NCBI GenBank assembly: GCA_964343875.1
Contig: CAYFJW010000004.1
Location: 18,395 to 82,394, forward strand
Reading direction: 5' to 3'
DNA length: 64,000 bases
Origin: Candidatus Woesearchaeota archaeon
GTDB lineage: Archaea; Nanobdellota; Nanobdellia; SCGC-AAA011-G17; UBA489
In this document: positions 1 through 64,000 of the stretch, piece by piece
Position numbering within the stretch: the stretch's first letter is position 1
How the letters are laid out: every line of letters begins with the position of its first letter
Translations under genes and position numbers: made by a program
Notes under the pieces: generated by a model
Database searches by the model: none
Told to the model about the DNA's origin: nothing
The model's input: only the letters and a program-made list of their open reading frames with translations

Positions 1-541
1 CACGCTCTTCTAAATATGGTTTGAGGGCTTTAACGAAGCTTTTGGAAAGGATGATATTACGATCCTTCTTGCCCTTTCCTGCCCTTACTGTGCCCATGTT
101 CTCATCTAGATCTAAATCATTTACACGTAGTTTAACGGCTTCTGAAACTCTTAATCCTGAGGAGTATAGAAGCTCAATTAGAAGGCGGTGTTTAGGGTTT
201 TTGGCAGCTTCTAAGAGACTTTTTACTTCATCCATTGTAAGAACTGTAGGTAGTTTCTTTTCGATCTTAGGGGCTTTTATATCACCCATAATGTTTTTCT
301 TAAGAACGTCTTTGAAGTAGAACTTAATTGATGATAAGGCTAAGTTTATTGATGCGGGTTTTAGTTTTTTAGACGTCATTAAATGTGCAATGTACCTCTT
401 TAGATCTTGTTCTTTTATCTGTCTGGTGGGCTTTTGTGCGTAGTTTAGGAATTCTAAGTTTTGTCTAATGTAATTCTTAATTGTAACATCAGAATATCCT
501 CTAATTTTTAATTCCGTTTCTAAGTCTTCTAAGATCTTACA
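1..541 (-). CDS. Tyrosine recombinase (XerA/XerC-like integrase), N-terminal SAM-like domain and start of catalytic domain; 3' part lies beyond the window; no in-frame ATG at the 5' end
   Basis: Minus-strand translation gives LEDLETELKIRGYSDVTIKNYIRQNLEFLNYAQKP...LTMDEVKSLLEAAKNPKHRLLIELLYSSGLRVSEAVKLRVNDLDLDENMGTVRAGKGKKDRNIILSK. This contains the canonical G-x-R-x-x-E first catalytic Arg box and the gKGkK-R motif of phage-integrase-family recombinases. The ORF track misses it because it runs off the window edge and lacks an ATG. Confidence 0.75.
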
Positions 542-815
542 TCACCTTTTTGTTCGTATAATCTAAGAGAATAAATGTTTATATATTTATGGAGCGTGTA
601 AAGTAACTAGTGAATATTAGGAAGAGTCGAAGAGGAGGGGTGGAAAGGAAAGTTCATGATAGGCCGCTTCCTAGACTTCTTGATCCTTTTCATGCTAGAG
701 GGGTGTTTCCTATTAGGCGTGTGAGGGTTGATAGACCTTACTTCCCAAACAAACCAAAACCTGGGCCAGTTTATTTGGGGCCTGTTAGGAGAGGTAGATA
801 CGTGGGTGTTGCCTA

Positions 816-1532
816 GTGGGGCGTGTCCCCAAACCTGAAGTTCTTGATCAATTAGTAGAAATTAGCTTAGATGAGTTTAACAATGGGCACCACATTAAGG
901 ATCTGCCAGAGTTTAATGTTGCTTTTACAAGATATCCTTTTGAGAGAAAGCCAACTACTGCGAAAGATAGATTGAGCAAGGGCGTTGGTTTTAGAACAGG
1001 TGCTAAAAAGGATGCCTGGATGGAAAAGGCTGAGGCGTTTGCTAAGAGGAATCATAGATTTAGATATTGTGCTTTTGAGAGGACAGAAGATACAGTACTT
1101 AGATTCCGTCGGAAGACATCTGCGATTTCTAGGTTAATTATTGAATCCTACCTTGGTCTTGAACATGAGTATTCTCATCCTGATAAGTTAATAGTTGTAA
1201 TGGATGGCCCTGAATTTGGTAGGGGTGATGGAATGGGGGCAAGATCAAAAGCTGTTGTTGAAGAAAACTTGAGAGAGTATGGGTTGGAGAGCGAAGTCTT
1301 CTTTCGTGTTCGTGCTGACCAAGGTCAAAAACATCCAGCGGCATACATTGCAGATAGACTTGCATATCTGATTGCTGTTATGTATCGTGATAGTCTTCCT
1401 CGTTTGGAGTGGCCATTCCCAGAAAGAAGGGTGGATCTTAGTTTGCCACTTCCAGTTACTGCGGATGAACTAAGGTATATGGCCAGATTGTTAAAAAAGG
1501 GTTCTAGAGGCGGGTCTCACAGCTTTGAATAG
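816..1532 (+). CDS. Hypothetical protein; C-terminal half weakly resembles the DUF3800 / RNase-H-like pattern (IVVMDGPEF ... AAYIADRLAYLIA)
   Basis: 238-aa ORF with GC above the window average and no antisense competitor of comparable length. Motif resemblance is from memory only. Confidence 0.45.
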   Translation: MGRVPKPEVLDQLVEISLDEFNNGHHIKDLPEFNVAFTRYPFERKPTTAKDRLSKGVGFRTGAKKDAWMEKAEAFAKRNHRFRYCAFERTEDTVLRFRRKTSAISRLIIESYLGLEHEYSHPDKLIVVMDGPEFGRGDGMGARSKAVVEENLREYGLESEVFFRVRADQGQKHPAAYIADRLAYLIAVMYRDSLPRLEWPFPERRVDLSLPLPVTADELRYMARLLKKGSRGGSHSFE

Positions 1533-1591
1533 TGGATTCGTATAATATACATTATATGAAATTTTATAAACATTCAATTTATTAAATTCCT

Positions 1592-2224
1592 ATGATCCCA
1601 AGAGATTTAAGGCTGGTCCTAGTGGGAGTAATTAGCACCCTGGTCTTTCTTACTATTGCGCTCTCTCTCATTCTTTACTCTGAAATACTTCGGGAACACC
1701 AAGGAGTTGTAGCCTTTTTATCACTTCTCATATTGATCCTTGTATTCGTAGGAGATAAGTGGTGGGATCGTGAAAGGAGAAGAAAACAAAAGATAAATGC
1801 CTTATTGGCATTGTCAAGGCAGACGGACTATCTCAAGAGGAATCTTAAGTATGTAAAAGGGGCCATCCCTAAAAGGATAATGCCTGTCCATATACTTTCT
1901 TTGTATAACATTTCTTGGGAGCACTTTCCCATCTCTGTAGATGGTAAGAGCACTAGGGATTTGTATGAGCTTGCCACATTCATAGACGATAAGATACGTA
2001 CCCTAAATGAGAGGAGAGCAGAAATACTACAAATAGTACTTACTTACGACACAGTGGAAAGGAAAGAGGCGATGGTGGAAAAGTACTATAAATCTTTTGG
2101 GGAGGCCATAACTGAGGCGCTTGAAGGATTGGTAGATGGCTTAAATGCGATCACTACCATATTTTATAGGTGGGGCATTTACCCTTTAGATGGTTCAACA
2201 AGATTAACCAAATTATTGAAATAG
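1592..2224 (+). CDS. Membrane protein (2 N-terminal TM helices plus soluble domain), hypothetical
   Basis: 210-aa ORF with hydrophobic N-terminus (LVLVGVISTLVFLTIALSLILY, FLSLLILILVFVG). Confidence 0.45.
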   Translation: MIPRDLRLVLVGVISTLVFLTIALSLILYSEILREHQGVVAFLSLLILILVFVGDKWWDRERRRKQKINALLALSRQTDYLKRNLKYVKGAIPKRIMPVHILSLYNISWEHFPISVDGKSTRDLYELATFIDDKIRTLNERRAEILQIVLTYDTVERKEAMVEKYYKSFGEAITEALEGLVDGLNAITTIFYRWGIYPLDGSTRLTKLLK

Positions 2225-2225
2225 G

Positions 2226-3014
2226 GTGAAATTTTTTGATCTTGTTCAAAAAGCTTATTATCTTATCAAAAAGGATAAAACTATGGTATTGAAAGGTGAA
2301 GTTGTTGGCAGGCGGGATATTGAAGAAATTCGGCGACTATTTCTTGTTGCGTTTACAATTAGCATATTTATGCTAATGACTATCGAAAGATTTCTCAACC
2401 TTAAAATTGCAGAGGATATACTCACCCATACACCAAATGAGCTAACTCTGCGTTTTTCAATTGGAGTAGGTATCTATGTTTTTGCGTATCTCTTCTTTGG
2501 GGCCTGGAAGGAGCATCATAAGAACCTAGCCTCTTGCCTGATTTATTCGCTGAAGATAAACATTTTTCTTATGGGGGTTCTCATTCTTCATGCTGGTACG
2601 GTCTCAGTCTCTTACTTATGGGACACCTATTTGGGGTTGATAATTAATGGATGGATTGTTTTCCTAATCAACCATCAAGTTGTGTGGAATGGATTTCCTT
2701 TTCTAACATTCTTTTTTGCATCTTTGGGAGTGATATACGAGAATGTAAAAACATTTAAGCTTCTGGAAGAGGGTTTTTTTGTGTTTCAAATTAAAAAAAT
2801 AATTAAAAGAACATTCTCAAAACCAAGGATTAAAGCTAGTATTCATTTTAGTCTGGTTCTGGGTGTGACATTGTGGGCCACTACAGTCTATAGGGCTGCA
2901 GAGGGTAAACATTGGGCGTTTTATATAGGTGCATGGTTACTAATTGCATTTATCTTGTTAATTTTCGGTGGGTCTTTTTTAGACATTTTAGACAAAGAAA
3001 AAAAGTTCACATAA
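2226..3014 (+). CDS. Polytopic integral membrane protein, hypothetical
   Basis: 262-aa ORF starting 2 nt after the previous stop, with multiple hydrophobic segments. Confidence 0.45.
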   Translation: MKFFDLVQKAYYLIKKDKTMVLKGEVVGRRDIEEIRRLFLVAFTISIFMLMTIERFLNLKIAEDILTHTPNELTLRFSIGVGIYVFAYLFFGAWKEHHKNLASCLIYSLKINIFLMGVLILHAGTVSVSYLWDTYLGLIINGWIVFLINHQVVWNGFPFLTFFFASLGVIYENVKTFKLLEEGFFVFQIKKIIKRTFSKPRIKASIHFSLVLGVTLWATTVYRAAEGKHWAFYIGAWLLIAFILLIFGGSFLDILDKEKKFT

Positions 3015-3075
3015 CATATCTTAGGCGAAGTATAATCCGCCCTGCCAGTAGAGCCCCCAGCGAAGCCGAAAGAGA

Positions 3076-3204
3076 CTATTCAGGCACTTCCTGCCTAAAA
3101 CCGCACTTCTTGCAGTATCTGATGTGGAAGGAACCATCTGAGAATTTATGTTCTCCGTCGTGGAGTTTATCACCACATTCTGGACAATTTTCTTTGAATT
3201 TCAT
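3076..3204 (-). CDS. Small C4 zinc-ribbon protein (42 aa), not in the ORF track
   Basis: Minus-strand ORF MKFKENCPECGDKLHDGEHKFSDGSFHIRYCKKCGFRQEVPE with CPxCG...CKKCG. It overlaps the antisense + ORF 2912..3208, which looks spurious. Confidence 0.5.
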   Translation of the reverse strand: MKFKENCPECGDKLHDGEHKFSDGSFHIRYCKKCGFRQEVPE

Positions 3205-3241
3205 GTGAAAATTACTTGTTAGCAATGCTTAAAAGTTTTAG

Positions 3242-4180
3242 CTATGCTGCCTGGAATTTTGGACTCAAGAATCTTGCACTTTCAAGTATCCGTGGCATGT
3301 TTACTGGGGCAACTTCTTCTGGGTTCTTACCTGAAAGTTGTGCAAGGTCATTAAGCAATCTAACATATGCAGGTGTTACTTCAAAACCGCCCACAACTGG
3401 GGAGAACCTAGTATAATGTCCTGGTTCTTTAGCAGGCCTGTAAACTGCAGGGCATAATTGCGGCTTGTCCATTGTGAGAATTGAATCTACTCCTACGGGG
3501 ATAATGCCTCCCTCTTCACGTATTGCCTGATATTGTCTTGTACGCCTCATGTTTCTGTGTTCCATTTTTTGGTCTTGAATTCCAACGCCTCTGTATGTAA
3601 TGGCTTTTGCAAAATGAGCCTTAACTCTATCTACAAGCTCTCTCTTTTGCGACAAGAATAAATCTCTGTCTTCCAAATACCTTCCCCGTGCTTGGTTTTG
3701 AGCGACAGAGGTAAGAAATTCGTAGTTTTCGGAGTCGCTTAATGCATCAAAGTGGGCAACTGCTTGCCTGAATTCTGCTGTGTCGGGTGTTTGGAATCCT
3801 TGTAATACGTCAGATGTAAGTTGTTTTCTTTTGCTCCTTAGAGCGTCTGTAATTGCTCTATAGACTCTTGTAGCAGAGCTTCCGCTTACAACCTCATCAA
3901 TACCCATGAGATGAATTCCGTGGTCTTCATCAACCACCTCATCTAGAAAATTGCCCATCCAGTCCCTCATGACTAATTGGACTTGAGCAATACCGCTTGA
4001 TGCCGGCATATAGAAAACCTTCTGTGGATCAAAATCCTCACCAACGATGTGCATTGCATCTATGAAGGGTACAGAGCCCATCATGGGAGCTATAATTGCG
4101 TCTGGTGAGCTTTCATGGAATATCTCTGCGGCTTCTGCCATCCCTCGTTTAAAGTCCACTAGCGCTTCTCTAAAATTCAT
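3242..4180 (-). CDS. Hypothetical protein with an N-terminal phosphoribosyltransferase-type (PRTase) fold motif and a C-terminal domain of unknown function
   Basis: IHLMGIDEVVSGSSATRV matches the type-I PRTase PRPP-binding signature (four hydrophobics, D-D/E, two hydrophobics, S/T-G-x-S/T). Local GC is elevated relative to the window. Confidence 0.45.
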   Translation of the reverse strand: MNFREALVDFKRGMAEAAEIFHESSPDAIIAPMMGSVPFIDAMHIVGEDFDPQKVFYMPASSGIAQVQLVMRDWMGNFLDEVVDEDHGIHLMGIDEVVSGSSATRVYRAITDALRSKRKQLTSDVLQGFQTPDTAEFRQAVAHFDALSDSENYEFLTSVAQNQARGRYLEDRDLFLSQKRELVDRVKAHFAKAITYRGVGIQDQKMEHRNMRRTRQYQAIREEGGIIPVGVDSILTMDKPQLCPAVYRPAKEPGHYTRFSPVVGGFEVTPAYVRLLNDLAQLSGKNPEEVAPVNMPRILESARFLSPKFQAA

Positions 4181-4244
4181 GTTTCTGCGTGGAAAGTTGA
4201 TTATTTAAAACTTCCTATTTGTAATTACCTCAGAATGACAACAG

Positions 4245-4898
4245 TTATTTCTTCTTTGGTTCTGGCTCGGGCTCGGCCTCCTTTGGCTGTTTGACTTCGT
4301 TATCCTTGAAATAGGACTTTCCTTTCTCTGTAATGGCTATATAGGTCTGTTTGCCCTTTCTTAGCTTGTGGATGAATCCAGCATCTACGAGGATTCCAAT
4401 GTACTCAGAAACCGTGGATCTTACCTTGTCGTAGGATTTACCAGGGTAGAGGTCAGAAGCCAGCGTTTTTAGAGCAGTCCACTCTTGGCCGGACTCTCTT
4501 TGGAAGGCACCCAACCTAAAAAATATGGCTTTTTGTGTTTCAGTCAAGTCGTCCAAGGGGGTTCGTTCTATTCTCGGAGGTAATTTTTCGTTTTCATAGT
4601 CATAGTATGGTTTTTCTTTTGAGCTCTCTCGAGTTTTTGGCTGCTTTTGAAGGGAATTTTCCCTGTCTGCTAGGTAGGACATGACTTGGCCGATCTCCTC
4701 TATCCTGGATTCCATGTTTTTGAATCTGTCACTGTATTCTTCGTCCCTTGTTTTGAAAAAAGAAAGCCAATCACGGACTACTTTGATGTCCGACTTGATC
4801 CTTGTGAAGGAATGTTTCAAGTTTTCGGAGATTTGATTGACGTGATCGAGCGCTTTGTTAACTTCCGACCTCTTTTTTCCAAAGAACAAAAACCCCAT
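4245..4898 (-). CDS. Coiled-coil plus C-terminal winged-helix (MarR/TrmB-like) DNA-binding protein; paralog of 5516..6157
   Basis: C-terminal TETQKAIFFRLGAFQRESGQEWTALKTLASDLYPGKSYDKVRSTVSEYIGILVDAGFIHKL has a wHTH pattern. The N-terminal half is heptad-like and the tail is lysine-rich. Confidence 0.55.
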   Translation of the reverse strand: MGFLFFGKKRSEVNKALDHVNQISENLKHSFTRIKSDIKVVRDWLSFFKTRDEEYSDRFKNMESRIEEIGQVMSYLADRENSLQKQPKTRESSKEKPYYDYENEKLPPRIERTPLDDLTETQKAIFFRLGAFQRESGQEWTALKTLASDLYPGKSYDKVRSTVSEYIGILVDAGFIHKLRKGKQTYIAITEKGKSYFKDNEVKQPKEAEPEPEPKKK

Positions 4899-4902
4899 GC
4901 GA

Positions 4903-5110
4903 TTTAGACGTAGACGTTATTTATAAATGTAACTCATGTGTAGGAGACGTCCCTCTACATTCGTAGACGGGTGTAGACGTGTCGTAGACGGTTCGTAGAC
5001 GCGTTAATCGACGCTTTTTATAAAGAAAATGACCATTTACAGACGGGATCGACGCATTTTTGAAGGTTTTTCGAGAAATTCGAAAAGTGAGAAAAAGGTC
5101 ATCGACGCGT
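4903..5110. repeat. Iteron array: at least 6 direct copies of (C)GTAGACG followed by 3 copies of ATCGACGC, in the intergenic region between two paralogous wHTH genes
   Basis: tagacgtagacg (4905-4916); gtagacg at about 4963, 4973, 4984 and 4994; cctctac (inverted) at 4951; atcgacgc at about 5007, 5047 and 5101. Confidence 0.65.
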
Positions 5111-5515
5111 AAAAATTTTTGAAAAAAAGTTGAAAAAAGGCTAAATTCTTTCGGTTGAGGTTTTGTGAGGGTTAGAAGGGAGCCTGAGGAGGGATGAAAA
5201 AAGTAGAAAAAAGGTGCTGAAAGGTACGCTTATTTTGGAAAAGGGAGGAATAGGAAAGAGGGTGGTCAGGAATACCCTAGAATGGGAGAAGTGAGAAAGA
5301 AAAATAGGTATTGTTGGTGGACGGGGAGGAGCCGAGAAAGGTGCAGGATCTGCCCTATTTCCCATAAGTGAGAGCTAGTCATGAGAAGAGGGCTCCAAAA
5401 GTATCTATTTTAGGCGTTTTTGTGAGAAAATGATGCGTCGACGGAGGGTTTGAAGAGTGATTAACTCGGAAGAATACTGCTTTATTTCGAAAAAGTGAGA
5501 GATGAATTGAAAGAA

Positions 5516-6157
5516 CTACTCAAAAAGCGTAGTTTGATCAGTTGGATTCTCTCTGAGACGGATCAATTTATTGAGAAGGTTTAGGTCGTGAAAGTCTTCT
5601 TTTACCAAAAGTGAGGTTTTACGGTTGAAATGCCTCTCTTTCTTTAATGGGAGGCCTTTGGCCATTAGGCGGTTTGCAACGCCTCTAACGGTCGGTTCTG
5701 TTAGATTTAGGTGATTTGCAAGAAGTGAGTAGTTGACTTCTCCTTGCTTTTCTAGGTCTAAAATAGCCATGAACACCGAGAATTCCCTATCTGTGAGGGT
5801 TTTGAACTGTTTCTCAAAGTCCCTCTCTAGGGCCTGTAGGGTCTTTTTCGGAATGTTTTGTTGTCTTTCGTTGATGGTTGTTGACTGTTGATCGTTGACT
5901 GTTGATCGTTGATGATCGTTGATGACCCCTTTATTTCCAGTGGAGGCCTCTTTAAAGGAGGCTAAAATGGTCTTTATTTCTGTTATACCTTCTTTTAAAT
6001 CGTTTATTTTTAAATTAATCTCCTTAATCTCTGATTTATTGGATTTGGAGGTGCTTTCAAGGCTTCCTAGGCCTGTTTTTAAACTTGAAATGTCGTTTTT
6101 TACATTAGAGAAGGAATTCCTTATCTTTTCCTTAAAGGAGCTATCATCTTCTGCCAT
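5516..6157 (-). CDS. Coiled-coil plus winged-helix DNA-binding protein with an internal Q/N/D-rich tract; paralog of 4245..4898
   Basis: C-terminal REFSVFMAILDLEKQGEVNYSLLANHLNLTEPTVRGVANRLMAKG is a wHTH. The internal VINDHQRSTVNDQQSTTINERQQ tract is encoded by GTTGATCGTTGAC tandem repeats at 5870-5930. Confidence 0.55.
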   Translation of the reverse strand: MAEDDSSFKEKIRNSFSNVKNDISSLKTGLGSLESTSKSNKSEIKEINLKINDLKEGITEIKTILASFKEASTGNKGVINDHQRSTVNDQQSTTINERQQNIPKKTLQALERDFEKQFKTLTDREFSVFMAILDLEKQGEVNYSLLANHLNLTEPTVRGVANRLMAKGLPLKKERHFNRKTSLLVKEDFHDLNLLNKLIRLRENPTDQTTLFE

Positions 6158-6270
6158 TTTAGAGGGGATATTGGGGGCATTAGAATTATATAAGTCTTAC
6201 TTGTTGATCACTGTTGTTCATTGTTGATGATCGTTGATCATTGTTGACTAACCCCTTTATTTCCCATGGA
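5870..6270. repeat. GTTGAT(C/G)GTTGA(C/T) tandem repeats, with a degenerate second copy of the 5870-5945 segment at 6187-6270 in the intergenic space
   Basis: tgacccctttatttccagtgga (5925-5945) recurs as taacccctttatttcccatgga (6248-6270). The second copy encodes MGNKGVSQQ-stop, a truncated duplicate of the TGNKGVINDHQ segment of the 5516..6157 protein. Confidence 0.6.
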
Positions 6271-6784
6271 AATCCTTAGAAATCTTGTAGTAGAGCGCCA
6301 GGAAAGCCTCTTTTTGGGGTTTTAGGCCTACGGCGAGGAGTTTTTTAACTAGGTCTTGCCCAACGACCTTTTCTGTGCCTGTAGGAAGCTCGTAGCGCAC
6401 GATTTGGACAAGGGTTGGGCGGGATATGAATCCCTCATTTACCTGCAAACAGAGCTTCTGACCTGTTTCAATGCTTTTCACGACTAAATTGAATAGATTT
6501 ACCCTGATATCTCCACGGATGAATATATCTTTTTTGGCTTTAGCGAAGCCATTTGATAGGAGGAGCTCCTCTAGCATCGCTTTTATGGTTTGTTTGGCTG
6601 ACTGTTTGGGATTGTTTAGTGTTGATTGTTGATGATTGTTTAGTTCGATTACACGGCCTAGATAGGCTGAAACCTTTTGTTTAGGGTGCCTCTTGCTTCT
6701 TTTACGTCGTTTTGTAAGAACTAGGTATGCATATTTCCTTATACTTCCAGAAGTGTTTTTTCTTGTCTTAGTTCGTATATACAT
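6257..6784 (-). pseudogene. IS1634-family-like (IS4 superfamily) transposase N-terminal fragment, 175 aa, truncated at the duplication junction
   Basis: N-terminus MYIRTKTRKNTSGSIRKYAYLVLTKRRKRS...KQKVSAYLGRVIEL resembles the IS1634 transposase N-terminal pattern (MFxRxKxxKNGK.Y.YLVES.R...K..Q..LxxLGR). Full-length IS1634 transposases are about 450-550 aa, and there is no DDE domain here. Family resemblance is from memory. Confidence 0.4.
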
Positions 6785-6836
6785 ATGGTAGTGGGCACTA
6801 CAAAGAGATATATAAAATTAATGGAATTAAGAAGTG

Positions 6837-7289
6837 TTAGGATGCCTTTGGCTTGCCTTTTTCCGTAGCTTTTTCGGATTCCTTGGACTTTACTGCTATC
6901 CTTGGTAGGGATATGTGTGGTGGTAATCCTACTTGTTGTGATAATGAGAGTGCCATGACCCCGCATTTTGAGAAAATGTAATTTACTAATTGTCCAGAAA
7001 GTGAGGGATCAATCTTTGAGTGCTTGTCCCAATCCTCTAGGACCTTGTCTCTGGTTGCTTTGTCTGTTAGGAAGTGGATATGACCTATGATCTCTGTTTT
7101 GGCTACGTTTGGTAAGTAATCTACTTTGTATGAGAATTTGAATTTGAGTAGTGATTGGCCTGTTATTCCGTCAGGTGTTGGGTATTCTGCAATATCTAAG
7201 AACTTTATTCCGTTTTTTGCTTCTATCTTGCCTGTTATTTGGCCTGTCTTGTCTACGGATATTTTGTCCAGAGTAAAGTGAATTATCAT
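6837..7289 (-). CDS. Hypothetical protein
   Basis: 150-aa ORF with typical local codon usage; no recognisable motifs. Confidence 0.4.
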   Translation of the reverse strand: MIIHFTLDKISVDKTGQITGKIEAKNGIKFLDIAEYPTPDGITGQSLLKFKFSYKVDYLPNVAKTEIIGHIHFLTDKATRDKVLEDWDKHSKIDPSLSGQLVNYIFSKCGVMALSLSQQVGLPPHISLPRIAVKSKESEKATEKGKPKAS

Positions 7290-7324
7290 TGTGATGGGTT
7301 GATATTAGGGGATTATAAAACTTA

Positions 7325-9205
7325 CTATTTGGCTCTCTTAATCTTTCTTAGTAGGCTCTCGTGGCCCTTCCACTCGAGTGCCTCTTCGAGGATTGTTTCA
7401 AGTTTATCCGCTAGTATGATTTTTACCTTTCTTTTATTTTCTGGGCTTAGAAGGATATCATTGGCATTTGCTTTTGGTACAATTACTGTTTTGATTCCTG
7501 CCTGGATTGCAGCTTCAATCTTTTGTGTGACTCCTCCGACTGCTAGAACTTCACCTCTAACTGATAATGATCCTGTCATGGCTACATTTTGTTTTATTGG
7601 TACTTTCTTTAATGCTGAGATAATTGCTGTTGCTACTGCGATTGATGCTGAATCCCCTTCTACGCCACCGGACTCGGATGCAGTTTGTAGGAATTGGATA
7701 AAAATATCATATTTTTCTTTGATATCTTCTCCGAAGTATTTTAAGATGATTGCTGAAACATTTTGAACTGCTTCTTTTGCTATTTCTCCAAGCTTACCTG
7801 TTGCTATGAAGTCAGATCTCTTTCCACCAGGGGTAACTTCTGATTCAATTGGTAAAACTAAGCCGGAGAAGTATGAATCTGATCCCATTACTGCTAGTCC
7901 GTTTACTCGACCTACTCGAGATCCAGTTGTAACAATTACTTCGTATTTCTTTTTGTTTTCAATATACTTGTCTACTATTTGTTGTTCTAGTGTTCTTGCG
8001 AATTTCTTAGCGTTGATTACATGGATGGGTTGGACATATTTTGATTTTTGTTCAAGTGCTAAATCTCCTGCTGCCCTCACTAGGCCACCTAGCTCTCTTA
8101 ATCTAAGTGTGAGTTTCTTAGATGTTCCAGACCTTATTCTTGCTTCTTGGACTATTGTATCAACTGCTTCTTTTGTGAAGTGCGGGATTTTTTTATCTTT
8201 GTTAACTTCTTGTGCTACGAAGACTGCTAATTTGTATTGGTTTTCTGGAGTGTCATTCATTGAATGATTCATGTTTATTTCATAGCCATAACCTCTTATC
8301 CTGGATCTCAATGCCGGGTTCATTCTCTTTATTGTATCGGGGGTTCCAGCTGCTACTAAAATAAAGTCTGTTGGTGCTTCTTCTGAACGAACCATTGCAC
8401 CCGATGATCTTTCTGATTGCCCTGTTATTGGATATTTTCTTTCTTGCATGCATGTAAGTATCTCTTGTTGTGTTGCTGGGTCCATGTTGCCAACTTCATC
8501 TATGAATAATACTCCCTTGTTTGCTTTGTGTATCATCCCTGGAACTAGCCTTTCGTATGCTGGTGTTCCTAATCCTCCACTTTGTAATGGGTCGTGTAAT
8601 ACATCTCCTAAAAGTGCTCCTGCGTGACTTCCTGTTGCGTCAATGAAAGGTGCTTTTTCTTTTCTTGAATTGTCTATTAACATCTTAGGGACTTTTACTC
8701 CCTTTCTTGCTTTTTTATTTAAATTGAGGAATAAGATGAATATTGCTATGAACATCATGGATGAAATTAAGGATGCTGCCGCCATAATATCTCCATATTG
8801 TTTTCTAACCCACCATGGAGAGAATATTGATATTGCTATTAAGACATAGAAGAAGATCATTTGACCTTTGAATTGTTTTAAGGATTCTATTTTGAATTTG
8901 TTAACGTGTTTTGTTCCTTCTCCTCTTGGGAATGTTTTGATTATTGGATTGTGTTCATCTGATGGGTTGTCAAAGGATAAAACGTCATCTAATTCACTCT
9001 TGGGAATAAGTTCAGCCAGTGCTTGACCGGTCAAAGATTTACCTGTTCCAGGTTCTCCAATTAAAAGAACGTTTCTTCTTTGTTTTGCAGCTTTTCTTAT
9101 AATATCGACCGCTTCTTCTTGACCAACAATTTGGTTAACGGTAGATGAACTAGTCTCTATGTCTTTAGTTGTTTTAAACTTCTTAACAGATTTGGAACTA
9201 GCCAT
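7325..9205 (-). CDS. lonB: Archaeal membrane-bound ATP-dependent Lon protease (LonB)
   Basis: Walker [10 protein letters not shown]; a membrane-insertion segment with 2 TM helices inside the AAA+ module; C-terminal Lon proteolytic domain with catalytic Ser context ([19 protein letters not shown] ... [24 protein letters not shown]); 626 aa. Confidence 0.92.
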
Positions 9206-9231
9206 TTTCAGTTTAGTAATGGGTGAAAAAA

Positions 9232-9495
9232 TTAAAGTATGTCTTCTTCAGATACAACCACGAAGTCCCCAATTGCAATAACTGAAGAGTATGGAATAAG
9301 AAGGCTGTTATTCGGATCTCTTTCAAGGTCTAATGCTTCAGTGTAAGTTGTTGCGTTTTTTAGCACTATTTGCATTAGCTCGCCTGTTCTTACTTCAAAG
9401 CTTATGTTGCCAACCTCTCCAAATCTTTTGCCAGATTTAGTTACAACGGTTTTACCTAGAAGTTGTTTTGAGTAGTTTTTTTCTTCTTCTGCCAT
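9232..9495 (-). CDS. PRC-barrel domain protein, likely starting at the internal Met MAEEEKNY
   Basis: [36 protein letters not shown] fits the PRC-barrel pattern. The upstream 30 codons of the track ORF overlap the neighbouring gene. Confidence 0.5.
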
Positions 9496-9559
9496 TTTAC
9501 TTAATTTAACCCCATTTGGTATATAAATCTTTTTGTGTTTGTTTTTGTTTTTAAAGGCC

Positions 9560-10207
9560 TTAGACGTTTGATAAAACTGAATCAATAAATGGTTTAGGGA
9601 ATGCCGACAATAAGGAGATTGCCTTAATTTTGGGTGTTATTGTTACCCTTTTTTCCCTGTGTTCATTTAAAAAGATGGATAGTTTTGTTTTGTCTTGAAG
9701 GTTGTTTAGTATGGTCAGTATTGAAATTGTGAATGCTGAGTCAATATCTTCTTGGGATTCACTATTAAGGGATTCTAGGATTTCTTCTTTTGTGAAATTT
9801 ACTCCTTCGGTTATAGATATCTCTTCTGAGAGGAGATTTTCTAGTGATTGGTCTGAGAAGATGAATATTTTGAAGTATTGGTCTGTTAGGACTTCATTGT
9901 TGTTTGAGAAGTCTTCTTTTAGTGTGGATAGTTCTTCCTCTGAGTATGTGCTTGGTTTAGAGTCTAGGAAGTTGATGGACACTGCTGATTTGTAGGTGTT
10001 TTCCTTTTCATAGATAAATAAGGAGTTAGAGGTTTGTAATTGGCTTAGGCTTTTGGCGTCTGAAACAACCACTGCTACGATTATTAATGAAATTATAAAG
10101 AATATTACAAATGTTATGAAAATGGCCCTTGTTACGCTTTTTATTATGAAATAAGCGATCACAAATATGATTGCTGCTATAATTGGAATCAAATAAAAAA
10201 GAGCCAT
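9560..10207 (-). CDS. Membrane-anchored protein (2 N-terminal TM helices), hypothetical
   Basis: 215-aa ORF with hydrophobic N-terminus (LIPIIAAIIFVIAYFII, FITFVIFFIISLIIVAVVV). Confidence 0.45.
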   Translation of the reverse strand: MALFYLIPIIAAIIFVIAYFIIKSVTRAIFITFVIFFIISLIIVAVVVSDAKSLSQLQTSNSLFIYEKENTYKSAVSINFLDSKPSTYSEEELSTLKEDFSNNNEVLTDQYFKIFIFSDQSLENLLSEEISITEGVNFTKEEILESLNSESQEDIDSAFTISILTILNNLQDKTKLSIFLNEHREKRVTITPKIKAISLLSAFPKPFIDSVLSNV

Positions 10208-10610
10208 GGCTGTTTAAAAAAGAAGTAAGTTATAAATCTGTTGATAGAGTCACACCTTGATTTCTTATGGAATAAAAATTAAGAGAAAAAAGGTGTGGAT
10301 TAAGAGTAGAAAACGTAAAAGTAAAGAAGAAGGTCTGTATTTACTGTTTTTTGTATTTTATTATATTTTACTTATAAGATTAATTATTATATTATATTAT
10401 ATATTATAATATTTATTTTATTATTTATATTTTCTATTTATTATTTTATTTTTTGATTGTTGATGAGATTGGTGGTGATTAGGATGTTGATTGTTTCCGG
10501 GAATTTCTATTTTTGTTTATAAATAATATCTCCATTGGAAACTATGGTGTGAGAGTTTTATTTGGTATCACAGATATACTTAAATAAAATCTGCAGTTTT
10601 AGCAGGATTA
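10207..10610. promoter_or_regulatory. Candidate chromosomal replication origin (oriC): two inverted ORB-like boxes flanking an AT-rich unwinding element, immediately upstream of cdc6/orc1
   Basis: ORB-like tccattggaaactatggtgtgag at 10531-10553 (+). Its inverted partner tccataagaaatcaaggtgtgac is the reverse complement of 10247-10272. An AT-only tract lies at about 10370-10450. The core ctCCAtTGGAAAc matches the archaeal mini-ORB consensus TCCAGTGGAAAC with one mismatch. Confidence 0.6.
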
Positions 10611-11828
10611 ATGGTAGATGTTAAGAATTTTCTGAGAGATTATGCGAAAAAAGAGAGTTTATTCAAAAATAAGAAGGTTTTACAATCTAACTACACTCCT
10701 GCTAAGGTTCCATACAGAGAAGATCAAATCAATGTTCTTGCAGGTATTCTTGCACCTTCCTTGCGTATGGAGAGACCAAGTAATATTTTTCTTTATGGTA
10801 AGACTGGAACTGGTAAAACACTTGCGATCAAGCATGTTACTGATCAAATAAGCGATGTTGCTAAAGAAAGCAAACTTAATTTGAGAGTAATATATCTCAA
10901 TTGTAAGCTAAAGAGGATTGCTGATACAGAATACAGGTTAATTGCACAAATTTCAAGGGAATTAGGTCATGAGATACCTCCTACAGGGTTGCCTACTGAT
11001 GAAGTTTACAAAATATTCGTTAAAACTGTTGAAAAGGAAAAGATGCTACTCCTTTTAGTTTTGGATGAAATTGATGAGGTTGTAAAAAATACAGGAGATA
11101 AGATTTTGTATAATTTAACAAGATTGAATTCTGAATTGGAAAATAGTGAGATATCTATTGTTGGAATTAGTAATGATTTAATGTTTATTGATCAAGTTGA
11201 CCCGAGAGTGAAGAGTAGTTTAAGTGAGGAAGAACTTGTTTTTCCACCATACAATGCTATACAATTACAAAAAATATTGAAAGAAAGGTCAGATATATCT
11301 TTTGAGAAGAGTGTTATTGGTGAGGGCGTTATTGAGAAGTGTGCAGCTTATGCTGCTAAAGAGCATGGTGATGCTAGAAGGGCATTAGAGTTATTGAGGG
11401 TTGCTGGAGAGTTAGCTGAGCGAAATAACTCTGAAAAAATTGCAGTTAAGTTTATAGATCAGGCCGAGGAAAAAATTGAAAGAGACAGAGTTGTGGATAT
11501 TGTTTCTACACAACCTAAACAATTTAAAATAACACTGTATAGTATTTTACAGTTCTCAAATTTATGTTCAAAAAATGGAAATTCCCAAGACATATACACA
11601 GGTGATATCTACGAATTGTACAAAGAAAATTGCTTAAAATGCGGCACGAAACCCCTAACACAAAGACGAATTGGTGATATTATAGCAGAATTAGATATGT
11701 TAGGCATAATCAACGCTAGGGTGATAAGCAAAGGGAGGTATGGTAGGACGCGGAGGATTACGTTGGGAGTTCCTGAAAACATCACGAAGAAGATTAACGA
11801 TATGTTAAAGGAAGGACTTGGTTTATGA
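10611..11828 (+). CDS. cdc6: Orc1/Cdc6 replication initiator
   Basis: AAA+ Walker A LYGKTGTGKT, Walker B LLLVLDEIDE, sensor and C-terminal winged helix; 405 aa; placed beside the predicted origin. Confidence 0.92.
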   Translation: MVDVKNFLRDYAKKESLFKNKKVLQSNYTPAKVPYREDQINVLAGILAPSLRMERPSNIFLYGKTGTGKTLAIKHVTDQISDVAKESKLNLRVIYLNCKLKRIADTEYRLIAQISRELGHEIPPTGLPTDEVYKIFVKTVEKEKMLLLLVLDEIDEVVKNTGDKILYNLTRLNSELENSEISIVGISNDLMFIDQVDPRVKSSLSEEELVFPPYNAIQLQKILKERSDISFEKSVIGEGVIEKCAAYAAKEHGDARRALELLRVAGELAERNNSEKIAVKFIDQAEEKIERDRVVDIVSTQPKQFKITLYSILQFSNLCSKNGNSQDIYTGDIYELYKENCLKCGTKPLTQRRIGDIIAELDMLGIINARVISKGRYGRTRRITLGVPENITKKINDMLKEGLGL

Positions 11829-13495
11829 CACCAGAGATAAAAAAGGAAGTTTTAGAATCTTTTTTAGAAAAAGGTTTTTTATTAGCTCCGGATATTTTAG
11901 AGGAAGAGGGTTTTGATTCTGATTTTTTGAACTTAGTTGATACAAGGATATTGTCTAAGGACAAGCCGGTTGTTATTGGGTTGGATATTTACAAGGGTGT
12001 TTCTAGGAAAGGAGTTACTGGTATTAATTGGATTGAGTTTGAGAAAAGTAGGGTTTTGCATGAGAAGGGTAAGACCAACAGAGTTTATTCTTCTTTTTTA
12101 GAGTTAATATTTGACGAGCCCAAGGAAGAAACAGGGTTTACAATAATAAAAAAGGAAGAACCTGAAGAAAAAGTTGAGGAAGTTCAGGTTGAAGTTGAGA
12201 AGGGCCAAACTAATTTGTTGGATGCAGGCTATCCATTGAAGGTTGTTACTAGCTATGGTGATGAATCAAAGTTGAGAGAGGTTAAGGATTTTGTTAATCA
12301 TTACAAGAGTAGATATAATTTTTTGAGGAAGATTGTTGCTGGGAGGCAGGAGATGCAGAACGTAATTTCTATCAATCGTGTTTCACCTAAAGAGAGAGGG
12401 GAGAAGGTCGCTCTTATTGGTCTTGTGTATGATAAGAGGATCACTAAGAAAGGGAATACGATGATCACTCTTGAGGACACCACTGGCACAATCAGAGTTA
12501 TTTTTGATGCGAATAAGGCTAAAGGTGTTGAGTATTTATGTAATGATGAATTAATTGGTGTTGTTGGAACTGTTAATGAGAACTTTATGTATGCCACTGA
12601 TTTAATTTTTCCTGATATTCCAGAGAAAGTTGGAACAAAGACATATAATGAAGAGGTTTGTGCCGCCTTTATTTCTGATGTTCATGTTGGTAGTACGTGG
12701 TTTATTGAAGATAAGTTCTTGGAATTAATAGACTGGTTGAATGGTCAACATAAAGATCCCGAACTTGTTGAGCTAAGCAAAAAGGTGAAGTTCTTGTTTA
12801 TTACTGGAGATATGGTTGACGGTGTTGGTATTTATCCAAACCAAGATAAGGAACTAAATATCAAAAGTATAAGGGGGCAGTATGATAGGTGTGCTGAATT
12901 CATTGGGATGATTCGTGATGACATACAAGTTGTTATGTGTCCTGGCAACCACGATGCTAGGAGAATCGCTGAACCGCAACCACCCTTAGAGTTGTATGCT
13001 GAGTCATTACAAAAAATAAAGAATTTAACATTAGTTTCAAATCCAGCGATGGTTAATGTTTTGGCCAAAGATGGCTTTGAAGGTTTTGATATTTTGATGT
13101 ATCATGGGTACAGCTATGATTACTACGCTGCGAATATAGGGCCCGTAGCTCAGGATGGAGGGTATGATCGTGGTGATTTGATCATGAAGTTTTTGTTAAA
13201 GAAAAGACATCTTGCTCCTGTTCACACTTCTACATTATTTGTTCCCAATGGGAAGGATGACTATCTCGTTATTGATAAGGTTCCAGATATTTTTGTTTCT
13301 GGCCATATTCACAAGAGTTCTGTTTCGAAGTATAAAGGCGTTACAAATATAGTTGGTTCTTGTTGGCAGTATAAAACAGACTTTCAGGAAAAAGTAGGGC
13401 ACCATCCAGAGTATTGTAAGGTTCCTGTCTTTAACTTTGGCACTGGCAAAACAAGGGTTATAGATTTCGCACCAGAGGGAGAAAATGAAAATTAA
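11825..13495 (+). CDS. polB: DNA polymerase II (PolD) small subunit DP1
   Basis: OB-fold region followed by a calcineurin-like phosphoesterase domain (DVHVGS, GDMVDG, GNHD motifs); start overlaps the cdc6 stop (ATGA). Confidence 0.9.
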   Translation: MTPEIKKEVLESFLEKGFLLAPDILEEEGFDSDFLNLVDTRILSKDKPVVIGLDIYKGVSRKGVTGINWIEFEKSRVLHEKGKTNRVYSSFLELIFDEPKEETGFTIIKKEEPEEKVEEVQVEVEKGQTNLLDAGYPLKVVTSYGDESKLREVKDFVNHYKSRYNFLRKIVAGRQEMQNVISINRVSPKERGEKVALIGLVYDKRITKKGNTMITLEDTTGTIRVIFDANKAKGVEYLCNDELIGVVGTVNENFMYATDLIFPDIPEKVGTKTYNEEVCAAFISDVHVGSTWFIEDKFLELIDWLNGQHKDPELVELSKKVKFLFITGDMVDGVGIYPNQDKELNIKSIRGQYDRCAEFIGMIRDDIQVVMCPGNHDARRIAEPQPPLELYAESLQKIKNLTLVSNPAMVNVLAKDGFEGFDILMYHGYSYDYYAANIGPVAQDGGYDRGDLIMKFLLKKRHLAPVHTSTLFVPNGKDDYLVIDKVPDIFVSGHIHKSSVSKYKGVTNIVGSCWQYKTDFQEKVGHHPEYCKVPVFNFGTGKTRVIDFAPEGENEN

Positions 13496-16400
13496 TGAAG
13501 AAACCAAGAATTACTTTGAAGAAATAGATTCAGAAGTAAATGTAGCGCTTAATTTAGCTAACAAATGTAGGTTGGCAGGCCTTGATCCAGAGGATCATGT
13601 TGAGATTATGTTGGCAAAGAACATGGCAGAAAGAGTAGTTGGACTAATTAGTGTTGTTGCACCTGAGTTGAAAGAGTCCGGGATGGTTGATAGAATTAAA
13701 GAACTTGAGGAGAAGTATGGGATGCAGGATTGGCGGGTTGCATTGACTGTTGCTTTGGAGACGGCCCAGGAAAAGTTTGTGAAGTTTGAAGACAAGAAGA
13801 AAGCTATGGAAATAGGTTTAAGGGTTGGTATTGCGTATATTACTAACGGAGTTGTTTCTTCTCCTTTGGAAGGTTTTACTAAATTAGAGATTAAACAGAG
13901 AAGGGATGGGAAGGAGTATATTGCTTTGTTTTATTCTGGGCCAATGAGGAGTGCGGGCGGAACTGCAAGTAGCGTTTCTTTGTTAATTGGTGATTACATA
14001 AGACAAAACATGGGGTATGAACCTTATGATCCTGAAGAAGTTGAAGTAAAAAGACATTGTACTGAGTTAGCGGACTATCATGAAAGGATTACAAACTTAC
14101 AGTACTTTCCTTCTGTTGAGGAAATAAGTTTTTTAGTCAACCATATTCCTATTCAGATTGATGGTGATGCAAGTGAGAAGTTGGAAGTTAGTAATTATAA
14201 GGGTCTTGACAGAGTTGAAGCTGATAGGATAAGAAACGGTGTTTGTTTGGTTACTGGTGAGGGTATTGCTCAGAAAGCGCCAAAAGTTTGGAAACAACTT
14301 GCTAATTGGGGGAATGACTTTGGTTTGGATAATTGGAACTTCTTGAAAGACTTTGTGGACTTACAAAAAAAGATTAAAGCTAAACAAGTTGAAAAGAAAG
14401 ATGGGGAGGAGGAAGAGAAATTAAAACCAGATTATACCTTCATTAAAGATATTGTTGCTGGCAGGCCAGTGTTTAATCATCCTTTAGCTAAAGGAGGGTT
14501 TAGGCTTAGGTATGGTAGAACGAGGGTTTCAGGCTTCTCTGCCGATTCATTGCATCCTGCTACAATGGCTGTTTTGAAAGATTATATTGCTATTGGGACA
14601 CAGTTGAAAGTTGAACGGCCGGGCAAGAGTACAATTATTTCTGTTTGTGATGCAATTGAAGGACCAATTGTTAAATTAGAAGATGGTTCCGTTTGTAAGT
14701 TGGATTCTGTTGAGAAAGCTAATGCTGTTAAGGATAAGATCGATGAAATAATTTATTTAGGGGATATATTAATTTGTTATGGGGACTTTTTTAATAGAGG
14801 GCATGGTTTAGTTCCTGTTGGTTATTGTGAAGAGTGGTGGGCCCAGGAGCTACTTGAGCTTGCAGGGAAAAAAGGTAGTGGGTATTTTCCTGAGTTATTG
14901 GAGAAAGTTAAGAAAGATTATTTTTGTGATGTTTCACTGGAGGAAGCCTTTAGGTTGTCTGAAACTTTTGGTGTTGCATTACATCCTAAGTATACATATA
15001 ATTTTTGTGCGCTTACGATGGATGAATTAAAAGCTTTGAACGATTGGGTTTCTAAAGGGAGTTTTTTGGAGTCAAAGGTTGTTTTGCCGTATACCGGTGA
15101 TGATATTGCTAAAAGATCTTTGGAGTTGTTAGGTGTGCCTCACAAAGTTGTAAGTAATGAATATGTTGTTGTGTTTGGCGTTGATTCTAAGTTGTTGAAG
15201 TTTTATTTTGATAAAATTGATTTTGGCAAAGGAGACGTTCTAGAGGCCCTAAACAAGAAGTTCCCTATTGCGAATAAACTTGGTACAACTATTGGTGCAA
15301 GGATGGGCAGGCCTGAGAAAGCAAAGATGCGAAAGCTTACGGGGAGCCCACATGTTTTGTTTCCTGTTGGAGATGAAGGGGGGCGGTTGAGATCCTTTCA
15401 GTGTTCCGTTGATGTTGGGAAAGTTAATAATCAGTTTCCAATTTATTCTTGTGAATGTGGAAATGAGTCTGTTTATTCTACATGTGAGGTTTGCGGTAAG
15501 AAAACAAAGAAGAAGTACCTTTGTAAGAAATGTGGCATGACCGAAGTTAAGTGCCATCCTGAGATGATTACCGAGTATAAAACATGGGATCTGGATATTG
15601 GTAAATACTATAATAGTGCGATTAAACTTTCAAAGATTAATAGGAGCATGTTACCCGAACTTGTTAAGGGTGTTAGAGGAACAAGTAACAAGAATCATAT
15701 TCCTGAACATTTAGTTAAGGGGTTGTTAAGGGCCAAGCACAAAATCTATGTTAATAAAGATGGGACGACCCGTTATGATATGACCGAGATGCCGATTACA
15801 CACTTTAAGGCTAAAGAAATTGGAACAAGTGTCGGGCAGTTAAAGAAACTTGGTTATTTGAAGGATGCTTTTGGTAAGGACTTAGTTGATGATGATCAAG
15901 TTTTAGAGTTGAAGATACAGGACGTGATTATGCCTGCTTCTCAGGATGCAATGGATGAGGGCTCAGACCTTGTTTTTGAGAGGGTTGCACAATTCATTGA
16001 TGATTTGCTTGTTAATGTGTATGGTGAGAAAGAATTCTATAATGTTAAGGATAAGCAGGATTTAGTTGGACAGTTAGTTATTGCATTGGCCCCCCATATT
16101 AGTGCGGGTGCTGTTGGAAGAATAATTGGTTTTAGCAATACACAGGGAATCCTCGCACACCCTTATTTCCACAGCATGGTTAGGAGGGATTGCGATGGTG
16201 ATGAACTTTGTTGCATAATGTTAATGGATGCAATGTTAAACTTTTCAAGACAGTATTTGCCTGCACATAGGGGAAGCACACAGGATGCACCATTAGTTCT
16301 TACAAGTATTTTAACTCCTGCTGAAGTTGATGACATGGTTTTTGATATGGATGTTTCTTGGAAGTATCCTTTAGACCTGTATAGGGCTGCGATGAAGTAT

Positions 16401-16946
16401 GGAAAGCCGTGGGATATTAAGGTTGATCAACTTGGCGGAAGGTTGGGAACGGAGAAACAATATTATGATATGGGCTATACTCATGCAACTTCTGATCTAA
16501 ATGCTGCTGTTTCCTGTAGTGCGTATAAGATTTTGCCTACAATGGACGAGAAGGTTCAGGGGCAGATGGAAATTGCGAAGCAAGTTAGAGCTGTTGTTAC
16601 AGATGATGTTGCAAGGTTGGTTATTGAAAGACATTTTATTAGGGATATTAAGGGTAATCTGAGGAAGTTCAGTATGCAGCAGTTTAGATGCATTAAATGT
16701 AATGAGAAGTATCGTAGGCCTCCTATTGCGGGACACTGTACACACGGAAAGTGCTTTGGTAAGATTGTGTTTACGATTTCCCAGGGGAGTATTGTGAAGT
16801 ATTTGGAACCTAGTTTGAAATTAGCCGAACAGTTTAAGATTTCTTCTTATTTACAAGAGACATTGGATATAACTAAAATGCGAGTTGAAAGCATATTTGG
16901 TAAGACTCCGGAGAAGCAAGAGGGTCTTGTTAAATTTTTTAACTAA
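13485..16946 (+). CDS. polC: DNA polymerase II (PolD) large catalytic subunit DP2, no intein
   Basis: 1153 aa, overlaps the DP1 stop. Internal Cys clusters (CECGNESVYSTCEVCGKK...CKKCG) and the C-terminal Zn module CIKCNEKYRRPPIAGHCTHGKC are typical of DP2. Confidence 0.9.
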   Translation: MKINEETKNYFEEIDSEVNVALNLANKCRLAGLDPEDHVEIMLAKNMAERVVGLISVVAPELKESGMVDRIKELEEKYGMQDWRVALTVALETAQEKFVKFEDKKKAMEIGLRVGIAYITNGVVSSPLEGFTKLEIKQRRDGKEYIALFYSGPMRSAGGTASSVSLLIGDYIRQNMGYEPYDPEEVEVKRHCTELADYHERITNLQYFPSVEEISFLVNHIPIQIDGDASEKLEVSNYKGLDRVEADRIRNGVCLVTGEGIAQKAPKVWKQLANWGNDFGLDNWNFLKDFVDLQKKIKAKQVEKKDGEEEEKLKPDYTFIKDIVAGRPVFNHPLAKGGFRLRYGRTRVSGFSADSLHPATMAVLKDYIAIGTQLKVERPGKSTIISVCDAIEGPIVKLEDGSVCKLDSVEKANAVKDKIDEIIYLGDILICYGDFFNRGHGLVPVGYCEEWWAQELLELAGKKGSGYFPELLEKVKKDYFCDVSLEEAFRLSETFGVALHPKYTYNFCALTMDELKALNDWVSKGSFLESKVVLPYTGDDIAKRSLELLGVPHKVVSNEYVVVFGVDSKLLKFYFDKIDFGKGDVLEALNKKFPIANKLGTTIGARMGRPEKAKMRKLTGSPHVLFPVGDEGGRLRSFQCSVDVGKVNNQFPIYSCECGNESVYSTCEVCGKKTKKKYLCKKCGMTEVKCHPEMITEYKTWDLDIGKYYNSAIKLSKINRSMLPELVKGVRGTSNKNHIPEHLVKGLLRAKHKIYVNKDGTTRYDMTEMPITHFKAKEIGTSVGQLKKLGYLKDAFGKDLVDDDQVLELKIQDVIMPASQDAMDEGSDLVFERVAQFIDDLLVNVYGEKEFYNVKDKQDLVGQLVIALAPHISAGAVGRIIGFSNTQGILAHPYFHSMVRRDCDGDELCCIMLMDAMLNFSRQYLPAHRGSTQDAPLVLTSILTPAEVDDMVFDMDVSWKYPLDLYRAAMKYGKPWDIKVDQLGGRLGTEKQYYDMGYTHATSDLNAAVSCSAYKILPTMDEKVQGQMEIAKQVRAVVTDDVARLVIERHFIRDIKGNLRKFSMQQFRCIKCNEKYRRPPIAGHCTHGKCFGKIVFTISQGSIVKYLEPSLKLAEQFKISSYLQETLDITKMRVESIFGKTPEKQEGLVKFFN

Positions 16947-18099
16947 GCATTAGCTTAGCATAGAAGATTAATGTTGGGATCATTAAAGAACCCATTAACA
17001 CCGTTTTTGAAGTTTTTAATCTGTAAGGGAGGTAGCCTATTACGCTTGCGATAATCATAAAGATAAAACCAAGGACTCCTGAAAGAGCGAGCGTAATTGA
17101 AGAAATTAATACTATGGTTGCACGGCTTAGTTTCTTTGTACTTATGTTGTTTCTAAGTTTTACAAATGCTCTAGATAGTAGGATGCATGCAAGTGTGCAA
17201 GGAAATAAAACCATCAGTGAAACTGAGAATAGGTTAAATATTTCTGATAAGTTTGTGTAGCCCAGTTCTCTTATTACTGCGACTGCCCCGTTTCTAGACT
17301 TGTTTAATTCAATCAGCATTACGAGGCTGAAGAGAATGTTAACTGTGTTTAGGCAGCCAGTTAGTATGAGATAATCCCCCTTTGATTTGTTTTTTGTTAT
17401 TGTGGTTTGTATTGTGGCTGCCTGCGCAGGGCCTACGGATGGGAGGAAAGAGAAGAAGGATCCAAAGAATAAGGATTTTGTGATTGTGTTCAAGCTGTTT
17501 TTTGTTATTTCTGGTTCTGTTATTTTTTGTTGTGTTTTATTCTTTTCTGAGTTAATTAGTAATGCCGGGATTCCAAATAGCCCCGTGAAAATTGCTAGTA
17601 ATGGTTCATTTATTTGTGAGTTTAGTGCAACATACCCAATTATTCCAGATAAAATGAAGATTCCTGCTGCGATTAGTTTGTTTTTTTGGTGAAGTATTAG
17701 GAATATTGCAGTTAGTAAAAGGAATAAGGGAATTATTTTTTCGATTGTATAGTATGTTGGCTTGATTACCTTTAACATTAAGGGTATTAACGCTGAGATA
17801 AAAATTAGGGAGAGGACCGATCCGACTAGAGTTAGTAGAACTGCTTCATGTGCTTTTCCCTGTTGCGAATATTCCTGTGAAGGATGTAATGCTAGTGCTG
17901 ATTCTGGGTCAGGAGATGAAAGATGTATGGTCGGTATTGTGTTAAGGAATGTATGTGCGATGGCGGTTATGAAGATGATTGTTATGATTCCATTGAAGTT
18001 TACATTTGATAGAACAGTTGCAACTAGATTTGGATGTATGCCTGGAATGAGCCCGGTGAATGTCCCTAGCAGGATTCCGGCGAGCGTTTGGATTAACAT
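16939..18099 (-). CDS. TctA-like / DUF112 family integral membrane protein
   Basis: N-terminus ILLGTFTGLIPGIHPNLVATVL matches the TctA/DUF112 signature; about 10 TM helices; converges on the polC end. Confidence 0.5.
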   Translation of the reverse strand: MLIQTLAGILLGTFTGLIPGIHPNLVATVLSNVNFNGIITIIFITAIAHTFLNTIPTIHLSSPDPESALALHPSQEYSQQGKAHEAVLLTLVGSVLSLIFISALIPLMLKVIKPTYYTIEKIIPLFLLLTAIFLILHQKNKLIAAGIFILSGIIGYVALNSQINEPLLAIFTGLFGIPALLINSEKNKTQQKITEPEITKNSLNTITKSLFFGSFFSFLPSVGPAQAATIQTTITKNKSKGDYLILTGCLNTVNILFSLVMLIELNKSRNGAVAVIRELGYTNLSEIFNLFSVSLMVLFPCTLACILLSRAFVKLRNNISTKKLSRATIVLISSITLALSGVLGFIFMIIASVIGYLPYRLKTSKTVLMGSLMIPTLIFYAKLMLS

Positions 18100-18210
18100 T
18101 CTATGGTGTTGAAAACATCCTTTAAATCCTATTTTTGGATGTTTACGGCATATTTACGGCGTTTTTGATAGGAAGGCTTATAAATTAACAATCGTTAATC
18201 CTGATCTAAA

Positions 18211-18594
18211 ATGGAAAGCGACCTAAGAGTTATTCAACCTCAGGAGATTGAGGCGTGGTATGTTTTACCTCTGATTAGAAAGGAGTTAGCATTGGCAATG
18301 AAGTCAGAAGGGCTTGATCAAAAAAGTATTGCCAAGTTCCTTGGTGTTACTGCGGCGGCTGTTTCCCAATATGTGAATAATAAGAGAGGGAATGACTATT
18401 CTATTGATGATTCTTTGAAGTCTGACTTTATTGATTCTGCTAAAATAATTGCTAGAGATCCTAGTTTGATTTTTGCTGAAGTCCAGAAGCTATTGAAACT
18501 TCTTTGGAAGGAAGGGATTGTTTGTGAGATTCATAAATCTAAGAGCTGGCACCCAAAACATGAGAAGTGCGGCATTTGTTTTGAAAATGAGTAA
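18211..18594 (+). CDS. HTH DNA-binding protein with a C-terminal Cys cluster; candidate regulator of the downstream Fe-S assembly operon
   Basis: KSIAKFLGVTAAAVSQYVN resembles a sigma-70 region-4-like HTH (DUF134/UPF0251-like). C-terminal C-x16-C-x2-C. Overlaps the iscS start by 8 nt. Confidence 0.5.
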   Translation: MESDLRVIQPQEIEAWYVLPLIRKELALAMKSEGLDQKSIAKFLGVTAAAVSQYVNNKRGNDYSIDDSLKSDFIDSAKIIARDPSLIFAEVQKLLKLLWKEGIVCEIHKSKSWHPKHEKCGICFENE

Positions 18595-19753
18595 GGAAAT
18601 CTATTTGGATAATTCTGCTACAACCAGAATGGATATGGAAGTTAAGAAGGAGTTTGGCAAGTATTGTGTAGATGTTTATGGCAATCCTGGGAGTTTTCAT
18701 ACCGAAGGTTTGAAAGCTAAGCAAGCAGTTGCAAATGCACGTGAAAGAATTGCAAGGATATTGAATTGTAAAAGTTCTGAGATTGTTTTTACTTCGGGTG
18801 GAACTGAAAGTGTTAATTTAGCGATAAAGGGCTTGGCTAATGCGGGGAATAAGAAACAGATTATAACTACTAAAATTGAGCATCCTGCTGTTTTGGACAC
18901 TTGTGAGTTTTTGGAGAAGAAAGGGTTTGATGTGGTTTATCTGAACATTGATGAAGAAGGTGTTGTTGATATCGAACAATTAAAGAATGTTATTTCTGAG
19001 AGTACTTTGTTAGTTTCAATTATGTATGCTAATAACGAAATTGGAACTGTCCAAAACATTGCTGAGATTGGTAAGGTTTGCAAGGAACATAATGTTAAGT
19101 TTCATACTGATGCCTGCCAGGCTACAGGTTATTTGGATCTAGATGTTGCTAAGTTAAATGTTGATTTGATGACGTTGAATGGAAGTAAGGTTTATGGTCC
19201 TAAGGGCGTTGGTTTGTTGTATGTTAAATCTGGAACCGTGATTGAGCCGTTGATTCATGGAGGTGGGCAAGAGAATAATAAAAGATCTGGAACTGAGAAC
19301 GTCCCAGGAATAATGGCTTTTGCCAAGGCTTTAGAGATTAGCGAAGCTAAAAGAGATAAAGAAGTTGTTAGATTGACTAAGTTGAGGGATAAGCTGATTA
19401 GTGGTATCCTGAATACAATTCCTAAATCTAAGTTGAATGGTCATCCGTCGATGAGGCTGCCGAATAATGTGAATGTAAGTTTCTTAGACGTCGAAGGAGA
19501 GGCGATATTGCTTTATTTGGACTCTAAAGGAGTTTATGCATCTAGTGGTAGTGCCTGCACCTCTAAGACTCTTGATCCGTCCCATGTTGTAGTTGCTTTA
19601 GGTGTTCCTTATGAGTATGCTCATGGAAGTATTCGTTTTACACTGGGAAGGGAGACTACAGAAGGTGATGTGGATTATGTATTAGAAATATTACCGGAGA
19701 TTGTTTTTAAGTTGAGAAAAATATCGCCCTTTAATGTGGAGGTGAAGAAATGA
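18587..19753 (+). CDS. iscS: Cysteine desulfurase (IscS/NifS family), starting at MSKEIYLDNSATT
   Basis: Class-V aminotransferase fold with PLP-Lys context (TLNGSKVYGPKGVG) and active-site Cys loop (SSGSACTS). The first 23 codons of the track ORF are upstream read-through. Confidence 0.9.
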   Translation: MSKEIYLDNSATTRMDMEVKKEFGKYCVDVYGNPGSFHTEGLKAKQAVANARERIARILNCKSSEIVFTSGGTESVNLAIKGLANAGNKKQIITTKIEHPAVLDTCEFLEKKGFDVVYLNIDEEGVVDIEQLKNVISESTLLVSIMYANNEIGTVQNIAEIGKVCKEHNVKFHTDACQATGYLDLDVAKLNVDLMTLNGSKVYGPKGVGLLYVKSGTVIEPLIHGGGQENNKRSGTENVPGIMAFAKALEISEAKRDKEVVRLTKLRDKLISGILNTIPKSKLNGHPSMRLPNNVNVSFLDVEGEAILLYLDSKGVYASSGSACTSKTLDPSHVVVALGVPYEYAHGSIRFTLGRETTEGDVDYVLEILPEIVFKLRKISPFNVEVKK

Positions 19754-20403
19754 AGCTGGAAGTTATTGGAGCAGGGGTTAGTAAGGAGGGCAAGGATTGG
19801 TTTTATACAGAGAAAGTAAAAGATCATTTTTTCCATCCAAGGAATATCTTTAGAACTGTTGATGAGGTTAAAGATTTTAATGCTGATGGAGTTGGTTTGG
19901 TTGGGAGTCCTGCTTGCGGTGATGGAATGAAGATGTTTGTTAAGATTGAAGATGATAAAGTTAAGGATGTAAGGTGGCAAACTTATGGTTGTGGTACTGC
20001 GATTGCAAGTACTTCTGCGTTTAGTGTGATGTTATTGGAGAATGGTGGGTTGAAGATTGAAGAGGCTTTAAAGATTAAGCCTAAAGATATTGCTGATTAT
20101 TTGGGGGGCATCCCTCCTAGGAAGTTTCATTGTAGCGTTTTGGCTGATAAGGCTTTTAGGGAAGCAGTTAATGATTATTTTAAGAAGAGTGGACAAGAGG
20201 AGAGGGTTGTTGAAGGAAGTGCCAAGATTGTTGACAAAATATTAAAGATCACAGACCATGATATTGAGCATGCTGTTTTAGAAGGCGCGTTTGATTTTGA
20301 AGCCGTTCAAAAGAAAACTAAGGCTGGAATTCATGATAAAGAGTGTATTCCTGAAGTGAATAGGTTGATTAAAGTTTATAAAGAGAAGTATTTTGGAGAT
20401 TAA
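19750..20403 (+). CDS. iscU: IscU/NifU-type Fe-S scaffold with extended C-terminal domain
   Basis: GSPACGDGMKMFVKI, QTYGCGTAIASTSA and FHCSVLADKA are the three conserved IscU Cys motifs; start overlaps the iscS stop. Confidence 0.85.
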   Translation: MKLEVIGAGVSKEGKDWFYTEKVKDHFFHPRNIFRTVDEVKDFNADGVGLVGSPACGDGMKMFVKIEDDKVKDVRWQTYGCGTAIASTSAFSVMLLENGGLKIEEALKIKPKDIADYLGGIPPRKFHCSVLADKAFREAVNDYFKKSGQEERVVEGSAKIVDKILKITDHDIEHAVLEGAFDFEAVQKKTKAGIHDKECIPEVNRLIKVYKEKYFGD

Positions 20404-20986
20404 AATGGAGAAACTGGAGACTAAGAGAATTACAAAAGATATGACTATTGGTTCTATCTTGGAGTGTCATGCTGATAAGGCTATGAGGCTGTCTGAAATT
20501 ATGGCCGAAGCTGGATTGCATTGCGTTGGTTGTGGTGCTGCAACATTTGAAACACTTGAACAAGGCGTGATAGGCCACGGTTTTGATGAAGGTGTTTTAA
20601 ACAAACTTTTGGATAAGTTGAATGATGCTCTTGAAGAAAAAGAGATTGTTGTTGAAGAGGGGGAGCCTGTTGTTTTAACAGATGCGGCCATTGCTAAGGT
20701 TAAGGAAATAATGGCCAAGGAGAAGAAAGAGGGCTATGGTTTAAGGGTGGCCGTACTTGCTGGTGGTTGTGCAGGTTATTCATACGCCCTTAATTTGCAG
20801 GAGAGGCCTGAGAAAAGCGATGTTGCGTTTGAAGTTAAAGGTGTTAAGGTCTTTGTTGATAAGGAGAGCATCCATATCTTAAGTGGTACTGAAATTAATT
20901 ACATTGATTCTTTAGAAGAAAGTGGGTTTAAGTTCAGCAATCCTAATTCTAAGGGTAATTGTGGTTGCGGGAAGTCCTTTAATTGA
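20393..20986 (+). CDS. Fusion of a DUF1858 (redox-disulfide) domain with an A-type Fe-S carrier (IscA/SufA/HesB)
   Basis: N-terminal TIGSILECHADKAMRLSEIMAEAGLHCVGCG; C-terminal LRVAVLAGGCAGYSYALNL ... NPNSKGNCGCGKSF with the three A-type-carrier Cys. Confidence 0.7.
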   Translation: MEIKMEKLETKRITKDMTIGSILECHADKAMRLSEIMAEAGLHCVGCGAATFETLEQGVIGHGFDEGVLNKLLDKLNDALEEKEIVVEEGEPVVLTDAAIAKVKEIMAKEKKEGYGLRVAVLAGGCAGYSYALNLQERPEKSDVAFEVKGVKVFVDKESIHILSGTEINYIDSLEESGFKFSNPNSKGNCGCGKSFN

Positions 20987-21121
20987 GTCTTAAGATTGTG
21001 TAGCCTATAATTGAGCAGAGAATCGTTAATGCTAGCAGTCTTTTTTCTAAAATTAATAATTTCATGTTTAGTTTAAGTGAGGGTTATTCATATAGTTCTC
21101 TTTAGAAATGCCGGAATAATT

Positions 21122-21376
21122 TTAACAATATGTTACTTCTAGATCCCTGTCAACCCATCTGTAGTTTGTTAGTTTTGTTTCACAACAGTTTGTGAACGTT
21201 GTTGTCCTTGGTGTTGGAGATTGTGCGAATTCATAACACATACCTAGTTCTGCTGGTTTTTCTGGTTGTGTAGCCACAAGCCCAGTTGGGTTTGTAATCA
21301 TTTGTGCAGATAATAAAGTCGAAGCTAGAATAAATGTTACAGCTAGAACGAAATTCCTATCAGCTCTTATTTCCAT
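21122..21376 (-). CDS. Small secreted Cys-containing protein, hypothetical
   Basis: Signal-peptide-like N-terminus (FVLAVTFILASTLLSA); 84 aa. Confidence 0.35.
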   Translation of the reverse strand: MEIRADRNFVLAVTFILASTLLSAQMITNPTGLVATQPEKPAELGMCYEFAQSPTPRTTTFTNCCETKLTNYRWVDRDLEVTYC

Positions 21377-21414
21377 GGGATTTTTGTTGGGATTGGACTA
21401 TTTAAATGTTTCAT

Positions 21415-22089
21415 TTATTTGCTGTTTAAGCCAGCGTATTCGTCATTTATGACGTCAATGATCTTTTCAGCTTTTTTCTCGCCCATTTTGTTTATTTTCC
21501 TTAAATCAAGCTCTTTCGCCGTGAATAAGTGTCTTATACTTTTGAACTGTTTTAGGAGAGATTTTGCTAGTGTTGGTCCTACCCCTGGGAGTGATTCAAC
21601 AATGTATTCTTGTTGTTCTTTTATTGTTGGGGCCTTTCTTTTTGGAATTAGTGAATAATGTCTTGCTGGTTTTTCCATTCTTTTTGCAATTACTGAAAGC
21701 AATGATGCAGTGTCTTTTGATGTTTTTGTATGTATTGTTGGTATTTGGAAATCAATCGCAATTGATGCAAGCATTCCTCGGATTGCATTTGGGTGGAAAT
21801 TTCTTAGTGTGTAGATGTTTTTGTCACCTTCAATTATTAGTAATTGTTTTGTGAAGTTTCTTTTTAGTTCTAATAGTTGTCTTAGAATTCTTTTGTCCAT
21901 TATTGAGTTCAGGAAGTCAACTTGTGTTTTCTTTTCTATTCCTAGTGCATGAACATTTCCTTTGATGTCTTTTGTTTCAATTATGAAGTCGGCTACTTCT
22001 AGTTGCTTCATCTTTACATCAAAACCTTTCTTAGCTAGGTCTATGACTATTCCTGATTTCTTTTCCCTGTGATCAACTAGTATCTTCAT
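21415..22089 (-). CDS. XPF/Hef-type ERCC4 nuclease domain with C-terminal HhH2
   Basis: ILVDHREKKSG, LEVADFII, ERKtqvDfl-type segment GIEKKTQVDFLNSI, IIEGD, and HhH LPGVGPTLAKSLL. Overlaps the upstream helicase gene by 17 nt in another frame. Confidence 0.8.
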   Translation of the reverse strand: MKILVDHREKKSGIVIDLAKKGFDVKMKQLEVADFIIETKDIKGNVHALGIEKKTQVDFLNSIMDKRILRQLLELKRNFTKQLLIIEGDKNIYTLRNFHPNAIRGMLASIAIDFQIPTIHTKTSKDTASLLSVIAKRMEKPARHYSLIPKRKAPTIKEQQEYIVESLPGVGPTLAKSLLKQFKSIRHLFTAKELDLRKINKMGEKKAEKIIDVINDEYAGLNSK

Positions 22090-23572
22090 TTAAGTTCCTC
22101 TTCATGTAGTTTAGTAGGTTATGCATCTTAACTTCTTTTCTTTTTGCCGTCCAAAGCATTGCTTCATCTAGGGTTTTTTCAGCTATGAGGTTTATTATCT
22201 TTCCTGGCTTTATTCTCGCAACCCTTCCAGAACGCTGTATCTTCCTTATTTCGGAGGCTGTATGGTCATAGAATATTGCCAGGTCTAAAGAGCCTATTGA
22301 GATTCCTTCCTCTCCAATTGATGTGCAGATTAATGTGTTGAACTCGTTTTTGTTGAATTTATCTATTGTTGAGAGTTGATATTTTTGTGTTACTCCATTC
22401 TTTTGTCCAACCAATGTTGTTGGTTTTATTTTGTTTAGGTTAGATAGTTCTTTTTTTATTTCGTCTACTGTGGATCTGTAATTTGCAAAGACAATTACTT
22501 TTAGGTTGGGATTTGTGTTGTACTCTTGTTTTAATATTTCTAGTAATTTTTTGAACTTTGGATGTTGTTCTTTTGATTTGACTAATTCATCTGTTAGTTG
22601 GATGCTTTTTTCGACTAGTTTATTTTTAATTAGGTTTTTTGATGCCTTACTGCTTTCATTTTTTAGTTTATTGAAGTAATCACTTAATGCCTTTGGGGTT
22701 TGTGTTTCAATTAGGCCTATTGCGTGGTTTACCTTAATCATTTCCGCCACTTCTGAAACTCCACGATATGCGGCGAAATCTCCACTTTTGATTCTTTTTT
22801 GGAAGCTTTTTTGGTACATCAATAAGTCTGTTTTGTTAATTGCTGATGGGGGTTTTGTAAATCCATATTTTTTTAATCCCGCTGCCTTGGCCTTGTAGAA
22901 GGATCTAAGGTTGTTTTGAATCTTTTGAAATTTATCTGGAAGTTTGACTTTGATGTTTTCATTCTCTTTTGTTTGTAAGTGGTCTGATAGATCTTCATCT
23001 ACCTCTGTTCTGAGTTCTATGTTTTTTATGAATAAGTTTGAACACACTTCAGATACTTTCTCTTTTGTAGCTCCAGGTGATGCTGTTAATGCTAGTATTA
23101 ATTGATTTTTTGCCTGAGTATGATACTCTTTTGCTACAATTGTATTTGCAAACCTTTCTTTTGAGCGGTGACATTCATCGACTATTAAGAGAGAAGTGTC
23201 TTTTAGAGATATTCTTTTGTTTTTTAGATCAAATTGTATTGTTTGAGGTGTTGCTACGATTACTTGGGAGTTGTTGAATAATTCTTTTCTTGTTTTGGGT
23301 TTTATTGTTCCTGTTAGTAGTGTGACTTCTTCCTTTGGTATGTTTGTTGAATCTTTGATTTCTTTTGCTATTTGTGAAGACAATGGTTTTGTTGGAGAGA
23401 CAATTATGGCCTTACTTTTTGGGAACTTGTTCAGCCTTTCAACTAGGAGCATTATTGCAAGCTTGGTTTTTCCCGTTCCTGTCGGTAGGCAGACTAACGT
23501 GTTCTTGTTCCCTATTGAATTGTGGATGTTTTTTTGGTATTCTCTTGGTGTGAACTTCTCTATTCTGTACAT
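22073..23572 (-). CDS. hef: Hef-like SF2 helicase (helicase half of Hef)
   Basis: Walker A LVCLPTGTGKTKLA, DECH box (LIVDECHRS), C-terminal helicase motifs (TSIGEEGISIG, QRSGRVAR); 499 aa. Confidence 0.85.
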   Translation of the reverse strand: MYRIEKFTPREYQKNIHNSIGNKNTLVCLPTGTGKTKLAIMLLVERLNKFPKSKAIIVSPTKPLSSQIAKEIKDSTNIPKEEVTLLTGTIKPKTRKELFNNSQVIVATPQTIQFDLKNKRISLKDTSLLIVDECHRSKERFANTIVAKEYHTQAKNQLILALTASPGATKEKVSEVCSNLFIKNIELRTEVDEDLSDHLQTKENENIKVKLPDKFQKIQNNLRSFYKAKAAGLKKYGFTKPPSAINKTDLLMYQKSFQKRIKSGDFAAYRGVSEVAEMIKVNHAIGLIETQTPKALSDYFNKLKNESSKASKNLIKNKLVEKSIQLTDELVKSKEQHPKFKKLLEILKQEYNTNPNLKVIVFANYRSTVDEIKKELSNLNKIKPTTLVGQKNGVTQKYQLSTIDKFNKNEFNTLICTSIGEEGISIGSLDLAIFYDHTASEIRKIQRSGRVARIKPGKIINLIAEKTLDEAMLWTAKRKEVKMHNLLNYMKRNLNEDTS

Positions 23573-23612
23573 TTTGGCTAATCCTTAAAAACCCTCGTCT
23601 GTTGGAAGGAGT

Positions 23613-23888
23613 ATGATTGTTCAATTGTTTGGGATGTTGGATGTTTATATTGGTTTGTTGCTTGTTTTGGCTAATTTTGGTGTGTCTGGCCCTTTTGTGA
23701 TGATAGCTATTGTTTTACTCCTTATTAAATCTCTCGTGTTTTTTGGTGGGATGTTGAGCTTTTTGGACATTTTTGGGGGGCTGATGCTTTTGGCTATGTT
23801 ACTTGTAGGGATATCGGTCTATCCATTAGTTCTCTGGTTGTTTGTGTTGTGGTTCTTGCAGAAAGGGCTCTTCAGTTTCTTGCATTAA
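23613..23888 (+). CDS. Small membrane protein (3 TM helices), hypothetical
   Basis: Sits in an intergenic gap with no overlap; strongly hydrophobic 91-aa ORF. Confidence 0.35.
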   Translation: MIVQLFGMLDVYIGLLLVLANFGVSGPFVMIAIVLLLIKSLVFFGGMLSFLDIFGGLMLLAMLLVGISVYPLVLWLFVLWFLQKGLFSFLH

Positions 23889-24638
23889 CTATTTCTCTTT
23901 TTTAACGTACACAAGAATGTAATATGCTATCATCATTATTAGTGATAGAAGGACTCCAAGGAGAATCGAACCCCCGAAGGTTAGCGCTTTTGATAGATAA
24001 AATGAAAGTATTATTGCTGCTAGTGAGAAAATGTATAGTGCTGGCGTGCCCATGAAGACCCATGTACCATTTAGTCTTGAAAGTGGTAGCATTGTGGAGA
24101 AAGCAATTGAGAAGGGGATTATTGAAATGATTGCAAGGTTTGAGTTGATATTGGTTATGAAGATTGCGATTATTGTTAATGTTATTGGGCCCATTAACGA
24201 GATCAGTGCTAGTTCTCTATCTGTTGGTTTTTCAAACTTCTTTCCCGCTCGTCCTGTTTTTGAACCGGTGTATTCTGGGCAGAGTATTGCAGAGAAGAAT
24301 AATTTACCTAGGCTTAATACAGAAATTAAGACTGGAAATATGGCCCAGGCAGGAAACCCTTTTCCCCAAAATCTCGTAGACCTTGTGATCCCATATCTCT
24401 TTATATGCCAGAGTGAAAACTTTGTTGATATCCCTTTTCCAGCAGAGTAAGATTTTGTGATCTTTACGAAGATCATTATGAATATCAAAGACATTACAAA
24501 TTGGAGAATAAAGTTCTTTATCCAGAAAAAGAGGTTAAAGACGGACGAACCATCATCAAAACCGAAGACAATGGCGAGAATAAAAGCAGCAATAACTATT
24601 GCTTTAAGTTCTTGCCAGTTTGTTTTTTCATTGGCCAT
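23889..24638 (-). CDS. Polytopic membrane protein, hypothetical
   Basis: 249 aa with about 7 hydrophobic segments. Confidence 0.45.
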   Translation of the reverse strand: MANEKTNWQELKAIVIAAFILAIVFGFDDGSSVFNLFFWIKNFILQFVMSLIFIMIFVKITKSYSAGKGISTKFSLWHIKRYGITRSTRFWGKGFPAWAIFPVLISVLSLGKLFFSAILCPEYTGSKTGRAGKKFEKPTDRELALISLMGPITLTIIAIFITNINSNLAIISIIPFSIAFSTMLPLSRLNGTWVFMGTPALYIFSLAAIILSFYLSKALTFGGSILLGVLLSLIMMIAYYILVYVKKEK

Positions 24639-25303
24639 TTTTGTTTTTTCAGTAAGTTTGTTATTCCACTGATATGTCCAGCCCCAACAACCGCGACCAC
24701 TTTATTATTATCTCTTGCAATTTTATATAAGCCTTTTGACATGTGTATGTCTCTGTTTATTATTAGTATCTTGTATAATGAAGGGTAAAAGACCTTCAAT
24801 TGTTGTGAGAGTTCGATTATCTTGTCTTCTGAGGGAACTTTTGAAATGTCAAATCCTCTGTGTTTCTTTTTTATGAATAAAACTTTTAGAAACTCCTTTG
24901 CGAATCTTATTTTTTCTTTCCATGTTATGTTCTTTGATATTTCTTTTAGTGTTGATTTAATGTCTTTGTCAATTAGTGCTATAGGGATGTTTTCTTTTTT
25001 TGCAATCTTTGCTGCTTGTTTCATTTCTGCTCCGGGGGACGATCTAGTTATCTTACTTATTTTTTTCTCAAGCCATGCTCCGAGTAGGCCGAAGATGTAA
25101 CCTTTAATTCCAATTTGTCTTATTGCTTTTATGACCGAGCCTTTTTTCCTTTTGTGGACGATTGTAAGGAACCTGTCTCTGTCTAGTTCGACTGCAACCA
25201 CATTTGGCTTCTCTTTTAAGATGGTATTTTTAACATCGGCTAGGCTGTCTTTTGACACATGAGAGGTGCCAACAAATACGATATTTTTAAATTGCTTTAT
25301 CAT
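24596..25303 (-). CDS. TraB/PrgY/GumN-family protein
   Basis: NIVFVGTSHVSKDS ... VVAVELDRDR ... KVVAVVGAGHISGI match TraB-family signatures. Confidence 0.7.
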   Translation of the reverse strand: MIKQFKNIVFVGTSHVSKDSLADVKNTILKEKPNVVAVELDRDRFLTIVHKRKKGSVIKAIRQIGIKGYIFGLLGAWLEKKISKITRSSPGAEMKQAAKIAKKENIPIALIDKDIKSTLKEISKNITWKEKIRFAKEFLKVLFIKKKHRGFDISKVPSEDKIIELSQQLKVFYPSLYKILIINRDIHMSKGLYKIARDNNKVVAVVGAGHISGITNLLKKQKWPMKKQTGKNLKQ

Positions 25304-25371
25304 ATGGGTAAATAATACGGAAACTTTTATAAAGATTGGGCTATCAATTAGCTTGTTTTGGAGGATTACAA

Positions 25372-25677
25372 ATGCTTAAGCTAAAAAAGATGACTTCGGT
25401 GTATGACATGAAAGTATTTACTGATTCTGGTGATTATTTTGGCGATGTGGAAGAAGCAATTGTCACCATGACTAAGATTTTTGGTTGGAGAATAAGAGCA
25501 ACTAGAAATTCATCGCTTTCCAAGGTTCTTGGTGGAGCAAAAGGCGTTATAGTTCCTCACAGATTAGTTAAGGCTGTGGGAGATATTATGGTAATAAGTA
25601 AAACAGCAATTCCAGAATATGGAGAGGTTGGCGAGGGCGAACCTGTTGCTGAGGAAAGTATGCAAGAAGGAGCTTAG
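25372..25677 (+). CDS. PRC-barrel domain protein, likely starting at MLKLKK
   Basis: KKMTSVYDMKVFTDSGDYFGDVEEAIV ... GVIVPHRLVKAVGDIMVI fits the PRC-barrel fold. Confidence 0.5.
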   Translation: MLKLKKMTSVYDMKVFTDSGDYFGDVEEAIVTMTKIFGWRIRATRNSSLSKVLGGAKGVIVPHRLVKAVGDIMVISKTAIPEYGEVGEGEPVAEESMQEGA

Positions 25678-25702
25678 TTCCAAAAAAAGATGAGGTGATT
25701 AG

Positions 25703-26242
25703 TTGGTTTCTCCACTATACGGTTCGATAGAGTTTATGAAATCCTTTGGGATTTTTGATATAGTTTTACCTTTCTTATTAGTTTTTACAGTTATATTTGG
25801 TATCCTTGAAAAGACGAAAGTTTTTGGGAAGGAAGGGGATAGTTCTAGAAAAAACCTTAATGCGATGGTTGCTTTTACTATTGCGTTCTTTGTTGTTGCT
25901 GCGACGCAGATAGTTGCGTTGATGCAGACTGCCTTACCTTATATGATGTTTTTGTTAATACTGATAATTATGTTTATGATCTTGTTTGGTTCTACAATTG
26001 GGGAGGGTGAGTTGAACCTTTGGGAACAGTTTACTAGTAAGAAAACAAAAGGGATATTCGCTTTTGGAATCTTCATTGCGATAATTGCTATTGTCCTTGG
26101 GGCGATGGGGATGCTTGAGAGCTTGATAGATTGGTTGTTTTTGCATGTTACAGGTCCTGTGCTTTCTACAGTGATTCTATTATTGATTGTTGGGATCTTT
26201 ATGTGGATTGTTGTTGGTGGCAAGGACGAGAAAAAGGAATAA
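25703..26242 (+). CDS. Paralogous 4-TM membrane protein, first of three tandem copies
   Basis: Shared N-terminal pattern FGIFDIVLPFLLVFTVIFGILEKTKVFG with the next two genes. Confidence 0.5.
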   Translation: MVSPLYGSIEFMKSFGIFDIVLPFLLVFTVIFGILEKTKVFGKEGDSSRKNLNAMVAFTIAFFVVAATQIVALMQTALPYMMFLLILIIMFMILFGSTIGEGELNLWEQFTSKKTKGIFAFGIFIAIIAIVLGAMGMLESLIDWLFLHVTGPVLSTVILLLIVGIFMWIVVGGKDEKKE

Positions 26243-26307
26243 TTATTCTATGCAAAAAGTATTAAAAGGGATTAGTCCTTGGAATATTGTTATGAGGTGT
26301 GGACTGA

Positions 26308-26865
26308 ATGGATTTTTATGAGCTCCTGGGGAACTTTGATCAAATAGGTGGTTTTGATCTGTTGTTACCCTTTATTCTTGTGTTTACTTTGGTGTTTGCA
26401 GTCCTGCAGAAGATTAATCTGTTTGGGAGTGGCAAGAAGAATATCAACATGATTGTTTCTTTGGTAGTTGCGATCTTCTTTTTGAACAATACTTACTTGA
26501 TATTCATACTTCAGAAGTTCTTGCCTAATGTGTCAATTATATTAATAGTGTTCTTGATGTTCTTGTTATTGATTGGTGTCTTCGGTGGTGAGACGGATTT
26601 CAAAGAGGGAATGCTTGGATGGGCATTTATAGTTTCACTAATTGCGATTGGTTTTGCATTGTTTTCAGATATGTTTAATCCTATGTCCAGCCAAGGCGGA
26701 GGAATATCTGCGTGGTGGTATGAACTCATTGGACCTGGAAACACTGGGATGGTTTGGGCATTGTTCTTTTTAGTGATATTTATATTCTTTATTACGAGGG
26801 ATCCTAATCCTGAAAAGGGATTTGGTCATTACATAGAACAGTTAGGGAAGAAGATTAAGAAGTAA
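26308..26865 (+). CDS. Paralogous 4-TM membrane protein, second of three tandem copies
   Basis: GGFDLLLPFILVFTLVFAVLQKINLFG parallels the first copy. Confidence 0.5.
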   Translation: MDFYELLGNFDQIGGFDLLLPFILVFTLVFAVLQKINLFGSGKKNINMIVSLVVAIFFLNNTYLIFILQKFLPNVSIILIVFLMFLLLIGVFGGETDFKEGMLGWAFIVSLIAIGFALFSDMFNPMSSQGGGISAWWYELIGPGNTGMVWALFFLVIFIFFITRDPNPEKGFGHYIEQLGKKIKK

Positions 26866-26866
26866 G

Positions 26867-27382
26867 ATGGCAACAATATTAGAAGCAAGCGGGTTGGGAA
26901 GTATCGTTAGTATGATCCTTGTGTTCTTGTTTGTTTTTGTGGTTGTTTTTGCACTGTTGAAAAAAGCTAAGTTTTTCGGTGGCGATGGATTTGATGCAAT
27001 TATTGCGTTTGTGTTTGCTACATTTACTATAATGGTTCCCGAGACTCAGGTTGTTGTTGGGAATTTCTTACCTTGGTTCTTCATATTCTTTTTGTTAGCG
27101 TTAGTTATATTCATGTTCTTTATGTTCATGGGTGTTAAAGGGGAGACTATTGGAGGCCTTGCTAAAGAGCCGTTTATACAAGTGATTGCTATCGGAGCTA
27201 TTATTGCATTGTTCTTTATTTCGATGACAAAGGCATTTGGACCTTTCTTGTTGGTTGATCCTAGTGCTACTGGATTTTGGGCAACCACTAAAAGATTTAT
27301 ATTTACTAGGCATTTCCTGGGCGTTGTAGTGCTGTTCTTTGTTGGTGCTTACTCTATTACCTTTTTGTCGGGTAATGATTAA
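26867..27382 (+). CDS. Paralogous 4-TM membrane protein, third of three tandem copies
   Basis: GSIVSMILVFLFVFVVVFALLKKAKFFG parallels the first two copies; starts 2 nt after the previous stop. Confidence 0.5.
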   Translation: MATILEASGLGSIVSMILVFLFVFVVVFALLKKAKFFGGDGFDAIIAFVFATFTIMVPETQVVVGNFLPWFFIFFLLALVIFMFFMFMGVKGETIGGLAKEPFIQVIAIGAIIALFFISMTKAFGPFLLVDPSATGFWATTKRFIFTRHFLGVVVLFFVGAYSITFLSGND

Positions 27383-28078
27383 TTATTTTTTAAGATCTTT
27401 TAGAATCTTCTCTAGTTCCTTTACGTTGTTTGTTAAAGGATTGATTATGTTTGAGAGTAGTTTGCCTAGCGCCTTTATTTCTACTCCTACATCTGTTACT
27501 GATTCATCATATTCTCTTACTTTTCCAATAACTGAGTTTTGAAGGTTTTCAAATCTGTTTTCAACTCTCATTACTTCCTGTTTGATTGCATCAATGTCGT
27601 TTGAAATTTTATCTTTCCATGAAAGGATGTCTCCGAATTCTTCCGTCATCTTCTGCCATTTTTCATGGATAATTGATTCTGCAATTTCTTCAATGTCTTC
27701 AGTTGTTGCACCCAGATTTGATGAAGGATAATTAAATGATTCTTGTTCTGGCCAAGCTTGTGGTTGGTAACTTTCTTGCATTGGTTCCATTTGCGGTTCT
27801 TGTATTGCTGGTTCTGATGGTGCGGGTGGTTCGGGGGTCGTTGGTTCATTGCCTTCTGAATACAGAACTGAAGGTTCCATTTTACCTGGTGATTCAGTTG
27901 GTGGTTGTGCTACTGGCTCTGCTGTAGGGCTTGCTTGTGATTTGTTAAGCGCTTCAGAAATTTGTTGGAAAGAATAACCTTCTCCTTGAAGGGTTTGGAT
28001 TATCTCTGTATTTGATTTTCCACTGCCTTGGAGCTCGTGTACTTTATTTATTGGCGTATCTTCTGGCAATCTCATCAA
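27383..28078 (-). CDS. Hypothetical protein: N-terminal HTH-like segment, Pro/Glu-rich linker, C-terminal coiled coil
   Basis: 231 aa with a PTAEPVAQPPTESP...TTPEPPAPSEP low-complexity linker and a heptad-rich C-terminus. Lies divergent from the pilus ATPase gene. Confidence 0.5.
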   Translation of the reverse strand: MMRLPEDTPINKVHELQGSGKSNTEIIQTLQGEGYSFQQISEALNKSQASPTAEPVAQPPTESPGKMEPSVLYSEGNEPTTPEPPAPSEPAIQEPQMEPMQESYQPQAWPEQESFNYPSSNLGATTEDIEEIAESIIHEKWQKMTEEFGDILSWKDKISNDIDAIKQEVMRVENRFENLQNSVIGKVREYDESVTDVGVEIKALGKLLSNIINPLTNNVKELEKILKDLKK

Positions 28079-28091
28079 CCTCTTTCATAAT

Positions 28092-28469
28092 TTACTCGTT
28101 TATTTCAGATTTAAACCTTTCTAATCTCTTTTCTAGTTGTTCATCTGTTACTAATTCAATAACATTAAGCATATCCATATATTTCTCTAGTACTTTGATT
28201 TGATCTTTCTTTGCAAAAATGCTCATTTCCTTGACTAAATCTCTTACAACGTCTTGTGTGTTTTGTGTTCCTAGCCTTGCTTTCTTTGTTTCAAGGGAGA
28301 TGTCTCTTATTTCTTTCATTAATTTTTTGTATTCTTCAATCATGTTTTGATTGATTACGAGAAGTCTTTCTGTTAAGATATTGTATTTGTTTTCAAGAGC
28401 CCTTATTCGTCCGTTAAGGTCTGCGATTATGTGGCTCGGGTCTGTTTGATTGAATTGTGGGCCTGGCAC
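28092..28469 (-). CDS. Coiled-coil protein, hypothetical
   Basis: 125 aa, heptad-rich (ALENKYNILTERLLVINQNMIEEYKKLMKEI...). Confidence 0.45.
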   Translation of the reverse strand: MPGPQFNQTDPSHIIADLNGRIRALENKYNILTERLLVINQNMIEEYKKLMKEIRDISLETKKARLGTQNTQDVVRDLVKEMSIFAKKDQIKVLEKYMDMLNVIELVTDEQLEKRLERFKSEINE

Positions 28470-28575
28470 TTTCCTCTTTTTACCTCTTGGTGGTCTTAGG
28501 TGGCGGCTTATTTAAATACTTTGTTAGATTTTTGAGGGGAGCAATTTATATAAATTTGACAGTTAGAACTAATGT

Positions 28576-30858
28576 ATGGCTTTTCAAAAAGAGGGAGTTT
28601 ATCAGGTAATTAGGGAGGGGAAGGAAGAAGTTTTGAAGGTTAATGCGGCTGCTTGGTCATATACTCCTTCCGTTGAAGATGTTCCCAATGTAATGGCTGA
28701 TGTCATCGATATGTTGGTTGCTTCTCCAGGCATAAAGAGGATTATATTCAATCAGAGAAAGAAATTTGTTTATTCTTATGACCAAACACAAATGTTGTTA
28801 GAGGTTGCAGGAATTTATGCACATTTGATAAAAGGTAAAAGAGTGTTAAGTATTTCTCAATGGGGTTTTGATGAAGTTAGTTCTAGGTTCTATGGCGATA
28901 AGATTAGTGAGATTCAACATTTAGTTATGGGTTTGTTAAGAAGCGATCCTCTTGGTGCTTTCGTTGAGACTAAAAGAATTTTGAGAGAGGAGAAAATATT
29001 ATTGCAAAGAGACAAGGATGAAAGGATTGCCAAAGCGAGAACAAATTATATTTCTTTGTTGACTGATATGGTTGAGTTGTTGAAGAAAACCCGTTTGGTT
29101 CAAGTTGTTAAAGATAGGCTTGATGGTTTTCATTTAGGGGATAGGAGTTTGTATCGTGATATCTTTCGGGCAACAGTTACACCCGACTTTATGTATACTC
29201 GTTTGAGAGCGAATCCTCCATTGGATGGTGAGGAATTAGATTATTATTCAAACGGAAGTAATGAAATTACAATATTTAGAATGCCGAATGATATTAAGAC
29301 GTATTATCATGCTGTTCCAATCGAGTTTAAGTTAAGGGAAGATGAGTATGAATTATTGGATCTAGCAAAGAGTGTTTTAGCAGGGCATAAACCCCGAAAT
29401 GAGGAGTTTTTAGACCCTGGGAGGATGAGGACTACGTTCTACAATATTGGAAGAGATTTGTTGGATGAGCTTGCGAAGAACAAGGGTTATGATATCCCTT
29501 ATGAAAGAATTTGTGAACTTGCAAAGATTTTGGTTAGGTATACTGTTGGATTTGGGTTAATTGAGGTGTTGCTGTCGGATAAGAAAGTTCAGGATGTTAC
29601 AATTAATAGCCCTATTGGAAAGTCTCCAATATTTTTAGTTCATCAAGATTACGGAGAGTGTTTTACAAATATATTGCCTAGTTTTGATGATGCAGAAAGT
29701 TGGGCAACAAAGTTTAGGTTAATTAGTGGAAGGCCATTGGATGAAGCGAATTCTGTTTTGGATACGGAGTTAGCAATTCCCGGTGCAAGAAGTAGAGTTG
29801 CAATTATGACTAGGCCGTTGAGTCCGCAAGGTTTGGCTTTCGCTATGAGAAGACATAGAGATAGGCCTTGGACATTACCCTTATTTGTTAATAATAGAAT
29901 GATTAGTCCGCTTGGTGCGGGGTTAATTAGTTTCTTAATTGATGGTGCAAGAACAATGCTTGTTGCTGGAACAAGAAGTAGTGGTAAAACAAGTTTACTT
30001 GGGAGCTTTTTAGTTGAAATAATGAGGAAGTATAGGGTGATTACAGTTGAAGATACATTAGAATTGCCTGTTGAATACATGCGTAAGTTAGGGTACAATA
30101 TTCAAAATATGAAGGTTAGGTCTGCATTGACTAAGGGTGGCTCTGAGCTTGGCGCTGATGATGGGATCAGGACTAGTCTAAGGCTTGGGGACAGTAGTTT
30201 GATTATTGGAGAGGTTAGGAGTTTGGAGGCTAAGGCTCTTTATGAGGCTATGAGGACTGGTGCTTTAGCTAATGTTGTTGCAGGCACAATTCACGGTGCA
30301 AGTCCGTACGGTGTTTATGATAGAGTTGTTAATGATTTAGAAGTTCCTAAGACAAGTTTTAAGGCAACCGATGTGATTGTTGTTGCGAATCCTGTTAAGA
30401 CTGCAGATGGTTTGAGTAGTTGGAAGAGAGTTTTACAATTAACAGAAGTTAGAAAACATTGGCAAGATGACCCTTTAACCGAAAGAGGTTTTGTTGATTT
30501 AATGAGGTATGATACTAAGAAAGATGAGTTAGTTCCAACTGCAGACTTGTTGAATGGTGAAAGTGAAGTTGTTAAGGCTGTTGCAGGGAGTGTTAGGGAA
30601 TGGGTTGGAAATTGGGACGCTGTTTGGGAAAACATAATGTTAAGAGCGAAGATAAAACAAACCTTAGTTGAATATGCAAACAAAACGGGGAACAGGGAAA
30701 TTTTAGAATCTAACTTTGTTGTGGCATCTAATGATATGTTTCATCGTTTGATTGAACAAGTTAGAGGGGAAGTTGGAGCAATAGATTCTAATCGTGTATT
30801 TTATGAGTGGGACGATTGGGTTAGAAAATCAATAAAAAGCACTAAGAAAAAAATTTAG
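28576..30858 (+). CDS. Type IV pilus / archaellum-type secretion ATPase (FlaI/PilB/VirB11 superfamily) with a long N-terminal extension, 760 aa
   Basis: GFGLIEVLLSDKKVQDVTINS, Walker A-region LVAGTRSSGKTSLLG, Walker B / Asp box SLIIGEVRSLEA, His box AGTIHGASP. Confidence 0.85.
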   Translation: MAFQKEGVYQVIREGKEEVLKVNAAAWSYTPSVEDVPNVMADVIDMLVASPGIKRIIFNQRKKFVYSYDQTQMLLEVAGIYAHLIKGKRVLSISQWGFDEVSSRFYGDKISEIQHLVMGLLRSDPLGAFVETKRILREEKILLQRDKDERIAKARTNYISLLTDMVELLKKTRLVQVVKDRLDGFHLGDRSLYRDIFRATVTPDFMYTRLRANPPLDGEELDYYSNGSNEITIFRMPNDIKTYYHAVPIEFKLREDEYELLDLAKSVLAGHKPRNEEFLDPGRMRTTFYNIGRDLLDELAKNKGYDIPYERICELAKILVRYTVGFGLIEVLLSDKKVQDVTINSPIGKSPIFLVHQDYGECFTNILPSFDDAESWATKFRLISGRPLDEANSVLDTELAIPGARSRVAIMTRPLSPQGLAFAMRRHRDRPWTLPLFVNNRMISPLGAGLISFLIDGARTMLVAGTRSSGKTSLLGSFLVEIMRKYRVITVEDTLELPVEYMRKLGYNIQNMKVRSALTKGGSELGADDGIRTSLRLGDSSLIIGEVRSLEAKALYEAMRTGALANVVAGTIHGASPYGVYDRVVNDLEVPKTSFKATDVIVVANPVKTADGLSSWKRVLQLTEVRKHWQDDPLTERGFVDLMRYDTKKDELVPTADLLNGESEVVKAVAGSVREWVGNWDAVWENIMLRAKIKQTLVEYANKTGNREILESNFVVASNDMFHRLIEQVRGEVGAIDSNRVFYEWDDWVRKSIKSTKKKI

Positions 30859-30861
30859 CAG

Positions 30862-33009
30862 GTGAAATTAATGCCTAAGAAAACTGATGACATAATTAGG
30901 GAGTATGAGAAGAAGCTTGAGGATGAGTATGGTCCTGGCTATGTTGAAGCTTTTGAGCCAGATTTGGTGAATAAAGAATATGAATTGTTTCGTTCTGAAG
31001 TTTTAGAGAGGAAGGTTACCAATTACGAGAAGTGGTGTTATGCTGCTGAAAAAATAATAAAGATTTCTCCATCTAAGAGGGACTTGCCGGAGTTAAAGAA
31101 GAGTATTGAAATTGCCCATTTGAATGTTACCCCTGAAGCTGCTGCTAGTTTTGGAGCTTTGGTTGCTTTTGGGTTGATACTTTTTGGTGTTTTGGTTATG
31201 GGGATAACTTATGCTTTTGGGAGTATTAGTTTTTTCTTTCCAATATTCTTGATTATTGCTGGTGCCTTGGCGATAAAACCTCTTAGCAATATTCCAATTT
31301 ATTTGGCCAATCGTTGGAGATTGGAAGCAAGTAATCAGATGGTTCTTTGTATTCTGTACATTGTTATGTACATGAGACATACAAGTAATTTAGAACATGC
31401 GGTTAAGTTTGCCGCAGGGCATATTGGGCCACCATTGAGTTTAGATTTTAAGAAAGTGTTCTGGGATATTCAAACTGAGAAGTATTTTAGTATTAAGGAA
31501 AGTTTGGACAAATATCTTGAGAACTGGAGAGATTATAATTTAGAATTTGTTGAATCTTTCCATTTAATTGAGGGTAGCCTGTATGAACCAAATGAGTCTA
31601 GAAGGGTTATGTTGTTAGAGAAAGCGTTGGAAGTTATGCTTGAAGGGACTTATAACAAGATGTTGCATTATGCACACAATTTGAAAGGACCCATTACATT
31701 GCTTTACATGCTTGGTGTGATATTGCCCATTTTGGGTTTGGTTATTTTTCCGTTGATTGGAAGTTTTATGGGTGGCGCTGTTAAGTGGTATCATTTGGGA
31801 ATGTTGTACAATGTTATTTTGCCGATTGTGTTGGTTATTATGGGGAGTAATATGCTTGCTAAGAGACCTACGGGTTATGGTGAGAGTGAACTGTTGAAAA
31901 GTAATCCCGAGTTTAAAGTTTATGAACAATGGGTTGTTAATGATAAGGTTGTTCCTGTAAGCCCGAAGGCTGCCAGTATACTGGTTGGCGGCGTGATTGT
32001 TTTAGTTGGTTTAATGCCTTTGTTGATACACTTAATTAATCCTGGTTATGAAATGTCTCTTGGTGCACTTGGTCCATTTTTAGATTACAAAGGCGAGAGT
32101 GGGCCATATGGTGTTGGCGCATTAATCATGGGGATGCTAATTCCTTTAGGAATTGCAATTGGTGTTTCAATGTATTACGGGATTAAGACCAATCGTTTAA
32201 TTAAGATAAAGAAAAAGGTTGATAATCTTGAAGAAGAGTTTAGTGGTGCTGTTTTTCAATTAGGGAATAGGATTGGTGATGGCATTCCTGCAGAAGTAGC
32301 CTTTGGTGAGGTTGCGAGGACAATGAGCGGGACTCCAACGGGGAACTTTTTTAGCACTGTTGATAGAAACATACGTAAGTTGGGTCATGGGATGAGCAAG
32401 GCTGTTTTTGATTCAAGAGTTGGCGCGATATTATTGTTTCCTAGTAATCTGATTCATAGCACTATGAAGGTTTTGGTTGAAAGTGCGAGAAAAGGTCCGA
32501 AGGTTGTTAGTGCAAGTTTGATTACCATCAGTAAGTATGTTGATAGAATAAAACAAGTTAATGAAAGGTTGAAAGATTTACTTGCAGATGTTTTGAGTAG
32601 TATGGTTAGTCAGATTAACTTTTTGACACCTTTGATTGCAGGTATTGTTGTGGGTGTTGGTAGCATGGTTACAACTATCATTGGTAAGCTCGGTTCCGCA
32701 TTTGATACTGTAGGGGGTGTTGGGGCAGAGGTTCCTTCAAATTTGGGTGCGCTTGCGAGCATAATGAATATAAAAGATGCAATTCCAGGTTACTTCTTCC
32801 AGTTGGTTGTTGGTTTGTATGTGTTAGAGATTACGATAGTATTGACAATACTAAGCACCAGCATTGAGAGAGGGATGGATAAAACTACTACGAGGCACAG
32901 GATTGGTAAGAATGTTAAGAAGAGCATGTTGCTGTATATGGTAGTTGCTTTGATTGGAGTGGTGTTGTTTAATTTGTTGGCAAATGCTGTTAGCTTCGCC
33001 CCATCATAG
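30862..33009 (+). CDS. FlaJ/TadC/PilC-like polytopic membrane platform protein
   Basis: 715 aa with more than 8 TM helices; positioned immediately after the ATPase as in archaeal type IV pilus and archaellum loci. Confidence 0.7.
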   Translation: MKLMPKKTDDIIREYEKKLEDEYGPGYVEAFEPDLVNKEYELFRSEVLERKVTNYEKWCYAAEKIIKISPSKRDLPELKKSIEIAHLNVTPEAAASFGALVAFGLILFGVLVMGITYAFGSISFFFPIFLIIAGALAIKPLSNIPIYLANRWRLEASNQMVLCILYIVMYMRHTSNLEHAVKFAAGHIGPPLSLDFKKVFWDIQTEKYFSIKESLDKYLENWRDYNLEFVESFHLIEGSLYEPNESRRVMLLEKALEVMLEGTYNKMLHYAHNLKGPITLLYMLGVILPILGLVIFPLIGSFMGGAVKWYHLGMLYNVILPIVLVIMGSNMLAKRPTGYGESELLKSNPEFKVYEQWVVNDKVVPVSPKAASILVGGVIVLVGLMPLLIHLINPGYEMSLGALGPFLDYKGESGPYGVGALIMGMLIPLGIAIGVSMYYGIKTNRLIKIKKKVDNLEEEFSGAVFQLGNRIGDGIPAEVAFGEVARTMSGTPTGNFFSTVDRNIRKLGHGMSKAVFDSRVGAILLFPSNLIHSTMKVLVESARKGPKVVSASLITISKYVDRIKQVNERLKDLLADVLSSMVSQINFLTPLIAGIVVGVGSMVTTIIGKLGSAFDTVGGVGAEVPSNLGALASIMNIKDAIPGYFFQLVVGLYVLEITIVLTILSTSIERGMDKTTTRHRIGKNVKKSMLLYMVVALIGVVLFNLLANAVSFAPS

Positions 33010-33069
33010 GGATTAGGAGTATTTAAATAAGTGAAAACGATTATAAAGGATTGAATCTGGTGTTTTAAG

Positions 33070-35472
33070 ATGGTAAAAGGGGTAAAGGACTTTATTTTGA
33101 ATGGAAGGACTCGTTTTGTCTTTTTGTTTTCTTTGGTTTCTTTGTTTGTTTTAAAGAGTGTTAATGCAGTGGTGTATTTAGGGCAGACTTATACTGGTTG
33201 GAGCGCTTTTGGCTATGGATTCAATGATTTGCAGAGTTTTTATTATGCTTATCCAGGCTGGATTGATTTTGTAGTGTTGTTTGCGTTGTTTTATTCTGCT
33301 GCGCTTGGTGTGTTTGGTAAGAAGTTTGAGGAGAATAATGCTGGAAAGGGATTGGCAGTTGCAATTGGTCTGGTTCTGTCTTTAAGTGTTGCTTTGTTTG
33401 AAGCTGCGCAAGGAATCTATATGTGGCAATGGGGTGCGCCACTTGTAGTTGTTGGTTTATTAGTTGCGGTGTTCTTTGGAGTGTATCATTTATCTAGGAA
33501 AATGAGGCTTGCAGGATTAACTGCATTTTTGTTGGCTGCGGTTATTACTTATTTGGTTTGGTTGGCAATTACTACTTGGACTGGCATGGGTCAAATGACT
33601 TTCATTAGTTTTACAATGGGTAATATTGATTTAGGTAATTGGTTGTTCTGGGTTTTAGTTGTTATTGGTTTGATTGCTTTGTTTGCATTGTTAAAGTCTT
33701 TGTTTTCTGGTGATGATTTCGGTGGCCGAGGACGACGTGGTCCTAGAGGTCCTCGTGGGGGTCCTGGACAGCCAGGTAGGACTGGAAGAAGTGGTAGGCG
33801 TGGCGGTAGAGGAGATCCTGGAGATAAGGGTCCGCATGGTCCAACTGGTGCTGAAGGGATAGTCGGTCCACCTGGCGATCCCGGAGGAAGAGGTCCGTCT
33901 CCTGTACCTGGTGTTCCTGGTGGAGGAACTACTCCTGGTGAACCCGGACAATTGGCGTTGCCTCCTGGTCCTGTTATGAAGGTGCTTGGTCCTGGTGAAC
34001 CCTGGAAAACACAAAAAGTTGATCCAGTTAGAATTAGAAGATTGGGCCAGATTTACAACAAGATAAGATCGCTTATAGGTAGGAATTCAAAATTGACATT
34101 ACAGTTAATCTCAGTTCTTCATGAATTGAAGAAGGGTGTTACTGATGAACCTTCCCTAGCAACTTCAGAAGGAAAGGTACAAAGAAGGATTGACAAATTA
34201 ATAAAAGAACTTACTTTGTTTAATAGGACATTGTTATCTAAGACTATAGACCTTGATGGTATTGAAAACATGCGTGCTTATTTTAAGGGCATATTGCTTG
34301 AAATGAATAAAATTATGAGAGAGCTTAGTGCAGTTTCTTCTCTTAAAGATTATATCAGGAGAGCTAACAGGATTGCACTTACTATTTGGGAAACGGACAT
34401 TAAGCAATTAAGTAAGGCTGTTCGTGTTCTTAAATCTGGGAGTAGAGAATATTTGGGGAATAATGTAGGTAAATTAACGATGCTCCAATTTGTACAAGTT
34501 TTAGTTGTTTGGAAAAAGAATTCTGGCCGGATTGTTAGAGGGGTTACTGATGGGCCTGGGGATGAGGGCGAGGTTCAAGGACATGATGTTGTCGCATTTT
34601 CTAAGGATATTTACAGGAAAATTGCTCTTGGTTGTCATACAGACAAAACTAGAGGGTACGACGAAGGAACAAGGGCAAGATTAAGAGCTATATTTGAAAG
34701 GGCAGTTCAAGCATATAAGGAAGGAGATCACCAGGAGTTAGTTAGACTTAGAGATGAGATGATTAGCATAATTGGCGATACTAAAAGTGGGGAAGGACCG
34801 AAGGCCTTAAAATCTGGGACAAGTATTGAGGCATTGGAAGATATTCTTTCTGTTCCAATTGCAATTCCAAGATCAAGAAGAGGGATCTTTGTAACAAAGA
34901 AAAAGATAAGGGAGCTTAATGTTCCCCAGTTTGCTTCTTATGTTTTGTTTTCATCAACATCTAATAGATTAAGTGATGCATATAAACTTAGGGAACAAGT
35001 GACTTCGGTGATTCCAAATGCCTTTACACAATTGACTGAAATGAGGAGACTTTTAGATAGGGCAAATTATTATGTTAAAAATTCTAGGAATTATCGAGCT
35101 TTCGTTGAACAATATGAGGAGTTGATGGCTCTTAAACCTAAGATTGATCAGTTGGCTAATGGTATGAAGGCCAATCGGTTGAATTCTGCTGCCAAAAGAG
35201 CATATACAAATCTTATTGAGAGTACTGAGTTTAATAGAGCCTTTTTGAAGAAGTTTGGACAGAGGGCAACAACCGGAGGTTGGGAGGTTGTATTTTCTGA
35301 TCCAAAGAAGGTTGCATTTATCCTAGAGTATCCTAGGAAAGATGGTGGCCAAAAGTTATTGTGGAGATATTTTAATTTATCATACGATGCATTGATTTCA
35401 CTGGATGCAATGCTGAATAAGTTGAAAGATGGTCCTGTTAGACAAATAAAGAAGGATTGGAGTAATCCATGA
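33070..35472 (+). CDS. Membrane protein with 20 consecutive collagen-like G-X-Y triplets and a long alpha-helical C-terminal domain
   Basis: About 5 N-terminal TM helices, then GGR GRR GPR GPR GGP GQP GRT GRS GRR GGR GDP GDK GPH GPT GAE GIV GPP GDP GGR GPS (aa about 216-275). The encoding DNA at about 33715-33900 is a strongly GC-rich island. Confidence 0.7.
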   Translation: MVKGVKDFILNGRTRFVFLFSLVSLFVLKSVNAVVYLGQTYTGWSAFGYGFNDLQSFYYAYPGWIDFVVLFALFYSAALGVFGKKFEENNAGKGLAVAIGLVLSLSVALFEAAQGIYMWQWGAPLVVVGLLVAVFFGVYHLSRKMRLAGLTAFLLAAVITYLVWLAITTWTGMGQMTFISFTMGNIDLGNWLFWVLVVIGLIALFALLKSLFSGDDFGGRGRRGPRGPRGGPGQPGRTGRSGRRGGRGDPGDKGPHGPTGAEGIVGPPGDPGGRGPSPVPGVPGGGTTPGEPGQLALPPGPVMKVLGPGEPWKTQKVDPVRIRRLGQIYNKIRSLIGRNSKLTLQLISVLHELKKGVTDEPSLATSEGKVQRRIDKLIKELTLFNRTLLSKTIDLDGIENMRAYFKGILLEMNKIMRELSAVSSLKDYIRRANRIALTIWETDIKQLSKAVRVLKSGSREYLGNNVGKLTMLQFVQVLVVWKKNSGRIVRGVTDGPGDEGEVQGHDVVAFSKDIYRKIALGCHTDKTRGYDEGTRARLRAIFERAVQAYKEGDHQELVRLRDEMISIIGDTKSGEGPKALKSGTSIEALEDILSVPIAIPRSRRGIFVTKKKIRELNVPQFASYVLFSSTSNRLSDAYKLREQVTSVIPNAFTQLTEMRRLLDRANYYVKNSRNYRAFVEQYEELMALKPKIDQLANGMKANRLNSAAKRAYTNLIESTEFNRAFLKKFGQRATTGGWEVVFSDPKKVAFILEYPRKDGGQKLLWRYFNLSYDALISLDAMLNKLKDGPVRQIKKDWSNP

Positions 35473-35509
35473 GGAAATATTTAAATAGATTTAAGATGGT
35501 GATAAGAAG

Positions 35510-35932
35510 ATGGCAGAATTATTAATACTTCCGGCAATTTATTTGGGAGTAGTTATTGGGCTATATGAGGCAATTCTGATGCATAGGGATGTGAGTGTTC
35601 CTGCGCATAGATTTGGCCATATGATTCATGCTTTAATATTTGCATTGGTTGCAGTTTTTGCAACAATGAATGTTGACTTTGTATTTTCTGTAATTCCTGC
35701 ATTAGCTAATATCAAGTTTGTTGGAAACCCTTTAGTGTTTAGGATTGGAATTGGTATTATTGCTATGTTTAAAATACATGCAATTAGTGCGGCTGCTCCT
35801 GGAATGGCTGGTGGCAGTGTTGGTTTGAAGGAGAAGTGGAGTCATAGTTTTATTATCGGGGCGTTGATTGTTGCGGCACCTTACATATGGCCTTTTATTG
35901 AGCCAGCTGTAGGGTTCTTGCCAGGAATTTAA
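35510..35932 (+). CDS. Membrane protein, hypothetical
   Basis: 140-aa hydrophobic ORF. Confidence 0.4.
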   Translation: MAELLILPAIYLGVVIGLYEAILMHRDVSVPAHRFGHMIHALIFALVAVFATMNVDFVFSVIPALANIKFVGNPLVFRIGIGIIAMFKIHAISAAAPGMAGGSVGLKEKWSHSFIIGALIVAAPYIWPFIEPAVGFLPGI

Positions 35933-35933
35933 A

Positions 35934-36185
35934 ATGTTTGAACTTTTGAGTGTGGCTTCTTATTTACCATTTTTATTAGTGCCTACTGTGTTGATAATTG
36001 TAATGTTGTGGGAACTGATTTGGAAGGGATTTGCTCTCTGGAGATCTGCGAAGAATGGGCAGAAATATTGGTTCATTGCAGTTTTAATAATAAACTCTGT
36101 AGGAATATTGCCAATTATTTACTTGGCTTTCTTTTCTGGAAGAAAACCTAATAAAAGGACTGGTAAGAAAGTTAAAAGAAAGTAG
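35934..36185 (+). CDS. Small membrane protein of the PLD-nuclease N-terminal (PLDc_N) type
   Basis: LIWKGFALWRSAKNGQKYWFIAVLIINSVGILPIIYLAFF fits the PLDc_N small-membrane-domain pattern. Confidence 0.45.
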   Translation: MFELLSVASYLPFLLVPTVLIIVMLWELIWKGFALWRSAKNGQKYWFIAVLIINSVGILPIIYLAFFSGRKPNKRTGKKVKRK

Positions 36186-36734
36186 TTATTTCTTTTTATC
36201 GTGTGCGTGATGTTTTCCTGTTGTTCTTTCAAAGTATGGGAGTATTTTAACAAACCTTGGAATTCTTGAAATTGGTCTGATAAATCGCATTGCAAACCTT
36301 GATCTTGATACTTTTCCTAGTTTTTCTGCTTCACTTACAATCCTTGCTGTTTCTTTTTCAACAGCGGTTACTTCTTTTATTCCAATACCTGCGTGTAGTG
36401 CTGATTGACTCTCTTGCAATGTGTCAGAGAACCTGAATAGTAAATATGCTTCTTCTGCCGCTCTTAGGAATAAGTAAAAGGGAAATACTGCAATTATGTC
36501 AAGCCAGTAACTTCTTATGAATGTTTTTACCTTTCTTACTCTTATGAACTTGAATATAAGGTCTATTACAAAAAGGGATATTATTGTGATGTCTGCAATT
36601 TCTATCCAATGCTCGTAAGCGTGTGCGATATCTTTGAAGAAGAAAGTGATTATGATCACAACTAAGAGAGCTAGTAATGCGTATGGAATTAATTTGTCAA
36701 CTAAGTGCTCTAGCTTGTGAAACCCCTTTTTCAT
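36186..36734 (-). CDS. Voltage-sensor-domain-like membrane protein without a pore domain
   Basis: S3-like YWLDIIAVFPFYLFL and S4-like SRSRFAMRFIRPISRIPRFVKIL with basic residues at roughly every third position; the ORF ends 20 aa after S4. Confidence 0.5.
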   Translation of the reverse strand: MKKGFHKLEHLVDKLIPYALLALLVVIIITFFFKDIAHAYEHWIEIADITIISLFVIDLIFKFIRVRKVKTFIRSYWLDIIAVFPFYLFLRAAEEAYLLFRFSDTLQESQSALHAGIGIKEVTAVEKETARIVSEAEKLGKVSRSRFAMRFIRPISRIPRFVKILPYFERTTGKHHAHDKKK

Positions 36735-36913
36735 GTAGTTATGGCACTTTTTCTTTATTTAAATTTAACTTGGAAAGGCTTAAATATTTTGTTAGGGGTT
36801 AGTGGGTTATGAGAGGGGAGCTTGGTCTTAGGCAATTAGTGATTTTGATATTGGTTATGTTGTTAGGTTTTATTTTAGCTACGATTATAAATAATATGAT
36901 CGGTGGTCTTTAG

Positions 36914-38071
36914 ATGGTGGTCTTGACTAAACTTAAAAAAAAAGGAGATTTAAGACATAGTACTTTAATATTACTTATTCTTGCTGGGGTGGGACTAATC
37001 ATTTACTCTTTCTTTTTTGCAGATGTTAAAGAGATTATTGAGACGACTACAGAAGATGAGGTTTGCAGAACGAGTGCTGCTTTAAAGACTAAAACAAAGG
37101 GACCAGTGGGCACGGAATCTCCAGTTAGCTTAAAGTGTGCTATTAATGACTTTAAATCAGATGCTAAATCAAAAGAGGAAGTCAAGTTAGAAATTGCTAA
37201 AGAGATGTATCGTTGTTGGTATAAATATGGGGAGGGCCAGTTAGATTTTTATGATAGTTGGGATTTTGGTGTAAGTGACACTCATTGTTTAATCTGTTCA
37301 AGAATTAAGTTTGATGAAGATGTTGAAGAAATAACCTTTGGAGAATTTGGTGCTTATTTGAACTCTCCATTGCCAGGAAGGGAAGAAACTTTTGCGGAAT
37401 ATTTTACAAAAACACCTCACGCTAAGATACAAATAGGGCCCAAACCTGGAGAGGGTACAACTGCAAGTTCTTTGATGGAGCTAGATAAAGGAACATATGT
37501 TGTTTTTAGAGTGAACAAGCATAATGAAGATAACCAGGCGATTGCTTCTTTGTTTACAAGCGAAGAAGCGGATTTATCTTATACTGCTTCCGGTGTGCTT
37601 GCTGCAGAAGGCGCGGTTTATCAGGGTGCTAGAAGTTATGCATTGGGTGGTGAGGTTATTGGTGGTTTCCAAGATGCGAGTGGAAATTTGTTTTTTTCAC
37701 ATGCGGATGATGCTGGCAAATATTTTGTGAGGGATGCTTCTGGAAAGTTTGTATCTGGTTTTGGATCGACAAAGTTCAATTCTATTGCTGAAATGAATAG
37801 TTTTGCAGTTGGTAAAAATCTGAAGGTTGTTTCAAAAAGCTCTGCTAGGACATTGCTCCGGAAAACTGCTAATCTTGGTGAGAAAGCTGCAATAGGTGTT
37901 GCTTCAAAAGTAGTTGGAAAGAAGGTTGCGGGAAAGCTTATCCCTGTTGCCGGATGGGCGTTGGCAGTTTATGATGCAGTTAGTGCAATAGCGTGGGCAG
38001 ATGAGCTTCACCCAGCGGTTGTGCTTTATGGGGTAAATGATATAAATGCTGCCTGTGATACATTAGCATGA
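36914..38071 (+). CDS. Secreted or membrane-anchored protein, hypothetical
   Basis: N-terminal TM/signal anchor LILLILAGVGLIIYSFFF; 385 aa; Gly/Ala-rich C-terminus. Confidence 0.45.
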   Translation: MVVLTKLKKKGDLRHSTLILLILAGVGLIIYSFFFADVKEIIETTTEDEVCRTSAALKTKTKGPVGTESPVSLKCAINDFKSDAKSKEEVKLEIAKEMYRCWYKYGEGQLDFYDSWDFGVSDTHCLICSRIKFDEDVEEITFGEFGAYLNSPLPGREETFAEYFTKTPHAKIQIGPKPGEGTTASSLMELDKGTYVVFRVNKHNEDNQAIASLFTSEEADLSYTASGVLAAEGAVYQGARSYALGGEVIGGFQDASGNLFFSHADDAGKYFVRDASGKFVSGFGSTKFNSIAEMNSFAVGKNLKVVSKSSARTLLRKTANLGEKAAIGVASKVVGKKVAGKLIPVAGWALAVYDAVSAIAWADELHPAVVLYGVNDINAACDTLA

Positions 38072-38080
38072 GGTTTTTAT

Positions 38081-38215
38081 ATGGAAGTTGGTGAGTTAGC
38101 AGGAATTTTAATTTTTATTACAGTACTGGTAATTTTAATTTTTTTATTAACTGGTGCAGGAGATAAAATGTTTAGTTTAACTGATAGGCTTAGGGAGTTG
38201 TTGATTTTTAGATGA
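38081..38215 (+). CDS. Small hydrophobic protein (44 aa), not in the ORF track
   Basis: MEVGELAGILIFITVLVILIFLLTGAGDKMFSLTDRLRELLIFR; sits in the gap before the pilin genes. Confidence 0.3.
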   Translation: MEVGELAGILIFITVLVILIFLLTGAGDKMFSLTDRLRELLIFR

Positions 38216-38355
38216 TGCTTGGGAAAAAAGGAATGGATCTCATGGTCGGAAGGCTGGTTAAAATATTGATTGTTATCCTTGTTTTAGTTGTTATTTTTTA
38301 TTTTTTAAAAAGGGTTTCTGATGCGGGAAACCTCTTTTTAGGGATGTTTGACTAG
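38212..38355 (+). CDS. Short pilin-like protein (47 aa) with the MxLGKKG class-III-signal-like N-terminus, not in the ORF track
   Basis: MMLGKKGMDLMVGRLVKILIVILVLVVIFYF. Its first 22 nt (atgatgcttgggaaaaaaggaatgg) are nearly identical to the start of the next gene at 38392. Confidence 0.4.
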   Translation: MMLGKKGMDLMVGRLVKILIVILVLVVIFYFLKRVSDAGNLFLGMFD

Positions 38356-38391
38356 CATAATGTTTAAAAGGATAAGAGTTGTTATTTTCGG

Positions 38392-40101
38392 ATGGTGCTT
38401 GGGAAAAAAGGAGTGAGTCTTCCTATAAATCTGATAATTATTATAATTATTGGACTTTTTGTTTTTGGGGCAGCTTATTTTGGTTTTATTAAACCTTCAC
38501 AAGAAGGAAGTAGCGTATTTGGAGATCAGCTTGATGCGTTTAAGGATAAAAAATTTAGCTTAATGGATTTTGATACGCTAACAAAAGAAGAAAAACAAAA
38601 AATTGCAGAGGATAGTCCTCGGTCTATTGTAGAAAATACACTAAACTCTATTGATGGTTTAATTCCTGGAGACTGTAATAGGGCTAAGAAGATTGCGGAG
38701 TTACTGAGGAATGAGAAAAAAGTATCTGGCTTTGATAAAGATTTTGAACTTACGGTTGCTGATATTGAGATACTGGATGATCTGATCCAAAAAGCTGATG
38801 GTTGTATCAAACAAGGAGGGGTTGATTCTATTGATGCACAAATTAGAAATATCAATGGTTTAATTAAATCTGGAGAGGACGGGTTAGGGTCTTGCAGTAG
38901 TGCAAAGTTAATTTCTGAAGGTCTTCTGAGTAGCGGGGTTCAGAGAAGTGATGGGGCGGTCGTAATGCCAGACCAATCTCAAGAACTCCAGATTAAAGCT
39001 GCAATTGAAAGGGCAGACCTTTGTATCGAGGTTTATGAGGTGCCTTTGAGAGAAGAAAAAGAAGAAATAAGGAAGGCAAATGATAACCTAATAGCTGAAA
39101 AAGAATGGTATGGTGTGTTGTTGAAGGATTATGATGCCGCCCTTAAAAGATTTAAACTAGATGTTCCAAGAGTCTTTGATTTTGAGAGTGAGTGTAGTAA
39201 TGAGAATAAAAACCAGTGGGAACTGTTATCTGGAAGGACACAAGATACTAGGACTAAGGTTGTAGGAGAGGAGGGTGATTATTCTGGTTTAGATAGGAAG
39301 GAAAAAGAAATTATATTCTCTCTTGACGATCAAGCAGATTATTTTAATTTTGTTTGTAAGATGCGGGATGGAGATTGTAAGAGGTCTTATTATTCTCCCT
39401 CTAAATTTTTTGAGTTTTCTGATGTAGATTTACCTAGGGAATTGAAATCTGAAGAAATATATGCTGTGTACAAATTAGAAGAATCTCAATGTTATAAGGG
39501 TAAAAAAGATTTTGTTAATTCATGGAAAAGTTTTGAAGATGTTAAAGAATCTGATAAAGATCAAAGCTTGTATACTGCCTTTTTTAGTGATTATATTTCA
39601 ATGTTGAATGTGGATATTTTAGATTATAGCTTTGCTATGATGAACAGCATGAAATATGTTGAGGAGAAAATCACAAGTTATGGTGGGAATGATGATGAAG
39701 AACTTGCGGCATTTAGGAATGATAATATTATTGGTTGCCCATGGGACTTTTCCGATTATGATGAGAATATCAATAGCAATCCTGAGCATTGTAGTAGCTT
39801 TAACTATGCTGTTGTGAGCAAGTTTTTGGGTCCCTATGGATTGGATATATTGGATGACTCTCTTAGTGGGTCTGAACAGTTGTTGTTAGCTGTTGAAGAG
39901 GGATGGATACTTGATCCCGTATTATGTTATTGGAGAACTTCGGGGGACAATACTTGTAATTCTTGTAAGTATGGTTCTTATCAGGGGAAGTTAAATAGCT
40001 GTGGAGAATATTTAGAACAGAGTACTTGTGAATTGAATTCTTGTGGTCAGAATGCTCCAGGTGGTTGTAGGTGGACTGGTTCGAAGTGTATTGAGAGTTA
40101 G
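38392..40101 (+). CDS. Large pilin-like / surface protein with class-III signal peptide and Cys-rich C-terminus (candidate adhesin)
   Basis: MVLGKKG|VSLPINLIIIIIIGLFVFG N-terminus; 569 aa; more than 20 Cys, concentrated C-terminally. Confidence 0.55.
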   Translation: MVLGKKGVSLPINLIIIIIIGLFVFGAAYFGFIKPSQEGSSVFGDQLDAFKDKKFSLMDFDTLTKEEKQKIAEDSPRSIVENTLNSIDGLIPGDCNRAKKIAELLRNEKKVSGFDKDFELTVADIEILDDLIQKADGCIKQGGVDSIDAQIRNINGLIKSGEDGLGSCSSAKLISEGLLSSGVQRSDGAVVMPDQSQELQIKAAIERADLCIEVYEVPLREEKEEIRKANDNLIAEKEWYGVLLKDYDAALKRFKLDVPRVFDFESECSNENKNQWELLSGRTQDTRTKVVGEEGDYSGLDRKEKEIIFSLDDQADYFNFVCKMRDGDCKRSYYSPSKFFEFSDVDLPRELKSEEIYAVYKLEESQCYKGKKDFVNSWKSFEDVKESDKDQSLYTAFFSDYISMLNVDILDYSFAMMNSMKYVEEKITSYGGNDDEELAAFRNDNIIGCPWDFSDYDENINSNPEHCSSFNYAVVSKFLGPYGLDILDDSLSGSEQLLLAVEEGWILDPVLCYWRTSGDNTCNSCKYGSYQGKLNSCGEYLEQSTCELNSCGQNAPGGCRWTGSKCIES

Positions 40102-40138
40102 AAACTTTTAAATACATCAAAAAATGTGGAGATAACAG

Positions 40139-40558
40139 ATGAGAAGAATTGGTGTTTTGGGAAGGTATTTTAAGGATAAGAGGGGTGTAGAACTTACTCT
40201 TAATACAGTTATAATTGCTATTCTTGTTGTGCTTGTTCTTATTGTTCTTATTGGATTTTTCCTTGGAGGGACTGGGAAAGCTAAATCACAGATACAAGAT
40301 CTTTTTGGTTCAAGTACTAGTGCTTCTTCGGTGAGTATTGCGATTGAACAGTGCAAGATCTATTGTGATCAAGTTAAGGATTCTGGTATGACTGCTGAAC
40401 AGGCTAAAACATCTCTTTATTGTACGAAAAGTTTTAAATTAGACACTAATGGGGATGGTGTGGCAGATTTAGAGGGCGGATCGGATAGTAAGGAGATAGA
40501 TTACAAATGTAGTGGTCCTCCTTTGTCCGTTGTGTGTAATCCGGTCGTAACTTGTTAA
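40139..40558 (+). CDS. Type IV pilin-like protein (class-III signal peptide)
   Basis: FKDKRG|VELTLNTVIIAILVVLVLIVLIGFF; Cys-containing C-terminal domain. Confidence 0.55.
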   Translation: MRRIGVLGRYFKDKRGVELTLNTVIIAILVVLVLIVLIGFFLGGTGKAKSQIQDLFGSSTSASSVSIAIEQCKIYCDQVKDSGMTAEQAKTSLYCTKSFKLDTNGDGVADLEGGSDSKEIDYKCSGPPLSVVCNPVVTC

Positions 40559-40613
40559 ATAATAAATGGGGTTTGCTCAATAAGTTTATAAGTGTGTGAG
40601 CTGTCTTTGTGAG

Positions 40614-41129
40614 ATGTTTAATGGCAAGAGGGGACAGTCCATAGGAATGTTTGAATCTATTCCTGGTATCCTTCTTGGGGCTATAATTACTATTGCAATT
40701 GTGGGTGTCATTGCAGCTTTTTGGACTCTGTTTTTCAATACAGGAGGGATTGATTCTACAACGAGGAATACTTTTGATTTGGTTGTTAATGATATTTTAG
40801 ATATGCAGGGTTTAGATGAGCCATCTAGAAATGTTAATATTCAGTTTGAAGATGAGTACACATTGGTTGCGTTTAGTAAGGATTCATGGAGTGTTGGGGC
40901 ATGTAGGGGTCTCGAAATTGTTAGGCCCTTAAAAAGCTGTGAGGGGGCCTGTATCTGTATTTGCATGAATGAGCAAGGAGAAAATATGTGCAATGTAAAG
41001 AATGTAATCTGTAGGGATTTTGATAACATTGATTTGGATTTTGAAGGAGAATGTAATCTAATTGATGGAACTGGTGAGCCACAAAGTATTCAGCTTAGAC
41101 AAACAAACAACAAGTTCAACATCACTTGA
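40614..41129 (+). CDS. Type IV pilin-like protein, likely starting at MFNGKRG
   Basis: NGKRG|QSIGMFESIPGILLGAIITIAIVGVIAAF. Confidence 0.5.
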   Translation: MFNGKRGQSIGMFESIPGILLGAIITIAIVGVIAAFWTLFFNTGGIDSTTRNTFDLVVNDILDMQGLDEPSRNVNIQFEDEYTLVAFSKDSWSVGACRGLEIVRPLKSCEGACICICMNEQGENMCNVKNVICRDFDNIDLDFEGECNLIDGTGEPQSIQLRQTNNKFNIT

Positions 41130-41170
41130 TTTATCAAAAACCATTTAAGGTTAAAGTCTATCTTTTTGGT

Positions 41171-41560
41171 ATGAATAAAAAAGGGACTTCGTTATGGTAT
41201 ATCTGGCTCGTTCATTTTTTCTTGGTAGTGGTTATATTTTTAACACTCTATGGTAAGGTTGTAGCAAGTAAGGATGATACGGGTTATAACTTAGATTTTT
41301 ACGCAAAAGATATAGCTTATGGGGTTGAAGGAATGTTGTGGGCAGATGGAGATATTTCTTATGTATACCCACTCAAAGAGAAATATGATATCCAAATTAA
41401 TAATGATATTGGGCTTGTTTTTGTGAAAAAGGGTATGGCTCAGGAAAGTTATCCTTTTAGGGTGCGACCTGGATTCTTGGTGAAGGTTGAACCTTCTTTT
41501 TTGGATGGAGAATTAGAGAATCCTTATTTGATTAGTAAGGTGGAGAGTGAAGTCACATGA
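41171..41560 (+). CDS. Pilin-like protein, likely starting at MNKKG
   Basis: MNKKG|TSLWYIWLVHFFLVVVIFL. Confidence 0.45.
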   Translation: MNKKGTSLWYIWLVHFFLVVVIFLTLYGKVVASKDDTGYNLDFYAKDIAYGVEGMLWADGDISYVYPLKEKYDIQINNDIGLVFVKKGMAQESYPFRVRPGFLVKVEPSFLDGELENPYLISKVESEVT

Positions 41561-41970
41561 GTTTTATGACTACAATGATGATGATTAAAGCGATTGCAGC
41601 TGTGATCATAGTTACTGTTTCTTCTTTTGTTTTTGTGGCTATCCTTGGCAGTCATTTAGGGAGAGAAGTCTATACAGAGGATATTGAATTTTCTTTGGCA
41701 AAAGAGCACGTAGTTAATGTTTTTACAGAGGATGGTGTGACTACAAAAAAAAGTTGGGATGAGTTTGAGATGATGGAAGATCCTAGGTTTGCCATGAAGG
41801 TGGAACTTGGGGAAGAGAGTTATATTTCTAATTCTCGGCTTTATGAATATGGAGGTCTTTGTTCAATTGATGGGGCCTTTATTATGTGTAGTCCGGAATT
41901 CAATGACTTCTATTTGGTTGATGGTGATTTAGAAAGCGCAAAGCTTAGTGTGGTGATTGAAATTGGATAA
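41557..41970 (+). CDS. Pilin-like / membrane-anchored small protein
   Basis: N-terminal hydrophobic helix IKAIAAVIIVTVSSFVFVAIL; start overlaps the previous stop. Confidence 0.4.
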   Translation: MSFMTTMMMIKAIAAVIIVTVSSFVFVAILGSHLGREVYTEDIEFSLAKEHVVNVFTEDGVTTKKSWDEFEMMEDPRFAMKVELGEESYISNSRLYEYGGLCSIDGAFIMCSPEFNDFYLVDGDLESAKLSVVIEIG

Positions 41971-42439
41971 GAAGGGTCTGTTTGGAATATCTGAAACATT
42001 TGCAATATTCTTGTTAGTAATTGCTTTTGTTGGCTTTTGGCTTGCTTTTGAGATCGCAGATAGTTTTGGCTCTGGAGATGGGGAGTTGGTTTCATATGAA
42101 ATTGAGGAATCTAAAGAGTATGGCCTGGTGTTTTTAAAAACACCTTTAGAAATTGATGGTATTAAGATGACTTTTGCAGATTTAATTGTTGAAAGTGTGG
42201 AAAGTAAAGATTATGAACTACTTGAAGAATCTTTGGATGAACAATTTGATGAGTCTGAGATTTATTGGTTGGTCTTAGTTCATGATTCTGAGGGTAATCT
42301 GGTTAAAAAATTAACAAGATCTGGATGGTCTTCTAAGGGCGGGCAGAGGGAAAATATTCAGGAAATTAGGGTTCCTGGTTATAATGAAGATGAATTGAGA
42401 ATAAGTCTAAGATTAACTGGGGGAGAGAGGCTAGTTTAG
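41957..42439 (+). CDS. Pilin-like protein (class-III signal peptide)
   Basis: LDKKG|LFGISETFAIFLLVIAFVGFWL. Confidence 0.5.
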   Translation: MKLDKKGLFGISETFAIFLLVIAFVGFWLAFEIADSFGSGDGELVSYEIEESKEYGLVFLKTPLEIDGIKMTFADLIVESVESKDYELLEESLDEQFDESEIYWLVLVHDSEGNLVKKLTRSGWSSKGGQRENIQEIRVPGYNEDELRISLRLTGGERLV

Positions 42440-43261
42440 ATGGCATTGAATTGTTTGAAATCAAAGAAAGGACTTCTTATTGAAGGGACTGCAATAGTAA
42501 TCGTATTTCTCTTAAGTACAGCTATGGTTTATTTGTTGTGGGATAATACTGAGAGTCATGAAGAATTAAAGATTGGACAGATGTTGTTGGATGTTTATAG
42601 GGTAGAGGAAAAAGTAGAGGAATTTGAATACTTTTTTGTGAAAAGTGGCGAATATTCCTTGTTAAATGGACTGAAAAATAATATCAATGTTGGTCTGCTT
42701 GATGGTACTAAATGTAGTGTTCTATATGACTTGGAAAAGGGTGAAGAATGTTATATTGAGAATTTAATTGATGTTTTTGGAGAGAATGTTGCTGAAAAAA
42801 CGAGTGAGCATTTCATAGAAGAATTTGATAATAGTGTGTATGGTTTGAATTTTAAAAAAGTGAGATTTAAAACCCAAAAAGTGAATAAGGAATTAATTTT
42901 AAATATTAAAAGTGATGAGAAAATTGATTTTGGTAGGGATGCTGAGAGAAAAATGGTGTATAATGTTTCAATAGACTTTAATACTAAACTAGAATTTGCT
43001 TTTGATGAGTATCTTAAGATGATTACACCATTAAAAAATAATTTAGCTTGTTTGGAAAGTCTGAGTGATATAAACTCTGAGGGTTCAGCAGTGAGTAATT
43101 GCCTGAATGCCTACCCAGAATTTTCGAATTTAAAGAAAGAAGGAGGGATCTTATCGTTTGATTATACTGTTAAAGGTGTTTTATTTGAAAAGAAATTAAC
43201 TGGGCCTTTTAGATTGGATATTGAGGGGTTCAGGAGGGCTACGATGGCCAGTATCGCCTAA
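42440..43261 (+). CDS. Pilin-like protein (class-III signal peptide), 273 aa
   Basis: KSKKG|LLIEGTAIVIVFLLSTAMVYL. Confidence 0.5.
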   Translation: MALNCLKSKKGLLIEGTAIVIVFLLSTAMVYLLWDNTESHEELKIGQMLLDVYRVEEKVEEFEYFFVKSGEYSLLNGLKNNINVGLLDGTKCSVLYDLEKGEECYIENLIDVFGENVAEKTSEHFIEEFDNSVYGLNFKKVRFKTQKVNKELILNIKSDEKIDFGRDAERKMVYNVSIDFNTKLEFAFDEYLKMITPLKNNLACLESLSDINSEGSAVSNCLNAYPEFSNLKKEGGILSFDYTVKGVLFEKKLTGPFRLDIEGFRRATMASIA

Positions 43262-43318
43262 GCTTTTAATACATTCATGCTGGATAACAACAATCTATAA
43301 AAAGAGACTTCTCGTTTT

Positions 43319-44335
43319 TTGGTTAAAATGATGGGCCTAAGTCTTGATGAAATTGTTTCTCAAATTAAAGAAAAGAAGGGCTTGTCTGAAGAAGAGATTA
43401 AATTAAAGATTTCTCAGAAAAGAGACAAGTTAAGTGGTTTAGTTAGCGAAGAAGGTGCCGCCCATATTATTGCTAATGAGCTTGGAATTGATTTAATGGA
43501 ATCTATTCGTAAACATGGTTTGAAGATAATTAAGTTAAAGCCTGGGATGAGAGTGGGTGTTACAGGGAAGGTTGTTAAGAATTATGAAGTTAGAACTTTC
43601 ACAAGAAATGAAAGAACTGGAAAGGTTGGAAGTTTTTTGATTGGTGATGACTCGGGGTTAATTAGGATTGTTTTATGGGACGATAATCATATTGCTAAAA
43701 TGGAAAATGGTGAGATAAAACCGGATGCAATTATTAAGATTGAAAATGGAACTGTTAAGGAGAATAATGGTTACAAGGAAATGCATCTTGGCAACTTTAG
43801 CCAAATAGAAGTTAATCCCGAAGGTGTTGGAGATATACAGGTTGTACAAAGAAACAATTCTGCTGTTGATATGGGTGAATCTGAAGTTAAGATATCTAAG
43901 TTAAGTGATGCTAATACTGGGGACAATGTTACGGTGTATGGAACGGTTGTTCAATTGTTTGAACCAAGGTCTTATGATGGTTGTTCTGAATGTGCTAAGA
44001 AGGTTGTTGATGGGAAGTGTGGTGCACATCCAACTGCTACAGTGAAAAAGATTCCAATATTGAATTTTTTCTTAGATGATGGCAATGCTGGAATGCGGGC
44101 TGTTGCATTTAGAGATGCTGCGGCGAAGATGTTAGATTTAGATGAGGCGGGTATGGATGGTTTGATTGGAAATGCAGCTGCTTTTGAAGACATCAAAGTT
44201 AAGACGCTTGGGGCACAGAAGGTTTTGAGCGGCAGGGTTACTTCTAATGAAATGTATGACCGGAATGAATTTATGGTTAGAAACGTTCATGAGATGGAAA
44301 CTAAGGATGTTTTGTCTAAGGTGTTAAATCAATAA
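43319..44335 (+). CDS. RPA-like ssDNA-binding protein: N-terminal helical domain, OB fold, C-terminal zinc ribbon
   Basis: OB-fold segment VGVTGKVVKNYEVRTFTRNERTGKVGSFLIGDDSGLIRIVLWDD followed by CSECAKKVVDGKCGAHP. Confidence 0.5.
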   Translation: MVKMMGLSLDEIVSQIKEKKGLSEEEIKLKISQKRDKLSGLVSEEGAAHIIANELGIDLMESIRKHGLKIIKLKPGMRVGVTGKVVKNYEVRTFTRNERTGKVGSFLIGDDSGLIRIVLWDDNHIAKMENGEIKPDAIIKIENGTVKENNGYKEMHLGNFSQIEVNPEGVGDIQVVQRNNSAVDMGESEVKISKLSDANTGDNVTVYGTVVQLFEPRSYDGCSECAKKVVDGKCGAHPTATVKKIPILNFFLDDGNAGMRAVAFRDAAAKMLDLDEAGMDGLIGNAAAFEDIKVKTLGAQKVLSGRVTSNEMYDRNEFMVRNVHEMETKDVLSKVLNQ

Positions 44336-44365
44336 TTTTTTAAGTTAGGAGGTGTTTTAGGGAGT

Positions 44366-44761
44366 ATGGTAAAGGGAAGGGGAAGGAAGACAAAGGTTAG
44401 CGTCAAGAAGGGTAATGATTTTTTATCGATATTTATTTTAGTTGTGTTGTTGTTTATCTTTGCTAGTTTGCGTTTTGGCGGTTTTTTGACTGGGAGTGCT
44501 GTTTCTGATGTTCAACTTAGTGTTTCTGATGTTCAACTTAGAAATGAGGTTTGGAAGGTTGATTCTTGCAGTGTTCAATCGGCAGAAGATATGGCGTTAG
44601 AGCTTAAGTGGAACTATGGTTGTAGCGTTAATTATTGTCGTGAAGCGGCTTATGGGTTGGATTTGCCATTGGGCAATATTGCCGATTTAAACTGTGTTAC
44701 TAGTGATCAGAGAGCTAAGTGGGAAGGCCACTGTAATGATATCTTTGAGGCTATATGCTGA
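44366..44761 (+). CDS. Small pilin-like, Cys-rich secreted protein
   Basis: VKKG|NDFLSIFILVVLLFIFASL N-terminus; contains an 18-bp perfect tandem repeat (gtttctgatgttcaactta x2 at about 44499-44540) encoding SVSDVQL x2. Confidence 0.4.
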   Translation: MVKGRGRKTKVSVKKGNDFLSIFILVVLLFIFASLRFGGFLTGSAVSDVQLSVSDVQLRNEVWKVDSCSVQSAEDMALELKWNYGCSVNYCREAAYGLDLPLGNIADLNCVTSDQRAKWEGHCNDIFEAIC

Positions 44762-44897
44762 GATTTAGGCATTTACTGCACTTACTTTCTAGCACATATT
44801 TCTTTAAAAAATCCAGAGATTTAACGGTGTTGGCTCGAAAGAGCATATAAAATTAAAACCTTATGGGGCTTTTGCTAAGCAAGAGTAGGAGAATAAA

Positions 44898-45191
44898 ATG
44901 AAAAAAAACGAAAAAAGTTCTATGGACGCTGTTCCAAATAGGCCATTCAAAGAATGGAAAGCAGGTAATCTTAAGGTTGCTCTGTGGAAAAATAAGAAAG
45001 ACATGGAAGACGGTTCTGAGATCGAATTCAAGACAGTTAGTTTGACTAGAAGTTATAGGAAGACTGGTGAAGATATATGGAGACATGATGTGATTAATTT
45101 ACGTAGGAATGATCTTCAGAAAGCAATATTAGTTTTGCAGAAAGCACAAGAAGACTTGTTGTTGTTTGATGCAGGAAAAGATGATGAGTGA
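44898..45191 (+). CDS. Hypothetical small protein co-oriented upstream of radA
   Basis: 97-aa ORF ending 8 nt before radA. Confidence 0.35.
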   Translation: MKKNEKSSMDAVPNRPFKEWKAGNLKVALWKNKKDMEDGSEIEFKTVSLTRSYRKTGEDIWRHDVINLRRNDLQKAILVLQKAQEDLLLFDAGKDDE

Positions 45192-45198
45192 GGTGTGA

Positions 45199-46158
45199 TT
45201 GATGAGCAAGAAAGAGATTAAAGTTACAGATTTGCCTGGAGTTGGTGCAGCTACTGCTGAGAAATTGGCGGAGGCTGGCTTTGACTCTTTAATGGCCTTG
45301 GCAATTGCTAGTCCTGCAAAAGTTGTTGAGATTGCTGGCGTTGGGGAGGCACCTGCTAGGAAGATCATTAATGCTGCTCGGAATTCGTTGGACATGGGCT
45401 TTGAGAGTGGATTAGACTTATTGGATAAAAGACAGAGTGTTATTAAGATAAGCACTGGGTCTAAGAATGTTGATGAAATGCTTGGCGGTGGGATCGAATC
45501 CGGCGCAATAACAGAATGTTATGGTGCTTATGGTTCAGGTAAGACAAGTATTGCGCATCAATTAGCCGTTAATGTTCAATTGCCTAAGGATCAAGGTGGT
45601 GCCGAAGGTGTTGCTGTTTGGATTGATACTGAAGGGACATTGAGACCTGAGTATTTGAAACCGATTGCATCTGCTAAAGGAATGGATGCTGATGAGGCTC
45701 TTAAAAATTTTAGAGGTGTAAGAGCATTTAATTCCGACCACCAAATGTTGTTAGCTGAAAAAGTTGAAGACCTGATTAAGAAAGATGGTTTGCCAATTAG
45801 GTTAATTATAGTTGATAGTTTAATGGGACATTTTAGAAGTGAGTTTGCTGGACGTGGTACTTTGGCGGATAGGCAGCAGAAGTTGAATAAACATTTGCAC
45901 GCACTTTTGAAGATTGCAACACAGCACAATATTGCAGTGTATATTACTAACCAAGTAATGGCTAAGCCGGATACTTTCTTTGGTGATCCAACTGAGGCTA
46001 TTGGTGGGCATGTTGTTGCACACACAAGTACTGTTAGAGTTTATCTTAGGAGAGGTAAGAAAGGAACTAGAGTTGCTAAGTTGGTTGATGCACCTGCATT
46101 ACCTGATGGTGAGGCTGCATTTATGGTGACTAATGAAGGGATAAAGGACGTTGCTTAA
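45199..46158 (+). CDS. radA: RadA recombinase
   Basis: N-terminal HhH (LPGVGAATAEKLAEAGF), Walker A GAYGSGKTS, and the rest of the RecA/Rad51 core; 319 aa. Confidence 0.92.
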   Translation: MMSKKEIKVTDLPGVGAATAEKLAEAGFDSLMALAIASPAKVVEIAGVGEAPARKIINAARNSLDMGFESGLDLLDKRQSVIKISTGSKNVDEMLGGGIESGAITECYGAYGSGKTSIAHQLAVNVQLPKDQGGAEGVAVWIDTEGTLRPEYLKPIASAKGMDADEALKNFRGVRAFNSDHQMLLAEKVEDLIKKDGLPIRLIIVDSLMGHFRSEFAGRGTLADRQQKLNKHLHALLKIATQHNIAVYITNQVMAKPDTFFGDPTEAIGGHVVAHTSTVRVYLRRGKKGTRVAKLVDAPALPDGEAAFMVTNEGIKDVA

Positions 46159-46184
46159 CGTCCTCCTCCCGAAAAGCTTATATC

Positions 46185-46910
46185 TTGCGTTTTTTTGTTG
46201 AAATTATGACCCTAAAGAAGGTGGATTTCAATGAAGAATGGTATAATTGCCTAACTTCGAAGTCCGATGAGAAGGACGTGTTGATTAGCAAGTTTAAGGA
46301 TATTGTTGGGGGAGGAAAGCATAAATCTTGTCTTGAGATAGGTCTTGGGACAACAGCTCATTTTTCAGATAGCATTTCTAATCTCTTTGAGGATTACGCT
46401 ATAGTGGAGAAGGAAGATGTAAAAGTTGATCTCCCAGATAATGTTAGATTGATTAATTCTGATTGGGAAGAACTAGAACTTGACAGAAAATATGATGTTA
46501 TTCTTGCGTCGCATGTGATATACTACTTTAAGGACAAAGAGAAGGCAATACAGAAGATGTTTGATTCTTTGAATCCAGAAGGAATAGTTGTGTTTGTGGT
46601 TAACGGGAAAGATGCAGATTATGGTGTCTTAAAACTTAAATTTTCTGAATTGATTAATGAAGAATATCATTTCACCTATGACGTTCTTAGGGAAATCTTG
46701 GAAGGAAAGAAAATTGAGGAATTTTCTGTGCCTTCTACTGTTGGCTTTAAGAATGCAGAAGATTTATTCAACACTCTAAAGATTTCTTTTGATATGTATC
46801 CTGAAGAATATTTGTCGCTGAAGAAAGAAATGTGTTCTTTTTTTAAAGATAATTTTAAAAATAAGGTTATCTTTAATCAAAAAATTATTGTTTGTAAGAA
46901 GGATCTTTAG
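46185..46910 (+). CDS. Class I SAM-dependent methyltransferase-like protein
   Basis: Motif I-like SCLEIGLGTTAHF and post-I acidic residue; DVILASHVIYYF. Confidence 0.55.
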   Translation: MRFFVEIMTLKKVDFNEEWYNCLTSKSDEKDVLISKFKDIVGGGKHKSCLEIGLGTTAHFSDSISNLFEDYAIVEKEDVKVDLPDNVRLINSDWEELELDRKYDVILASHVIYYFKDKEKAIQKMFDSLNPEGIVVFVVNGKDADYGVLKLKFSELINEEYHFTYDVLREILEGKKIEEFSVPSTVGFKNAEDLFNTLKISFDMYPEEYLSLKKEMCSFFKDNFKNKVIFNQKIIVCKKDL

Positions 46911-46992
46911 GAAGAACTAGTCGAATTATTGGCCCAACTTTAGGAAATGCCTTTGCCAGAATATCTTTATTGACTTAGTTAAACAAGATAAG

Positions 46993-47064
46993 TAGGCGAG
47001 CGGAGAATTGAACTCCGGTCTTAGTCTCCGCAGAACCACGTACTATCCACTATACTACTCGCCT
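46993..47064 (-). tRNA. tRNA-Arg (anticodon GCG)
   Basis: Minus-strand sequence AGGCGAG-TA-GTAT-AGTGGATA-GTAC-G-TGGTT-CTGCGGA-GACTA-AGAC-CGGAG-TTCAATT-CTCCG-CTCGCCT-A folds into a cloverleaf. It has a 7-bp all-Watson-Crick acceptor stem, a D-loop with GG, U33, anticodon GCG, purine 37, a 5-bp T stem with TTCAATT loop, and a 4-nt variable loop. CCA is not encoded. Confidence 0.75.
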
Positions 47065-48151
47065 TTTTCATTTTTCTAATTTTAGCTGTATTCTTGGACC
47101 CAATCTCTTTGATCCATTTTTTTAACATTGTTGGACCATTCAACGTAATGGTGTACTTATAAACTGTGGGGATGTATCCAAGCTTTCTGAACATGCTGTG
47201 TAGCTGATCTATTAATCTTTTAGATTTTATTGTTATTGAAATTACTGGGTACCTCCTGTCCCTAAGGTAGATGCATCCATCTGTATCAAAGAGACCTCTG
47301 ATGAAGTGGAAGTAAATCTTTCTATTCCTTGTATCTAGTACTTTCTTAGGAATTTTTAGCTTTCCAACTTTTTTTCCTGTGGGAAGTTCTAGTTCCTTGT
47401 TCTTGAATTCACAAAGTGCCTTTGAATATATCTCAAATCCACATACACTATTGAGATGCATTAATCTTAAGTCTAAATTGTATAATTTTTTGTATAATCT
47501 TAGCAGGTGGCTTGTGAAATATTCTTTTTCCGTTTTGTTACATTTAACAGAAAAATAATTTTTTGTAGATAAGCATCCATCTCCCATGTGCACTCCTATT
47601 TCCTCGGCTAGTTCTTTTGACATAACCTCTGGAAGTGTCAGCTTTTTACATTTATCATGTTTACTAAAGCTTATTTTCTCTGAATTGAAGAAAACTTTCT
47701 CATTTGTGAAATAATTTTTGTTAGACTTTTCTAACTCTTTGGACTCTAACTCCCTCTTTTTTATTTTTCCTTGGACGGTCATTTTTATTAGGGCCTTTCC
47801 ATGCCTTTTCCATATCGTGTTTTTAACACATTTTGCTTTTTGCCTCATCAAATTTGAGTAGGCTTCTTCTCCAAGCTTTTTCCTTTGACATTGAGCAGAT
47901 CTTTTTCCACCAATCTTTCCTCCTTCTATGGCTCCCCAATTATTATCTTTTTTATCTAATATCTCACTTGGCTTTATTTCTGAAAGAATCAAGAAATCTG
48001 GGATATATCGATTTTCGTATCTATATCCCTTGAGTGTTTTGAAGTTAATTTTTAGCTTTTCTGCTAATTCTTTTAATGTTTTTGCGTTGTTTTTCTTCTT
48101 TAAAATACGGAAGAGCTTTTCTTTAGACTGTAGAGATATTAGAACTCTCAT
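47021..48151 (-). CDS. Free-standing double-motif LAGLIDADG homing-endonuclease-like protein
   Basis: Two LAGLIDADG motifs about 100 aa apart (IGVHMGDGCLS and IRGLFDTDGCIYL); basic N-terminal region; 376 aa. The last 14 codons overlap the 5' half of the tRNA-Arg on the same strand. Confidence 0.75.
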   Translation of the reverse strand: MRVLISLQSKEKLFRILKKKNNAKTLKELAEKLKINFKTLKGYRYENRYIPDFLILSEIKPSEILDKKDNNWGAIEGGKIGGKRSAQCQRKKLGEEAYSNLMRQKAKCVKNTIWKRHGKALIKMTVQGKIKKRELESKELEKSNKNYFTNEKVFFNSEKISFSKHDKCKKLTLPEVMSKELAEEIGVHMGDGCLSTKNYFSVKCNKTEKEYFTSHLLRLYKKLYNLDLRLMHLNSVCGFEIYSKALCEFKNKELELPTGKKVGKLKIPKKVLDTRNRKIYFHFIRGLFDTDGCIYLRDRRYPVISITIKSKRLIDQLHSMFRKLGYIPTVYKYTITLNGPTMLKKWIKEIGSKNTAKIRKMKKASSIVDSTWFCGD

Positions 48152-48246
48152 TTTGGTTCTCGAATGAATGTTTATTTGTTTAAATATTTTATCCAGACTA
48201 AACCGTAAGTATTTTCATTTTATACTGATTTAAACTTTGCATAAAA

Positions 48247-48936
48247 CTAATTCTCTCTTCGTGCAAGGTCAGTGTTTGGTAAGTTCTTCTCTTTTTGAAT
48301 AATAAAAATGTGGCCAGGATGAGACTCTCCATTTATTGTTGTAAAATCTGGATTTTCATAGTGCAAAATGGAAGAATTGTGACTTTCTATAAGGTCTTCC
48401 ATTTCTTTTTTGCTAAAATTGTGTGTTCTAAACCTTTCCGTTCCATCTTTGTTTTTAACAATTACTGTGCCATACTCCTTGGTTGTTTTTTTGTGTTCCA
48501 TATATCTAGCAGAATTATCCGTTTGTCCAAATTCTGATATGTGTAAAATTCCATTTGCTTTAAGAACCCTAAAAATTTCATCCATAACCCTCCTTCTTTC
48601 GTCAGGAGCCATACAAGCTAAAACAGCCTGCGAAATAATAACATCAAAAAAACTATCTTCAAAATTTAAGTTCTTTGCATTTTGAACCGAAAAATTAACA
48701 TCCTTGAGTTCTTTATTTTTTTGAGCCTCTTTAATTGCACTCTTATTTATGTCAATGCCATAAGCTTTACAATTTTTTTCTTTTAAAATATTGCATAATC
48801 TCCCATATCCACAACCCAAATCTAAAACAACCTTATCTGCTTCAATGTGATCAAATAGTTTCTTTGAAAAACTAGAAGTGGCTGGCACGTTCTTACCTTC
48901 AATTTTTTCCCATTTTTCGAAACTCACCTCATTCAC
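48247..48936 (-). CDS. Class I SAM-dependent methyltransferase
   Basis: Motif I VLDLGCGYGRL, acidic motif II YGIDIN, motif IV FDVIISQAVL. Confidence 0.7.
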   Translation of the reverse strand: MNEVSFEKWEKIEGKNVPATSSFSKKLFDHIEADKVVLDLGCGYGRLCNILKEKNCKAYGIDINKSAIKEAQKNKELKDVNFSVQNAKNLNFEDSFFDVIISQAVLACMAPDERRRVMDEIFRVLKANGILHISEFGQTDNSARYMEHKKTTKEYGTVIVKNKDGTERFRTHNFSKKEMEDLIESHNSSILHYENPDFTTINGESHPGHIFIIQKEKNLPNTDLARREN

Positions 48937-49034
48937 CCTGTATCCAATATTTTTATAATTTGCTTTTTGTGCAAAAAAGCCTTTTCTGGAGGTTTAGTAA
49001 GTTTTATAAATCCATTTCAGGGTTTTTTGGTAAG

Positions 49035-49211
49035 ATGGACAAGAAATCAAATAAGTGCGCTAGTACAGGCGTAGACATTACTAATGACAAGGGAAGCGTC
49101 ATTTTTGATTGCCCTGGATGTGGTAAACAGAAGGTAATAAGGTCTTATAATGCTAGACAGACATCTGCTCAGTATGTTTGTGGAGAATGCGGATTCATAG
49201 GTCCCAATTAG
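49035..49211 (+). CDS. Small C4 zinc-ribbon protein (58 aa), starting at MDKKSNKC
   Basis: CPGCGKQ ... CGECGF. Confidence 0.45.
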   Translation: MDKKSNKCASTGVDITNDKGSVIFDCPGCGKQKVIRSYNARQTSAQYVCGECGFIGPN

Positions 49212-49219
49212 GTATTAAA

Positions 49220-49498
49220 ATGGCTAAGGTAATTGTTACGTTTAAAGTTATGCCTGAAAGTTTAGAGGTTGATCTAAACGAGGTTAAAGAACTTCTTAAG
49301 AAGCAAATTACTGATTTTGATGGGATTATTAATGGTGAGATGACTGAAGAGCCGGTTGCTTTTGGTTTGAAAGCTGTTATGGTTAAGTTTGCTTATGATG
49401 AGTCTAAGGGAACAACTGATGATCTGGAAGATAAGTTGACTAGCGAAGAGATAGTTCAGAGTGTTGAAGTTGTAAGTGTTGGAAGGGCAATGGGATAA
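49220..49498 (+). CDS. ef1b: Translation elongation factor aEF-1 beta
   Basis: MAKVIVTFKVMPESLEVDLNEVKELLKKQI ... VAFGLKAV matches the archaeal EF-1beta pattern; about 92 aa. Confidence 0.8.
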   Translation: MAKVIVTFKVMPESLEVDLNEVKELLKKQITDFDGIINGEMTEEPVAFGLKAVMVKFAYDESKGTTDDLEDKLTSEEIVQSVEVVSVGRAMG

Positions 49499-49527
49499 TT
49501 TTTATATCTTGATCGTATTGTTTTAAC

Positions 49528-50049
49528 ATGGCAGAAGAGAAGAAGTGTATTTTTTGTGGAATTGCTGATGGGTCTATGCAGAGTGCAAAGATCTATGAAG
49601 ATGATTTAGTTGTTTGTGTTTTAGATATTTTTCCTGCTTCAAAAGGTCATGTTTTAGTTATTCCTAAGAAGCATATTGCTATTAGTGCGCAGTTGGACGA
49701 TAATTTGTCTGCGCATTTGTTTAATGTTGGGAACAAAATGTCTGCATTATTGTTTGAAGCGATGAAGGCACAAGGGACTAATTTGTTGATTGCAAATGGT
49801 GATGTTGCTGGGCAGAAGGTTGATCATTTGGTTTTACACGTTATTCCCAGGTATCCAGAAGATGGTGTTAATATTTCTTGGAATGCCGAACAGATTAAAG
49901 AAGATGAATTGAAGGATACTTTTGAGAAGATTACTTCTATGACTCAAGGTAAACGAGAAGTAAGGGAAGAACCAAAAGAGGAACCTAAGAAAGAGGTTGT
50001 TGAAGAGATAGAAGAAGAGACTTTTGATGAGGAAGAGAGGATTCCTTAG
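49528..50049 (+). CDS. HIT-family (histidine triad) hydrolase with acidic C-terminal tail
   Basis: HVLVIPKKHI and histidine triad DHLVLHVIPR. Confidence 0.8.
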   Translation: MAEEKKCIFCGIADGSMQSAKIYEDDLVVCVLDIFPASKGHVLVIPKKHIAISAQLDDNLSAHLFNVGNKMSALLFEAMKAQGTNLLIANGDVAGQKVDHLVLHVIPRYPEDGVNISWNAEQIKEDELKDTFEKITSMTQGKREVREEPKEEPKKEVVEEIEEETFDEEERIP

Positions 50050-50924
50050 ATAACTGGAAGGAATAGGGCCCCCCCAACGATTAATGTTACTATCGTGCCT
50101 ATTAGGAAAGGGGGTACGAAGGGAATGCCTTCCTTGACTAGGACTTGTTTTATGTTTGCTTTTTTTAGTAGCGATATTTCTTTTTTGTTTATCCCGTAGG
50201 GGTTGACTTTGTAGATTAGTTTTTTATTTTTGTAAACATCTTTTTGTACCCAGTCTCCCACTGTTAGTTTGTTGACTGGAGTTTCTTTGTACATGCATGC
50301 CAGTTCTGTGCTCTTTAGTGCGGTTATCAAGTAAGGAGCTATTAATAATATTAATGAAAGCGTCCCTATTAATAATCCTGCACTTGCAGGGAATATTGTG
50401 AAGGATGAAATGAACAATAGTGTCGCAATAATTAACATGCCTATTTTAATTCCAATTGTTTTATATGAGTTGTTTAGTTTTTTGAATTCTTTTTTGAATG
50501 CAACCTTGTTTTTTAGTGAAAGGTGTAGGGCAAAGAATATTCCATATATTGCCCCAATTATTAAGATGTTCAATAGTAAAATTGCTGGAAATGGAATTAT
50601 TGAAGTTTCTGCTAAGTAAGCTGGTCTTATTGCGAATGCAGAACCCAGTGCAGTTATTAGTTTTGTATCCCCTCCGCCCCACTGTCTAGTGTAGTACATT
50701 ATGTTTCCAAATATGAAGAATATTGCAAAGAAGATTAATGTTTGGACTATATAGGTTGAATCTTTTAATAGGATGGACTCTACCCCTCTGGTTGCGATCA
50801 CGAAGAAGAGTAAGCTATAGCTTAGCCAATCTGGGATTTCTCTTGTTCTTAAGTCTGAGAATGAGGCGATAGTTAGGATAACTAATGTGGCTGCTGTGAT
50901 CAGGATATCGAATAATACGATCAT
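50046..50924 (-). CDS. A24-family prepilin / preflagellin peptidase (PibD/FlaK/EppA-like)
   Basis: Catalytic Asp boxes SFSDLRTREIPDWL and RQWGGGDTKLITALG; polytopic; 292 aa. Confidence 0.8.
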   Translation of the reverse strand: MIVLFDILITAATLVILTIASFSDLRTREIPDWLSYSLLFFVIATRGVESILLKDSTYIVQTLIFFAIFFIFGNIMYYTRQWGGGDTKLITALGSAFAIRPAYLAETSIIPFPAILLLNILIIGAIYGIFFALHLSLKNKVAFKKEFKKLNNSYKTIGIKIGMLIIATLLFISSFTIFPASAGLLIGTLSLILLIAPYLITALKSTELACMYKETPVNKLTVGDWVQKDVYKNKKLIYKVNPYGINKKEISLLKKANIKQVLVKEGIPFVPPFLIGTIVTLIVGGALFLPVI

Positions 50925-50976
50925 TGCTTTATAAGCATCCGAATAGGTTTATAAACTTTTTAGATTTTTTTAGAGA

Positions 50977-52041
50977 GTGGTTTCTATCGTTGGGGCTGGA
51001 CCAGTGGGGAATTATTTAGCTAGTAAGCTTTCTTCTAATGGGTTGAAGGTTGATATTTATGAGGAGCATGCTAGGGTAGGAGTTCCTATTGCTTGTACGG
51101 GAATATTGACTTCTTACTTGTCTGATTTTGTAAAGGTTAGTGAAGATTACTTAGTGAATAAGATCGATAGAACTGATGTTTATTCTCCGGACGGTAATTC
51201 GGTGAGTATCAAATTGAAGAGGAATTTCATAGTTGATAGAACTTTGTTTGATGCTCATTTTGCCGAAGTTGCTGAGTCTAATGGCGCTAAATTGCATACA
51301 GGGTGTAAATTAGTTTCTCTGAATAAAAATGTAATGAAATTTAAGAATGGTCAGAGTGTTAAGAGCGATGTTATTGTTGGTGCGGATGGTCCGAATAGTG
51401 TTGTTGCGAGAAGTAGTGGTATCTTTGGTGATAGGAAATTCGTTGTTGGGCATCAGGCCAGAGTTAAGTTGAAAGAGAAAGTTGATCCTAACGTGGTTGA
51501 ATTCTTTTTAGACGAAGGGAATTATATTGGGTGGCTAGTCCCTGAAGATGATAAGGTTGTTAGGCTGGGTGTTGCTTCGCATGTAGGGACAGATAATTAT
51601 TTTAATAATCTTTTGAAGAAAAGGGACGGAAAAGTTTTGGGTTGGCAGAGCGGAGTTATTCCAGTTTATAGTCCAAAATTAAAAATTGAGAATGATAATG
51701 TATTTTTGGTTGGTGATGCTGCGACACAAGTTAAGGCTACGACTTATGGAGGAATTATTCCTGGGATGAATGCTGCAAATGTTTTGAGTGATGTCATTTT
51801 AGATGGCGGAAGTTATACCAAGGGTGTTAAGAAGACAATTGGTAGGTCTTTGAAGACACATCTACTTATTAGGAAATTAATGAATAAGTTTTCTAAGAGA
51901 GATTTTAATGAATTGGTTAAAATGTGTAATAAAAAATCTGTTAAGGATTTAATTTATGAACATGATCGAGAGTATCCTAAGAAGTTGTTACTTTCTATGT
52001 TGTTAAAAGAACCAAGATTTTTGAAATTTATTCGCTTGTAG
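50977..52041 (+). CDS. Geranylgeranyl reductase family FAD-dependent oxidoreductase
   Basis: N-terminal FAD-binding motif IVGAGPVGNYLA ... DIYEEH and GADGPNSVV. Confidence 0.7.
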   Translation: MVSIVGAGPVGNYLASKLSSNGLKVDIYEEHARVGVPIACTGILTSYLSDFVKVSEDYLVNKIDRTDVYSPDGNSVSIKLKRNFIVDRTLFDAHFAEVAESNGAKLHTGCKLVSLNKNVMKFKNGQSVKSDVIVGADGPNSVVARSSGIFGDRKFVVGHQARVKLKEKVDPNVVEFFLDEGNYIGWLVPEDDKVVRLGVASHVGTDNYFNNLLKKRDGKVLGWQSGVIPVYSPKLKIENDNVFLVGDAATQVKATTYGGIIPGMNAANVLSDVILDGGSYTKGVKKTIGRSLKTHLLIRKLMNKFSKRDFNELVKMCNKKSVKDLIYEHDREYPKKLLLSMLLKEPRFLKFIRL

Positions 52042-52426
52042 TTCTAATAGCATCTCTTATTTCTGGCATGTCTTCTAGTCTATCATTTCTTCTTCTGTTT
52101 CTTAGCGCTAATGCGCCTGCGCCGAGTAATGCCCCTGTTGCTACACCCGCGCCGACAGGTAGCCATGGAAATCTATTTTCATCTACAGTTCTTTCTTGTG
52201 CTGGTTGAACTGGTGCAAAATGATATCTTGTGTTGCTTTCAGAAGGACCATCTAATTTTATATGACAAGCTCCGTAGAATGCTGTTACTGCTAAAGTTGC
52301 TAGGGCAATTCTTTTTCCTAGGTTGGGGGAAATTGCATTTAGTCCATTATATGTTCCAACTGTAGCTCCCTTGATTAGCCTTCCCACGTCTTTTACAAGA
52401 CAATAATCTTCTTGTGTGTTTGTCAT
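52028..52426 (-). CDS. Hypothetical protein with C-terminal Gly/Ala-rich TM segment followed by basic residues
   Basis: 132 aa; local GC is clearly above the window average; LPVGAGVATGALLGAGALALRNRRRN. Confidence 0.3.
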   Translation of the reverse strand: MTNTQEDYCLVKDVGRLIKGATVGTYNGLNAISPNLGKRIALATLAVTAFYGACHIKLDGPSESNTRYHFAPVQPAQERTVDENRFPWLPVGAGVATGALLGAGALALRNRRRNDRLEDMPEIRDAIRTTSE

Positions 52427-52558
52427 TTTGTTAAAATCACTAATTTTGAGGGGGGATTGATGTTTATAAGCTTTACTCTTTTTGTCACTTTGAAGTAGTT
52501 ATTGATCTAGCTTCTTAGGTCTAAAAATGTTTAAATATGTTGTAGGGGCTCTAATTTT

Positions 52559-53071
52559 ATGCTTAATGGTGATTTGGGGACTTTAGTTCAAGATTATCAT
52601 TTTGAAAAGATTCCTGGGACTAGAGGGCACGAACGGAGTTTATTTGGTCCGGTTATGCCGGAGGAAGGGGATGAAGTTTTGGTTCCTGAGAACGAAGGGA
52701 TTGTGGGTTCACTAGAGCGCTTTTATTGTCATGATTACTCTGGTATGCTTCCTTTTTCTGGGATATTACATGATTTAGGTGGAGTTGCATTGGCACTTTT
52801 TGCAGGGGCCTCTAGACGTGTTGGGGCTTTGCCTGCTCTTGCCTTGGCTACAGGCGTTGCTTTTGTTCCTGAAGCTGTAAACTGGTCTTATGGTCATCTT
52901 GAAAGTAGCCAGGTTCCTCTCCAGGCCGGAATGGATGTTGGGAAAGTTGCACTCGGATATTTTGCAGGAAGATTTATTGGCGCTAGAAGAAATGAGACGT
53001 GTGTTGGCGATGTGATTAATTATGAAACTCGTTCGAGAGGATGGAAGCCTAAATGGTGGCCCAAAGGTTGA
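52559..53071 (+). CDS. Hypothetical protein (Ala/Gly-rich), elevated GC
   Basis: 170-aa ORF divergent from 52028..52426; GC content unlike neighbouring genes. Confidence 0.3.
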   Translation: MLNGDLGTLVQDYHFEKIPGTRGHERSLFGPVMPEEGDEVLVPENEGIVGSLERFYCHDYSGMLPFSGILHDLGGVALALFAGASRRVGALPALALATGVAFVPEAVNWSYGHLESSQVPLQAGMDVGKVALGYFAGRFIGARRNETCVGDVINYETRSRGWKPKWWPKG

Positions 53072-53118
53072 TTCAGCAAGATTTAAATATGCAGGAGAAC
53101 GGTTAATACGTAATTGAG

Positions 53119-54345
53119 GTGTTTAATATAACTAATAATTATAATTTTTCTAGGAGAAATAAAAAAGGAGCGGTGCCTGGTGCAGCTTATTTGGTAATGA
53201 TGATTGCCTTGTTTTTAGTTTTGTATGTTGTTATGTTGCCAGAAGGTGAAAAATTAGAGATTATGGGTGAAGATGGGGGTGTTTATCCGGGACAAGGAGT
53301 GCCTTTGGAGAATGGGAAACTTTTAGAGCCTTCTTCTTTGTTGTTGAGCGATAGTCCAGGATTGATGAAACCATTTTTGTATGATGTTACTCAGAGAAAT
53401 CTTGCTAGTGTTAACTTATTTTCCATTGAGGAACAAGACTATGAGTCTATTGCAAATAATCTACATTTAGAAAGTAGTGTGTTTAAGAGCGACCAGGTTG
53501 ACTTTGTTTTCACTGTTAATGATTTAGGTAATTTAAGAGACATTAAGTTGTTGTTCTTTGTTATTGAAGGTGAAGGTGAACTTGTTGTTAAACTAAACGG
53601 TGCTAAAATATTAACTGGCGAAGTTACAAATGAGATGTTGCCTTTAGTGTTGCCTAGATCGATGATTGGTGATGTGAATACATTAACATTTGAAGTTAAG
53701 AGTCCGAGTCTATTCCAGTTCGTTTCATCTAATGAGTATACCTTGAAAGATGTTGTGTTGGTTAAGAATTACTTAGTTCAGAATAATTATGAGGCAAGAC
53801 AATTTGTGTTATCTGGGTCTGAATTAGCCGATATTAATCATATGTCATTATTGTATCGTTTGAATTGCATGACTGTTAATGAGAATGGAAGGATCAGGAT
53901 AATGTTAAATGGGAGAATTGTTCATGATGCTTTGGCAGTTTGTGATGCTGGGGTAACTCAAGTTGATTTTAGTTTAGCTGACTTGATTGAAGGAAGGAAT
54001 GTTCTAGAATTTTCAGTGGATGCGGGACAGTACGTGCTGGAGAATCCGGTTGTTGAGATAGATTATACTCAGCAGGATTACTATAGGTATTACTTTATTA
54101 TGGAGCCTCCGGATGTGTTTGAGCTTGTGAATGGAGCAGATGTAGTTCTAAAGGCGCGATTTACTAATGATGAATATATTAAAGCAGGTACATTTTTTGT
54201 GAATGGGTATCCTGTTGATTTTGATACTAATAGGGATGAGTTCGTAACTAATCTGAATGGACTAGTTTATGAGGGCCAGAATGTAATAACCATTGTGCCA
54301 GACACTACATTTGAGATGGTGACTCTTGATGTCTTCCTTGCTTAG
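53119..54345 (+). CDS. Large pilin-like / surface protein with class-III signal-peptide-like N-terminus
   Basis: RRNKKG|AVPGAAYLVMMIALFLVLYVV; 408 aa. Confidence 0.45.
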   Translation: MFNITNNYNFSRRNKKGAVPGAAYLVMMIALFLVLYVVMLPEGEKLEIMGEDGGVYPGQGVPLENGKLLEPSSLLLSDSPGLMKPFLYDVTQRNLASVNLFSIEEQDYESIANNLHLESSVFKSDQVDFVFTVNDLGNLRDIKLLFFVIEGEGELVVKLNGAKILTGEVTNEMLPLVLPRSMIGDVNTLTFEVKSPSLFQFVSSNEYTLKDVVLVKNYLVQNNYEARQFVLSGSELADINHMSLLYRLNCMTVNENGRIRIMLNGRIVHDALAVCDAGVTQVDFSLADLIEGRNVLEFSVDAGQYVLENPVVEIDYTQQDYYRYYFIMEPPDVFELVNGADVVLKARFTNDEYIKAGTFFVNGYPVDFDTNRDEFVTNLNGLVYEGQNVITIVPDTTFEMVTLDVFLA

Positions 54346-54360
54346 TATGTTTTTTGAGGT

Positions 54361-55878
54361 GTGATGTTGGCAGAAAATACTGGAAGTGAAAATGCAGGCT
54401 CTTCACGAATGAGGAGGGCTTCAGAAAGAGTTAAGGCTGGGGCTAGAAAGGTTAAATCTGGCACTGATAGGTTTAACCAGTTTTCTGATGAGAAGGTTAA
54501 TTGGCAGGAGCTAATGAAATTTGCACTTGCAATTCTTGGGTTTTGGGTTGCTGCACAGTTTTTACAAGGATCTTTTTTACTTTGGATTGTTTGGTCGGCC
54601 TTAGGTTTGTTTTTGTTGTTTCAGGTTTTGAAATTTATTCCTGTTCCGTTATTTATTAAGAATCTTGTTAAGTTTATTGTGGTGTTTGGAATAATTGTAA
54701 TTGGTGTTATGTTTATTGTTTCAGGTTTTAGAACTGGTGGTTGGAAGGATTTATTGATTGGTGTTGAAGAAACTGGTGCCGAGAAAGCAGTTGGAACTTC
54801 CTTAGCAAAACTGTGGGGTAATATTATACACCCTGAAAGGATATATGAGGAGTATAGGGATTTTGATAAGGTGGATGTTTCAGAAGAGAGTGTTAAGAAG
54901 GGAATAGAATTCTTTGACCTTAGGACGAGGAGACCGTGGTTTGAGGAAGAAGATGAAATAACACTTTATGGTTCAGCAAGAATAACAGCACTGCCTGATA
55001 GCGATACGAAGGTTGCATTTAATTGTAATATTAATGATACCGATATTGAAAGCAAGGATTATGATCCCAAAGGGAAGTTAACCTTAAGGGGAATTGAAGG
55101 AAATTCAATAAATGTTTATGCTGGCCACGATGAAGTTGTTAGTTTTGAATGTAAGCTTAATGGAATCCCCTTGAATTTAAGTGAGAAGGCGAGGAAAGAT
55201 AAAGAAGAAGATTCAAGAACTTACACTTCTTTGGTTGAAGGAATTTATTATGATTTTACAACTACAACTGTGTTAAATATTTATAATGTGAAGAAAGAGG
55301 AGTATGATTTGTTAACTGATGCTGAAAATTTGATTCCTAATAAAAATTTAAATGGCAGGGTTTCAAGTGAATGTATAGAGGGCTGTGGGCTTACAACAGT
55401 TCCATTAACAACGGATCAATTAATACAAACCGAAATTGGTTCTAATTTATTGGGGATTGCTTTGAAGAAGGATGCTGATTGGTACGGGGAAATTGATAGC
55501 GTTTCAAAGATTGATGTTAGAATGCCCGACAACTTCCAATTAATTGCGTGCGATCATTTTGGAGGCGATAGTATTTTGGATGATAGTGATCCTTACCTGG
55601 CTGTGTTAAACCAAGATTTGAGGGACAAGGAATATGGAAGCGCACGGGACTTTTCATTTTATTGTGATTATAATATTGTGAGGCCAAGGGTATTCTTGGG
55701 GCCAAGTGAAATATCAGTTGATACCACTTATAACTACAAGGTTGAAGGGAAGAAAGCAGTTAAGATTATTGAGAAAAAGATAATAAGCACAGGAAATAAC
55801 GATAATATAGCTGATCCTGGGGCTGGAAGTGGCTCTAGTGGTGAAGGGGAAGGAGATACGAGGTATTATTATGCGTAA
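54361..55878 (+). CDS. Membrane-anchored large extracytoplasmic protein, hypothetical
   Basis: Basic N-terminus, then 3 TM helices, then a 380-aa hydrophilic domain. Confidence 0.45.
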   Translation: MMLAENTGSENAGSSRMRRASERVKAGARKVKSGTDRFNQFSDEKVNWQELMKFALAILGFWVAAQFLQGSFLLWIVWSALGLFLLFQVLKFIPVPLFIKNLVKFIVVFGIIVIGVMFIVSGFRTGGWKDLLIGVEETGAEKAVGTSLAKLWGNIIHPERIYEEYRDFDKVDVSEESVKKGIEFFDLRTRRPWFEEEDEITLYGSARITALPDSDTKVAFNCNINDTDIESKDYDPKGKLTLRGIEGNSINVYAGHDEVVSFECKLNGIPLNLSEKARKDKEEDSRTYTSLVEGIYYDFTTTTVLNIYNVKKEEYDLLTDAENLIPNKNLNGRVSSECIEGCGLTTVPLTTDQLIQTEIGSNLLGIALKKDADWYGEIDSVSKIDVRMPDNFQLIACDHFGGDSILDDSDPYLAVLNQDLRDKEYGSARDFSFYCDYNIVRPRVFLGPSEISVDTTYNYKVEGKKAVKIIEKKIISTGNNDNIADPGAGSGSSGEGEGDTRYYYA

Positions 55879-56878
55879 GATTGTTTTTTTGCTTTTAGCT
55901 GTATTGTTCTTAGCAGGGTGTTCTACAATGCCTACTTCTGTTAATAACCCCTTTTCATTTGGAAGTGGTTCTGAAGAGGGTGCTGGATTAGAGCAGGAAA
56001 ATATCCAATTTAGTGGTCCTCAAAAAGGAGTAGTTGTAAGTTTTAGGAAAGGGATACCAAGCGACCCTATTAATGGTCGGTTTGGTGTTATTGTTGATGT
56101 TGCAAATTATATGGATGAATTTGCTTCAGTTAAGTTGGATGTTTGGGATTCAACACCGTTAACTGGGTTTAATTCTATTAAGGATTCTCTAAAAGATGTT
56201 GGATCTGCGACGTTTGATGATCAAGGGAGGTTTTTTGAACCAGGGATTTTAACTACAGACCTGGGTAAATTTGAATATGTTGGCGTGAGAGATGGATCTG
56301 ATACACAATTTTTTGCGAGAGTTAGATATCCAGGTCATACTGATGCAGAAGTTACCTTTTGTGTAACTGATGTCTTTGGGGAAAGTTCAACCAACTGTCC
56401 TGTAAGTCAATCTTTGTCTGGAGGAGGTCTTGGTGAAGGAAATTCAAGGGCGCCTGTTACTGTTAGAAGCGTGAAAAAAACACATGGTGGCGGAGGTGGA
56501 TCTGCTGTACTTAATTTGGATATTCAAATAAGCGATGTTGGAAGGGGGAAAACTATTGATTTGTTTGATGAAGATCCTAAAAAGAATATTGTTGAATTTA
56601 ATATAATTCCTTTGGAAGGATTTTCTGATAGCATTCGATGTAGTTCAAAGGACGCAGTTGATCAGGCAGGAAGGCATGATTCTGGTGCAACAAATTTACC
56701 AATGCAAATACAGCTTGACAAGGGAAGTTCTGCTAATGTACTTTGTAGTGCGGAAGTTAGTGTTGATTCTGCTATAAAGAATGTTAGAGCTAGGATCAGT
56801 TTGGATTATCAATATGAATATCAGACACAAACTAGCAAAATTGATGTTGCTAGTGGTGTTTCAAGGGCGAGGTCATGA
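55871..56878 (+). CDS. Lipoprotein (lipobox LFLAGC), likely starting at MRKIVFLLL
   Basis: MRKIVFLLLAVLFLAGC|STMP. Confidence 0.5.
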   Translation: MRKIVFLLLAVLFLAGCSTMPTSVNNPFSFGSGSEEGAGLEQENIQFSGPQKGVVVSFRKGIPSDPINGRFGVIVDVANYMDEFASVKLDVWDSTPLTGFNSIKDSLKDVGSATFDDQGRFFEPGILTTDLGKFEYVGVRDGSDTQFFARVRYPGHTDAEVTFCVTDVFGESSTNCPVSQSLSGGGLGEGNSRAPVTVRSVKKTHGGGGGSAVLNLDIQISDVGRGKTIDLFDEDPKKNIVEFNIIPLEGFSDSIRCSSKDAVDQAGRHDSGATNLPMQIQLDKGSSANVLCSAEVSVDSAIKNVRARISLDYQYEYQTQTSKIDVASGVSRARS

Positions 56879-56917
56879 GGGTTAGTTTTTTAAAGAACAC
56901 AACACTCAGGAAATGAG

Positions 56918-57871
56918 ATGAGGATGAACAAAAGAGGGAATGTTTTGGTTTTATTCTTCTTAGTTGGTGCTTTGTTTTTGGCCGGATGTCAAGGAACAAC
57001 TGAAGATGCACCTTTAGAGGGGCCCTATGTTGGTGGAACTCAAGGATTACAATTTGCATTTCAAGAGGGAGAACCGCCTTTATCAGTTTTAGATGATAAT
57101 CAAGAATCATTCTTCTTTACACTAGTCGTTAGGAATCTAGGAGAGTATACTGTTCCAGAGGGAAGAGCAATTGCTTCACTTAGCGGTGTAGATGCGAATG
57201 CATTTGGAATGGGTTCTTTGGATACTAAGAATATAGTGGAGATTCATAGTATGTCTCCTGATCAAGGATTTGTAATTGAAGGTGCGGAAGAGTTACTAGA
57301 GTTTGAGGAAGCAAGTTATGTTAATGATGTTGCAACAACATTTAATATTCCAATAAGGGCGGACCTTTGTTATGATTACCATACCGAAGCATTGACTGCC
57401 CCCTGTTTGAAGCAGAATGTTGTGAAGCAATCAATTGGTGATGTTTGTGAGACAAATAATCCTGCATTGCAATTGTCTAATTCAGGTGGGCCAATACAGG
57501 TAAGTGGCATGAGGCAGAAAGCAATTGGTTCAAGTAAGGTTCAGTTTACATTTACGATTGAGAACGTTGCAGATGGAATAGTTTACTTACCAGATACATT
57601 TACTGATTCCTGTAGGGGCGAAGAAAAAAATAAGGATATGGTTAAAGTGTCTTTGAGAAATCCACAGGGCAACTTCGTTGCAGAGTGTACAGCTTTAGGA
57701 AAGAGTGATAGCGGTCAGATAAGGTTGGTCAATAAGAGGAAGGAATTAACTTGTACTGTAGATACTAGTGGCTTGCAGGAAGTTAGTTATCAAGATATCT
57801 TATTTGTTGATGTGGACTATATGTACAGGGAAGCAATAACCACTAACTTGAAAGTTGAGAATGCTATTTGA
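56918..57871 (+). CDS. Lipoprotein (lipobox LFLAGC), tandem to the previous one
   Basis: MRMNKRGNVLVLFFLVGALFLAGC|QGT. Confidence 0.5.
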   Translation: MRMNKRGNVLVLFFLVGALFLAGCQGTTEDAPLEGPYVGGTQGLQFAFQEGEPPLSVLDDNQESFFFTLVVRNLGEYTVPEGRAIASLSGVDANAFGMGSLDTKNIVEIHSMSPDQGFVIEGAEELLEFEEASYVNDVATTFNIPIRADLCYDYHTEALTAPCLKQNVVKQSIGDVCETNNPALQLSNSGGPIQVSGMRQKAIGSSKVQFTFTIENVADGIVYLPDTFTDSCRGEEKNKDMVKVSLRNPQGNFVAECTALGKSDSGQIRLVNKRKELTCTVDTSGLQEVSYQDILFVDVDYMYREAITTNLKVENAI

Positions 57872-57905
57872 TTAAATTTATATAGATATTTTCTTTGTTT
57901 GTTTT

Positions 57906-58466
57906 ATGGGTTTAGACGTGTTAAAGGAAGAGTATTCTAAATGTACTAAGTGTCCTGAGCTAGTCAACTACAGGTCTCAAGTTGTGTTTGGTTCTAGGCA
58001 TTTGAATAAGTGTCCTGTTATGATAATTGGTGAGGCTCCAGGAAGGGTGGAGGATGAGAAAGGCGAACCTTTTGTCGGGAGAAGTGGGCAGATTCTTAAT
58101 CAGTTTTTGGAAGAAATTGGGTTAACTAGGGATGATGTCTTTATTACGAATACGATATTATGTAGGCCTCCAGAAAATAGGAATCCAAAAAGCGACGAAT
58201 TAGTTAATTGTAGGGGCAGATTAGATAGGACAATTGAATTATTGGATCCAAAAGTGATTATTACACTTGGTAATTTTGCAACTAAGTATTTATTGGAGAC
58301 TAAGGAGGGAATTACTAAGGTTCGCGGGAAGGTCTATGAGAAGAATGGAAGGAATATTGTTCCGATGGCACATCCGGCTGTTGTGTTGTATAATGGTGGC
58401 TCTGAGACGATTATGACTCAGTTTAGGAATGATTTTGGGGTTGTGAGGGGTCTTTTGAGGGATTGA
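57906..58466 (+). CDS. udg: Uracil-DNA glycosylase, family 4 (Fe-S containing)
   Basis: CTKCPELV, IGEAPGRVEDEKGEPFVGRSGQIL, ILCRPP, HPA motifs. Confidence 0.85.
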   Translation: MGLDVLKEEYSKCTKCPELVNYRSQVVFGSRHLNKCPVMIIGEAPGRVEDEKGEPFVGRSGQILNQFLEEIGLTRDDVFITNTILCRPPENRNPKSDELVNCRGRLDRTIELLDPKVIITLGNFATKYLLETKEGITKVRGKVYEKNGRNIVPMAHPAVVLYNGGSETIMTQFRNDFGVVRGLLRD

Positions 58467-58519
58467 AGGAAAACTTTATATATTCTTGAATGTGTATTTT
58501 ACCATCTTATGGTGGTAAA

Positions 58520-59125
58520 ATGAAGAATTCAAAATTATGTACACTGGCGATTTTAACAGCTTTATTTGTATTAACTTTTAGTGCTGTTGCTGAAGCAAGT
58601 TATTTTACTGATTTTTATGGTCCTAGAGAAACTTTCTATAGGGGCGAAGATAGCCACGATAGATATTCAAATTCATTTAGTAACTATGGTTATTCTAACC
58701 GTGCTCTGACAGATTCTCGTTTAGGTAGCTCTTTTGATTCTGTTGCAAATGGGTATGCTAATAGTAATTATGGTCAATTTAATCAAAATGGCTACGTTGC
58801 TATGAGTGATGGTTATTCTTTTACAAAAAAGCCATGTAGTACAAGAACAGTCCGTGCTAATTTTGTTGGAAGATATGGAGATTATGGGATAGTTGAGAGA
58901 GTTTGTGATGGGATCTCTGGAGACTTTTACAAGGCTAATGATTATCGAAATAATGTGAATAATAGAGTCGGATATAACCAATATGATTATGGTTCTAATG
59001 TTCACCAAAATAACCAAAGAAATAATTATGATTTGAGGGAGAACTCAAACACAGGTTACAGGAATAGTGGCTATACTTACGGCCAAGAAACATCCTTTGG
59101 TGTTGGCACAAGAATTATTTTCTAA
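58520..59125 (+). CDS. Secreted low-complexity N/Y/G/S-rich protein
   Basis: Signal peptide MKNSKLCTLAILTALFVLTFSAVAEA; body rich in NY, GY, SN repeats. Confidence 0.45.
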   Translation: MKNSKLCTLAILTALFVLTFSAVAEASYFTDFYGPRETFYRGEDSHDRYSNSFSNYGYSNRALTDSRLGSSFDSVANGYANSNYGQFNQNGYVAMSDGYSFTKKPCSTRTVRANFVGRYGDYGIVERVCDGISGDFYKANDYRNNVNNRVGYNQYDYGSNVHQNNQRNNYDLRENSNTGYRNSGYTYGQETSFGVGTRIIF

Positions 59126-59919
59126 CCTATATGGTACATATAGTTAGGTACTTCTTCTACTTGTTTCGGTTTGCTTTTTGCTTCTTGTTTCTTTTTTGAT
59201 TTCTTTATTTTTACTTTCCCTTCTTGTGGAATTACGACTTCAGCCTCTAGTTCTTTGTCTATCTTTTTCTCATTTAAGTTTAAGTTTAGTTTTTTATTAA
59301 GATGCTTTACTACTTTCCTTGCTTCATTTAGCCCGATGTAACCAGGATTTTCAAAAGTTTCAACTAGCATTGTAATTGCAGGTATTCTTTTTCTTCCTGC
59401 GAGTCCTGGAAGTAGGCCTGTAACTCCCACTATTGGGCCTATGAATTCGTGTAATTGTTTTTCTGTCTTTCTACCGTGTGCGTATTTTTTCAACATGTCT
59501 TTGTTATTTGCTGTGAAGTACATGCTAGGATCGTCCGGTACTTCTTGTAAGGCTATCCCTCCAAGAGTTATGATTTCTTTTCCCTTTGTCTTTTCAAACG
59601 CTTCAATTAGGGTGTTACAGAATGAATGACATGAGTTCTCTGTTGTTGGTTGAACATCCCCTGATAGTAAAAGAATGTTTCTTCCCTTAATTTTGGCAGA
59701 GTAGATCTCTATGCTGGGTAGTTCGATTAGGTTGCTTTCGTTGACGAATACGTAATGTGGCATTTCATTTGATCGCATTTCGTATAGTTTCTTAGCATTG
59801 AGAGCGTCAATTAAGTATTCGACTGCAATCTTCCCAACGTTTCCAACGCCCGGGAGCCCTTCTATTAAGATTGGGTTCTTTGCAATATTCTTTGTTGTTT
59901 TATTAATTGTCCAACTCAT
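59122..59919 (-). CDS. PAC2-family proteasome-assembly-chaperone-like protein, probably starting at MSWTINK
   Basis: ILIEGLPGVGNVGKIAVEYL matches the PAC2 family signature. The upstream 11 codons of the track ORF overlap the nop10 frame. Confidence 0.65.
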   Translation of the reverse strand: MSWTINKTTKNIAKNPILIEGLPGVGNVGKIAVEYLIDALNAKKLYEMRSNEMPHYVFVNESNLIELPSIEIYSAKIKGRNILLLSGDVQPTTENSCHSFCNTLIEAFEKTKGKEIITLGGIALQEVPDDPSMYFTANNKDMLKKYAHGRKTEKQLHEFIGPIVGVTGLLPGLAGRKRIPAITMLVETFENPGYIGLNEARKVVKHLNKKLNLNLNEKKIDKELEAEVVIPQEGKVKIKKSKKKQEAKSKPKQVEEVPNYMYHIG

Positions 59920-60073
59920 TTTGTTTTTTTGCAATTCTCCTATATTTCCCATATTTATCTTCTGGACTAAATTTTGCAGGTTTTGGAGTTATTGTTTTAG
60001 AATTACACTCGTTACATTCCTTTTCCAATGTATATCCGTTGCAATCTTTACATTGCAGAATTTCTGTTTTCAT
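59903..60073 (-). CDS. nop10: H/ACA ribonucleoprotein subunit Nop10 (56 aa), absent from the ORF track
   Basis: MKTEILQCKDCNGYTLEKECNECNSKTITPKPAKFSPEDKYGKYRRIAKK with Zn-ribbon CxxC...CxxC and the conserved FSPEDKY(G)KYR motif. Confidence 0.8.
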   Translation of the reverse strand: MKTEILQCKDCNGYTLEKECNECNSKTITPKPAKFSPEDKYGKYRRIAKKQNELDN

Positions 60074-60867
60074 TTCTTTGGTTTGTGGACTTCAAAATGG
60101 CCTTTTTCTTTTTCTATCTCTGTTTTTATTGTTTCTAATATTTCTTCTGTTTGGCTTTCTAGTTCTTTTGGTTCTGATGCTGTGATTGTGATGTTGTACT
60201 TTGGTGCCGAAATGTAGTTAATTTTTACATTATATTCCTTCTTTTTTGCTAGTTCCATTGCCTTCTTTAATGTTTTCTTTATGGATTCAATTCCATCGCT
60301 TGTTGGGCAGGATAATTCTAAGTCCCTTATGTTCTTTATTTCTTTTGGTTTTAGTCTTATTTTTATTGTTTCTTCTAAAAGGTTACTAATTTTTTTGTCT
60401 AGCCCCATCTCTTCTAAGACATTAATTTCTCCTTCTGCCACTTCTTGGAATGCCTGACCTATTGTTTCATAGTCTTTGGATAATTTTGATTTAATGTCTC
60501 TGTGGATTTTTTGTGGGTCAAGTTTAAGTTGTTTGGAAATTGATTCAATTATCTTTTTACATTTGTCTTCTAATTTGATTTCTTTTAGTTTGTTTAGTTT
60601 TTGTCCTGTTGTAACCCTTCTCAATGATAGATCTAGGTTCCCGTATCTCTCATTTCTTCTTAGGACCTTGCAAATAATCTTTTTTCCTTCCTTAACGAAG
60701 TCTCTTATGGTTCTAATTCTTCCAGGAGAGATTTCAGAAATATGGATGATTCCTTCTTTATGTTCGTATTCTTCTAGTTCTACAAAAACTGTTGTTCTTT
60801 GGATTTTTTTAACTATGCAGACGACGATTTCTCCCTCTTCTGGGAATCCTTTTTTCTTTTGCTGCAT
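60070..60867 (-). CDS. eif2a: Translation initiation factor 2 alpha subunit (aIF2 alpha)
   Basis: N-terminal S1 domain (PEEGEIVVCIVKKIQRTTVFVELEEY...GIIHISEIS), helical and C-terminal alpha-beta domains; 265 aa. Confidence 0.88.
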   Translation of the reverse strand: MQQKKKGFPEEGEIVVCIVKKIQRTTVFVELEEYEHKEGIIHISEISPGRIRTIRDFVKEGKKIICKVLRRNERYGNLDLSLRRVTTGQKLNKLKEIKLEDKCKKIIESISKQLKLDPQKIHRDIKSKLSKDYETIGQAFQEVAEGEINVLEEMGLDKKISNLLEETIKIRLKPKEIKNIRDLELSCPTSDGIESIKKTLKKAMELAKKKEYNVKINYISAPKYNITITASEPKELESQTEEILETIKTEIEKEKGHFEVHKPKK

Positions 60868-61055
60868 TAGCTTAGTACCTCGAGAATTCTAGCCTTAATT
60901 ACTCCCTTGCCTCCACTTGGGTCTGCAAGTTCTTTTCCACAGACAGTGCAAATTACTTTAGAAGCAGGCTTTCCAAAAATTACTTGGTTGTTCTTACATT
61001 TTGAACATGAAACCTTGATGAACTTGCTCTTTGGCTCTCTGATTAAATCTTTCAT
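60867..61055 (-). CDS. rps27e: Ribosomal protein S27e, starting at MKDLIREPKSKFIKV
   Basis: C4 zinc finger VSCSKCKNNQVIFGKPASKVICTVCGKEL. Confidence 0.85.
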   Translation of the reverse strand: MKDLIREPKSKFIKVSCSKCKNNQVIFGKPASKVICTVCGKELADPSGGKGVIKARILEVLS

Positions 61056-61142
61056 TTTAGTGGTATTTTTCGATTTTTGTTTATAAATCTTCTCTTTTGA
61101 TTTTACGTAATGTTTATATATTTCTCTCTTTATAAATAAAAT

Positions 61143-61376
61143 ATGGGTAGGGTGAAGATAAAGAAGAGGGGTCCATCTAAGGTGCATGGTATCTTAGATA
61201 TTATAGCCGTTCTATTAGGGATACTTCTTGTTTTGATCTTGGCTTTTTCTGGCGGTTCATTGAAATACTGGAAGTATAATACATTTAATGGTCTTTATGG
61301 GCCCGTTGCGCCTTTGGTTTTAGTATTCTTTATAATAATACTAATTGTAATTTATTTGAGGTTTAATGAGAACTAA
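61143..61376 (+). CDS. Small membrane protein, hypothetical
   Basis: 77 aa with 2 TM helices in the gap between ribosomal genes. Confidence 0.3.
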   Translation: MGRVKIKKRGPSKVHGILDIIAVLLGILLVLILAFSGGSLKYWKYNTFNGLYGPVAPLVLVFFIIILIVIYLRFNEN

Positions 61377-61693
61377 GTTTTATCTTCTATTGCTAGTTTT
61401 TTAGCCCTGGTGCCAGAGGATTTTACTTGGGTTTTCTTGCAAGTCTTGCAAGTCAATCTGAAGTCTGATTTTTTTGATGTTTTTGCTCCAATTCTCTTCC
61501 ATGCAGAGATAGCTTTTCTTGAGAATTTTCCATGATTCCCAAATCCTGCTTTTGCGGAACCTCTTCTTGTAAGTCTTGCCATAGAACCTTTTTTTAGTGT
61601 TCCCCTGTCTCTCTTTTTAGCAAGAGCTACGGTGTGTTCCGTCTGGGCTTTACATTTTGGACAAAATGTTTTCTTACTTTTTGGAGTTTTCAA
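61373..61693 (-). CDS. rpl44e: Ribosomal protein L44e
   Basis: KTFCPKCKAQTEHTV ... CKTCKK zinc ribbon with a lysine-rich body. Confidence 0.85.
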   Translation of the reverse strand: MKTPKSKKTFCPKCKAQTEHTVALAKKRDRGTLKKGSMARLTRRGSAKAGFGNHGKFSRKAISAWKRIGAKTSKKSDFRLTCKTCKKTQVKSSGTRAKKLAIEDKT

Positions 61694-62315
61694 TTTCTAT
61701 TTCCTCTGCTCTTTTTCTTGTGATTAAGAGTTCGGCAGTTTTCTTTGGCAAAAAGGACATATCTTCTTGTTCGAATGGCCCGTAAATGTTCAAGTCATCA
61801 GCAACGAATTTGGGTACTGAGTGCAAGAATCTCACCATTCTGCCGTTTTCTGATTCGTTTTGTTCTGTTTTTATATCTTTTGGTGTTACTTCTTTTTCTT
61901 TAATTGCTACCTTTTTGCTCTTTAGGATGTTATGTAGTATTCCTTCCCTGTAGTTGTCTAGGAGTGCTAAGACTTCGGAGTATAGTCTTTTTTCTTCTGG
62001 GAGCATATTCACTCCAGATTCTTTGATATTGGCTCTTGACGAGAGCATTGCTAGATTTACAATTTTATTTTCCCTTTTTTCATAGAATTCTTTTATTATT
62101 TTTTTTGCATTTTCTAGTTGCAATTGTGTTTTTTTGGAATCTGAGGAGAATATCGAGTCTGAGGATTGCTCTGTTTTGAGGACTGCCTTTTTTTCTTCTA
62201 AGTATTGGGTTGTTTGACTGAAGAAGTCTTCATCTAGCTTTTGCAGTTCTGGATTGATCTTCTCCTTCCTGAGTAGCTCAAAGAGCGTTTCGAATGTTAA
62301 CATTAAATCCCCCAC
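61674..62315 (-). CDS. GINS-subunit-like protein (Gins51/Gins15 family), low confidence
   Basis: N-terminal LFELLRKEKINPELQKLDEDFFSQTTQYLEE resembles the GINS A-domain start. C-terminal VRFLHSVPKFVADDLNIYGPFEQEDMSFLPKKTAELL resembles the B domain. Confidence 0.4.
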   Translation of the reverse strand: MGDLMLTFETLFELLRKEKINPELQKLDEDFFSQTTQYLEEKKAVLKTEQSSDSIFSSDSKKTQLQLENAKKIIKEFYEKRENKIVNLAMLSSRANIKESGVNMLPEEKRLYSEVLALLDNYREGILHNILKSKKVAIKEKEVTPKDIKTEQNESENGRMVRFLHSVPKFVADDLNIYGPFEQEDMSFLPKKTAELLITRKRAEEIEIENSKK

Positions 62316-62389
62316 CGTAATCTATGAGGGAGGCTTATTAAATTTTATGGCTAGGAAAGCTTATAACCTCCTTTTAAAGGGATTTAGTT

Positions 62390-63334
62390 ATGAAGATCAA
62401 AGTAGTAGAAGAGGACTTTAGGGTTGAAGAGGTAGCTTCTTTTGATTTTAAGAAGTTTGATGAAATTGAAGGTCAAGTCTATGGTTGTTTTTTGCTTGAG
62501 AAGAAAAGAAGGAATACTCCAGAGGTAATCTCTGAAGTTGCTAGACGTCTAAGGATTAAGATGAGGTCTATTGGTTTTGGCGGAAACAAAGATGGGATGG
62601 CCGTTACAAAACAATTTATTTCTATTCCTTTAGATTCTGAAGATGTTTCTAGCGTTACTAATCTTGAGATTGATGGGGTTTCTTTGAAATTTGTTGGATG
62701 GTTAGAGGATAGAATTACACTTGGTAGTTTGATTGGGAATAAATTTGAAATTGTTGTGAGGGGACTTGAAAACGAAAAGGAAATTAAGGTTGATAAGGTG
62801 AAGAATTTTTTTGGAGAACAGAGATTTGGAAGTAATAACGTTGATGTTGGAAGGGCTTTGGTGTTAAATAATTTTGAAGAGGCTTGTAGACTACTTAAAT
62901 TAGATGTAACTGATAGGAATTTTGTGAATGCTCTTAGGGAGATAGATGCGAGGCAGTTGAGATTTTACGTTAGTGCCTACCAGTCATGGTTGTGGAATAA
63001 AGTTGCTGAAAAAGTTGAGGATGTTGAGGAAATTGAGCTACTTGGTTTTTTAACAGAGTTTGATAATGGGGTTATTTCTGAGCTATATGAAGAAATATTG
63101 CTGAAAGAAGGTGTTGTGAAAGAGAAATTTATGATTAAACAGTTGAAAGAAGCGAGTTTGGAAGGTTCTAAGAGGGGCTTGTTCATGGACGTTAAGGGGT
63201 TTTCTTATTCTTGGGGTGAGGACGAACTTTTGGATGGAAAGAAAAAATGTAAATTGCTTTTTGAGCTGGATAAGGGCTGTTATGCAACTGTCGTGGTGGA
63301 TTTTATTTTTGGTCCTTCTTGGAAAAGTATTTAA
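62390..63334 (+). CDS. truD: tRNA pseudouridine synthase TruD/Pus7 family
   Basis: Catalytic-Asp box IGFGGNKDGMAVTKQF and the NFFGEQRFG motif. Confidence 0.78.
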   Translation: MKIKVVEEDFRVEEVASFDFKKFDEIEGQVYGCFLLEKKRRNTPEVISEVARRLRIKMRSIGFGGNKDGMAVTKQFISIPLDSEDVSSVTNLEIDGVSLKFVGWLEDRITLGSLIGNKFEIVVRGLENEKEIKVDKVKNFFGEQRFGSNNVDVGRALVLNNFEEACRLLKLDVTDRNFVNALREIDARQLRFYVSAYQSWLWNKVAEKVEDVEEIELLGFLTEFDNGVISELYEEILLKEGVVKEKFMIKQLKEASLEGSKRGLFMDVKGFSYSWGEDELLDGKKKCKLLFELDKGCYATVVVDFIFGPSWKSI

Positions 63335-63357
63335 GCTATAGTGTTTAGTTTTTTATA

Positions 63358-64000
63358 TGAGGGGTGTGGATAGAGAGCGGAAGATGCTCCATGAGCACGA
63401 GATAGTTTTATCTTCATTTATGTTTGCATTTCTTGTTATAGGTATGTTTGTTTGGGGATTTGATGCTAGTGCATTGGATTACTCTGTGAATGGTGTTACA
63501 TTAGCGGATGGAACTTCTTTTAATGTTGTAGCGGAAAATGGTGTTGAAGAAACTGTTGACATTATTTTAGCTAATCCTTTAGAAGACAATCTTGATGGTC
63601 TTGCTATTGTTGTTTTGGAAATTGATTCGGCATGTGAAGTGTTAAGTGAAGAGGTTCTTGTTGAGGCTTCATCCGTTTGCGATACCTTTGGTTATGAATT
63701 TTTAGATGGTTCTGTTGTCTACCCTGGCGAATCTATTAGGATTAGGCTGATGTTCATTTCTGAAAACACTGTTAGTTCTGAAAGCGTCTTTAATGTGATT
63801 ACTACTGACGGAATTAAAACATTTACAGTTAAATTTGATTCCTCAGTTGATGGTGGTTTAGCGGAAGGGGATTTGTTTGATAATCCTTTACTTAATCTGT
63901 TAAAGGGTGCACTTGGTATAGATGGAGGGGCATCTGTTGAAGGTCTCTTAGATCCTATAACTTATGTAGATAGTATGACTAATTTGGGACTTACTCTACA
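63358..64000 (+). CDS. Secreted or membrane-anchored protein, partial at the window end
   Basis: Open frame from MRGVDRERKMLHEHEIVLSSFMFAFLVIGMFVWG to the window edge. Confidence 0.4.

Follow-up and report, generated by a model that had tools for sequence, protein, structure and literature searches.

A probable type IV filament assembly locus of Woesearchaeota with an N-terminally extended ATPase and a divergent platform protein

Introduction

Type IV pili that follow the 'euryarchaeal plan' in archaea, such as those of the Haloferax PilB/PilC loci, correspond to clade 2 and subclades 4C/4F in the classification of Makarova et al. 2016 and to systems 2 and 4F in that of Sivabalasarma & Albers 2026. 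Subclade 4F has in addition an N-terminal domain that is sometimes Cys-rich and a coiled-coil cytoplasmic accessory protein, and its ATPases are 'also found in nanoarchaea', where no pilins were identified (PMC4858521). It has been proposed that N- and C-terminal domains of the ATPase, specific to each subsystem, serve as contact surfaces for accessory proteins (bioRxiv 10.64898/2026.04.22.720090). The literature mentions the Woesearchaeal system described here only at the level of annotation.

We analysed a window of 64,000 nucleotides of chromosomal DNA from a Woesearchaeota/Nanoarchaeia (DPANN) archaeon, in which an initial annotation had placed an unusual, possibly undescribed filament or secretion module at 27383-36185. 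The region probably encodes the core machinery with which this archaeon assembles a pilus-like type IV filament (TFF). All of the annotated open reading frames were present; the limits proved too narrow, with further conserved parts upstream (25703-27382) and downstream (36914-44761 and 50046-50924). The claim of novelty was overstated. The locus is standard and vertically inherited in Woesearchaeota, with occurrences in at least 592 GTDB species, and it represents a form, particular to this lineage, of a machine that is already known, the archaeal type IV filament, rather than a new kind of system.

Results

The motor ATPase, its domains and the platform protein are as follows.

28576..30858, plus strand: motor ATPase, 760 aa, PilB/FlaI/TadA superfamily
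ATPase residues ~1-195: N-extension, a small alpha/beta domain (9-66) and a helical bundle (68-196)
ATPase residues ~200-440: FlaI/GspE-like N-domain
ATPase RecA-like C-domain: Walker A GTRSSGKTS (465-473), Walker B LIIGEVRS, His box GTIHG
ATPase residues ~700-760: C-terminal extension
30862..33009, plus strand: platform protein, GspF/PilC/FlaJ type by fold and profile evidence, 715 aa

Judged by its sequence matches, the 760-aa protein is an ATPase of the PilB/FlaI/TadA superfamily. It matched Pfam T2SSE (1e-13), the NCBIfam FlaI and TadA models (~114 bits each) and, in the PDB, afGspE2 (2OAP; 3.7e-25, the best match), CpaF and FlaI. The T2SS-E/FlaI hallmark motifs quoted in the initial annotation fell on invariant or nearly invariant residues in 36 orthologs, five of which also carried a CxxC...CxxC pair. 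FlaI residues 97-122 aligned with ATPase residues 293-301, and the Woesearchaeal protein therefore has ~180-200 extra N-terminal and ~35 extra C-terminal residues. The long N-terminal domain that could not be assigned at first is real and still escapes assignment: neither its sequence nor its fold matched any PDB entry, and no homolog was detected outside its own ortholog family. A frame error joining two genes was excluded as its origin, because the extension was kept at full length with 59-92% identity in the best 120 of >5,900 matches and its reading frame was preserved in well over 100 orthologs of full length. Its presence is less unusual than had been supposed, since extra N- and C-terminal domains are already known in archaeal T4P ATPases (PMC4858521; bioRxiv 10.64898/2026.04.22.720090).

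A 100%-identical database protein, P0121, has 712 aa, in agreement with a platform start at ATG 30871; this start, and thus a length of 712 aa, is likely. The protein has ~9-10 TM segments and two cytoplasmic helical domains (~145-273 and 442-580), and no internal duplication was detected by hhalign. There was no Pfam or NCBIfam match and no significant sequence match to T2SSF models; weak Pfam T2SSF matches appeared in 5 of 34 orthologs. When the AF2 model (pLDDT 80, pTM 0.75) was searched with Foldseek, the PilC model 3jc8_Ca was ranked top. The cytoplasmic domains of OutF/EpsF/PilC were matched with a probability of 0.98-1.0, a target-normalised TM-score of 0.69-0.76 and an rmsd of 2.6-3.2, although E-values were poor (0.5-2.8), so that the support lies in the probability and the TM-score and concerns a ~115-residue domain only. 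Profile comparison with a Haloterrigena 'secretion system protein', whose gene adjoins that of a T2SSE ATPase, gave an hhalign probability of 99.8 (E 1.7e-27, 485 columns). All of the >3,800 homologs were unannotated, save one JGI ortholog labelled TadB. Sequence libraries alone gave no assignment; the predicted fold and profile homology agree in pointing to a very divergent GspF/PilC/FlaJ-type platform. The first proposal of a FlaI/PilB-like ATPase followed by a FlaJ/PilC-like platform was thereby supported for both proteins.

The two genes are flanked by the following features.

25703..26242, plus strand: memA, 179 aa, polytopic (~5 TM), first of three tandem paralogs
26308..26865, plus strand: memB, 185-aa paralog (hhalign)
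26867..27382, plus strand: memC, 171-aa paralog (hhalign)
27383..28078, minus strand: cc231, 231 aa, cytoplasmic, with a small N-terminal helical (HTH-like?) domain, a P/Q/E-rich linker and a coiled coil
28092..28469, minus strand: cc125, 125 aa, small cytoplasmic coiled-coil protein (alignment)
28470..28575, no strand: divergent intergenic region, 106 bp, with two A/T-rich TATA-like elements (~28508-28520 and ~28544-28557)
33070..35472, plus strand: 800-aa protein, residues 1-215 forming a signal peptide and a 5-TM domain
35510..35932, plus strand: 140-aa 4-TM protein, lineage-specific, in 6 of 82 loci
35934..36185, plus strand: 83-aa 2-TM DUF5652 protein (PF18893, 2.8e-24), lineage-specific, in only 3 loci

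In ~60 loci from different species, the genes were arranged as memABC, cc231, cc125, ATPase, platform, ~215-aa membrane protein and pilins. The three mem proteins matched one another with hhalign probabilities of 99.8-100. memA, which belongs to no Pfam family, was present in 54 related loci and in every case lay upstream of the coiled-coil pair. Distant paralogy also links memB to residues 1-215 of the 800-aa protein, its N-terminal membrane domain (hhalign probability 82, E 1e-5); in at least 27 loci, the platform gene is followed by a separate ~215-aa gene for this domain alone. The collagen-like protein of the initial annotation does contain a real G-x-y tract (residues 218-294; Pfam Collagen 3.9e-5, below the cut-off), but the tract and the ~500-aa helical tail that accompanies it were confined to close relatives. 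The small membrane protein described as PLDc_N-type had no PLDc_N match at E<=0.1 and is the DUF5652 protein listed above; the 140-aa protein had no family match. Across related genomes, the ATPase, platform and coiled-coil pair were conserved; the collagen-like extension, the 140-aa protein and the DUF5652 protein occur in close relatives only and do not belong to the conserved module.

Together in 61-62 loci, cc231 and cc125 adjoined the ATPase gene in 61 of the 62 related loci that extend upstream. The C-terminal coiled coil of cc231 is conserved over 110 aa in the alignment, and no TM segment was predicted. Its 915 homologs were all labelled Woesearchaeota/Nanoarchaeota and were named hypothetical or, by JGI, 'MerR'. 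Both proteins matched only generic coiled coils (in Pfam/PDB for cc231), and hhalign detected no homology between them (probability 1). The divergent pair is real, and its proposed role as a regulator or stator-like accessory is suggested by gene neighbourhood only.

The coiled-coil and membrane-protein genes could instead be mere conserved neighbours, for example cell-division or envelope genes beside the PRC-barrel gene, an explanation that we consider possible but somewhat doubtful. The housekeeping neighbours RPA, RadA, TraB and PRC barrel were equally syntenic across the lineage, and synteny alone is therefore weak evidence. The generic matches of the coiled-coil proteins fit this explanation, as do the lack of the pair in the 10 kb upstream of the ATPase in one locus (L018) and the lack of detectable cc or mem homologs near the distant ATPase relatives L083 and L084 (in L083, neither cc231 nor the mem family). 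However, the block from memA to the platform persisted in L067 and L081 although the flanks differ: the 10 kb upstream contain neither TraB nor the PRC barrel nor the 249-aa protein. After the rearrangement in L018, the ATPase and platform were still accompanied by one mem paralog and by the 215-aa protein, which is related to it. Directly after the platform lies a fourth, distant paralog of the mem family, and cc125 and the ATPase have the 106-bp intergenic region in common, whose TATA-like elements may act as promoters. These observations speak against mere neighbourhood.

The remaining components lie downstream.

36914..38071, plus strand: p385, large Cys-rich pilin-like protein, first of the cluster, homologs in 39 loci
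38392..40101, plus strand: p569, large pilin-like or adhesin-like protein, KKG then TM, Cys-rich C-terminus
40139..40558, plus strand: p139, small conserved pilin-like protein, KRG then TM, conserved cysteines and DxNGDG motif
40596..41129, plus strand: p177, pilin-like, KRG then TM
41126..41560, plus strand: p144, pilin-like, KKG then TM
41557..41970, plus strand: p137, small N-terminally anchored protein within the pilin cluster, no [KR]G motif recognised
41957..42439, plus strand: p160, pilin-like, KKG then TM
42440..43261, plus strand: p273, pilin-like, KKG then TM
44366..44761, plus strand: p131, pilin-like, beyond the RPA gene, KKG then TM
50046..50924, minus strand: prepilin/preflagellin peptidase, A24 family (Pfam Peptidase_A24 6e-16, Arc_PepC_II 0.0016)

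Eight or nine of these genes (36914-44761) encode pilin-like proteins with class III signal peptides, and 8 of 9 consecutive ORFs have [KR][KR]G ahead of one TM at the N-terminus. Over 66 related loci, such ORFs numbered 190 downstream versus 12 upstream. With homologs in 38 loci, p139 is a candidate major pilin; BLAST found no homologs of p569 in related loci. The A24 peptidase is the likely processing enzyme for the pilin-like proteins. The pilin cluster, the peptidase and the membrane-protein trio make the locus a complete filament system. All three had been missed in the initial annotation.

A short pseudopilus or bindosome-like structure, serving DNA or nutrient uptake or protein secretion, would be the product in place of a long adhesive pilus according to another explanation, which appears unlikely. 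It would suit tiny genomes (CP066683, 736 kb) that presumably depend on imported building blocks, and the many different pilin-like proteins, including the large Cys-rich p385 and p569, recall the several minor pseudopilins of T2SS and Com systems; SPIII-bearing binding proteins have also been proposed to functionalise archaeal TFFs (bioRxiv 10.64898/2026.04.22.720090). However, the search of the locus proteins revealed neither a substrate-binding-protein domain nor a ComEC-like channel or a secretin-like component, and the small, conserved p139 suits a major filament subunit.

Discussion

Our analysis established what the ATPase is, that the platform has a GspF/PilC-like fold, that pilin-type signals and a peptidase are present and that the whole arrangement is conserved. 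In the filament system that we propose, pilin-like precursors with class III signal peptides ([KR][KR]G then one hydrophobic helix) would enter the membrane and be trimmed by the A24 peptidase, whose gene lies 14 kb away. The ATPase, as a hexamer, would dock on the two cytoplasmic helical domains of the platform, and ATP hydrolysis would move processed pilins from the membrane into the growing surface filament. The ~195-residue lineage-specific N-extension may be a docking surface for subsystem-specific accessory proteins, most likely cc231 and cc125 acting as scaffold or regulator; their gene neighbourhood suggests such a role. The small polytopic membrane protein family (three members upstream, one downstream) may be part of the membrane assembly. 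The filament would most likely attach the cell to a surface or to a host cell, a function already suggested for other DPANN and for CPR bacteria.

An archaellum (swimming motility) locus, as implied by KEGG-style annotation of Woesearchaeota (flaI/flaJ/flaK), is highly improbable: JGI names some ATPase orthologs 'archaeal flagellar protein FlaI', two papers (PMC5994134, PMC11606122) include flaI, flaJ and flaK among the genes of Woesearchaeota and the NCBIfam FlaI model covers ATPase residues 301-699, but the FlaI equivalog score of 114 bits is far below the cut-off of 550 and equals the bacterial TadA score, the best PDB match is afGspE2 rather than FlaI, and archaellum ATPases are of a minimal form without the bulky extra domains seen here (bioRxiv 10.64898/2026.04.22.720090). 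The ATPase is very probably not an archaellum motor.

The archaellum FlaI/FlaJ (ArlI/ArlJ) pair nevertheless shares with the Woesearchaeal filament system its superfamily and the ATPase-then-platform order, and FlaI aligns over ATPase residues 293-699; the Woesearchaeal ATPase differs by its ~195 N-terminal and 35 C-terminal extra residues. As the initial annotation had also noted, there is no standard archaellum operon: no Arch_flagellin, FlaF, FlaG or FlaH/KaiC-type protein was found among the locus proteins scanned. The bacterial Tad/Flp pilus (CpaF/TadA with TadB/TadC) is about as similar as FlaI at the level of the ATPase, and one platform ortholog bears the TadB label. In contrast, the Woesearchaeal system has archaeal-type SPIII signals, an archaeal A24 peptidase and one long platform instead of a TadB and TadC pair, and its locus lacks TadZ, RcpA and a secretin.

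The closest non-DPANN relatives found for the ATPase and platform are WP_012945992 and WP_012945991 (the 'secretion system protein'), encoded in the same order on the Haloterrigena turkmenica plasmid pHTUR04. The ATPases are 36-37% identical over Woesearchaeal residues 227-678, and the plasmid platform, which aligns over the 485 columns given above, likewise has no Pfam T2SSF match. The plasmid ATPase differs in having 648 aa, with N-terminal ~190 residues that do not align, and its neighbours are DUF7311 and DUF7382 proteins, an AAA ATPase, a helicase and ParA, with no mem or cc homologs.

Compared with the euryarchaeal plan, the Woesearchaeal platform is not recognised by Pfam T2SSF, no outside homolog of the N-extension could be detected, and the mem family and cc231/cc125 have no detectable counterpart; the Woesearchaeal pilins are encoded in cis. 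In both, one ATPase gene precedes a platform encoded by a single gene, and both have several SPIII pilins, large adhesin-like proteins and ATPases with additional domains at the N- and C-termini. An ecological analogy is offered by the type IV pili of CPR episymbionts, in which an ultrasmall, host-dependent cell likewise keeps a pilus system (PMC11623550).

A lineage-wide type IV filament locus

The locus is a complete, lineage-wide type IV filament (TFF) system whose ATPase carries a distinctive extension and whose platform protein is unusually divergent; it also has candidate lineage-specific accessory proteins. The initial annotation had reported a filament core next to a divergent pair of coiled-coil genes (cc231, 27383-28078, and cc125, 28092-28469, both on the minus strand), and every ORF that it listed was present where it had been placed. 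Its observation of the core genes held, but the pilin-like cluster, the A24 prepilin peptidase and a trio of membrane protein genes had been overlooked; its interpretation stood in part, and its PLDc_N label did not.

Components of the filament locus (window coordinates, strand, description and evidence)
25703-27382, plus: memA, memB and memC, three paralogous polytopic membrane proteins of ~175 aa (hhalign)
28576-30858, plus: motor ATPase (Pfam T2SSE, PDB matches, conserved motifs)
30862-33009, plus: divergent GspF/PilC/FlaJ-type platform (AF2/Foldseek fold, profile homology)
35934-36185, plus: DUF5652 protein (PF18893, 2.8e-24)
36914-44761, plus: pilin-like gene cluster, nine ORFs, small to large
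50046-50924, minus: A24 prepilin peptidase (Pfam Peptidase_A24)

The gene content of the window is archaeal and chromosomal, with RadA, RPA, Cdc6/Orc1, both PolD subunits and Lon. The labels on its closest relatives place it in a Woesearchaeota/Nanoarchaeia (DPANN) organism. GC skew was positive in almost every 2-kb bin (1-64000) and the cumulative skew climbed monotonically, in agreement with the strong plus-strand coding bias of the window. A tRNA-Arg(GCG) gene (46992-47064, minus) is overlapped over 44 nt by the 3′ end of a 376-aa ORF (47021-48151, minus), which by eye looks like a LAGLIDADG-type endonuclease.

Gene order in related genomes

When one genome per GTDB species was scanned, the platform was found in at least 592 species. 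The 80 loci that were retained, including those of the complete genomes CP066683 and GW2011_AR20, almost all carried the labels Woesearchaeota, Nanoarchaeia/Nanoarchaeota or 'archaeon', the exceptions being a few MAGs under Methanosarcinales or bacterium. Gene order was essentially invariant. The upstream part consists of a 249-aa membrane protein (minus), TraB (minus), a PRC barrel (plus), memA, memB and memC (plus), cc231 (minus) and cc125 (minus), and is followed by the ATPase (plus), the platform (plus), a membrane protein of ~215 aa, pilins, RPA and RadA. Because the housekeeping neighbours are equally syntenic, synteny alone is weak evidence of function, and the exceptions are more informative. 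In two loci (L067 and L081), TraB, the PRC barrel and the 249-aa protein are all missing, yet the genes from memA through to the platform are still together. In another (L018), a topoisomerase gene lies upstream of the ATPase and both the coiled-coil pair and the mem trio are gone, while the platform is still directly followed by a mem paralog together with the 215-aa protein, and then by pilins. A distant relative (L083) retains the ATPase, the platform and small ORFs alone. A further exception, L084 (Ga0246100_100461, 'Euryarchaeota archaeon HGW-Euryarchaeota-1'), encodes a 785-aa ATPase with the same N-terminal extension (family HMM E 1.9e-236); no platform gene adjoins it, and its neighbours are restriction-modification and Rpr2 genes.

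The window contains two small PRC-barrel genes, at 25336-25677 (plus) and 9232-9585 (minus). The product of the former is highly conserved (median identity 65%); the gene is syntenic just upstream of the mem trio and may have its role in cell division instead of in the filament system. A TraB/PrgY/GumN-family gene (24596-25303, minus) overlaps the gene for the 249-aa polytopic membrane protein (23889-24638, minus), which had no family match; this pair is kept in ~45 loci.

The motor ATPase

The 760-aa ATPase scored 51.2 bits against PF00437 (T2SSE), for which the gathering cut-off is 24.9, and the NCBIfam TadA and FlaI models scored it equally (~114 bits each). Its closest solved structures were Archaeoglobus fulgidus GspE2 (2OAP, 3.7e-25), CpaF and FlaI. 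The Walker A motif (GTRSSGKTS), the Walker B motif with its Asp/Glu box (LIIGEVRS) and the His box (GTIHG) could be aligned to 2OAP and were invariant or nearly so in 36 orthologs, in line with the T2SS-E/FlaI hallmarks noted in the initial annotation. Judged from its sequence, the protein is a member of the PilB/GspE/FlaI/TadA secretion ATPase superfamily. No second T2SSE ATPase was found elsewhere in the window. In the alignment with FlaI, residues 293-301 paired with FlaI residues 97-122 and residue 699 with FlaI 501/527; the ATPase is therefore longer by ~180-200 residues at the N-terminus and by ~35 at the C-terminus.

Nine of 66 full-length ATPase orthologs were 1259-1979 aa long (L010, L023, L031, L032, L033, L044, L061, L068 and L072). 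Intein domains (PF14528, PF14890) were present in the long database homologs that were checked (among P0044, P0049, P0050, P0073 and P0078), and the pilus ATPase of Woesearchaeota thus seems to host inteins recurrently.

The N-terminal extension of the ATPase

The best 120 of >5,900 ATPase matches were nearly all ~750-770 aa long, with a few truncated or intein-bearing, and nearly all shared 59-92% identity over 97-100% of their length. A frame error joining two genes is excluded, as the full-length architecture was kept both in these 120 matches and in 66 genomic loci. The extension is thus genuine, as had been proposed from the sequence, and it also proved to have no assignable family. Residues 1-300 gave no match in a Pfam scan, and the family profile of the extension matched no PDB sequence. 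The AF2 model of residues 1-300 (pLDDT 80.7) has three parts: a small beta-beta-alpha-beta-beta domain (residues 9-66), a helical bundle (68-196), and a beta-sheet with helices (200-299) that runs into the region alignable to known N-domains. Foldseek found no credible PDB match to the extension model (best probability 0.72 over 50 columns), and hhalign against the N-terminus of the nearest haloarchaeal relative returned a probability of 1.4.

Searching 1.84 billion representative proteins with the extension profile matched 458 clusters. Full-length proteins bearing the extension were either 717-917 aa or 1126-1783 aa long, inteins in the longer class being Pfam-confirmed only for the examples checked, and the remaining matches were fragments. 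The extension domain is thus restricted to ATPases of this architecture. Some orthologs carry a CxxC...CxxC pair in the helical bundle (aligned residues ~100-110 and ~150-156; 5/36 orthologs, and 6/66 in a larger set), which suggests a zinc site. The window ATPase does not have this pair.

A highly divergent platform protein

The 715-aa platform protein matched no Pfam or NCBIfam model, T2SSF included, and its family profile found nothing among PDB sequences. Its >3,800 homologs are all annotated 'hypothetical', and a 100%-identical protein is present in a public database. T2SSF matched weakly in 5 of 34 orthologs (best E 0.009).

The AF2 model (pLDDT 80, pTM 0.75) is all-helical and polytopic, with two cytoplasmic helical modules, and the PilC chain of the T4aP machine model was its top-ranked Foldseek match. 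Against the solved cytoplasmic domains of OutF, EpsF and PilC, probabilities were 0.98-1.0, rmsd 2.6-3.2 Å and target-normalised TM-scores 0.69-0.76; Foldseek E-values were poor because the match spans only ~115 of 715 residues. The gene adjoins the ATPase gene in all 77 loci in which the ATPase was detected, the remaining 5 of 82 being short contigs or 5′-cut. Of the four lines of evidence for a platform (the AF2 model, the Foldseek matches, the weak T2SSF matches in orthologs and profile homology), the last was the most decisive: with a probability of 99.8 and an E-value of 1.7e-27, hhalign aligned 485 columns of the family profile to the 'secretion system protein' of Haloterrigena turkmenica, whose gene directly follows that of the closest ATPase relative outside DPANN. 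The protein thus combines a polytopic topology, predicted helical bundles of the GspF/PilC fold and a position beside the ATPase, and we conclude from model and profile that it is a highly divergent GspF/PilC/FlaJ-type platform. The FlaJ/PilC-like assignment in the initial annotation is borne out by fold and profile homology, though not by a significant T2SSF match. No internal duplication was detected within the platform by hhalign.

Pilin-like proteins and prepilin peptidase

Eight of the nine ORFs at 36914-44761 have the class III (prepilin) signal of archaea, namely a short leader of basic residues up to a [KR][KR]G motif and then a single hydrophobic helix. A simple rule on motif and hydropathy (a short, basic leader up to [KR]G, then ~20 hydrophobic residues) called 190 plus-strand ORFs of this type downstream of the platform versus 12 upstream in 66 related loci, with a median of ~5 per locus. 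Two of the pilin-like types, represented here by p139 (40139-40558) and p385 (36914-38071), are kept in 38-39 loci. None of the locus proteins matched a pilin Pfam family. The eight ORFs are predicted to encode class III signal-peptide/type IV pilin-like proteins, and a prepilin peptidase of family A24 is encoded in the same window.

A second run of four secreted proteins, at 53119-57871 (plus), had no family matches. One of the four has a class III-like leader (RRNKKG and then hydrophobic residues), and two have lipobox-like LAGC signals. These may be further surface or filament-associated proteins.

Membrane and coiled-coil accessory proteins

memA, memB and memC are homologous to each other (hhalign probability 99.8-100). 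Residues 1-215 of the 800-aa collagen-like protein (33070-35472, plus) form a distant fourth paralog, with an hhalign probability of 82 to memB, and an HMM search with these residues recovered memB-like proteins at the second iteration. In most relatives these residues correspond to a separate gene of ~215 aa immediately downstream of the platform (at least 27 loci). Further mem or cc paralogs were not found elsewhere in the window. The G-x-y tract of the 800-aa protein (residues 218-294) scored 23.8 bits against Pfam Collagen (cut-off 27.2). Only the closest relatives carry the collagen-like tract and the long tail behind it, the 140-aa gene (35510-35932, plus), the DUF5652 gene and a truncated ion-channel-like gene. 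The DUF5652 protein had been taken for a PLDc_N-type membrane protein, and DUF5652 was its sole match at E<=0.1. The ion-channel-like gene (36186-36734, minus; 182 aa) lies after the DUF5652 gene and before the pilin cluster; it is confined to close relatives, and its product matches the Ion_trans domain (6.9e-7) over the initial part alone.

An A/T-rich intergenic region of 106 bp separates the coiled-coil pair from the divergently oriented ATPase gene and is shared by both. cc231 begins with a variable helical mini-domain of ~45 residues (GxSxxQIIxxLxxxGYSxxQIxDAxNQ), absent from some orthologs, which matched HTH_38 weakly (E 0.18); a few orthologs are labelled 'MerR' by JGI. A P/Q/E-rich linker and a well-conserved 110-residue coiled coil follow. 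cc125, also a coiled coil, has a conserved motif at its C-terminus. Neither protein has transmembrane segments, and homology between the two was rejected by hhalign. Family searches returned only generic coiled-coil noise (e.g. Laminin_II, BLOC1_2, DASH_Dad3), including FlaC_arch in 5 of 30 cases (E>=0.003). A MazG match of cc231 (7e-5) covered 36 residues inside the coiled coil and was considered spurious. When the distant ATPase relatives L083 and L084 were searched for cc231, cc125 and the mem family, only a weak, biased coiled-coil match was obtained. We infer that the pair could act as a scaffold or regulator that docks on the ATPase extension.

Discussion

Woesearchaeota are among the most widespread uncultivated archaea, with genomes of <1 Mb and a presumed dependence on hosts. 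The presence of a ~20-kb locus at a fixed chromosomal position in so many species argues that it is central to their lifestyle, in attachment to hosts or surfaces or in uptake. Standard annotation names the ATPase alone and calls the platform, the pilins and the accessory genes 'hypothetical', so that surveys relying on models from Pfam, KEGG or arCOG overlook the system or take it for an archaellum. The catalogue of parts, from ATPase and platform to pilins, peptidase and candidate accessories, offers defined targets for metatranscriptomics, for cryo-ET of enrichment cultures and for heterologous reconstitution.

The locus is not an archaellum, because the ATPase scored 114.2 bits against the FlaI equivalog NF058587 (cut-off 550), no Pfam or NCBIfam match to archaellin (FlaB), FlaF, FlaG or FlaH was found among 27 locus and flanking proteins of the window, and the ATPase goes beyond the minimal form; the initial annotation had likewise seen no standard archaellum operon. 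Woesearchaeota flaI, flaJ and flaK have been mentioned at the level of KEGG annotation only and taken as flagella or adhesion genes (PMC5994134, PMC11606122), and a 2016 census of archaeal type IV pili does not mention DPANN or Woesearchaeota by name (PMC4858521).

The closest relatives of both ATPase and platform outside DPANN were on the Haloterrigena turkmenica plasmid pHTUR04 (L085, record 10249-27271). There, an ATPase with 36-37% identity is directly followed by the gene of the 'secretion system protein' that the platform profile matched, as by the platform gene here, and the pHTUR04 platform likewise has no Pfam T2SSF match. Its neighbours encode DUF7311 and DUF7382 proteins, a Cdc48-like AAA ATPase, a DEAD/DEAH helicase, ParA and a DUF87 protein.

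In the 2016 census, subclade 4F ATPases often have a variable Cys-rich N-terminal domain, are accompanied in Halobacteria by an accessory protein with a coiled coil, and 'are also found in nanoarchaea', where pilins were not identified (PMC4858521). A 2026 MacSyFinder-based reclassification emphasises ATPase N- and C-terminal domains as subsystem signatures (bioRxiv 10.64898/2026.04.22.720090). A docking role of the cc231/cc125 pair would be consistent with both the published proposals on subsystem-specific ATPase domains (bioRxiv 10.64898/2026.04.22.720090) and the 4F coiled-coil accessory (PMC4858521). From this comparison, the locus fits the general archaeal TFF plan, and by its indirect resemblance to these classes it may be a DPANN branch of 4F or of system 2. 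A more far-reaching and rather doubtful possibility is that Woesearchaeota have a separate archaeal TFF subsystem, as yet unclassified, in which the N-terminal domain specific to the ATPase, the two dedicated cytoplasmic coiled-coil proteins and the four-member mem family would form a cytoplasmic and membrane scaffold without counterpart in the 12 described archaeal subsystems, serving a host-contact or uptake apparatus in this large, uncultivated DPANN lineage. The locus also provides a well-sampled example of how TFF ATPases gain subsystem-specific N-terminal domains.

Follow-up and report, generated by a model that had tools for sequence, protein, structure and literature searches.

Collagen-like repeats in a membrane protein encoded within an archaeal pilus-like locus raise the question of whether the repeat builds a triple helix, and on which side of the membrane it would do so. 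Small-genome DPANN archaea are believed to attach to their hosts by means of surface filaments, and to our knowledge no accessory parts of DPANN filament machines are known. The preliminary description of the locus, made on a window of 64 kb (64,000 nucleotides, the whole stretch of DNA analysed here), proposed an external trimeric collagen stalk for surface or host contact. We instead consider it rather likely that the 800-aa protein belongs to a type IV filament-like machine as an accessory, membrane-bound and lineage-specific subunit, and that its G-X-Y run serves as a flexible cytoplasmic tether.

The features of the locus and of the protein are collected in Table 1. The ORF has an MVKGVK start that is kept across its orthologs. 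Its translation bore out the earlier count of exactly 20 uninterrupted G-X-Y triplets, which read GGR GRR GPR GPR GGP GQP GRT GRS GRR GGR (1–10) and GDP GDK GPH GPT GAE GIV GPP GDP GGR GPS (11–20) before PVP ends the run. It is the sole G-X-Y run of at least six triplets in all six frames of the 64 kb, and none of 100,000 shuffles of aa 213–310 reached 20 triplets (maximum 12), showing that the run far exceeds chance expectation. An Arg-rich RG block, with Arg at 11 of the 33 residues of aa 218–250, makes up its first half and is followed by a neutral to acidic second half. Seven of the 20 triplets have Arg at Y, and Pro takes 11 of the 40 X/Y positions (27%). Gly is at X in four triplets (nos. 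1, 5, 10 and 19: GGR, GGP, GGR and GGR), and the longest strict run, with no Gly at X or Y, spans eight triplets (11–18).

Table 1 Features of the locus and of the 800-aa protein, with positions in the window.
Feature	Position	Strand	Basis or remark
T2SSE secretion ATPase (FlaI/TadA-like), 760 aa	28576..30858	+	Pfam, NCBIfam
715-aa polytopic membrane protein, presumed platform	30862..33009	+	conserved partner
Whole ORF, 800 aa: probable signal peptide and 5 TM, Gly/Pro/Arg linker, predicted cytoplasmic helical module	33070..35472	+	
aa 1–33: basic n-region and hydrophobic core ending VNA	33070..33168	+	hydropathy; [V/A]-x-A site
aa 34–211: conserved membrane module	33169..33702	+	hydropathy, family alignment
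aa 212–310: low-complexity Gly/Pro/Arg linker	33703..33999	+	G 35%, P 21%, R 12%; AF2 pLDDT <35
aa 218–277: 20 uninterrupted G-X-Y triplets	33721..33900	+	
aa 311–489: predicted long-helix four-helix-bundle module	34000..34536	+	pLDDT 80–90
aa 505–570: possible J-domain-like helix II – H(T/P)D – helix III and one further helix	34582..34779	+	
aa 585–798: C-terminal helical domain (~210 aa)	34822..35463	+	
140-aa membrane protein and 83-aa DUF5652 protein, conserved partners downstream	35510..36185	+	
182-aa Ion_trans-like membrane protein, conserved in locus	36186..36734	-	
8-ORF cluster, most ORFs pilin-like, class III signal-peptide-like	36914..43261	+	translations read by eye

The genes around the ORF point to a filament machine. 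The 760-aa ATPase matched T2SSE of Pfam with an E-value of 1e-13, and its best NCBIfam matches were FlaI and TadA (E ~1e-33). All related loci with sufficient flanking sequence share the order ATPase, 715-aa membrane protein, 800-aa gene, 140-aa protein, DUF5652 protein and Ion_trans-like protein, and the adjacency to the T2SSE/FlaI-like ATPase gene was seen in all related loci with upstream flank. Because this gene order is constant in related loci, the sequence data support the assignment of the 800-aa protein to a type IV pilus-like apparatus. The gene lies directly after those for the ATPase and the 715-aa protein, as described earlier, but the FlaJ-like label given to the latter is presumptive: no T2SSF/FlaJ HMM matched it even at an E-value of 10, and no PDB sequence matched it either. 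The reported pilin cluster is present in the form of pilin-like ORFs, with three genes between it and the 800-aa gene. Most of its eight ORFs start with KKG or KRG followed by a hydrophobic stretch; no HMM supported these ORFs as pilins, and a prepilin peptidase was not identified. The neighbours were mostly 71–94% identical between loci (73–94% for full-length matches of the ATPase), falling to as low as ~50% in the most distant locus, L022. For the 800-aa gene the N-domain was 28–83% identical between loci, and the C-terminal parts were often undetectable.

Hydropathy analysis found six hydrophobic segments in the protein and none after aa 216. The first ends in a [V/A]-x-A signal-peptidase-type site, present in all 16 of the family members compared, and aa 1–33 are probably a Sec signal peptide, or otherwise TM1 with the N-terminus inside; the earlier figure of about five TM helices thus fits the mature protein. 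The module of aa 34–211, for which there is no Pfam family, comprises an aromatic- and Gly-rich outer N-terminal segment with a YPGWIDF motif and then five TM helices. A paralogous relationship between this module and three small membrane proteins encoded upstream (25703–27382) was rejected, the hhalign probability being <1% for all three. In 16 family members, the mean number of Lys and Arg residues alternated over successive loops (2.8, 0.06, 3.2, 0.25, 2.25 and 0.5), and the window protein has 11 Lys and Arg in the first 49 residues past the last TM helix. From these counts, an N-in/C-in topology is predicted, under which both the G-X-Y run and the last 520 aa would be cytoplasmic.

AF2 predicted the C-terminal ~490 aa to be almost entirely helical, in agreement with the helical tail of ~500 aa noted before. 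Within this part, aa 505–570 resemble a portion of the J domain. When seven family segments were compared by hhalign with six canonical J domains, the probability was 95% and the score 41.6, ~12 SD above column shuffles (10.4 ± 2.5, maximum 25.7). In addition, a PDB profile search with the family segment recovered ~20 J-domain chains in the correct register, all weak (E 0.008–1). The Pfam J domain (PF00226) was matched in ortholog P0002 only, at 13.5 bits and thus far under its threshold of 27.8, and not in the window protein. The HPD tripeptide that is invariant in J domains is present in P0002, P0003, P0007 and P0008, and is replaced by HTD in the window copy and by YPD in P0004 and P0010. 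Helix I of the J domain was not evident, the AF2 model of the segment (pLDDT 86) is a three-helix bundle, and the best 50 Foldseek matches in the PDB were generic three-helix bundles only, with no four-helix J fold among them. No DnaK motif was found within the 64-kb window. Taken together, the segment is a possible J-domain-like one. The domain that follows it recurs in P0028, P0033, P0044 and P0055, by inspection without an N-terminal signal or TM segment, and in proteins of this kind it is also found fused to Ig-like repeats. The J-like segment and these signal-less homologs suggest a cytoplasmic location. The C-terminal domain is not exclusive to pilus loci, because the genes for P0044 and P0033 are not beside a T2SSE ATPase gene; they follow a gene for a signal-peptide, many-TM, Ig-like-repeat protein, with ThiF/ThiS genes near.

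The linker between the membrane module and the helical part was compared across a family assembled from an exhaustive representative search and a metagenome scan. Among the best 152 representative matches, 41 have the module of aa 34–211, and about six of the roughly 41 family members carry at least six triplets. P0005 was the sole match with the N-domain from a word-index search, a scan of GTDB species genomes yielded one genome only (JABIKK010000005), and the related contigs derive from marine metagenomes. In the closest relative, L006, the linker holds at least 5 + 11 G-X-Y triplets whose periodicity is perfect while the sequence largely differs from that of the window run. P0004 keeps the pattern in part, with eight G-X-P triplets followed by four copies of GTGGP. 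The triplets are absent from P0003, P0006, P0008 and L011, the linkers of which are Arg/Trp/Lys-rich without periodicity, and also from L013 (GGGGP three times) and L018 (KDP seven times). The linker of L012 consists of GGE six times, and that of P0027/L020 is Arg/Gly-rich and non-G-X-Y ('GRVGRGERFFGGEGSAGGRGRGRR'). G-X-Y runs at the same position were found in the distant members P0036 (15 triplets), P0038 (9) and P0119 (9). In some distant members the linker is followed by Ig-like repeats or by a papain-like domain. Pfam scans of the distant members and C-domain proteins gave nothing beyond the papain-like domain in P0056. Judged from these alignments, the G-X-Y run sits in a hypervariable low-complexity linker, and its triplets are not conserved among same-slot orthologs. 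This largely corresponds to the outcome that the preliminary description had named as refuting its own proposal, since these orthologs have non-collagen low-complexity linkers instead.

These comparisons suggest the following architecture for the protein: a cleavable signal peptide, a conserved 5-TM module, a strongly basic Gly/Pro-rich juxtamembrane linker and an all-helical cytoplasmic module, with the 20 G-X-Y triplets as this lineage's periodic form of the hypervariable linker. Linkers of this kind would probably lengthen via in-frame slippage in units of 9–27 nt, and short-unit repeats are obvious in the linkers of L006, P0004, L013 and L018. For the window run, an origin by recent DNA slippage alone was considered and rejected: Tandem Repeats Finder detected no DNA tandem repeat within 33721–33900, and the array is therefore not recent. 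The linker would act as an extended, flexible, polyproline-II-like tether, the Arg-rich first half of which holds the C-terminus in the cytoplasm and may contact anionic lipid head groups, while the rest would keep the helical module some distance under the membrane, near the ATPase/platform complex. Such a role would need no collagen triple helix. The sequence features, the charge pattern behind the topology, the conserved gene order and the variability of the linker are observed directly, whereas location in the cytoplasm, function as a tether and any contact with the ATPase are inferred; a spacer role of the G-X-Y segment is plausible.

Several observations count against a tether and in favour of a genuine collagen triple helix at the cytoplasmic surface of the membrane. 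All 20 Gly residues are intact despite diversification of X and Y and without a DNA tandem repeat, and the periodicity that L006 keeps on a different sequence suggests selection for Gly at every third position in this sublineage. Arg at Y and Pro at X/Y, both frequent in the run, favour triple helices without hydroxyproline, as in bacterial collagens. The runs of P0036, P0038 and P0119 also count on this side, and a triple-helix run could have arisen repeatedly in the family. A cold setting, if that is what the marine habitat of the relatives is, would favour even a helix of marginal stability. In this reading the protein would trimerise via the G-X-Y run into a rigid rod of ~17 nm (60 residues at the collagen helix rise of 0.286 nm per residue) that fixes how far the helical module lies from the membrane. 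The collagen credentials of the run are weak. The 20 triplets are well beyond the (Gly-X-Y)n criterion with n of at least 6, and hundreds of collagen-like proteins match aa 216–290, but the Pfam Collagen model (PF01391), the check named in the preliminary description, scored only 23.8 bits where its gathering score is 27.2, and the best NCBIfam matches, Scl1 and Scl2, reached ~26 bits against cutoffs of 325–400. The pLDDT of the linker in the AF2 monomer model would be expected under the tether and the triple-helix readings alike. Most same-slot orthologs have no triplets, and no trimerisation domain could be recognised beside the run, where the adjacent four-helix bundle is predicted to be intramolecular. 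With Gly at X in four triplets, the run also departs from the strict collagen definition, which allows no Gly at X or Y (PMC11923368); Gly at X is regarded as a helix-disrupting interruption and is reported to cut stability sharply (PMC11923368). A bioinformatic catalogue of collagen-like domains in archaea as such exists already (PMC11923368). On balance, we regard a cytoplasmic triple helix as unlikely, and slightly more so its full form, in which a ~17-nm strut links the membrane module to the J-like module of a trimerising, unannotated subunit of the pilus machine.

Composition alone would also fit a nucleic-acid-binding or condensate segment of the RG/RGG type at aa 218–250, which would bind DNA or RNA at the machine's base, as in nucleic-acid uptake. 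The Arg content of this block and the Arg/Gly-rich, non-G-X-Y linkers of other members such as P0027/L020 agree with it. The RGG spacing is not conserved, however, the Lys/Pro or Trp/Arg motifs of other orthologs resemble membrane-interface anchors more closely, and nothing in the locus points to nucleic-acid uptake; we consider such a role very unlikely.

The extracellular reading, with a trimer as stalk or spacer in a surface filament or in an attachment organ for cell–cell or host contact, fares even worse. It would suit the pilus-like locus, and known prokaryotic collagen-like proteins, among them the Scl1 and Scl2 of the best NCBIfam matches, are surface structures. Surface-exposed proteins typically diverge fast, as this gene does, and Ig-like and papain-like domains, which follow the linker in distant members, are more often extracellular; both points count against the tether. 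However, the six hydrophobic segments with alternating Lys/Arg in 16 homologs put the C-terminus inside, and the cluster of 11 Arg/Lys right after the last TM helix would oppose translocation. The C-terminus is accordingly predicted to be cytoplasmic, and not secreted or at the cell surface, the usual location of prokaryotic collagen-like proteins. The J-like segment downstream of the run, the C-domain homologs without N-terminal signal and the unconserved triplets are likewise against the stalk, which we therefore judge highly improbable.

The GC content over the run is 0.54–0.61 vs 0.37 for the window, so that the GC spike reported earlier was borne out. Since GC is 0.825 at codon positions 1 and 2 of the run and only 0.22 at position 3 (GC3), below the gene background of 0.33, the spike stems entirely from amino-acid composition. 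The choice of Gly, Pro and Arg codons in the run is broadly host-like, the identical 800-aa protein is present on 13 contigs, two independent assemblies (ERZ930065 and ERZ930066) equal the window over all 2403 nt of the gene, and the DNA flanking the run aligns with orthologous DNA. An assembly or sequencing artefact, in which a foreign GC-rich read or a chimera created the run, might be suspected from the sharpness of the spike and from the N-gap inside the linker of the L006 contig, which shows that such regions assemble poorly, but the codon-position GC, the host-like codons, the unbroken reading frame, the independent identical assemblies and the alignable flanks refute this possibility, which was raised in the preliminary description.

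If the tether reading is true, the collagen-like run is no structural novelty; it would then show how slippage-prone Gly/Pro linkers can mimic collagen, and that G-X-Y counts by themselves overcall triple helices in metagenomic proteins. If the cytoplasmic triple helix is true, it would extend the known sites of collagen-type helices to an intracellular, membrane-proximal, archaeal setting. The gene family itself is unannotated and fast-evolving, and is fixed between motor/platform and pilin-like genes in Woesearchaeota-type DPANN archaea. It provides a concrete candidate for an accessory subunit of a DPANN filament machine, with a conserved 5-TM module and a possible J-like segment.

Comparison with known systems places the protein between several of them. 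Like Scl1/Scl2 of Streptococcus, BclA of Bacillus and Bucl of Burkholderia, the window run has uninterrupted G-X-Y triplets without hydroxyproline that are furnished with Pro and charged residues, and Arg is frequent at Y both in prokaryotic collagen-like proteins and in the run. Scl1/Scl2, BclA and Bucl are secreted or surface-anchored, with longer arrays and usually a trimerisation domain, whereas the window run is predicted to be cytoplasmic and its protein has no recognised trimerisation domain; unlike prokaryotic collagens, the run contains four Gly-at-X triplets, has a Pfam score below the gathering threshold and is not conserved in orthologs. With J-domain proteins (PF00226), the family segment shares an alignment to helix II – HPD – helix III, and it differs from them in the HTD of the window copy and the YPD of two orthologs, in a helix I that is not evident, in a PF00226 score far below threshold and in a model that is a generic three-helix bundle. 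As in DjlA, a J-domain protein of E. coli with a membrane anchor, the J-like segment would lie on the cytoplasmic side. Finally, FlaX of the crenarchaeal archaellum and the bacterial PilM/PilN/PilO serve type IV filament machines as cytoplasmic scaffold subunits with a membrane anchor. There is no detectable relationship in sequence or fold between these and the window protein, and they have one TM helix whereas the window protein has five to six, in addition to its low-complexity linker, its J-like segment and its separate C-terminal domain. Nevertheless, they are alike in the position of the gene, next to the genes for the secretion ATPase and the platform (presumed in the window), in having a helical, cytoplasmic part (predicted in the window protein) behind a membrane anchor, and in a poorly conserved sequence.

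The window is archaeal, encoding PolD DP1 and DP2, Orc1/Cdc6 and LonB, and among named relatives the marine 'Candidatus Woesearchaeota' MAG SI054_bin47 is nearest to the locus; its ATPase and 715-aa protein each share 94% identity with the window's. Word-index searches recovered four close relatives only. An exhaustive representative search returned 881 proteins, most of them collagen-like and matching aa 216-290 only; the N-terminal membrane module was common to 41 among the best 150 listed of the 881 (152 sequences in the set), and a few others among the matches listed had the C-terminal domain alone. Scanning metagenomes for the family motif Yxx[YS][PGA]GW[IF]DF added 16 loci. The gene order in every related locus with enough flank was ATPase, 715-aa protein, the ORF's gene, 140-aa protein, DUF5652 and Ion_trans. 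Identity of these neighbours to their window counterparts was mostly 71-94%, dropping to about 50% at L022, the farthest of the loci; the membrane module of the ORF was 28-83% identical, and its cytoplasmic parts were often undetectable. The gene keeps a fixed place in the locus and evolves fast, and the conserved synteny strongly supports its membership in a pilus-like apparatus, as the preliminary description had proposed.

Coordinates of the ORF and of surrounding features in the window
Feature	Position (strand)	Remarks
Three consecutive small polytopic membrane proteins	25703-27382 (+)	179, 185, 171 aa
T2SSE ATPase	28576-30858 (+)	760 aa; upstream of ORF; best NCBIfam matches FlaI, TadA
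Polytopic membrane protein	30862-33009 (+)	715 aa; between ATPase and ORF
ORF	33070-35472 (+)	800 aa
G-X-Y run	33721-33900	aa 218-277
C-terminal domain	34822-35463	~210 aa
Membrane protein		140 aa; downstream of ORF
DUF5652 mini-protein	35934-36185 (+)	downstream of ORF
Ion_trans-like protein	36186-36734 (-)	182 aa; downstream of ORF
Downstream ORFs	36914-43261	mostly KKG/KRG start and hydrophobic stretch, resembling class III signal peptides
Pilin-like protein	38392-40101 (+)	569 aa; KKG and hydrophobic N-terminus; C-terminal region very Cys-rich; no Pfam match
ORF with LAGLIDADG_3 homing-endonuclease-like domain	47021-48151 (-)	376 aa; spans 46992-48151 together with the tRNA
tRNA-Arg(gcg)	46992-47064	only tRNA of the window; overlapped by 3' end of LAGLIDADG_3 ORF

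Where a FlaJ-like platform gene had been described, upstream of the ORF, a polytopic 715-aa protein is encoded. Neither a T2SSF/FlaJ Pfam match, with E relaxed to 10, nor a PDB sequence match was found for it. It is presumed to be the platform from its position and architecture, and may represent a very divergent or a different platform family; it was 71-94% conserved in most related loci. The 182-aa protein matches the Ion_trans profile partially, over positions 11-114 of 241, and its gene lies tail-to-tail with that of DUF5652, a pair kept in most related loci whose flank reaches downstream. In related loci, too, the trio of small membrane proteins precedes the ATPase; its first two members have an LPF(L/I)LVFT-type motif in common, and no kinship with the membrane module of the ORF was detectable.

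The ORF product contains exactly 20 Gly-X-Y triplets without interruption (GGR GRR GPR GPR GGP GQP GRT GRS GRR GGR GDP GDK GPH GPT GAE GIV GPP GDP GGR GPS), stopped by PVP. No other run of at least six triplets occurs in any of the window's frames, and the longest run in 100,000 shuffles of the Gly-rich aa 213-310 was 12 consecutive triplets, confirming that the reported run is well above chance. The GC spike noted with it was also recovered (0.54-0.61, the window averaging 0.37). Since GC was 0.825 at codon positions 1 and 2 and GC3 was 0.22, compared with 0.33 in the window's genes, the spike is due to the encoded amino acids. Codon preference for Gly, Pro and Arg was broadly host-like, and Tandem Repeats Finder found no DNA repeat within the run.

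Hydropathy analysis located six hydrophobic segments (15-33, 64-82, 95-113, 122-140, 149-168 and 190-211) and none past aa 216. In 16 of 16 family members aligned, the first ends in [V/A]-x-A, consistent with a signal-peptidase site. Lys+Arg counts alternated between successive loops, being 3/0/3/0/3/0 in the ORF product, with 11 within the 49 residues past its last TM, and averaging 2.8/0.06/3.2/0.25/2.25/0.5 in 16 family members. Under the well-established positive-inside rule, this alternation predicts that the N-terminus and everything past aa 211 are cytoplasmic. Residues ~505-570 resemble helix II - HPD - helix III of J domains. A profile of seven family segments aligned in the correct register with about 20 J-domain chains from the PDB (E 0.008-1), and hhalign against six canonical J domains gave 95% probability and a score of 41.6, against 10.4 +/- 2.5 (maximum 25.7) in 400 column-shuffled controls. 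The Pfam J-domain score reached at most 13.5 bits, in one ortholog only, the HPD position reads HTD in the window copy and YPD in two orthologs, and the segment, as modelled with AF2 (pLDDT 86), matched generic three-helix bundles, not J domains; we treat the resemblance as a lead, not an assignment. The C-terminal domain recurs in four homologous proteins (P0028, P0033, P0044 and P0055), in which no N-terminal signal or TM segment was seen on inspection. These signal-less proteins and the J-domain-like segment agree with the predicted cytoplasmic location. In the full-length AF2 model from a four-sequence alignment (mean pLDDT 60), the membrane part was helical with low confidence, the linker (aa 209-311) fell below pLDDT 35, and a confident long-helix bundle at aa 311-489 (pLDDT 80-90) was accompanied by two further helical modules, 505-570 and 618-798. 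The C-terminal domain is a mobile module: in other archaeal lineages it closes the four signal-less proteins, which are built of Ig-like repeats (loci L027, 7118-9247, and L028, 8001-10568). Directly before their genes, a polytopic protein is encoded that starts with a signal peptide and has Ig-like repeats with abundant NxT sequons, and ThiF/ThiS/ATP_bind_3 genes are nearby, not a T2SSE ATPase.

A low-complexity linker follows the last TM in nearly all family members, and G-X-Y is the exception. The linkers of P0003, P0006, P0008 and L011 are without periodicity and carry Arg/Lys/Trp-rich motifs such as RWPxWxKPW, and those of L013, L018 and L012 contain other units (GGGGP x3, KDP x7 and GGE x6, respectively). 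P0004 has 8 G-X-P triplets and then four GTGGP pentapeptides, and G-X-Y runs occupy the same position in the distant members P0036 (15 triplets), P0038 (9), P0119 (9) and P0041 (6). Triplets are thus intermittent among relatives, largely the pattern that the preliminary description had itself regarded as counting against a collagen. What is conserved across the linkers is a basic, Gly/Pro-rich, repeat-prone juxtamembrane tether. In the linkers of P0006, P0008, P0009 and L011, which correspond in position to 33703-33999 of the window, a recurrent Arg/Trp-rich motif, roughly RWPxW[LM]KPW[RK]L, stands in place of the RG-rich G-X-Y block and looks like a membrane-interface anchor.

We infer, with somewhat better than even confidence, that the ORF product is an accessory membrane subunit of a type IV filament-like machine, its Gly/Pro linker serving as a cytoplasmic tether. 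The 5-TM module would lie in the membrane next to the platform; the Arg-rich linker start would lock the C-terminus in the cytoplasm and may rest on anionic head groups; and the tether, probably extended, flexible and PPII-like, would hold the helical module out in the cytoplasm, close to the ATPase. Its G-X-Y form would be a lineage-specific product of in-frame repeat expansion. A cytoplasmic trimer held by a triple helix of the run is unlikely. In its favour are the Gly register, intact despite X/Y divergence, Arg at Y and the Pro content, and the periodicity retained in the closest relative, L006 (flanking domains 69-83% identical), whose linker is otherwise largely different in sequence: GGR GPR GWR GRR GGR, an assembly gap, then GPD GGP GGP GPD GGP GGP GPD GGP GPD GGR GPS. 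Gly occupies X in 4 of the 20 triplets, which by the argument of PMC11923368 is helix-disrupting and sharply lowers stability, and the longest run is 8 triplets under the strict definition of that study. In L006, a run of N lies inside the orthologous linker (about 4240-4340) and the gene was called in two pieces; short-read assembly fails on Gly/Pro repeats, and linker lengths in public assemblies are therefore unreliable. Nucleic-acid binding by the RG-rich segment, argued from composition, is improbable, and the external trimeric collagen stalk originally proposed is slightly more so, being contradicted by the Lys+Arg pattern and the predicted cytoplasmic C-terminus. An assembly artefact is refuted: 13 contigs carry the identical 800-aa protein and two independent ENA assemblies equal the window at 2403/2403 nucleotides of the gene, which, with the run length relative to shuffles and the host-like GC3 and codons, demonstrates that the run is real, non-random and native to the genome.

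A bioinformatic catalogue of collagen-like domains in archaea already exists (PMC11923368). The ORF product resembles prokaryotic collagen-like proteins in the sequence of its run, but differs from them in its Pfam Collagen score (23.8 bits, under the gathering score of 27.2), its predicted location away from the surface, its lack of ortholog conservation and its Gly at X; the NCBIfam models Scl1/Scl2 gave about 26 bits, their cutoffs being 325-400. The run should therefore not be classed with those proteins; it is a collagen-like low-complexity linker, predicted to lie on the cytoplasmic side, in an unannotated membrane protein family of pilus loci. With no homology detected to FlaX or PilM/N/O-type scaffold subunits, the closest likeness would be a functional one to these membrane-anchored cytoplasmic scaffolds of type IV filament machines.

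Follow-up and report, generated by a model that had tools for sequence, protein, structure and literature searches.

A variable array of pilin-like genes in a Candidatus Woesearchaeota archaeon, probably encoding the subunits of an archaeal type IV pilus system

The window, a stretch of 64,000 nucleotides of Candidatus Woesearchaeota DNA, contains ten tightly packed, co-oriented genes from position 36914 to 43261, whose products carry an N-terminal hydrophobic helix. The array is, with a probability of about 0.8, the operon for the structural subunits of a type IV pilus (type IV filament) system of archaeal kind in the Woesearchaeota/Nanoarchaeia (DPANN). The locus displays a leader motif, a gene order shared with relatives, three machine parts recognized by homology or fold, and a distinct pattern of variability. 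The features are listed in Table 1; an arrow marks the putative cleavage site.

Table 1. Features of the pilin-like array and its surroundings (positions in the window)
Positions	Strand	Length	Product	Features
28576..30858	+	760 aa	Secretion/assembly ATPase, type IV filament superfamily	Roughly 300-aa N-terminal extension
30862..33009	+	715 aa	Candidate membrane platform protein	About 9 hydrophobic segments, GspF/PilC-like cytoplasmic fold
33070..35472	+	800 aa	Membrane protein, syntenic accessory gene	Collagen-like Gly/Pro-rich stretch, variable C-terminal part
35510..35932	+	140 aa	Conserved membrane protein	Syntenic; 49-87% identity in all related loci
36914..38071	+	385 aa	Pilin-like protein, array gene 1	MVVLTKLKKKG↓DLRHSTLILLILAG...; six invariant Cys; leader end K/R-G or K-A in 6/7 orthologous sequences
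38081..38215	+	44 aa	Single-helix protein	MEVGELAGILIF...; without class III leader
38212..38355	+	47 aa	Mini protein	MMLGKKG↓MDLMVGRLVKILIV...
38392..40101	+	569 aa	Modular pilin-like protein	First ~120-140 aa of pilin type, hypervariable C-terminal part, 18 Cys
40139..40558	+	139 aa	Candidate major pilin	…KDKRG↓VELTLNTVIIAILVVLVLIVLIGFFLGGT…; six conserved Cys
40614..41129	+	171 aa	Pilin-like protein	MFNGKRG↓QSIGMFESIPGILLGAIITIAIV...; eight invariant Cys; K/R-G in 7/7 family sequences
41171..41560	+	129 aa	Pilin-like protein	MNKKG↓TSLWYIWLVHFFLVVVIFL...; M[NY]K[KR]G at extreme N-terminus in 8/8 family sequences
41557..41970	+	137 aa	N-terminally anchored protein	…MMMIKA↓IAAVIIVTV…; class III signal uncertain
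41957..42439	+	160 aa	Pilin-like protein	MKLDKKG↓LFGISETFAIFLLVIAF...; K/R/N-K/R-G in every positional orthologue, L005_11800 and L011_11773 included
42440..43261	+	273 aa	Pilin-like protein, final array gene	…KSKKG↓LLIEGTAIVIVFLL…; K/R-G in 7/7 family sequences
44366..44761	+	131 aa	Cys-rich protein, possible class III signal	…VKKG↓NDFLSIFILVV…; outside variable cassette
50046..50924	-	292 aa	Prepilin/preflagellin peptidase, A24 family	Pfam Peptidase_A24 6e-16, above cut-off
53119..54345	+	408 aa	Protein with class III-like N-terminus	…RRNKKG↓AVPGAAYLVMMIALFLVLYVV…

Leader motif and array membership

A preliminary description had placed at least eight pilin-like genes between 38081 and 43261. 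Its ORFs and N-termini were recovered; that span holds nine co-oriented genes, spaced by -14 to +55 nt, and the array begins one gene further upstream with 36914 (KLKKKG↓DLRH...). The short ORFs 38081 and 38212 are real genes, since they are called in public assemblies and their position and length are conserved in relatives. Within 38081-43261, a hydrophobic stretch preceded by a short basic leader with [KR][KR]G at its end was found in 38212, 38392, 40139, 40614, 41171, 41957 and 42440. Including 36914, the motif directly precedes the helix in eight of the ten array genes, as against six of the other 74 ORFs (count over 84 greedy non-overlapping ORFs in the window). Two of these six are 44366 and 53119, which had already been named as additional pilin-like genes, and one is the lipobox lipoprotein 56918; a second lipobox protein, 55829, has the strict motif only. 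The generalization that all genes of the array have a class III N-terminus, with Gly at -1 and a hydrophobic segment, holds for the same eight and fails for 41557 (...IKA↓IAAV in place of [KR][KR]G) and the leaderless 38081. In the families of both the leader is mostly absent in relatives: 41557 orthologues have a K/R-G leader only in the related loci L007 and L010. The 38081 gene shows no leader and no in-frame extension upstream, and its position and length are kept in L005, L007, L008 and L015; the L010 counterpart (55 aa, with an extra leader) is the sole version with NKKG↓.

Positional orthologues on eight further Woesearchaeota/Nanoarchaeia contigs retain the K/R-G site, and the class III reading is supported because these orthologues are otherwise only 20-60% identical. 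The published FlaFind 1.2 motif gave a divided result. It accepted five of the ten array proteins (among them 36914, 40614, 42440 and 41557, the last by its K-A site) as well as 53119, and rejected the other five at +1 or +2, including 40139 (G↓VE, at +2), the best pilin candidate. These failures, together with the charged residues that follow the Gly of 36914, 38212 and 40614, where the uninterrupted hydrophobic run begins 6-11 residues further on, would suit ordinary signal-anchor or Sec-secreted surface proteins in which K/R-K/R-G reflects the positive-inside rule, with neither A24 cleavage nor polymerization. The same can be said of the Pfam and NCBIfam searches, in which no curated pilin or archaellin model matched any array protein, and of the false positives of the bare motif, K/R-G preceding a helix also in lipoproteins 55829 and 56918 and in the ion-channel-like 36186 (minus strand). 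The positive-inside rule does not, however, demand Gly at -1; nearly all orthologues nevertheless have this residue there (Ala or Ser in rare cases), and 140 of 146 representatives of the 40139 family share a fixed MNK[KR]G leader, most commonly of 5 aa and followed by ~26 hydrophobic residues. The array moreover shares a conserved block with the genes for an ATPase and a platform protein, an A24 peptidase is encoded nearby, and N-termini of this type are absent from the window's other membrane proteins. Uncleaved surface proteins are therefore a very unlikely explanation.

Candidate major pilin and modular subunit

Judged from its sequence, the 139-aa product of 40139 is the best candidate for the major pilin. 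Its family comprises 961 clusters with the consensus MNK[KR]G↓Q.L..NTIII and six conserved Cys, and is covered by no model of Pfam or NCBIfam. Across 29 homologues, K14, G16 and helix residues are invariant. The AF2 model (pLDDT 74, moderate confidence) consists of an N-terminal helix of 38 residues (21-58) and a small alpha/beta head; compared with the PDB, it had no significant structural neighbour. Of the four PDB profile matches, three are to genuine type IV pilins and are in register at the cleavage site; the first and third ranks, with E about 1, go to pilins and the second to an unrelated receptor helix. A Saccharolobus pilin (RRKNARG↓LSGAVTALILV) aligns in register over the first 60 residues only, at E about 3, which is not significant. 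In the pilins of Methanococcus maripaludis, Gly as the final leader residue and Gln at +1 are hallmarks (PMC3875500).

The 47-aa product of 38212 is a possible headless pilin or membrane accessory. If it were the bulk subunit, a headless Flp/Epd-like pilin, 40139 would be a minor one. Flp-type pilins are near in size to its mature form of about 40 aa, and the major pilin of the Methanococcus Epd pilus has no globular domain (PMC3875500; bioRxiv 10.64898/2026.04.22.720090). KKG occurs in five of six family sequences, the C-terminal motif aG.lFLgmF is conserved, and the N-terminus is homologous to that of 40139 (E 6e-5 against the family profile; hhalign 94%). Charges at +2, +7 and +10, on the other hand, break the would-be core helix, and the L005 orthologue lacks the K-G site. 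The N-terminal helix is by far best conserved in 40139, even as DNA across cassette types, its signal-plus-helix segment being one of only two array stretches that can be aligned with L005 at the DNA level. As the most conserved N-terminal helix is expected of the core former, 40139 is favoured as the core subunit, and a bulk role for 38212 is unlikely.

The N-termini of 38212, 38392 and 40139 are homologous at profile level. For 38212 and 38392 a recent duplication or gene conversion of the signal peptide had been proposed. The gene starts are indeed identical at 21 of 22 nt. Exactly two copies of the 16-mer GCTTGGGAAAAAAGGA are found in the window, where 0.12 would be expected even if 2 mismatches were permitted. 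A 29-mer extension gave no match at up to 3 mismatches, the similarity decaying directly past the shared start. The identity (16-21 nt) does not extend beyond a leader of seven codons, the genome is AT-rich, and in most relatives the two leaders have no particular likeness, so the identity gives little reason to assume a recent event.

The 569-aa product of 38392 appears to be modular. Residues 2-120 align with residues 11-101 of 40139 (hhalign probability 94.8%), and KKG↓ is present in four of five aligned family members (L011, MNKKG↓D); positional counterparts in L007 (QKKG↓) and L010 (NKVG↓) were missed by BLAST. A search of 5.8 billion proteins returned 5 homologues, one of them full length. 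From locus to locus the C-terminal parts bear no relation to one another and have 18, 8 or 2 Cys; the protein has no domain match. A putative adhesin-like character is plausible.

Assembly machinery and variable cassette

Upstream of the array lie an ATPase and a platform-like protein, both absent from the preliminary description. The ATPase matches Pfam T2SSE (1e-13, above cut-off) and, in the PDB, Archaeoglobus GspE 2OAP (3.7e-25), CpaF (8e-19) and FlaI (1e-17); the NCBIfam TadA and FlaI models score about 1e-33, below their family cut-offs. It is 71-95% identical over the parts present in related loci. The platform candidate 30862 matches no Pfam or NCBIfam model, T2SSF included, and has no detectable internal repeat; its more than 3,800 homologues are unnamed save for one JGI label, 'TadB'. 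For its AF2 model (pLDDT 80.8), Foldseek gave the OutF/EpsF (GspF) cytoplasmic domain as a match (probability 0.99-1.0, rmsd about 3 A, target TM 0.69-0.75); whole-chain E-values are about 1, so that the strength of the match lies in the domain-level probability and TM-score only. The collagen-like protein 33070 (Pfam Collagen 3.9e-5, below cut-off) occupies the same position in every related locus, with a loss of nucleotide similarity to L005 from 33663 to 35474. Its neighbour 35510, without a Pfam or NCBIfam match, is possibly a machine component. The peptidase at 50046, as described previously, belongs to the A24 family: it aligns with FlaK 3S0X (2.7e-6) at both catalytic Asp motifs (SDLRTREIPD over QDFRSREIED, GGGDTKL over GGGDGKM), and its position is conserved in L005, L007 and L015. 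As to the outlying pilin-like genes, 44366 has the motif in four of six family sequences, six conserved Cys and 73% identity to its L005 orthologue, and the L011 orthologue of 53119 (64% identity) reads …QARG↓AAYLIMMIALF.

In the proposed scheme of cleavage, filament assembly, subunit roles and function, the precursors would enter the membrane via the N-terminal helix, and the A24 aspartic peptidase would cut the short basic leader off after the Gly of [KR][KR]G. The ATPase, acting on the platform protein, would extract the mature subunits from the membrane, and their N-terminal helices would stack into a filament. The 139-aa protein would form its bulk; the 171-, 129-, 160-, 273- and 385-aa proteins may be minor pilins, present at low abundance, with a part in priming assembly and capping the fibre. 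A modular pilin with an exchangeable Cys-rich head, probably for adhesion, would be encoded by 38392 (569 aa), and the 44-, 47- and 137-aa proteins may be small membrane-helix accessories or headless subunits.

The gene order from the ATPase to the 273-aa gene is common to L005, L006, L007, L008, L010, L011 and L015. Between conserved flanks, the array forms a sharply bounded variable cassette (about 36816-43244), DNA similarity to L005 resuming at 43244. The nearest relative has core proteins 90% identical and pilin-like proteins 30% identical; in a more distant one the values are 72% and up to 54%.

An RPA-like gene for a ssDNA-binding protein lies 3' of the array in each of the seven relatives with loci long enough to show it; four of these also have RadA within 5 kb. 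Sets of small pseudopilin genes are a feature of type II secretion and competence systems. The number and order of the small genes here recall such sets; with the RPA and RadA neighbours, and with archaeal filament machines of non-pilus function already described, they would fit a machine that builds a short pseudopilus, a bindosome-like structure or a DNA-uptake fibre. RPA and RadA are, however, housekeeping genes whose linkage may be plain conserved gene order, and neither substrate-binding proteins with class III signals nor a secretin-like or ComEC-like channel were seen in the window. The hypervariability of the array and its exchangeable large head better fit an exposed adhesive fibre, and pseudopilins are quite unlikely.

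Comparison with known filament systems

The Epd pilus of M. maripaludis (archaeal TFF 'system 1'/clade 1, Makarova et al. 2016) shares with the array class III signal peptides (a 5-13 aa leader ending in Gly, with Gln at +1; 40139-family consensus MNK[KR]G↓Q), a multi-gene cluster that includes several minor and very small pilins, and an A24-family peptidase. It differs in that its pilins are covered by Pfam models, none of which match here. Here, Glu at +5 is unconserved and Asn at +6 conserved, a single platform gene replaces two TadC-like genes, the candidate major pilin bears a Cys-rich head, and the ATPase is N-terminally extended. The adhesive pilins of Sulfolobales/Saccharolobus (Pilin_N, PDB 8fjs/8fk0) have the same K/R-G cleavage context before a hydrophobic helix, but their Pfam model Pilin_N is unmatched here.

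In the bacterial type IVa arrangement FimU-PilVWX-PilY1-PilE, 4-5 small pilin-like genes accompany a large tip adhesin in fixed order, and in the pilin allele groups of Pseudomonas aeruginosa major and minor pilins co-vary as a block, independently of the core genome. The array is similar in combining, likewise in fixed order, small pilin-like genes with one large adhesin-like gene and in block variation apart from the core. It belongs to another domain of life, however; the sequence relationship is limited to the N-terminal helix, its peptidase belongs to the archaeal FlaK/PibD type, and a retraction ATPase was not seen. PilB and PilC of Streptococcus sanguinis are reportedly modular pilins with an N-terminal pilin module fused to a functional head domain; 38392 resembles them in joining a pilin-like N-terminus to an unrelated, exchangeable C-terminal part, but its head has no recognizable domain and a binding role is putative.

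In episymbiotic Saccharibacteria (CPR), type IV pili have been proposed or proven to serve host attachment (PMC9938205). These too are an ultrasmall, host-dependent lineage with pili, but their machinery is bacterial, and for Woesearchaeota we infer the attachment role. Archaeal multi-pilin operons with at least five minor pilins have already been described (PMC4858521; bioRxiv 10.64898/2026.04.22.720090). The type of system is known; the subunit families are uncatalogued, the host is a tiny uncultivated DPANN/Woesearchaeota archaeon, and the array differs sharply between close relatives. This variability fits a surface structure under diversifying pressure, e.g. from partner-cell recognition or virus avoidance.

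N-terminal sequences of the array genes

Ten co-oriented genes lie in a row on the forward strand between 36914 and 43261, neighbours being spaced by -14 to +55 nt. This array is best explained as a type IV pilus operon, a reading to which a probability of about 0.8 is assigned. The preliminary description correctly recognized a run of co-oriented genes, but started it one gene too late because 36914 was missed. Eight of the ten genes encode a short, basic leader with [KR][KR]G at its end and a hydrophobic stretch behind it. The Gly sought at position -1 of the proposed prepilin peptidase site is therefore present in these eight; 41557 has a K-A site and 38081 has no leader. The hydrophobic segment sought behind it was found in all motif-bearing proteins, as a 15-residue stretch of hydropathy 2.3 or more within +1 to +25; the uninterrupted hydrophobic run is delayed to +6 to +11 in 36914, 38212 and 40614. 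The 38081 product begins straight at MEVGELAGILIF..., resembling a pilin N-terminus that is already processed, and its counterpart in the related locus L010 bears a complete MIHLANKKG/ leader. Visual inspection alone picked out TATA-like A/T boxes some 25-33 nt ahead of 36914, 38392 and 40139.

Features of the pilin-like array and its surroundings. Genes are named by their start coordinate; a slash marks the proposed cleavage site. The last column gives the occurrence of the K/R-G site among members of each family in related loci.
Position	Feature	Strand	N-terminus	K/R-G in family
25703-27382	Three membrane protein genes
28576-30858	ATPase gene
30862-33009	Candidate platform protein gene
33070-35472	800-aa membrane protein gene
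36914	Array gene	+	KLKKKG/DLRH...	6 of 7
38081-38215	Array gene, 44 aa	+	No leader; in-frame stop just upstream	1 of 4
38212	Array gene, 47 aa	+	MMLGKKG/	5 of 6
38392	Array gene, 569 aa	+	MVLGKKG/	4 of 5 aligned members, and also L011 (MNKKG); by position, L007 has QKKG and L010 NKVG
40139	Array gene, 139 aa	+	KDKRG/VELTLNTVII	All positional orthologues
40614	Array gene	+	MFNGKRG/	All positional orthologues
41171	Array gene	+	MNKKG/	All positional orthologues
41557	Array gene	+	IKA/IAAV in place of K/R-G	2 of 8
41957	Array gene	+	MKLDKKG/	All positional orthologues
42440-43261	Array gene	+	KSKKG/	All positional orthologues
46185-48936	2.8-kb insertion relative to L005
47021-48151	LAGLIDADG endonuclease gene	-
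50046-50924	A24 peptidase gene	-
55829-56878	Lipobox protein gene
56918-57871	Lipobox protein gene

Among 84 non-overlapping ORFs of the window, the [KR][KR]G plus hydrophobic N-terminus occurred in 8/10 array genes versus 6/74 others. The six include 44366 and 53119, both of which the preliminary description listed as further pilin-like genes, the lipobox lipoprotein 56918 and one channel-like protein; a second lipobox protein, 55829, passed the strict motif only. The two lipobox proteins are adjacent, each with K/R-G before a helix that is closed by the lipobox LFLAGC. They are probably lipoproteins and false positives of a naive class III motif scan. Their genes come after 53119 and a gene for a 505-aa membrane protein, with which they may form a separate surface module.

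The FlaFind 1.2 motif, [KRDE][GA][ALIFQMVED][ILMVTAS] (PMC4307647), was scored with our own re-implementation of the published pattern. It was present in 36914, 38392, 40614, 41557, 42440 and 53119, and mismatched at +1 or +2 in 38212, 40139 (at +2), 41171, 41957 and 44366. Since only half of the proteins carry it, the array motif seems to differ from the sequences on which that tool was trained; as read from the aligned sequences, the predicted cleavage context itself is conserved.

N-X-S/T sequons were counted at 4 in the pilin-like proteins (36914-43261, 44366 and 53119) against 13.9 expected from composition, and at 66 in the other window ORFs against 86 expected. Many characterised archaeal pilins and archaellins are N-glycosylated, unlike which the pilin-like proteins of the window are poor in sequons.

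The 139-aa protein and relations within the array

The 139-aa protein 40139 has 42 close homologues, and its family comprises 961 clusters (E no higher than 0.001) in a library of 1.8 billion proteins. A leader with the consensus M-N-K-[KR]-G, most commonly five residues long, was found in 140 of 146 family representatives. It is followed by Q-[GE]-L-[PS]-[LM]-N-T-I-I-I-A-I-L-V... and, at around +24 to +28, by a break of the form FF.GG; six Cys are conserved in the family. The Gly-ending consensus leader with Gln at +1 is like that described for the pilins of Methanococcus maripaludis, which have a 5-13-aa leader ending in Gly and Gln at +1 (PMC3875500). No Pfam or NCBIfam pilin or archaellin model, such as Arch_flagellin, scored above cut-off for any window protein, and sub-threshold Arch_flagellin matches were obtained in only 3/29 and 1/123 scanned members of the 40139 family; scans with both libraries assigned the pilin-like proteins and these members to no curated family. 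The family profile gave only weak matches in the PDB (E about 1). Three of these four are to true type IV pilins, with the cleavage sites in register; they include geopilin (KLRNKKG/FTLIELL) and the Saccharolobus pilin 8fjs. The AF2 model of 40139 (pLDDT 74) predicts a helix at residues 21-58 and a small alpha/beta head, for which a Foldseek search found no PDB neighbour.

The 40139-family profile detects the window N-termini of 38392 (3.6e-5) and 38212 (6e-5), and the likeness between 38392 and 40139 reaches about 90-120 residues (hhalign). In profile-profile comparison, all other pairs among the ten array families resemble each other over no more than ~35 N-terminal residues, which marks the array genes as distinct families and not recent copies. 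Recent tandem duplication was rejected as the origin of the array, as 38392 and 40139 alone share profile-profile likeness beyond that length. The starts of 38212 and 38392 were noted earlier as nearly identical and do match at 21 of 22 nt; their shared 16-mer occurs exactly twice in the window (0.12 expected), and the identity ends within 29 nt. Gene conversion between the two, suggested on that basis, is unproven, with just 16-21 nt shared and a pattern that is not conserved in relatives.

Assembly machinery and type of system

The ATPase scored 51 bits against Pfam T2SSE (cut-off 24.9) and is related to Archaeoglobus GspE (2OAP, 3.7e-25), CpaF and FlaI; its score for the NCBIfam FlaI equivalog was 114 against a cut-off of 550. 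The next gene begins 4 nt after it and encodes a protein with about nine hydrophobic segments, whose family holds more than 3,800 homologues, none of them named. T2SSF was not found in this protein; sequence searches of Pfam, NCBIfam and the PDB gave no match, nor did a profile of 28 sequences, and comparison of its N- and C-terminal halves with hhalign found no internal repeat. One domain of its AF2 model (pLDDT 80.8) can be superposed on the cytoplasmic domain of OutF (5nbg) and EpsF (2vma/2vmb/3c1q), platform proteins of type II secretion, with a Foldseek probability of 0.99-1.0, a target TM of 0.69-0.75 and an rmsd of about 3 A; the probability for the PilC model 3jc8 was 0.63. With a predicted GspF-type helical cytoplasmic domain, a polytopic membrane part and a gene adjoining that of the ATPase, it is a candidate platform protein.

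The peptidase named in the preliminary description was confirmed by Pfam A24 (59 bits, cut-off 26.5). Both Asp motifs are conserved in the alignment to FlaK 3S0X, and the NCBIfam FlaK equivalog scored under its cut-off, so the assignment is to family A24 and not to a subtype. Four core parts define an archaeal type IV filament system (bioRxiv 10.64898/2026.04.22.720090); with pilin-like proteins, ATPase, platform candidate and peptidase, all four are thus accounted for. The linkage of the pilin-like genes with those for the ATPase, the platform protein and the A24 peptidase is conserved in seven related loci. The block runs in the order ATPase, 712-715-aa membrane protein, 620-920-aa protein, 140-aa membrane protein, reverse-strand gene, array and RPA-like gene, and is present in L005, L006, L007/L012, L008, L010, L011 and L015, all on other Woesearchaeota or Nanoarchaeia contigs, and partial in L009 and L014.

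An archaellum was rejected because archaellin, FlaF/G and FlaH genes are absent: Arch_flagellin, FlaF/G and FlaH-like (KaiC) genes were not found among the window proteins scanned. The Epd-type system (TFF system 1) is defined by two platform genes and DUF361-type pilins, whereas every locus here has a single 712-715-aa platform gene and the pilin-like proteins have no Pfam pilin domain. Multi-pilin clusters were already described in archaea (PMC4858521) and pili are known on ultrasmall cells (PMC9938205), so that systems of this kind have precedents. New are the uncurated pilin and platform families and the cassette behaviour of the array. The literature searched held no paper describing Woesearchaeota pilins.

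Upstream of the ATPase operon, three consecutive genes for multi-helix membrane proteins (171-185 aa) look like tandem paralogues. The 800-aa membrane protein, whose gene is flanked in all related loci by the platform gene on one side and the array on the other, has a collagen-like Gly/Pro/Arg-rich stretch at residues ~215-295, and its C-terminal two thirds vary independently; identity is 46% to L005 (local, BLASTP) and 32% to L015 (global), two different measures. An RPA-like ssDNA-binding gene lies directly 3' of the array in 7/7 relatives whose loci reach that far, and RadA is at most 5 kb away in the window (stretch 43319-46158 for both genes), L005, L006, L007 and L015. This adjacency might simply reflect a conserved gene order, or it might hint at a connection to DNA uptake. 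The 2.8-kb insertion lies between the RadA and aS21 ribosomal protein genes and contains two methyltransferase genes and the free-standing endonuclease gene; the RadA gene of L006 itself contains an intein with a LAGLIDADG domain.

Variation between related loci and proposed roles

The window is part of an AT-rich archaeal contig (G+C ~37%), and identical proteins are also encoded by the 88.8-kb ENA metagenome contig ERZ930065 (PRJEB17505) and 14 further assemblies. The closest named relatives are metagenome-assembled genomes labelled 'Candidatus Woesearchaeota' and 'Nanoarchaeia', which places the organism among the DPANN archaea.

DNA similarity to the closest relative, L005 (84-85%), stops at ~36816, in the promoter region of 36914, and resumes at 43244, 17 nt before the stop codon of 42440. 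Only two islands align in between, one inside 36914 and the other (40139-40272) encoding the part of the 139-aa protein that comprises leader and helix. Positional orthologues of the array genes are just 20-60% identical, and both mini genes (38081 and 38212) hold their position and length in most related loci. Mean identity to the window of the core proteins (platform, 140-aa and RPA) and of the pilin-like proteins is 90% and 30% in L005, 72% and 54% in L008, and 81-89% and 56-74% in L015; pilin similarity therefore does not track core similarity. There are at least two cassette types, one in the window, L015, L008 and L009, the other in L005 and perhaps L011. The mismatch between core and pilins suggests either that the block has been exchanged as a whole or that the allelic types are long-lived. 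The extreme case of this variability is the 569-aa protein 38392, with five homologues among 5.8 billion proteins, one of them full length, and no domains found; from locus to locus its C-terminal parts are unrelated, with 18, 8 or 2 Cys.

In the proposed pilus, the major pilin would be 40139, and minor pilins would be encoded by five or six other array genes. The 38392 product would act as a modular pilin whose head can be exchanged, and two or three genes would encode small helix proteins. Cleavage, assembly, subunit roles and function are all points that we infer. Woesearchaeota and other DPANN archaea are uncultivated, ultrasmall and thought to live attached to other cells. For such an archaeon, an obvious conjecture on function is that the pilus would serve to attach it to partner cells.

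More speculatively, the array might be a swappable recognition cassette, in which complete sets of major and minor pilins, with an exchangeable adhesin head, would recombine at the conserved flanks (~36.8 and 43.24 kb) between Woesearchaeota lineages or represent old allelic types, and in which the type would set the partner cells open to attachment by these host-dependent archaea or the viruses able to attach to them. If this rather doubtful proposal were true, the host range of DPANN archaea could be read from the sequence of the locus. The sharp contrast between core and pilins, out of step with core relatedness, offers a way to test for partner specificity or virus pressure in these organisms. 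The locus supplies concrete candidate filament subunits for a very widespread, unannotated machine, and profiles from the platform and 40139 families would permit its annotation across metagenomes.
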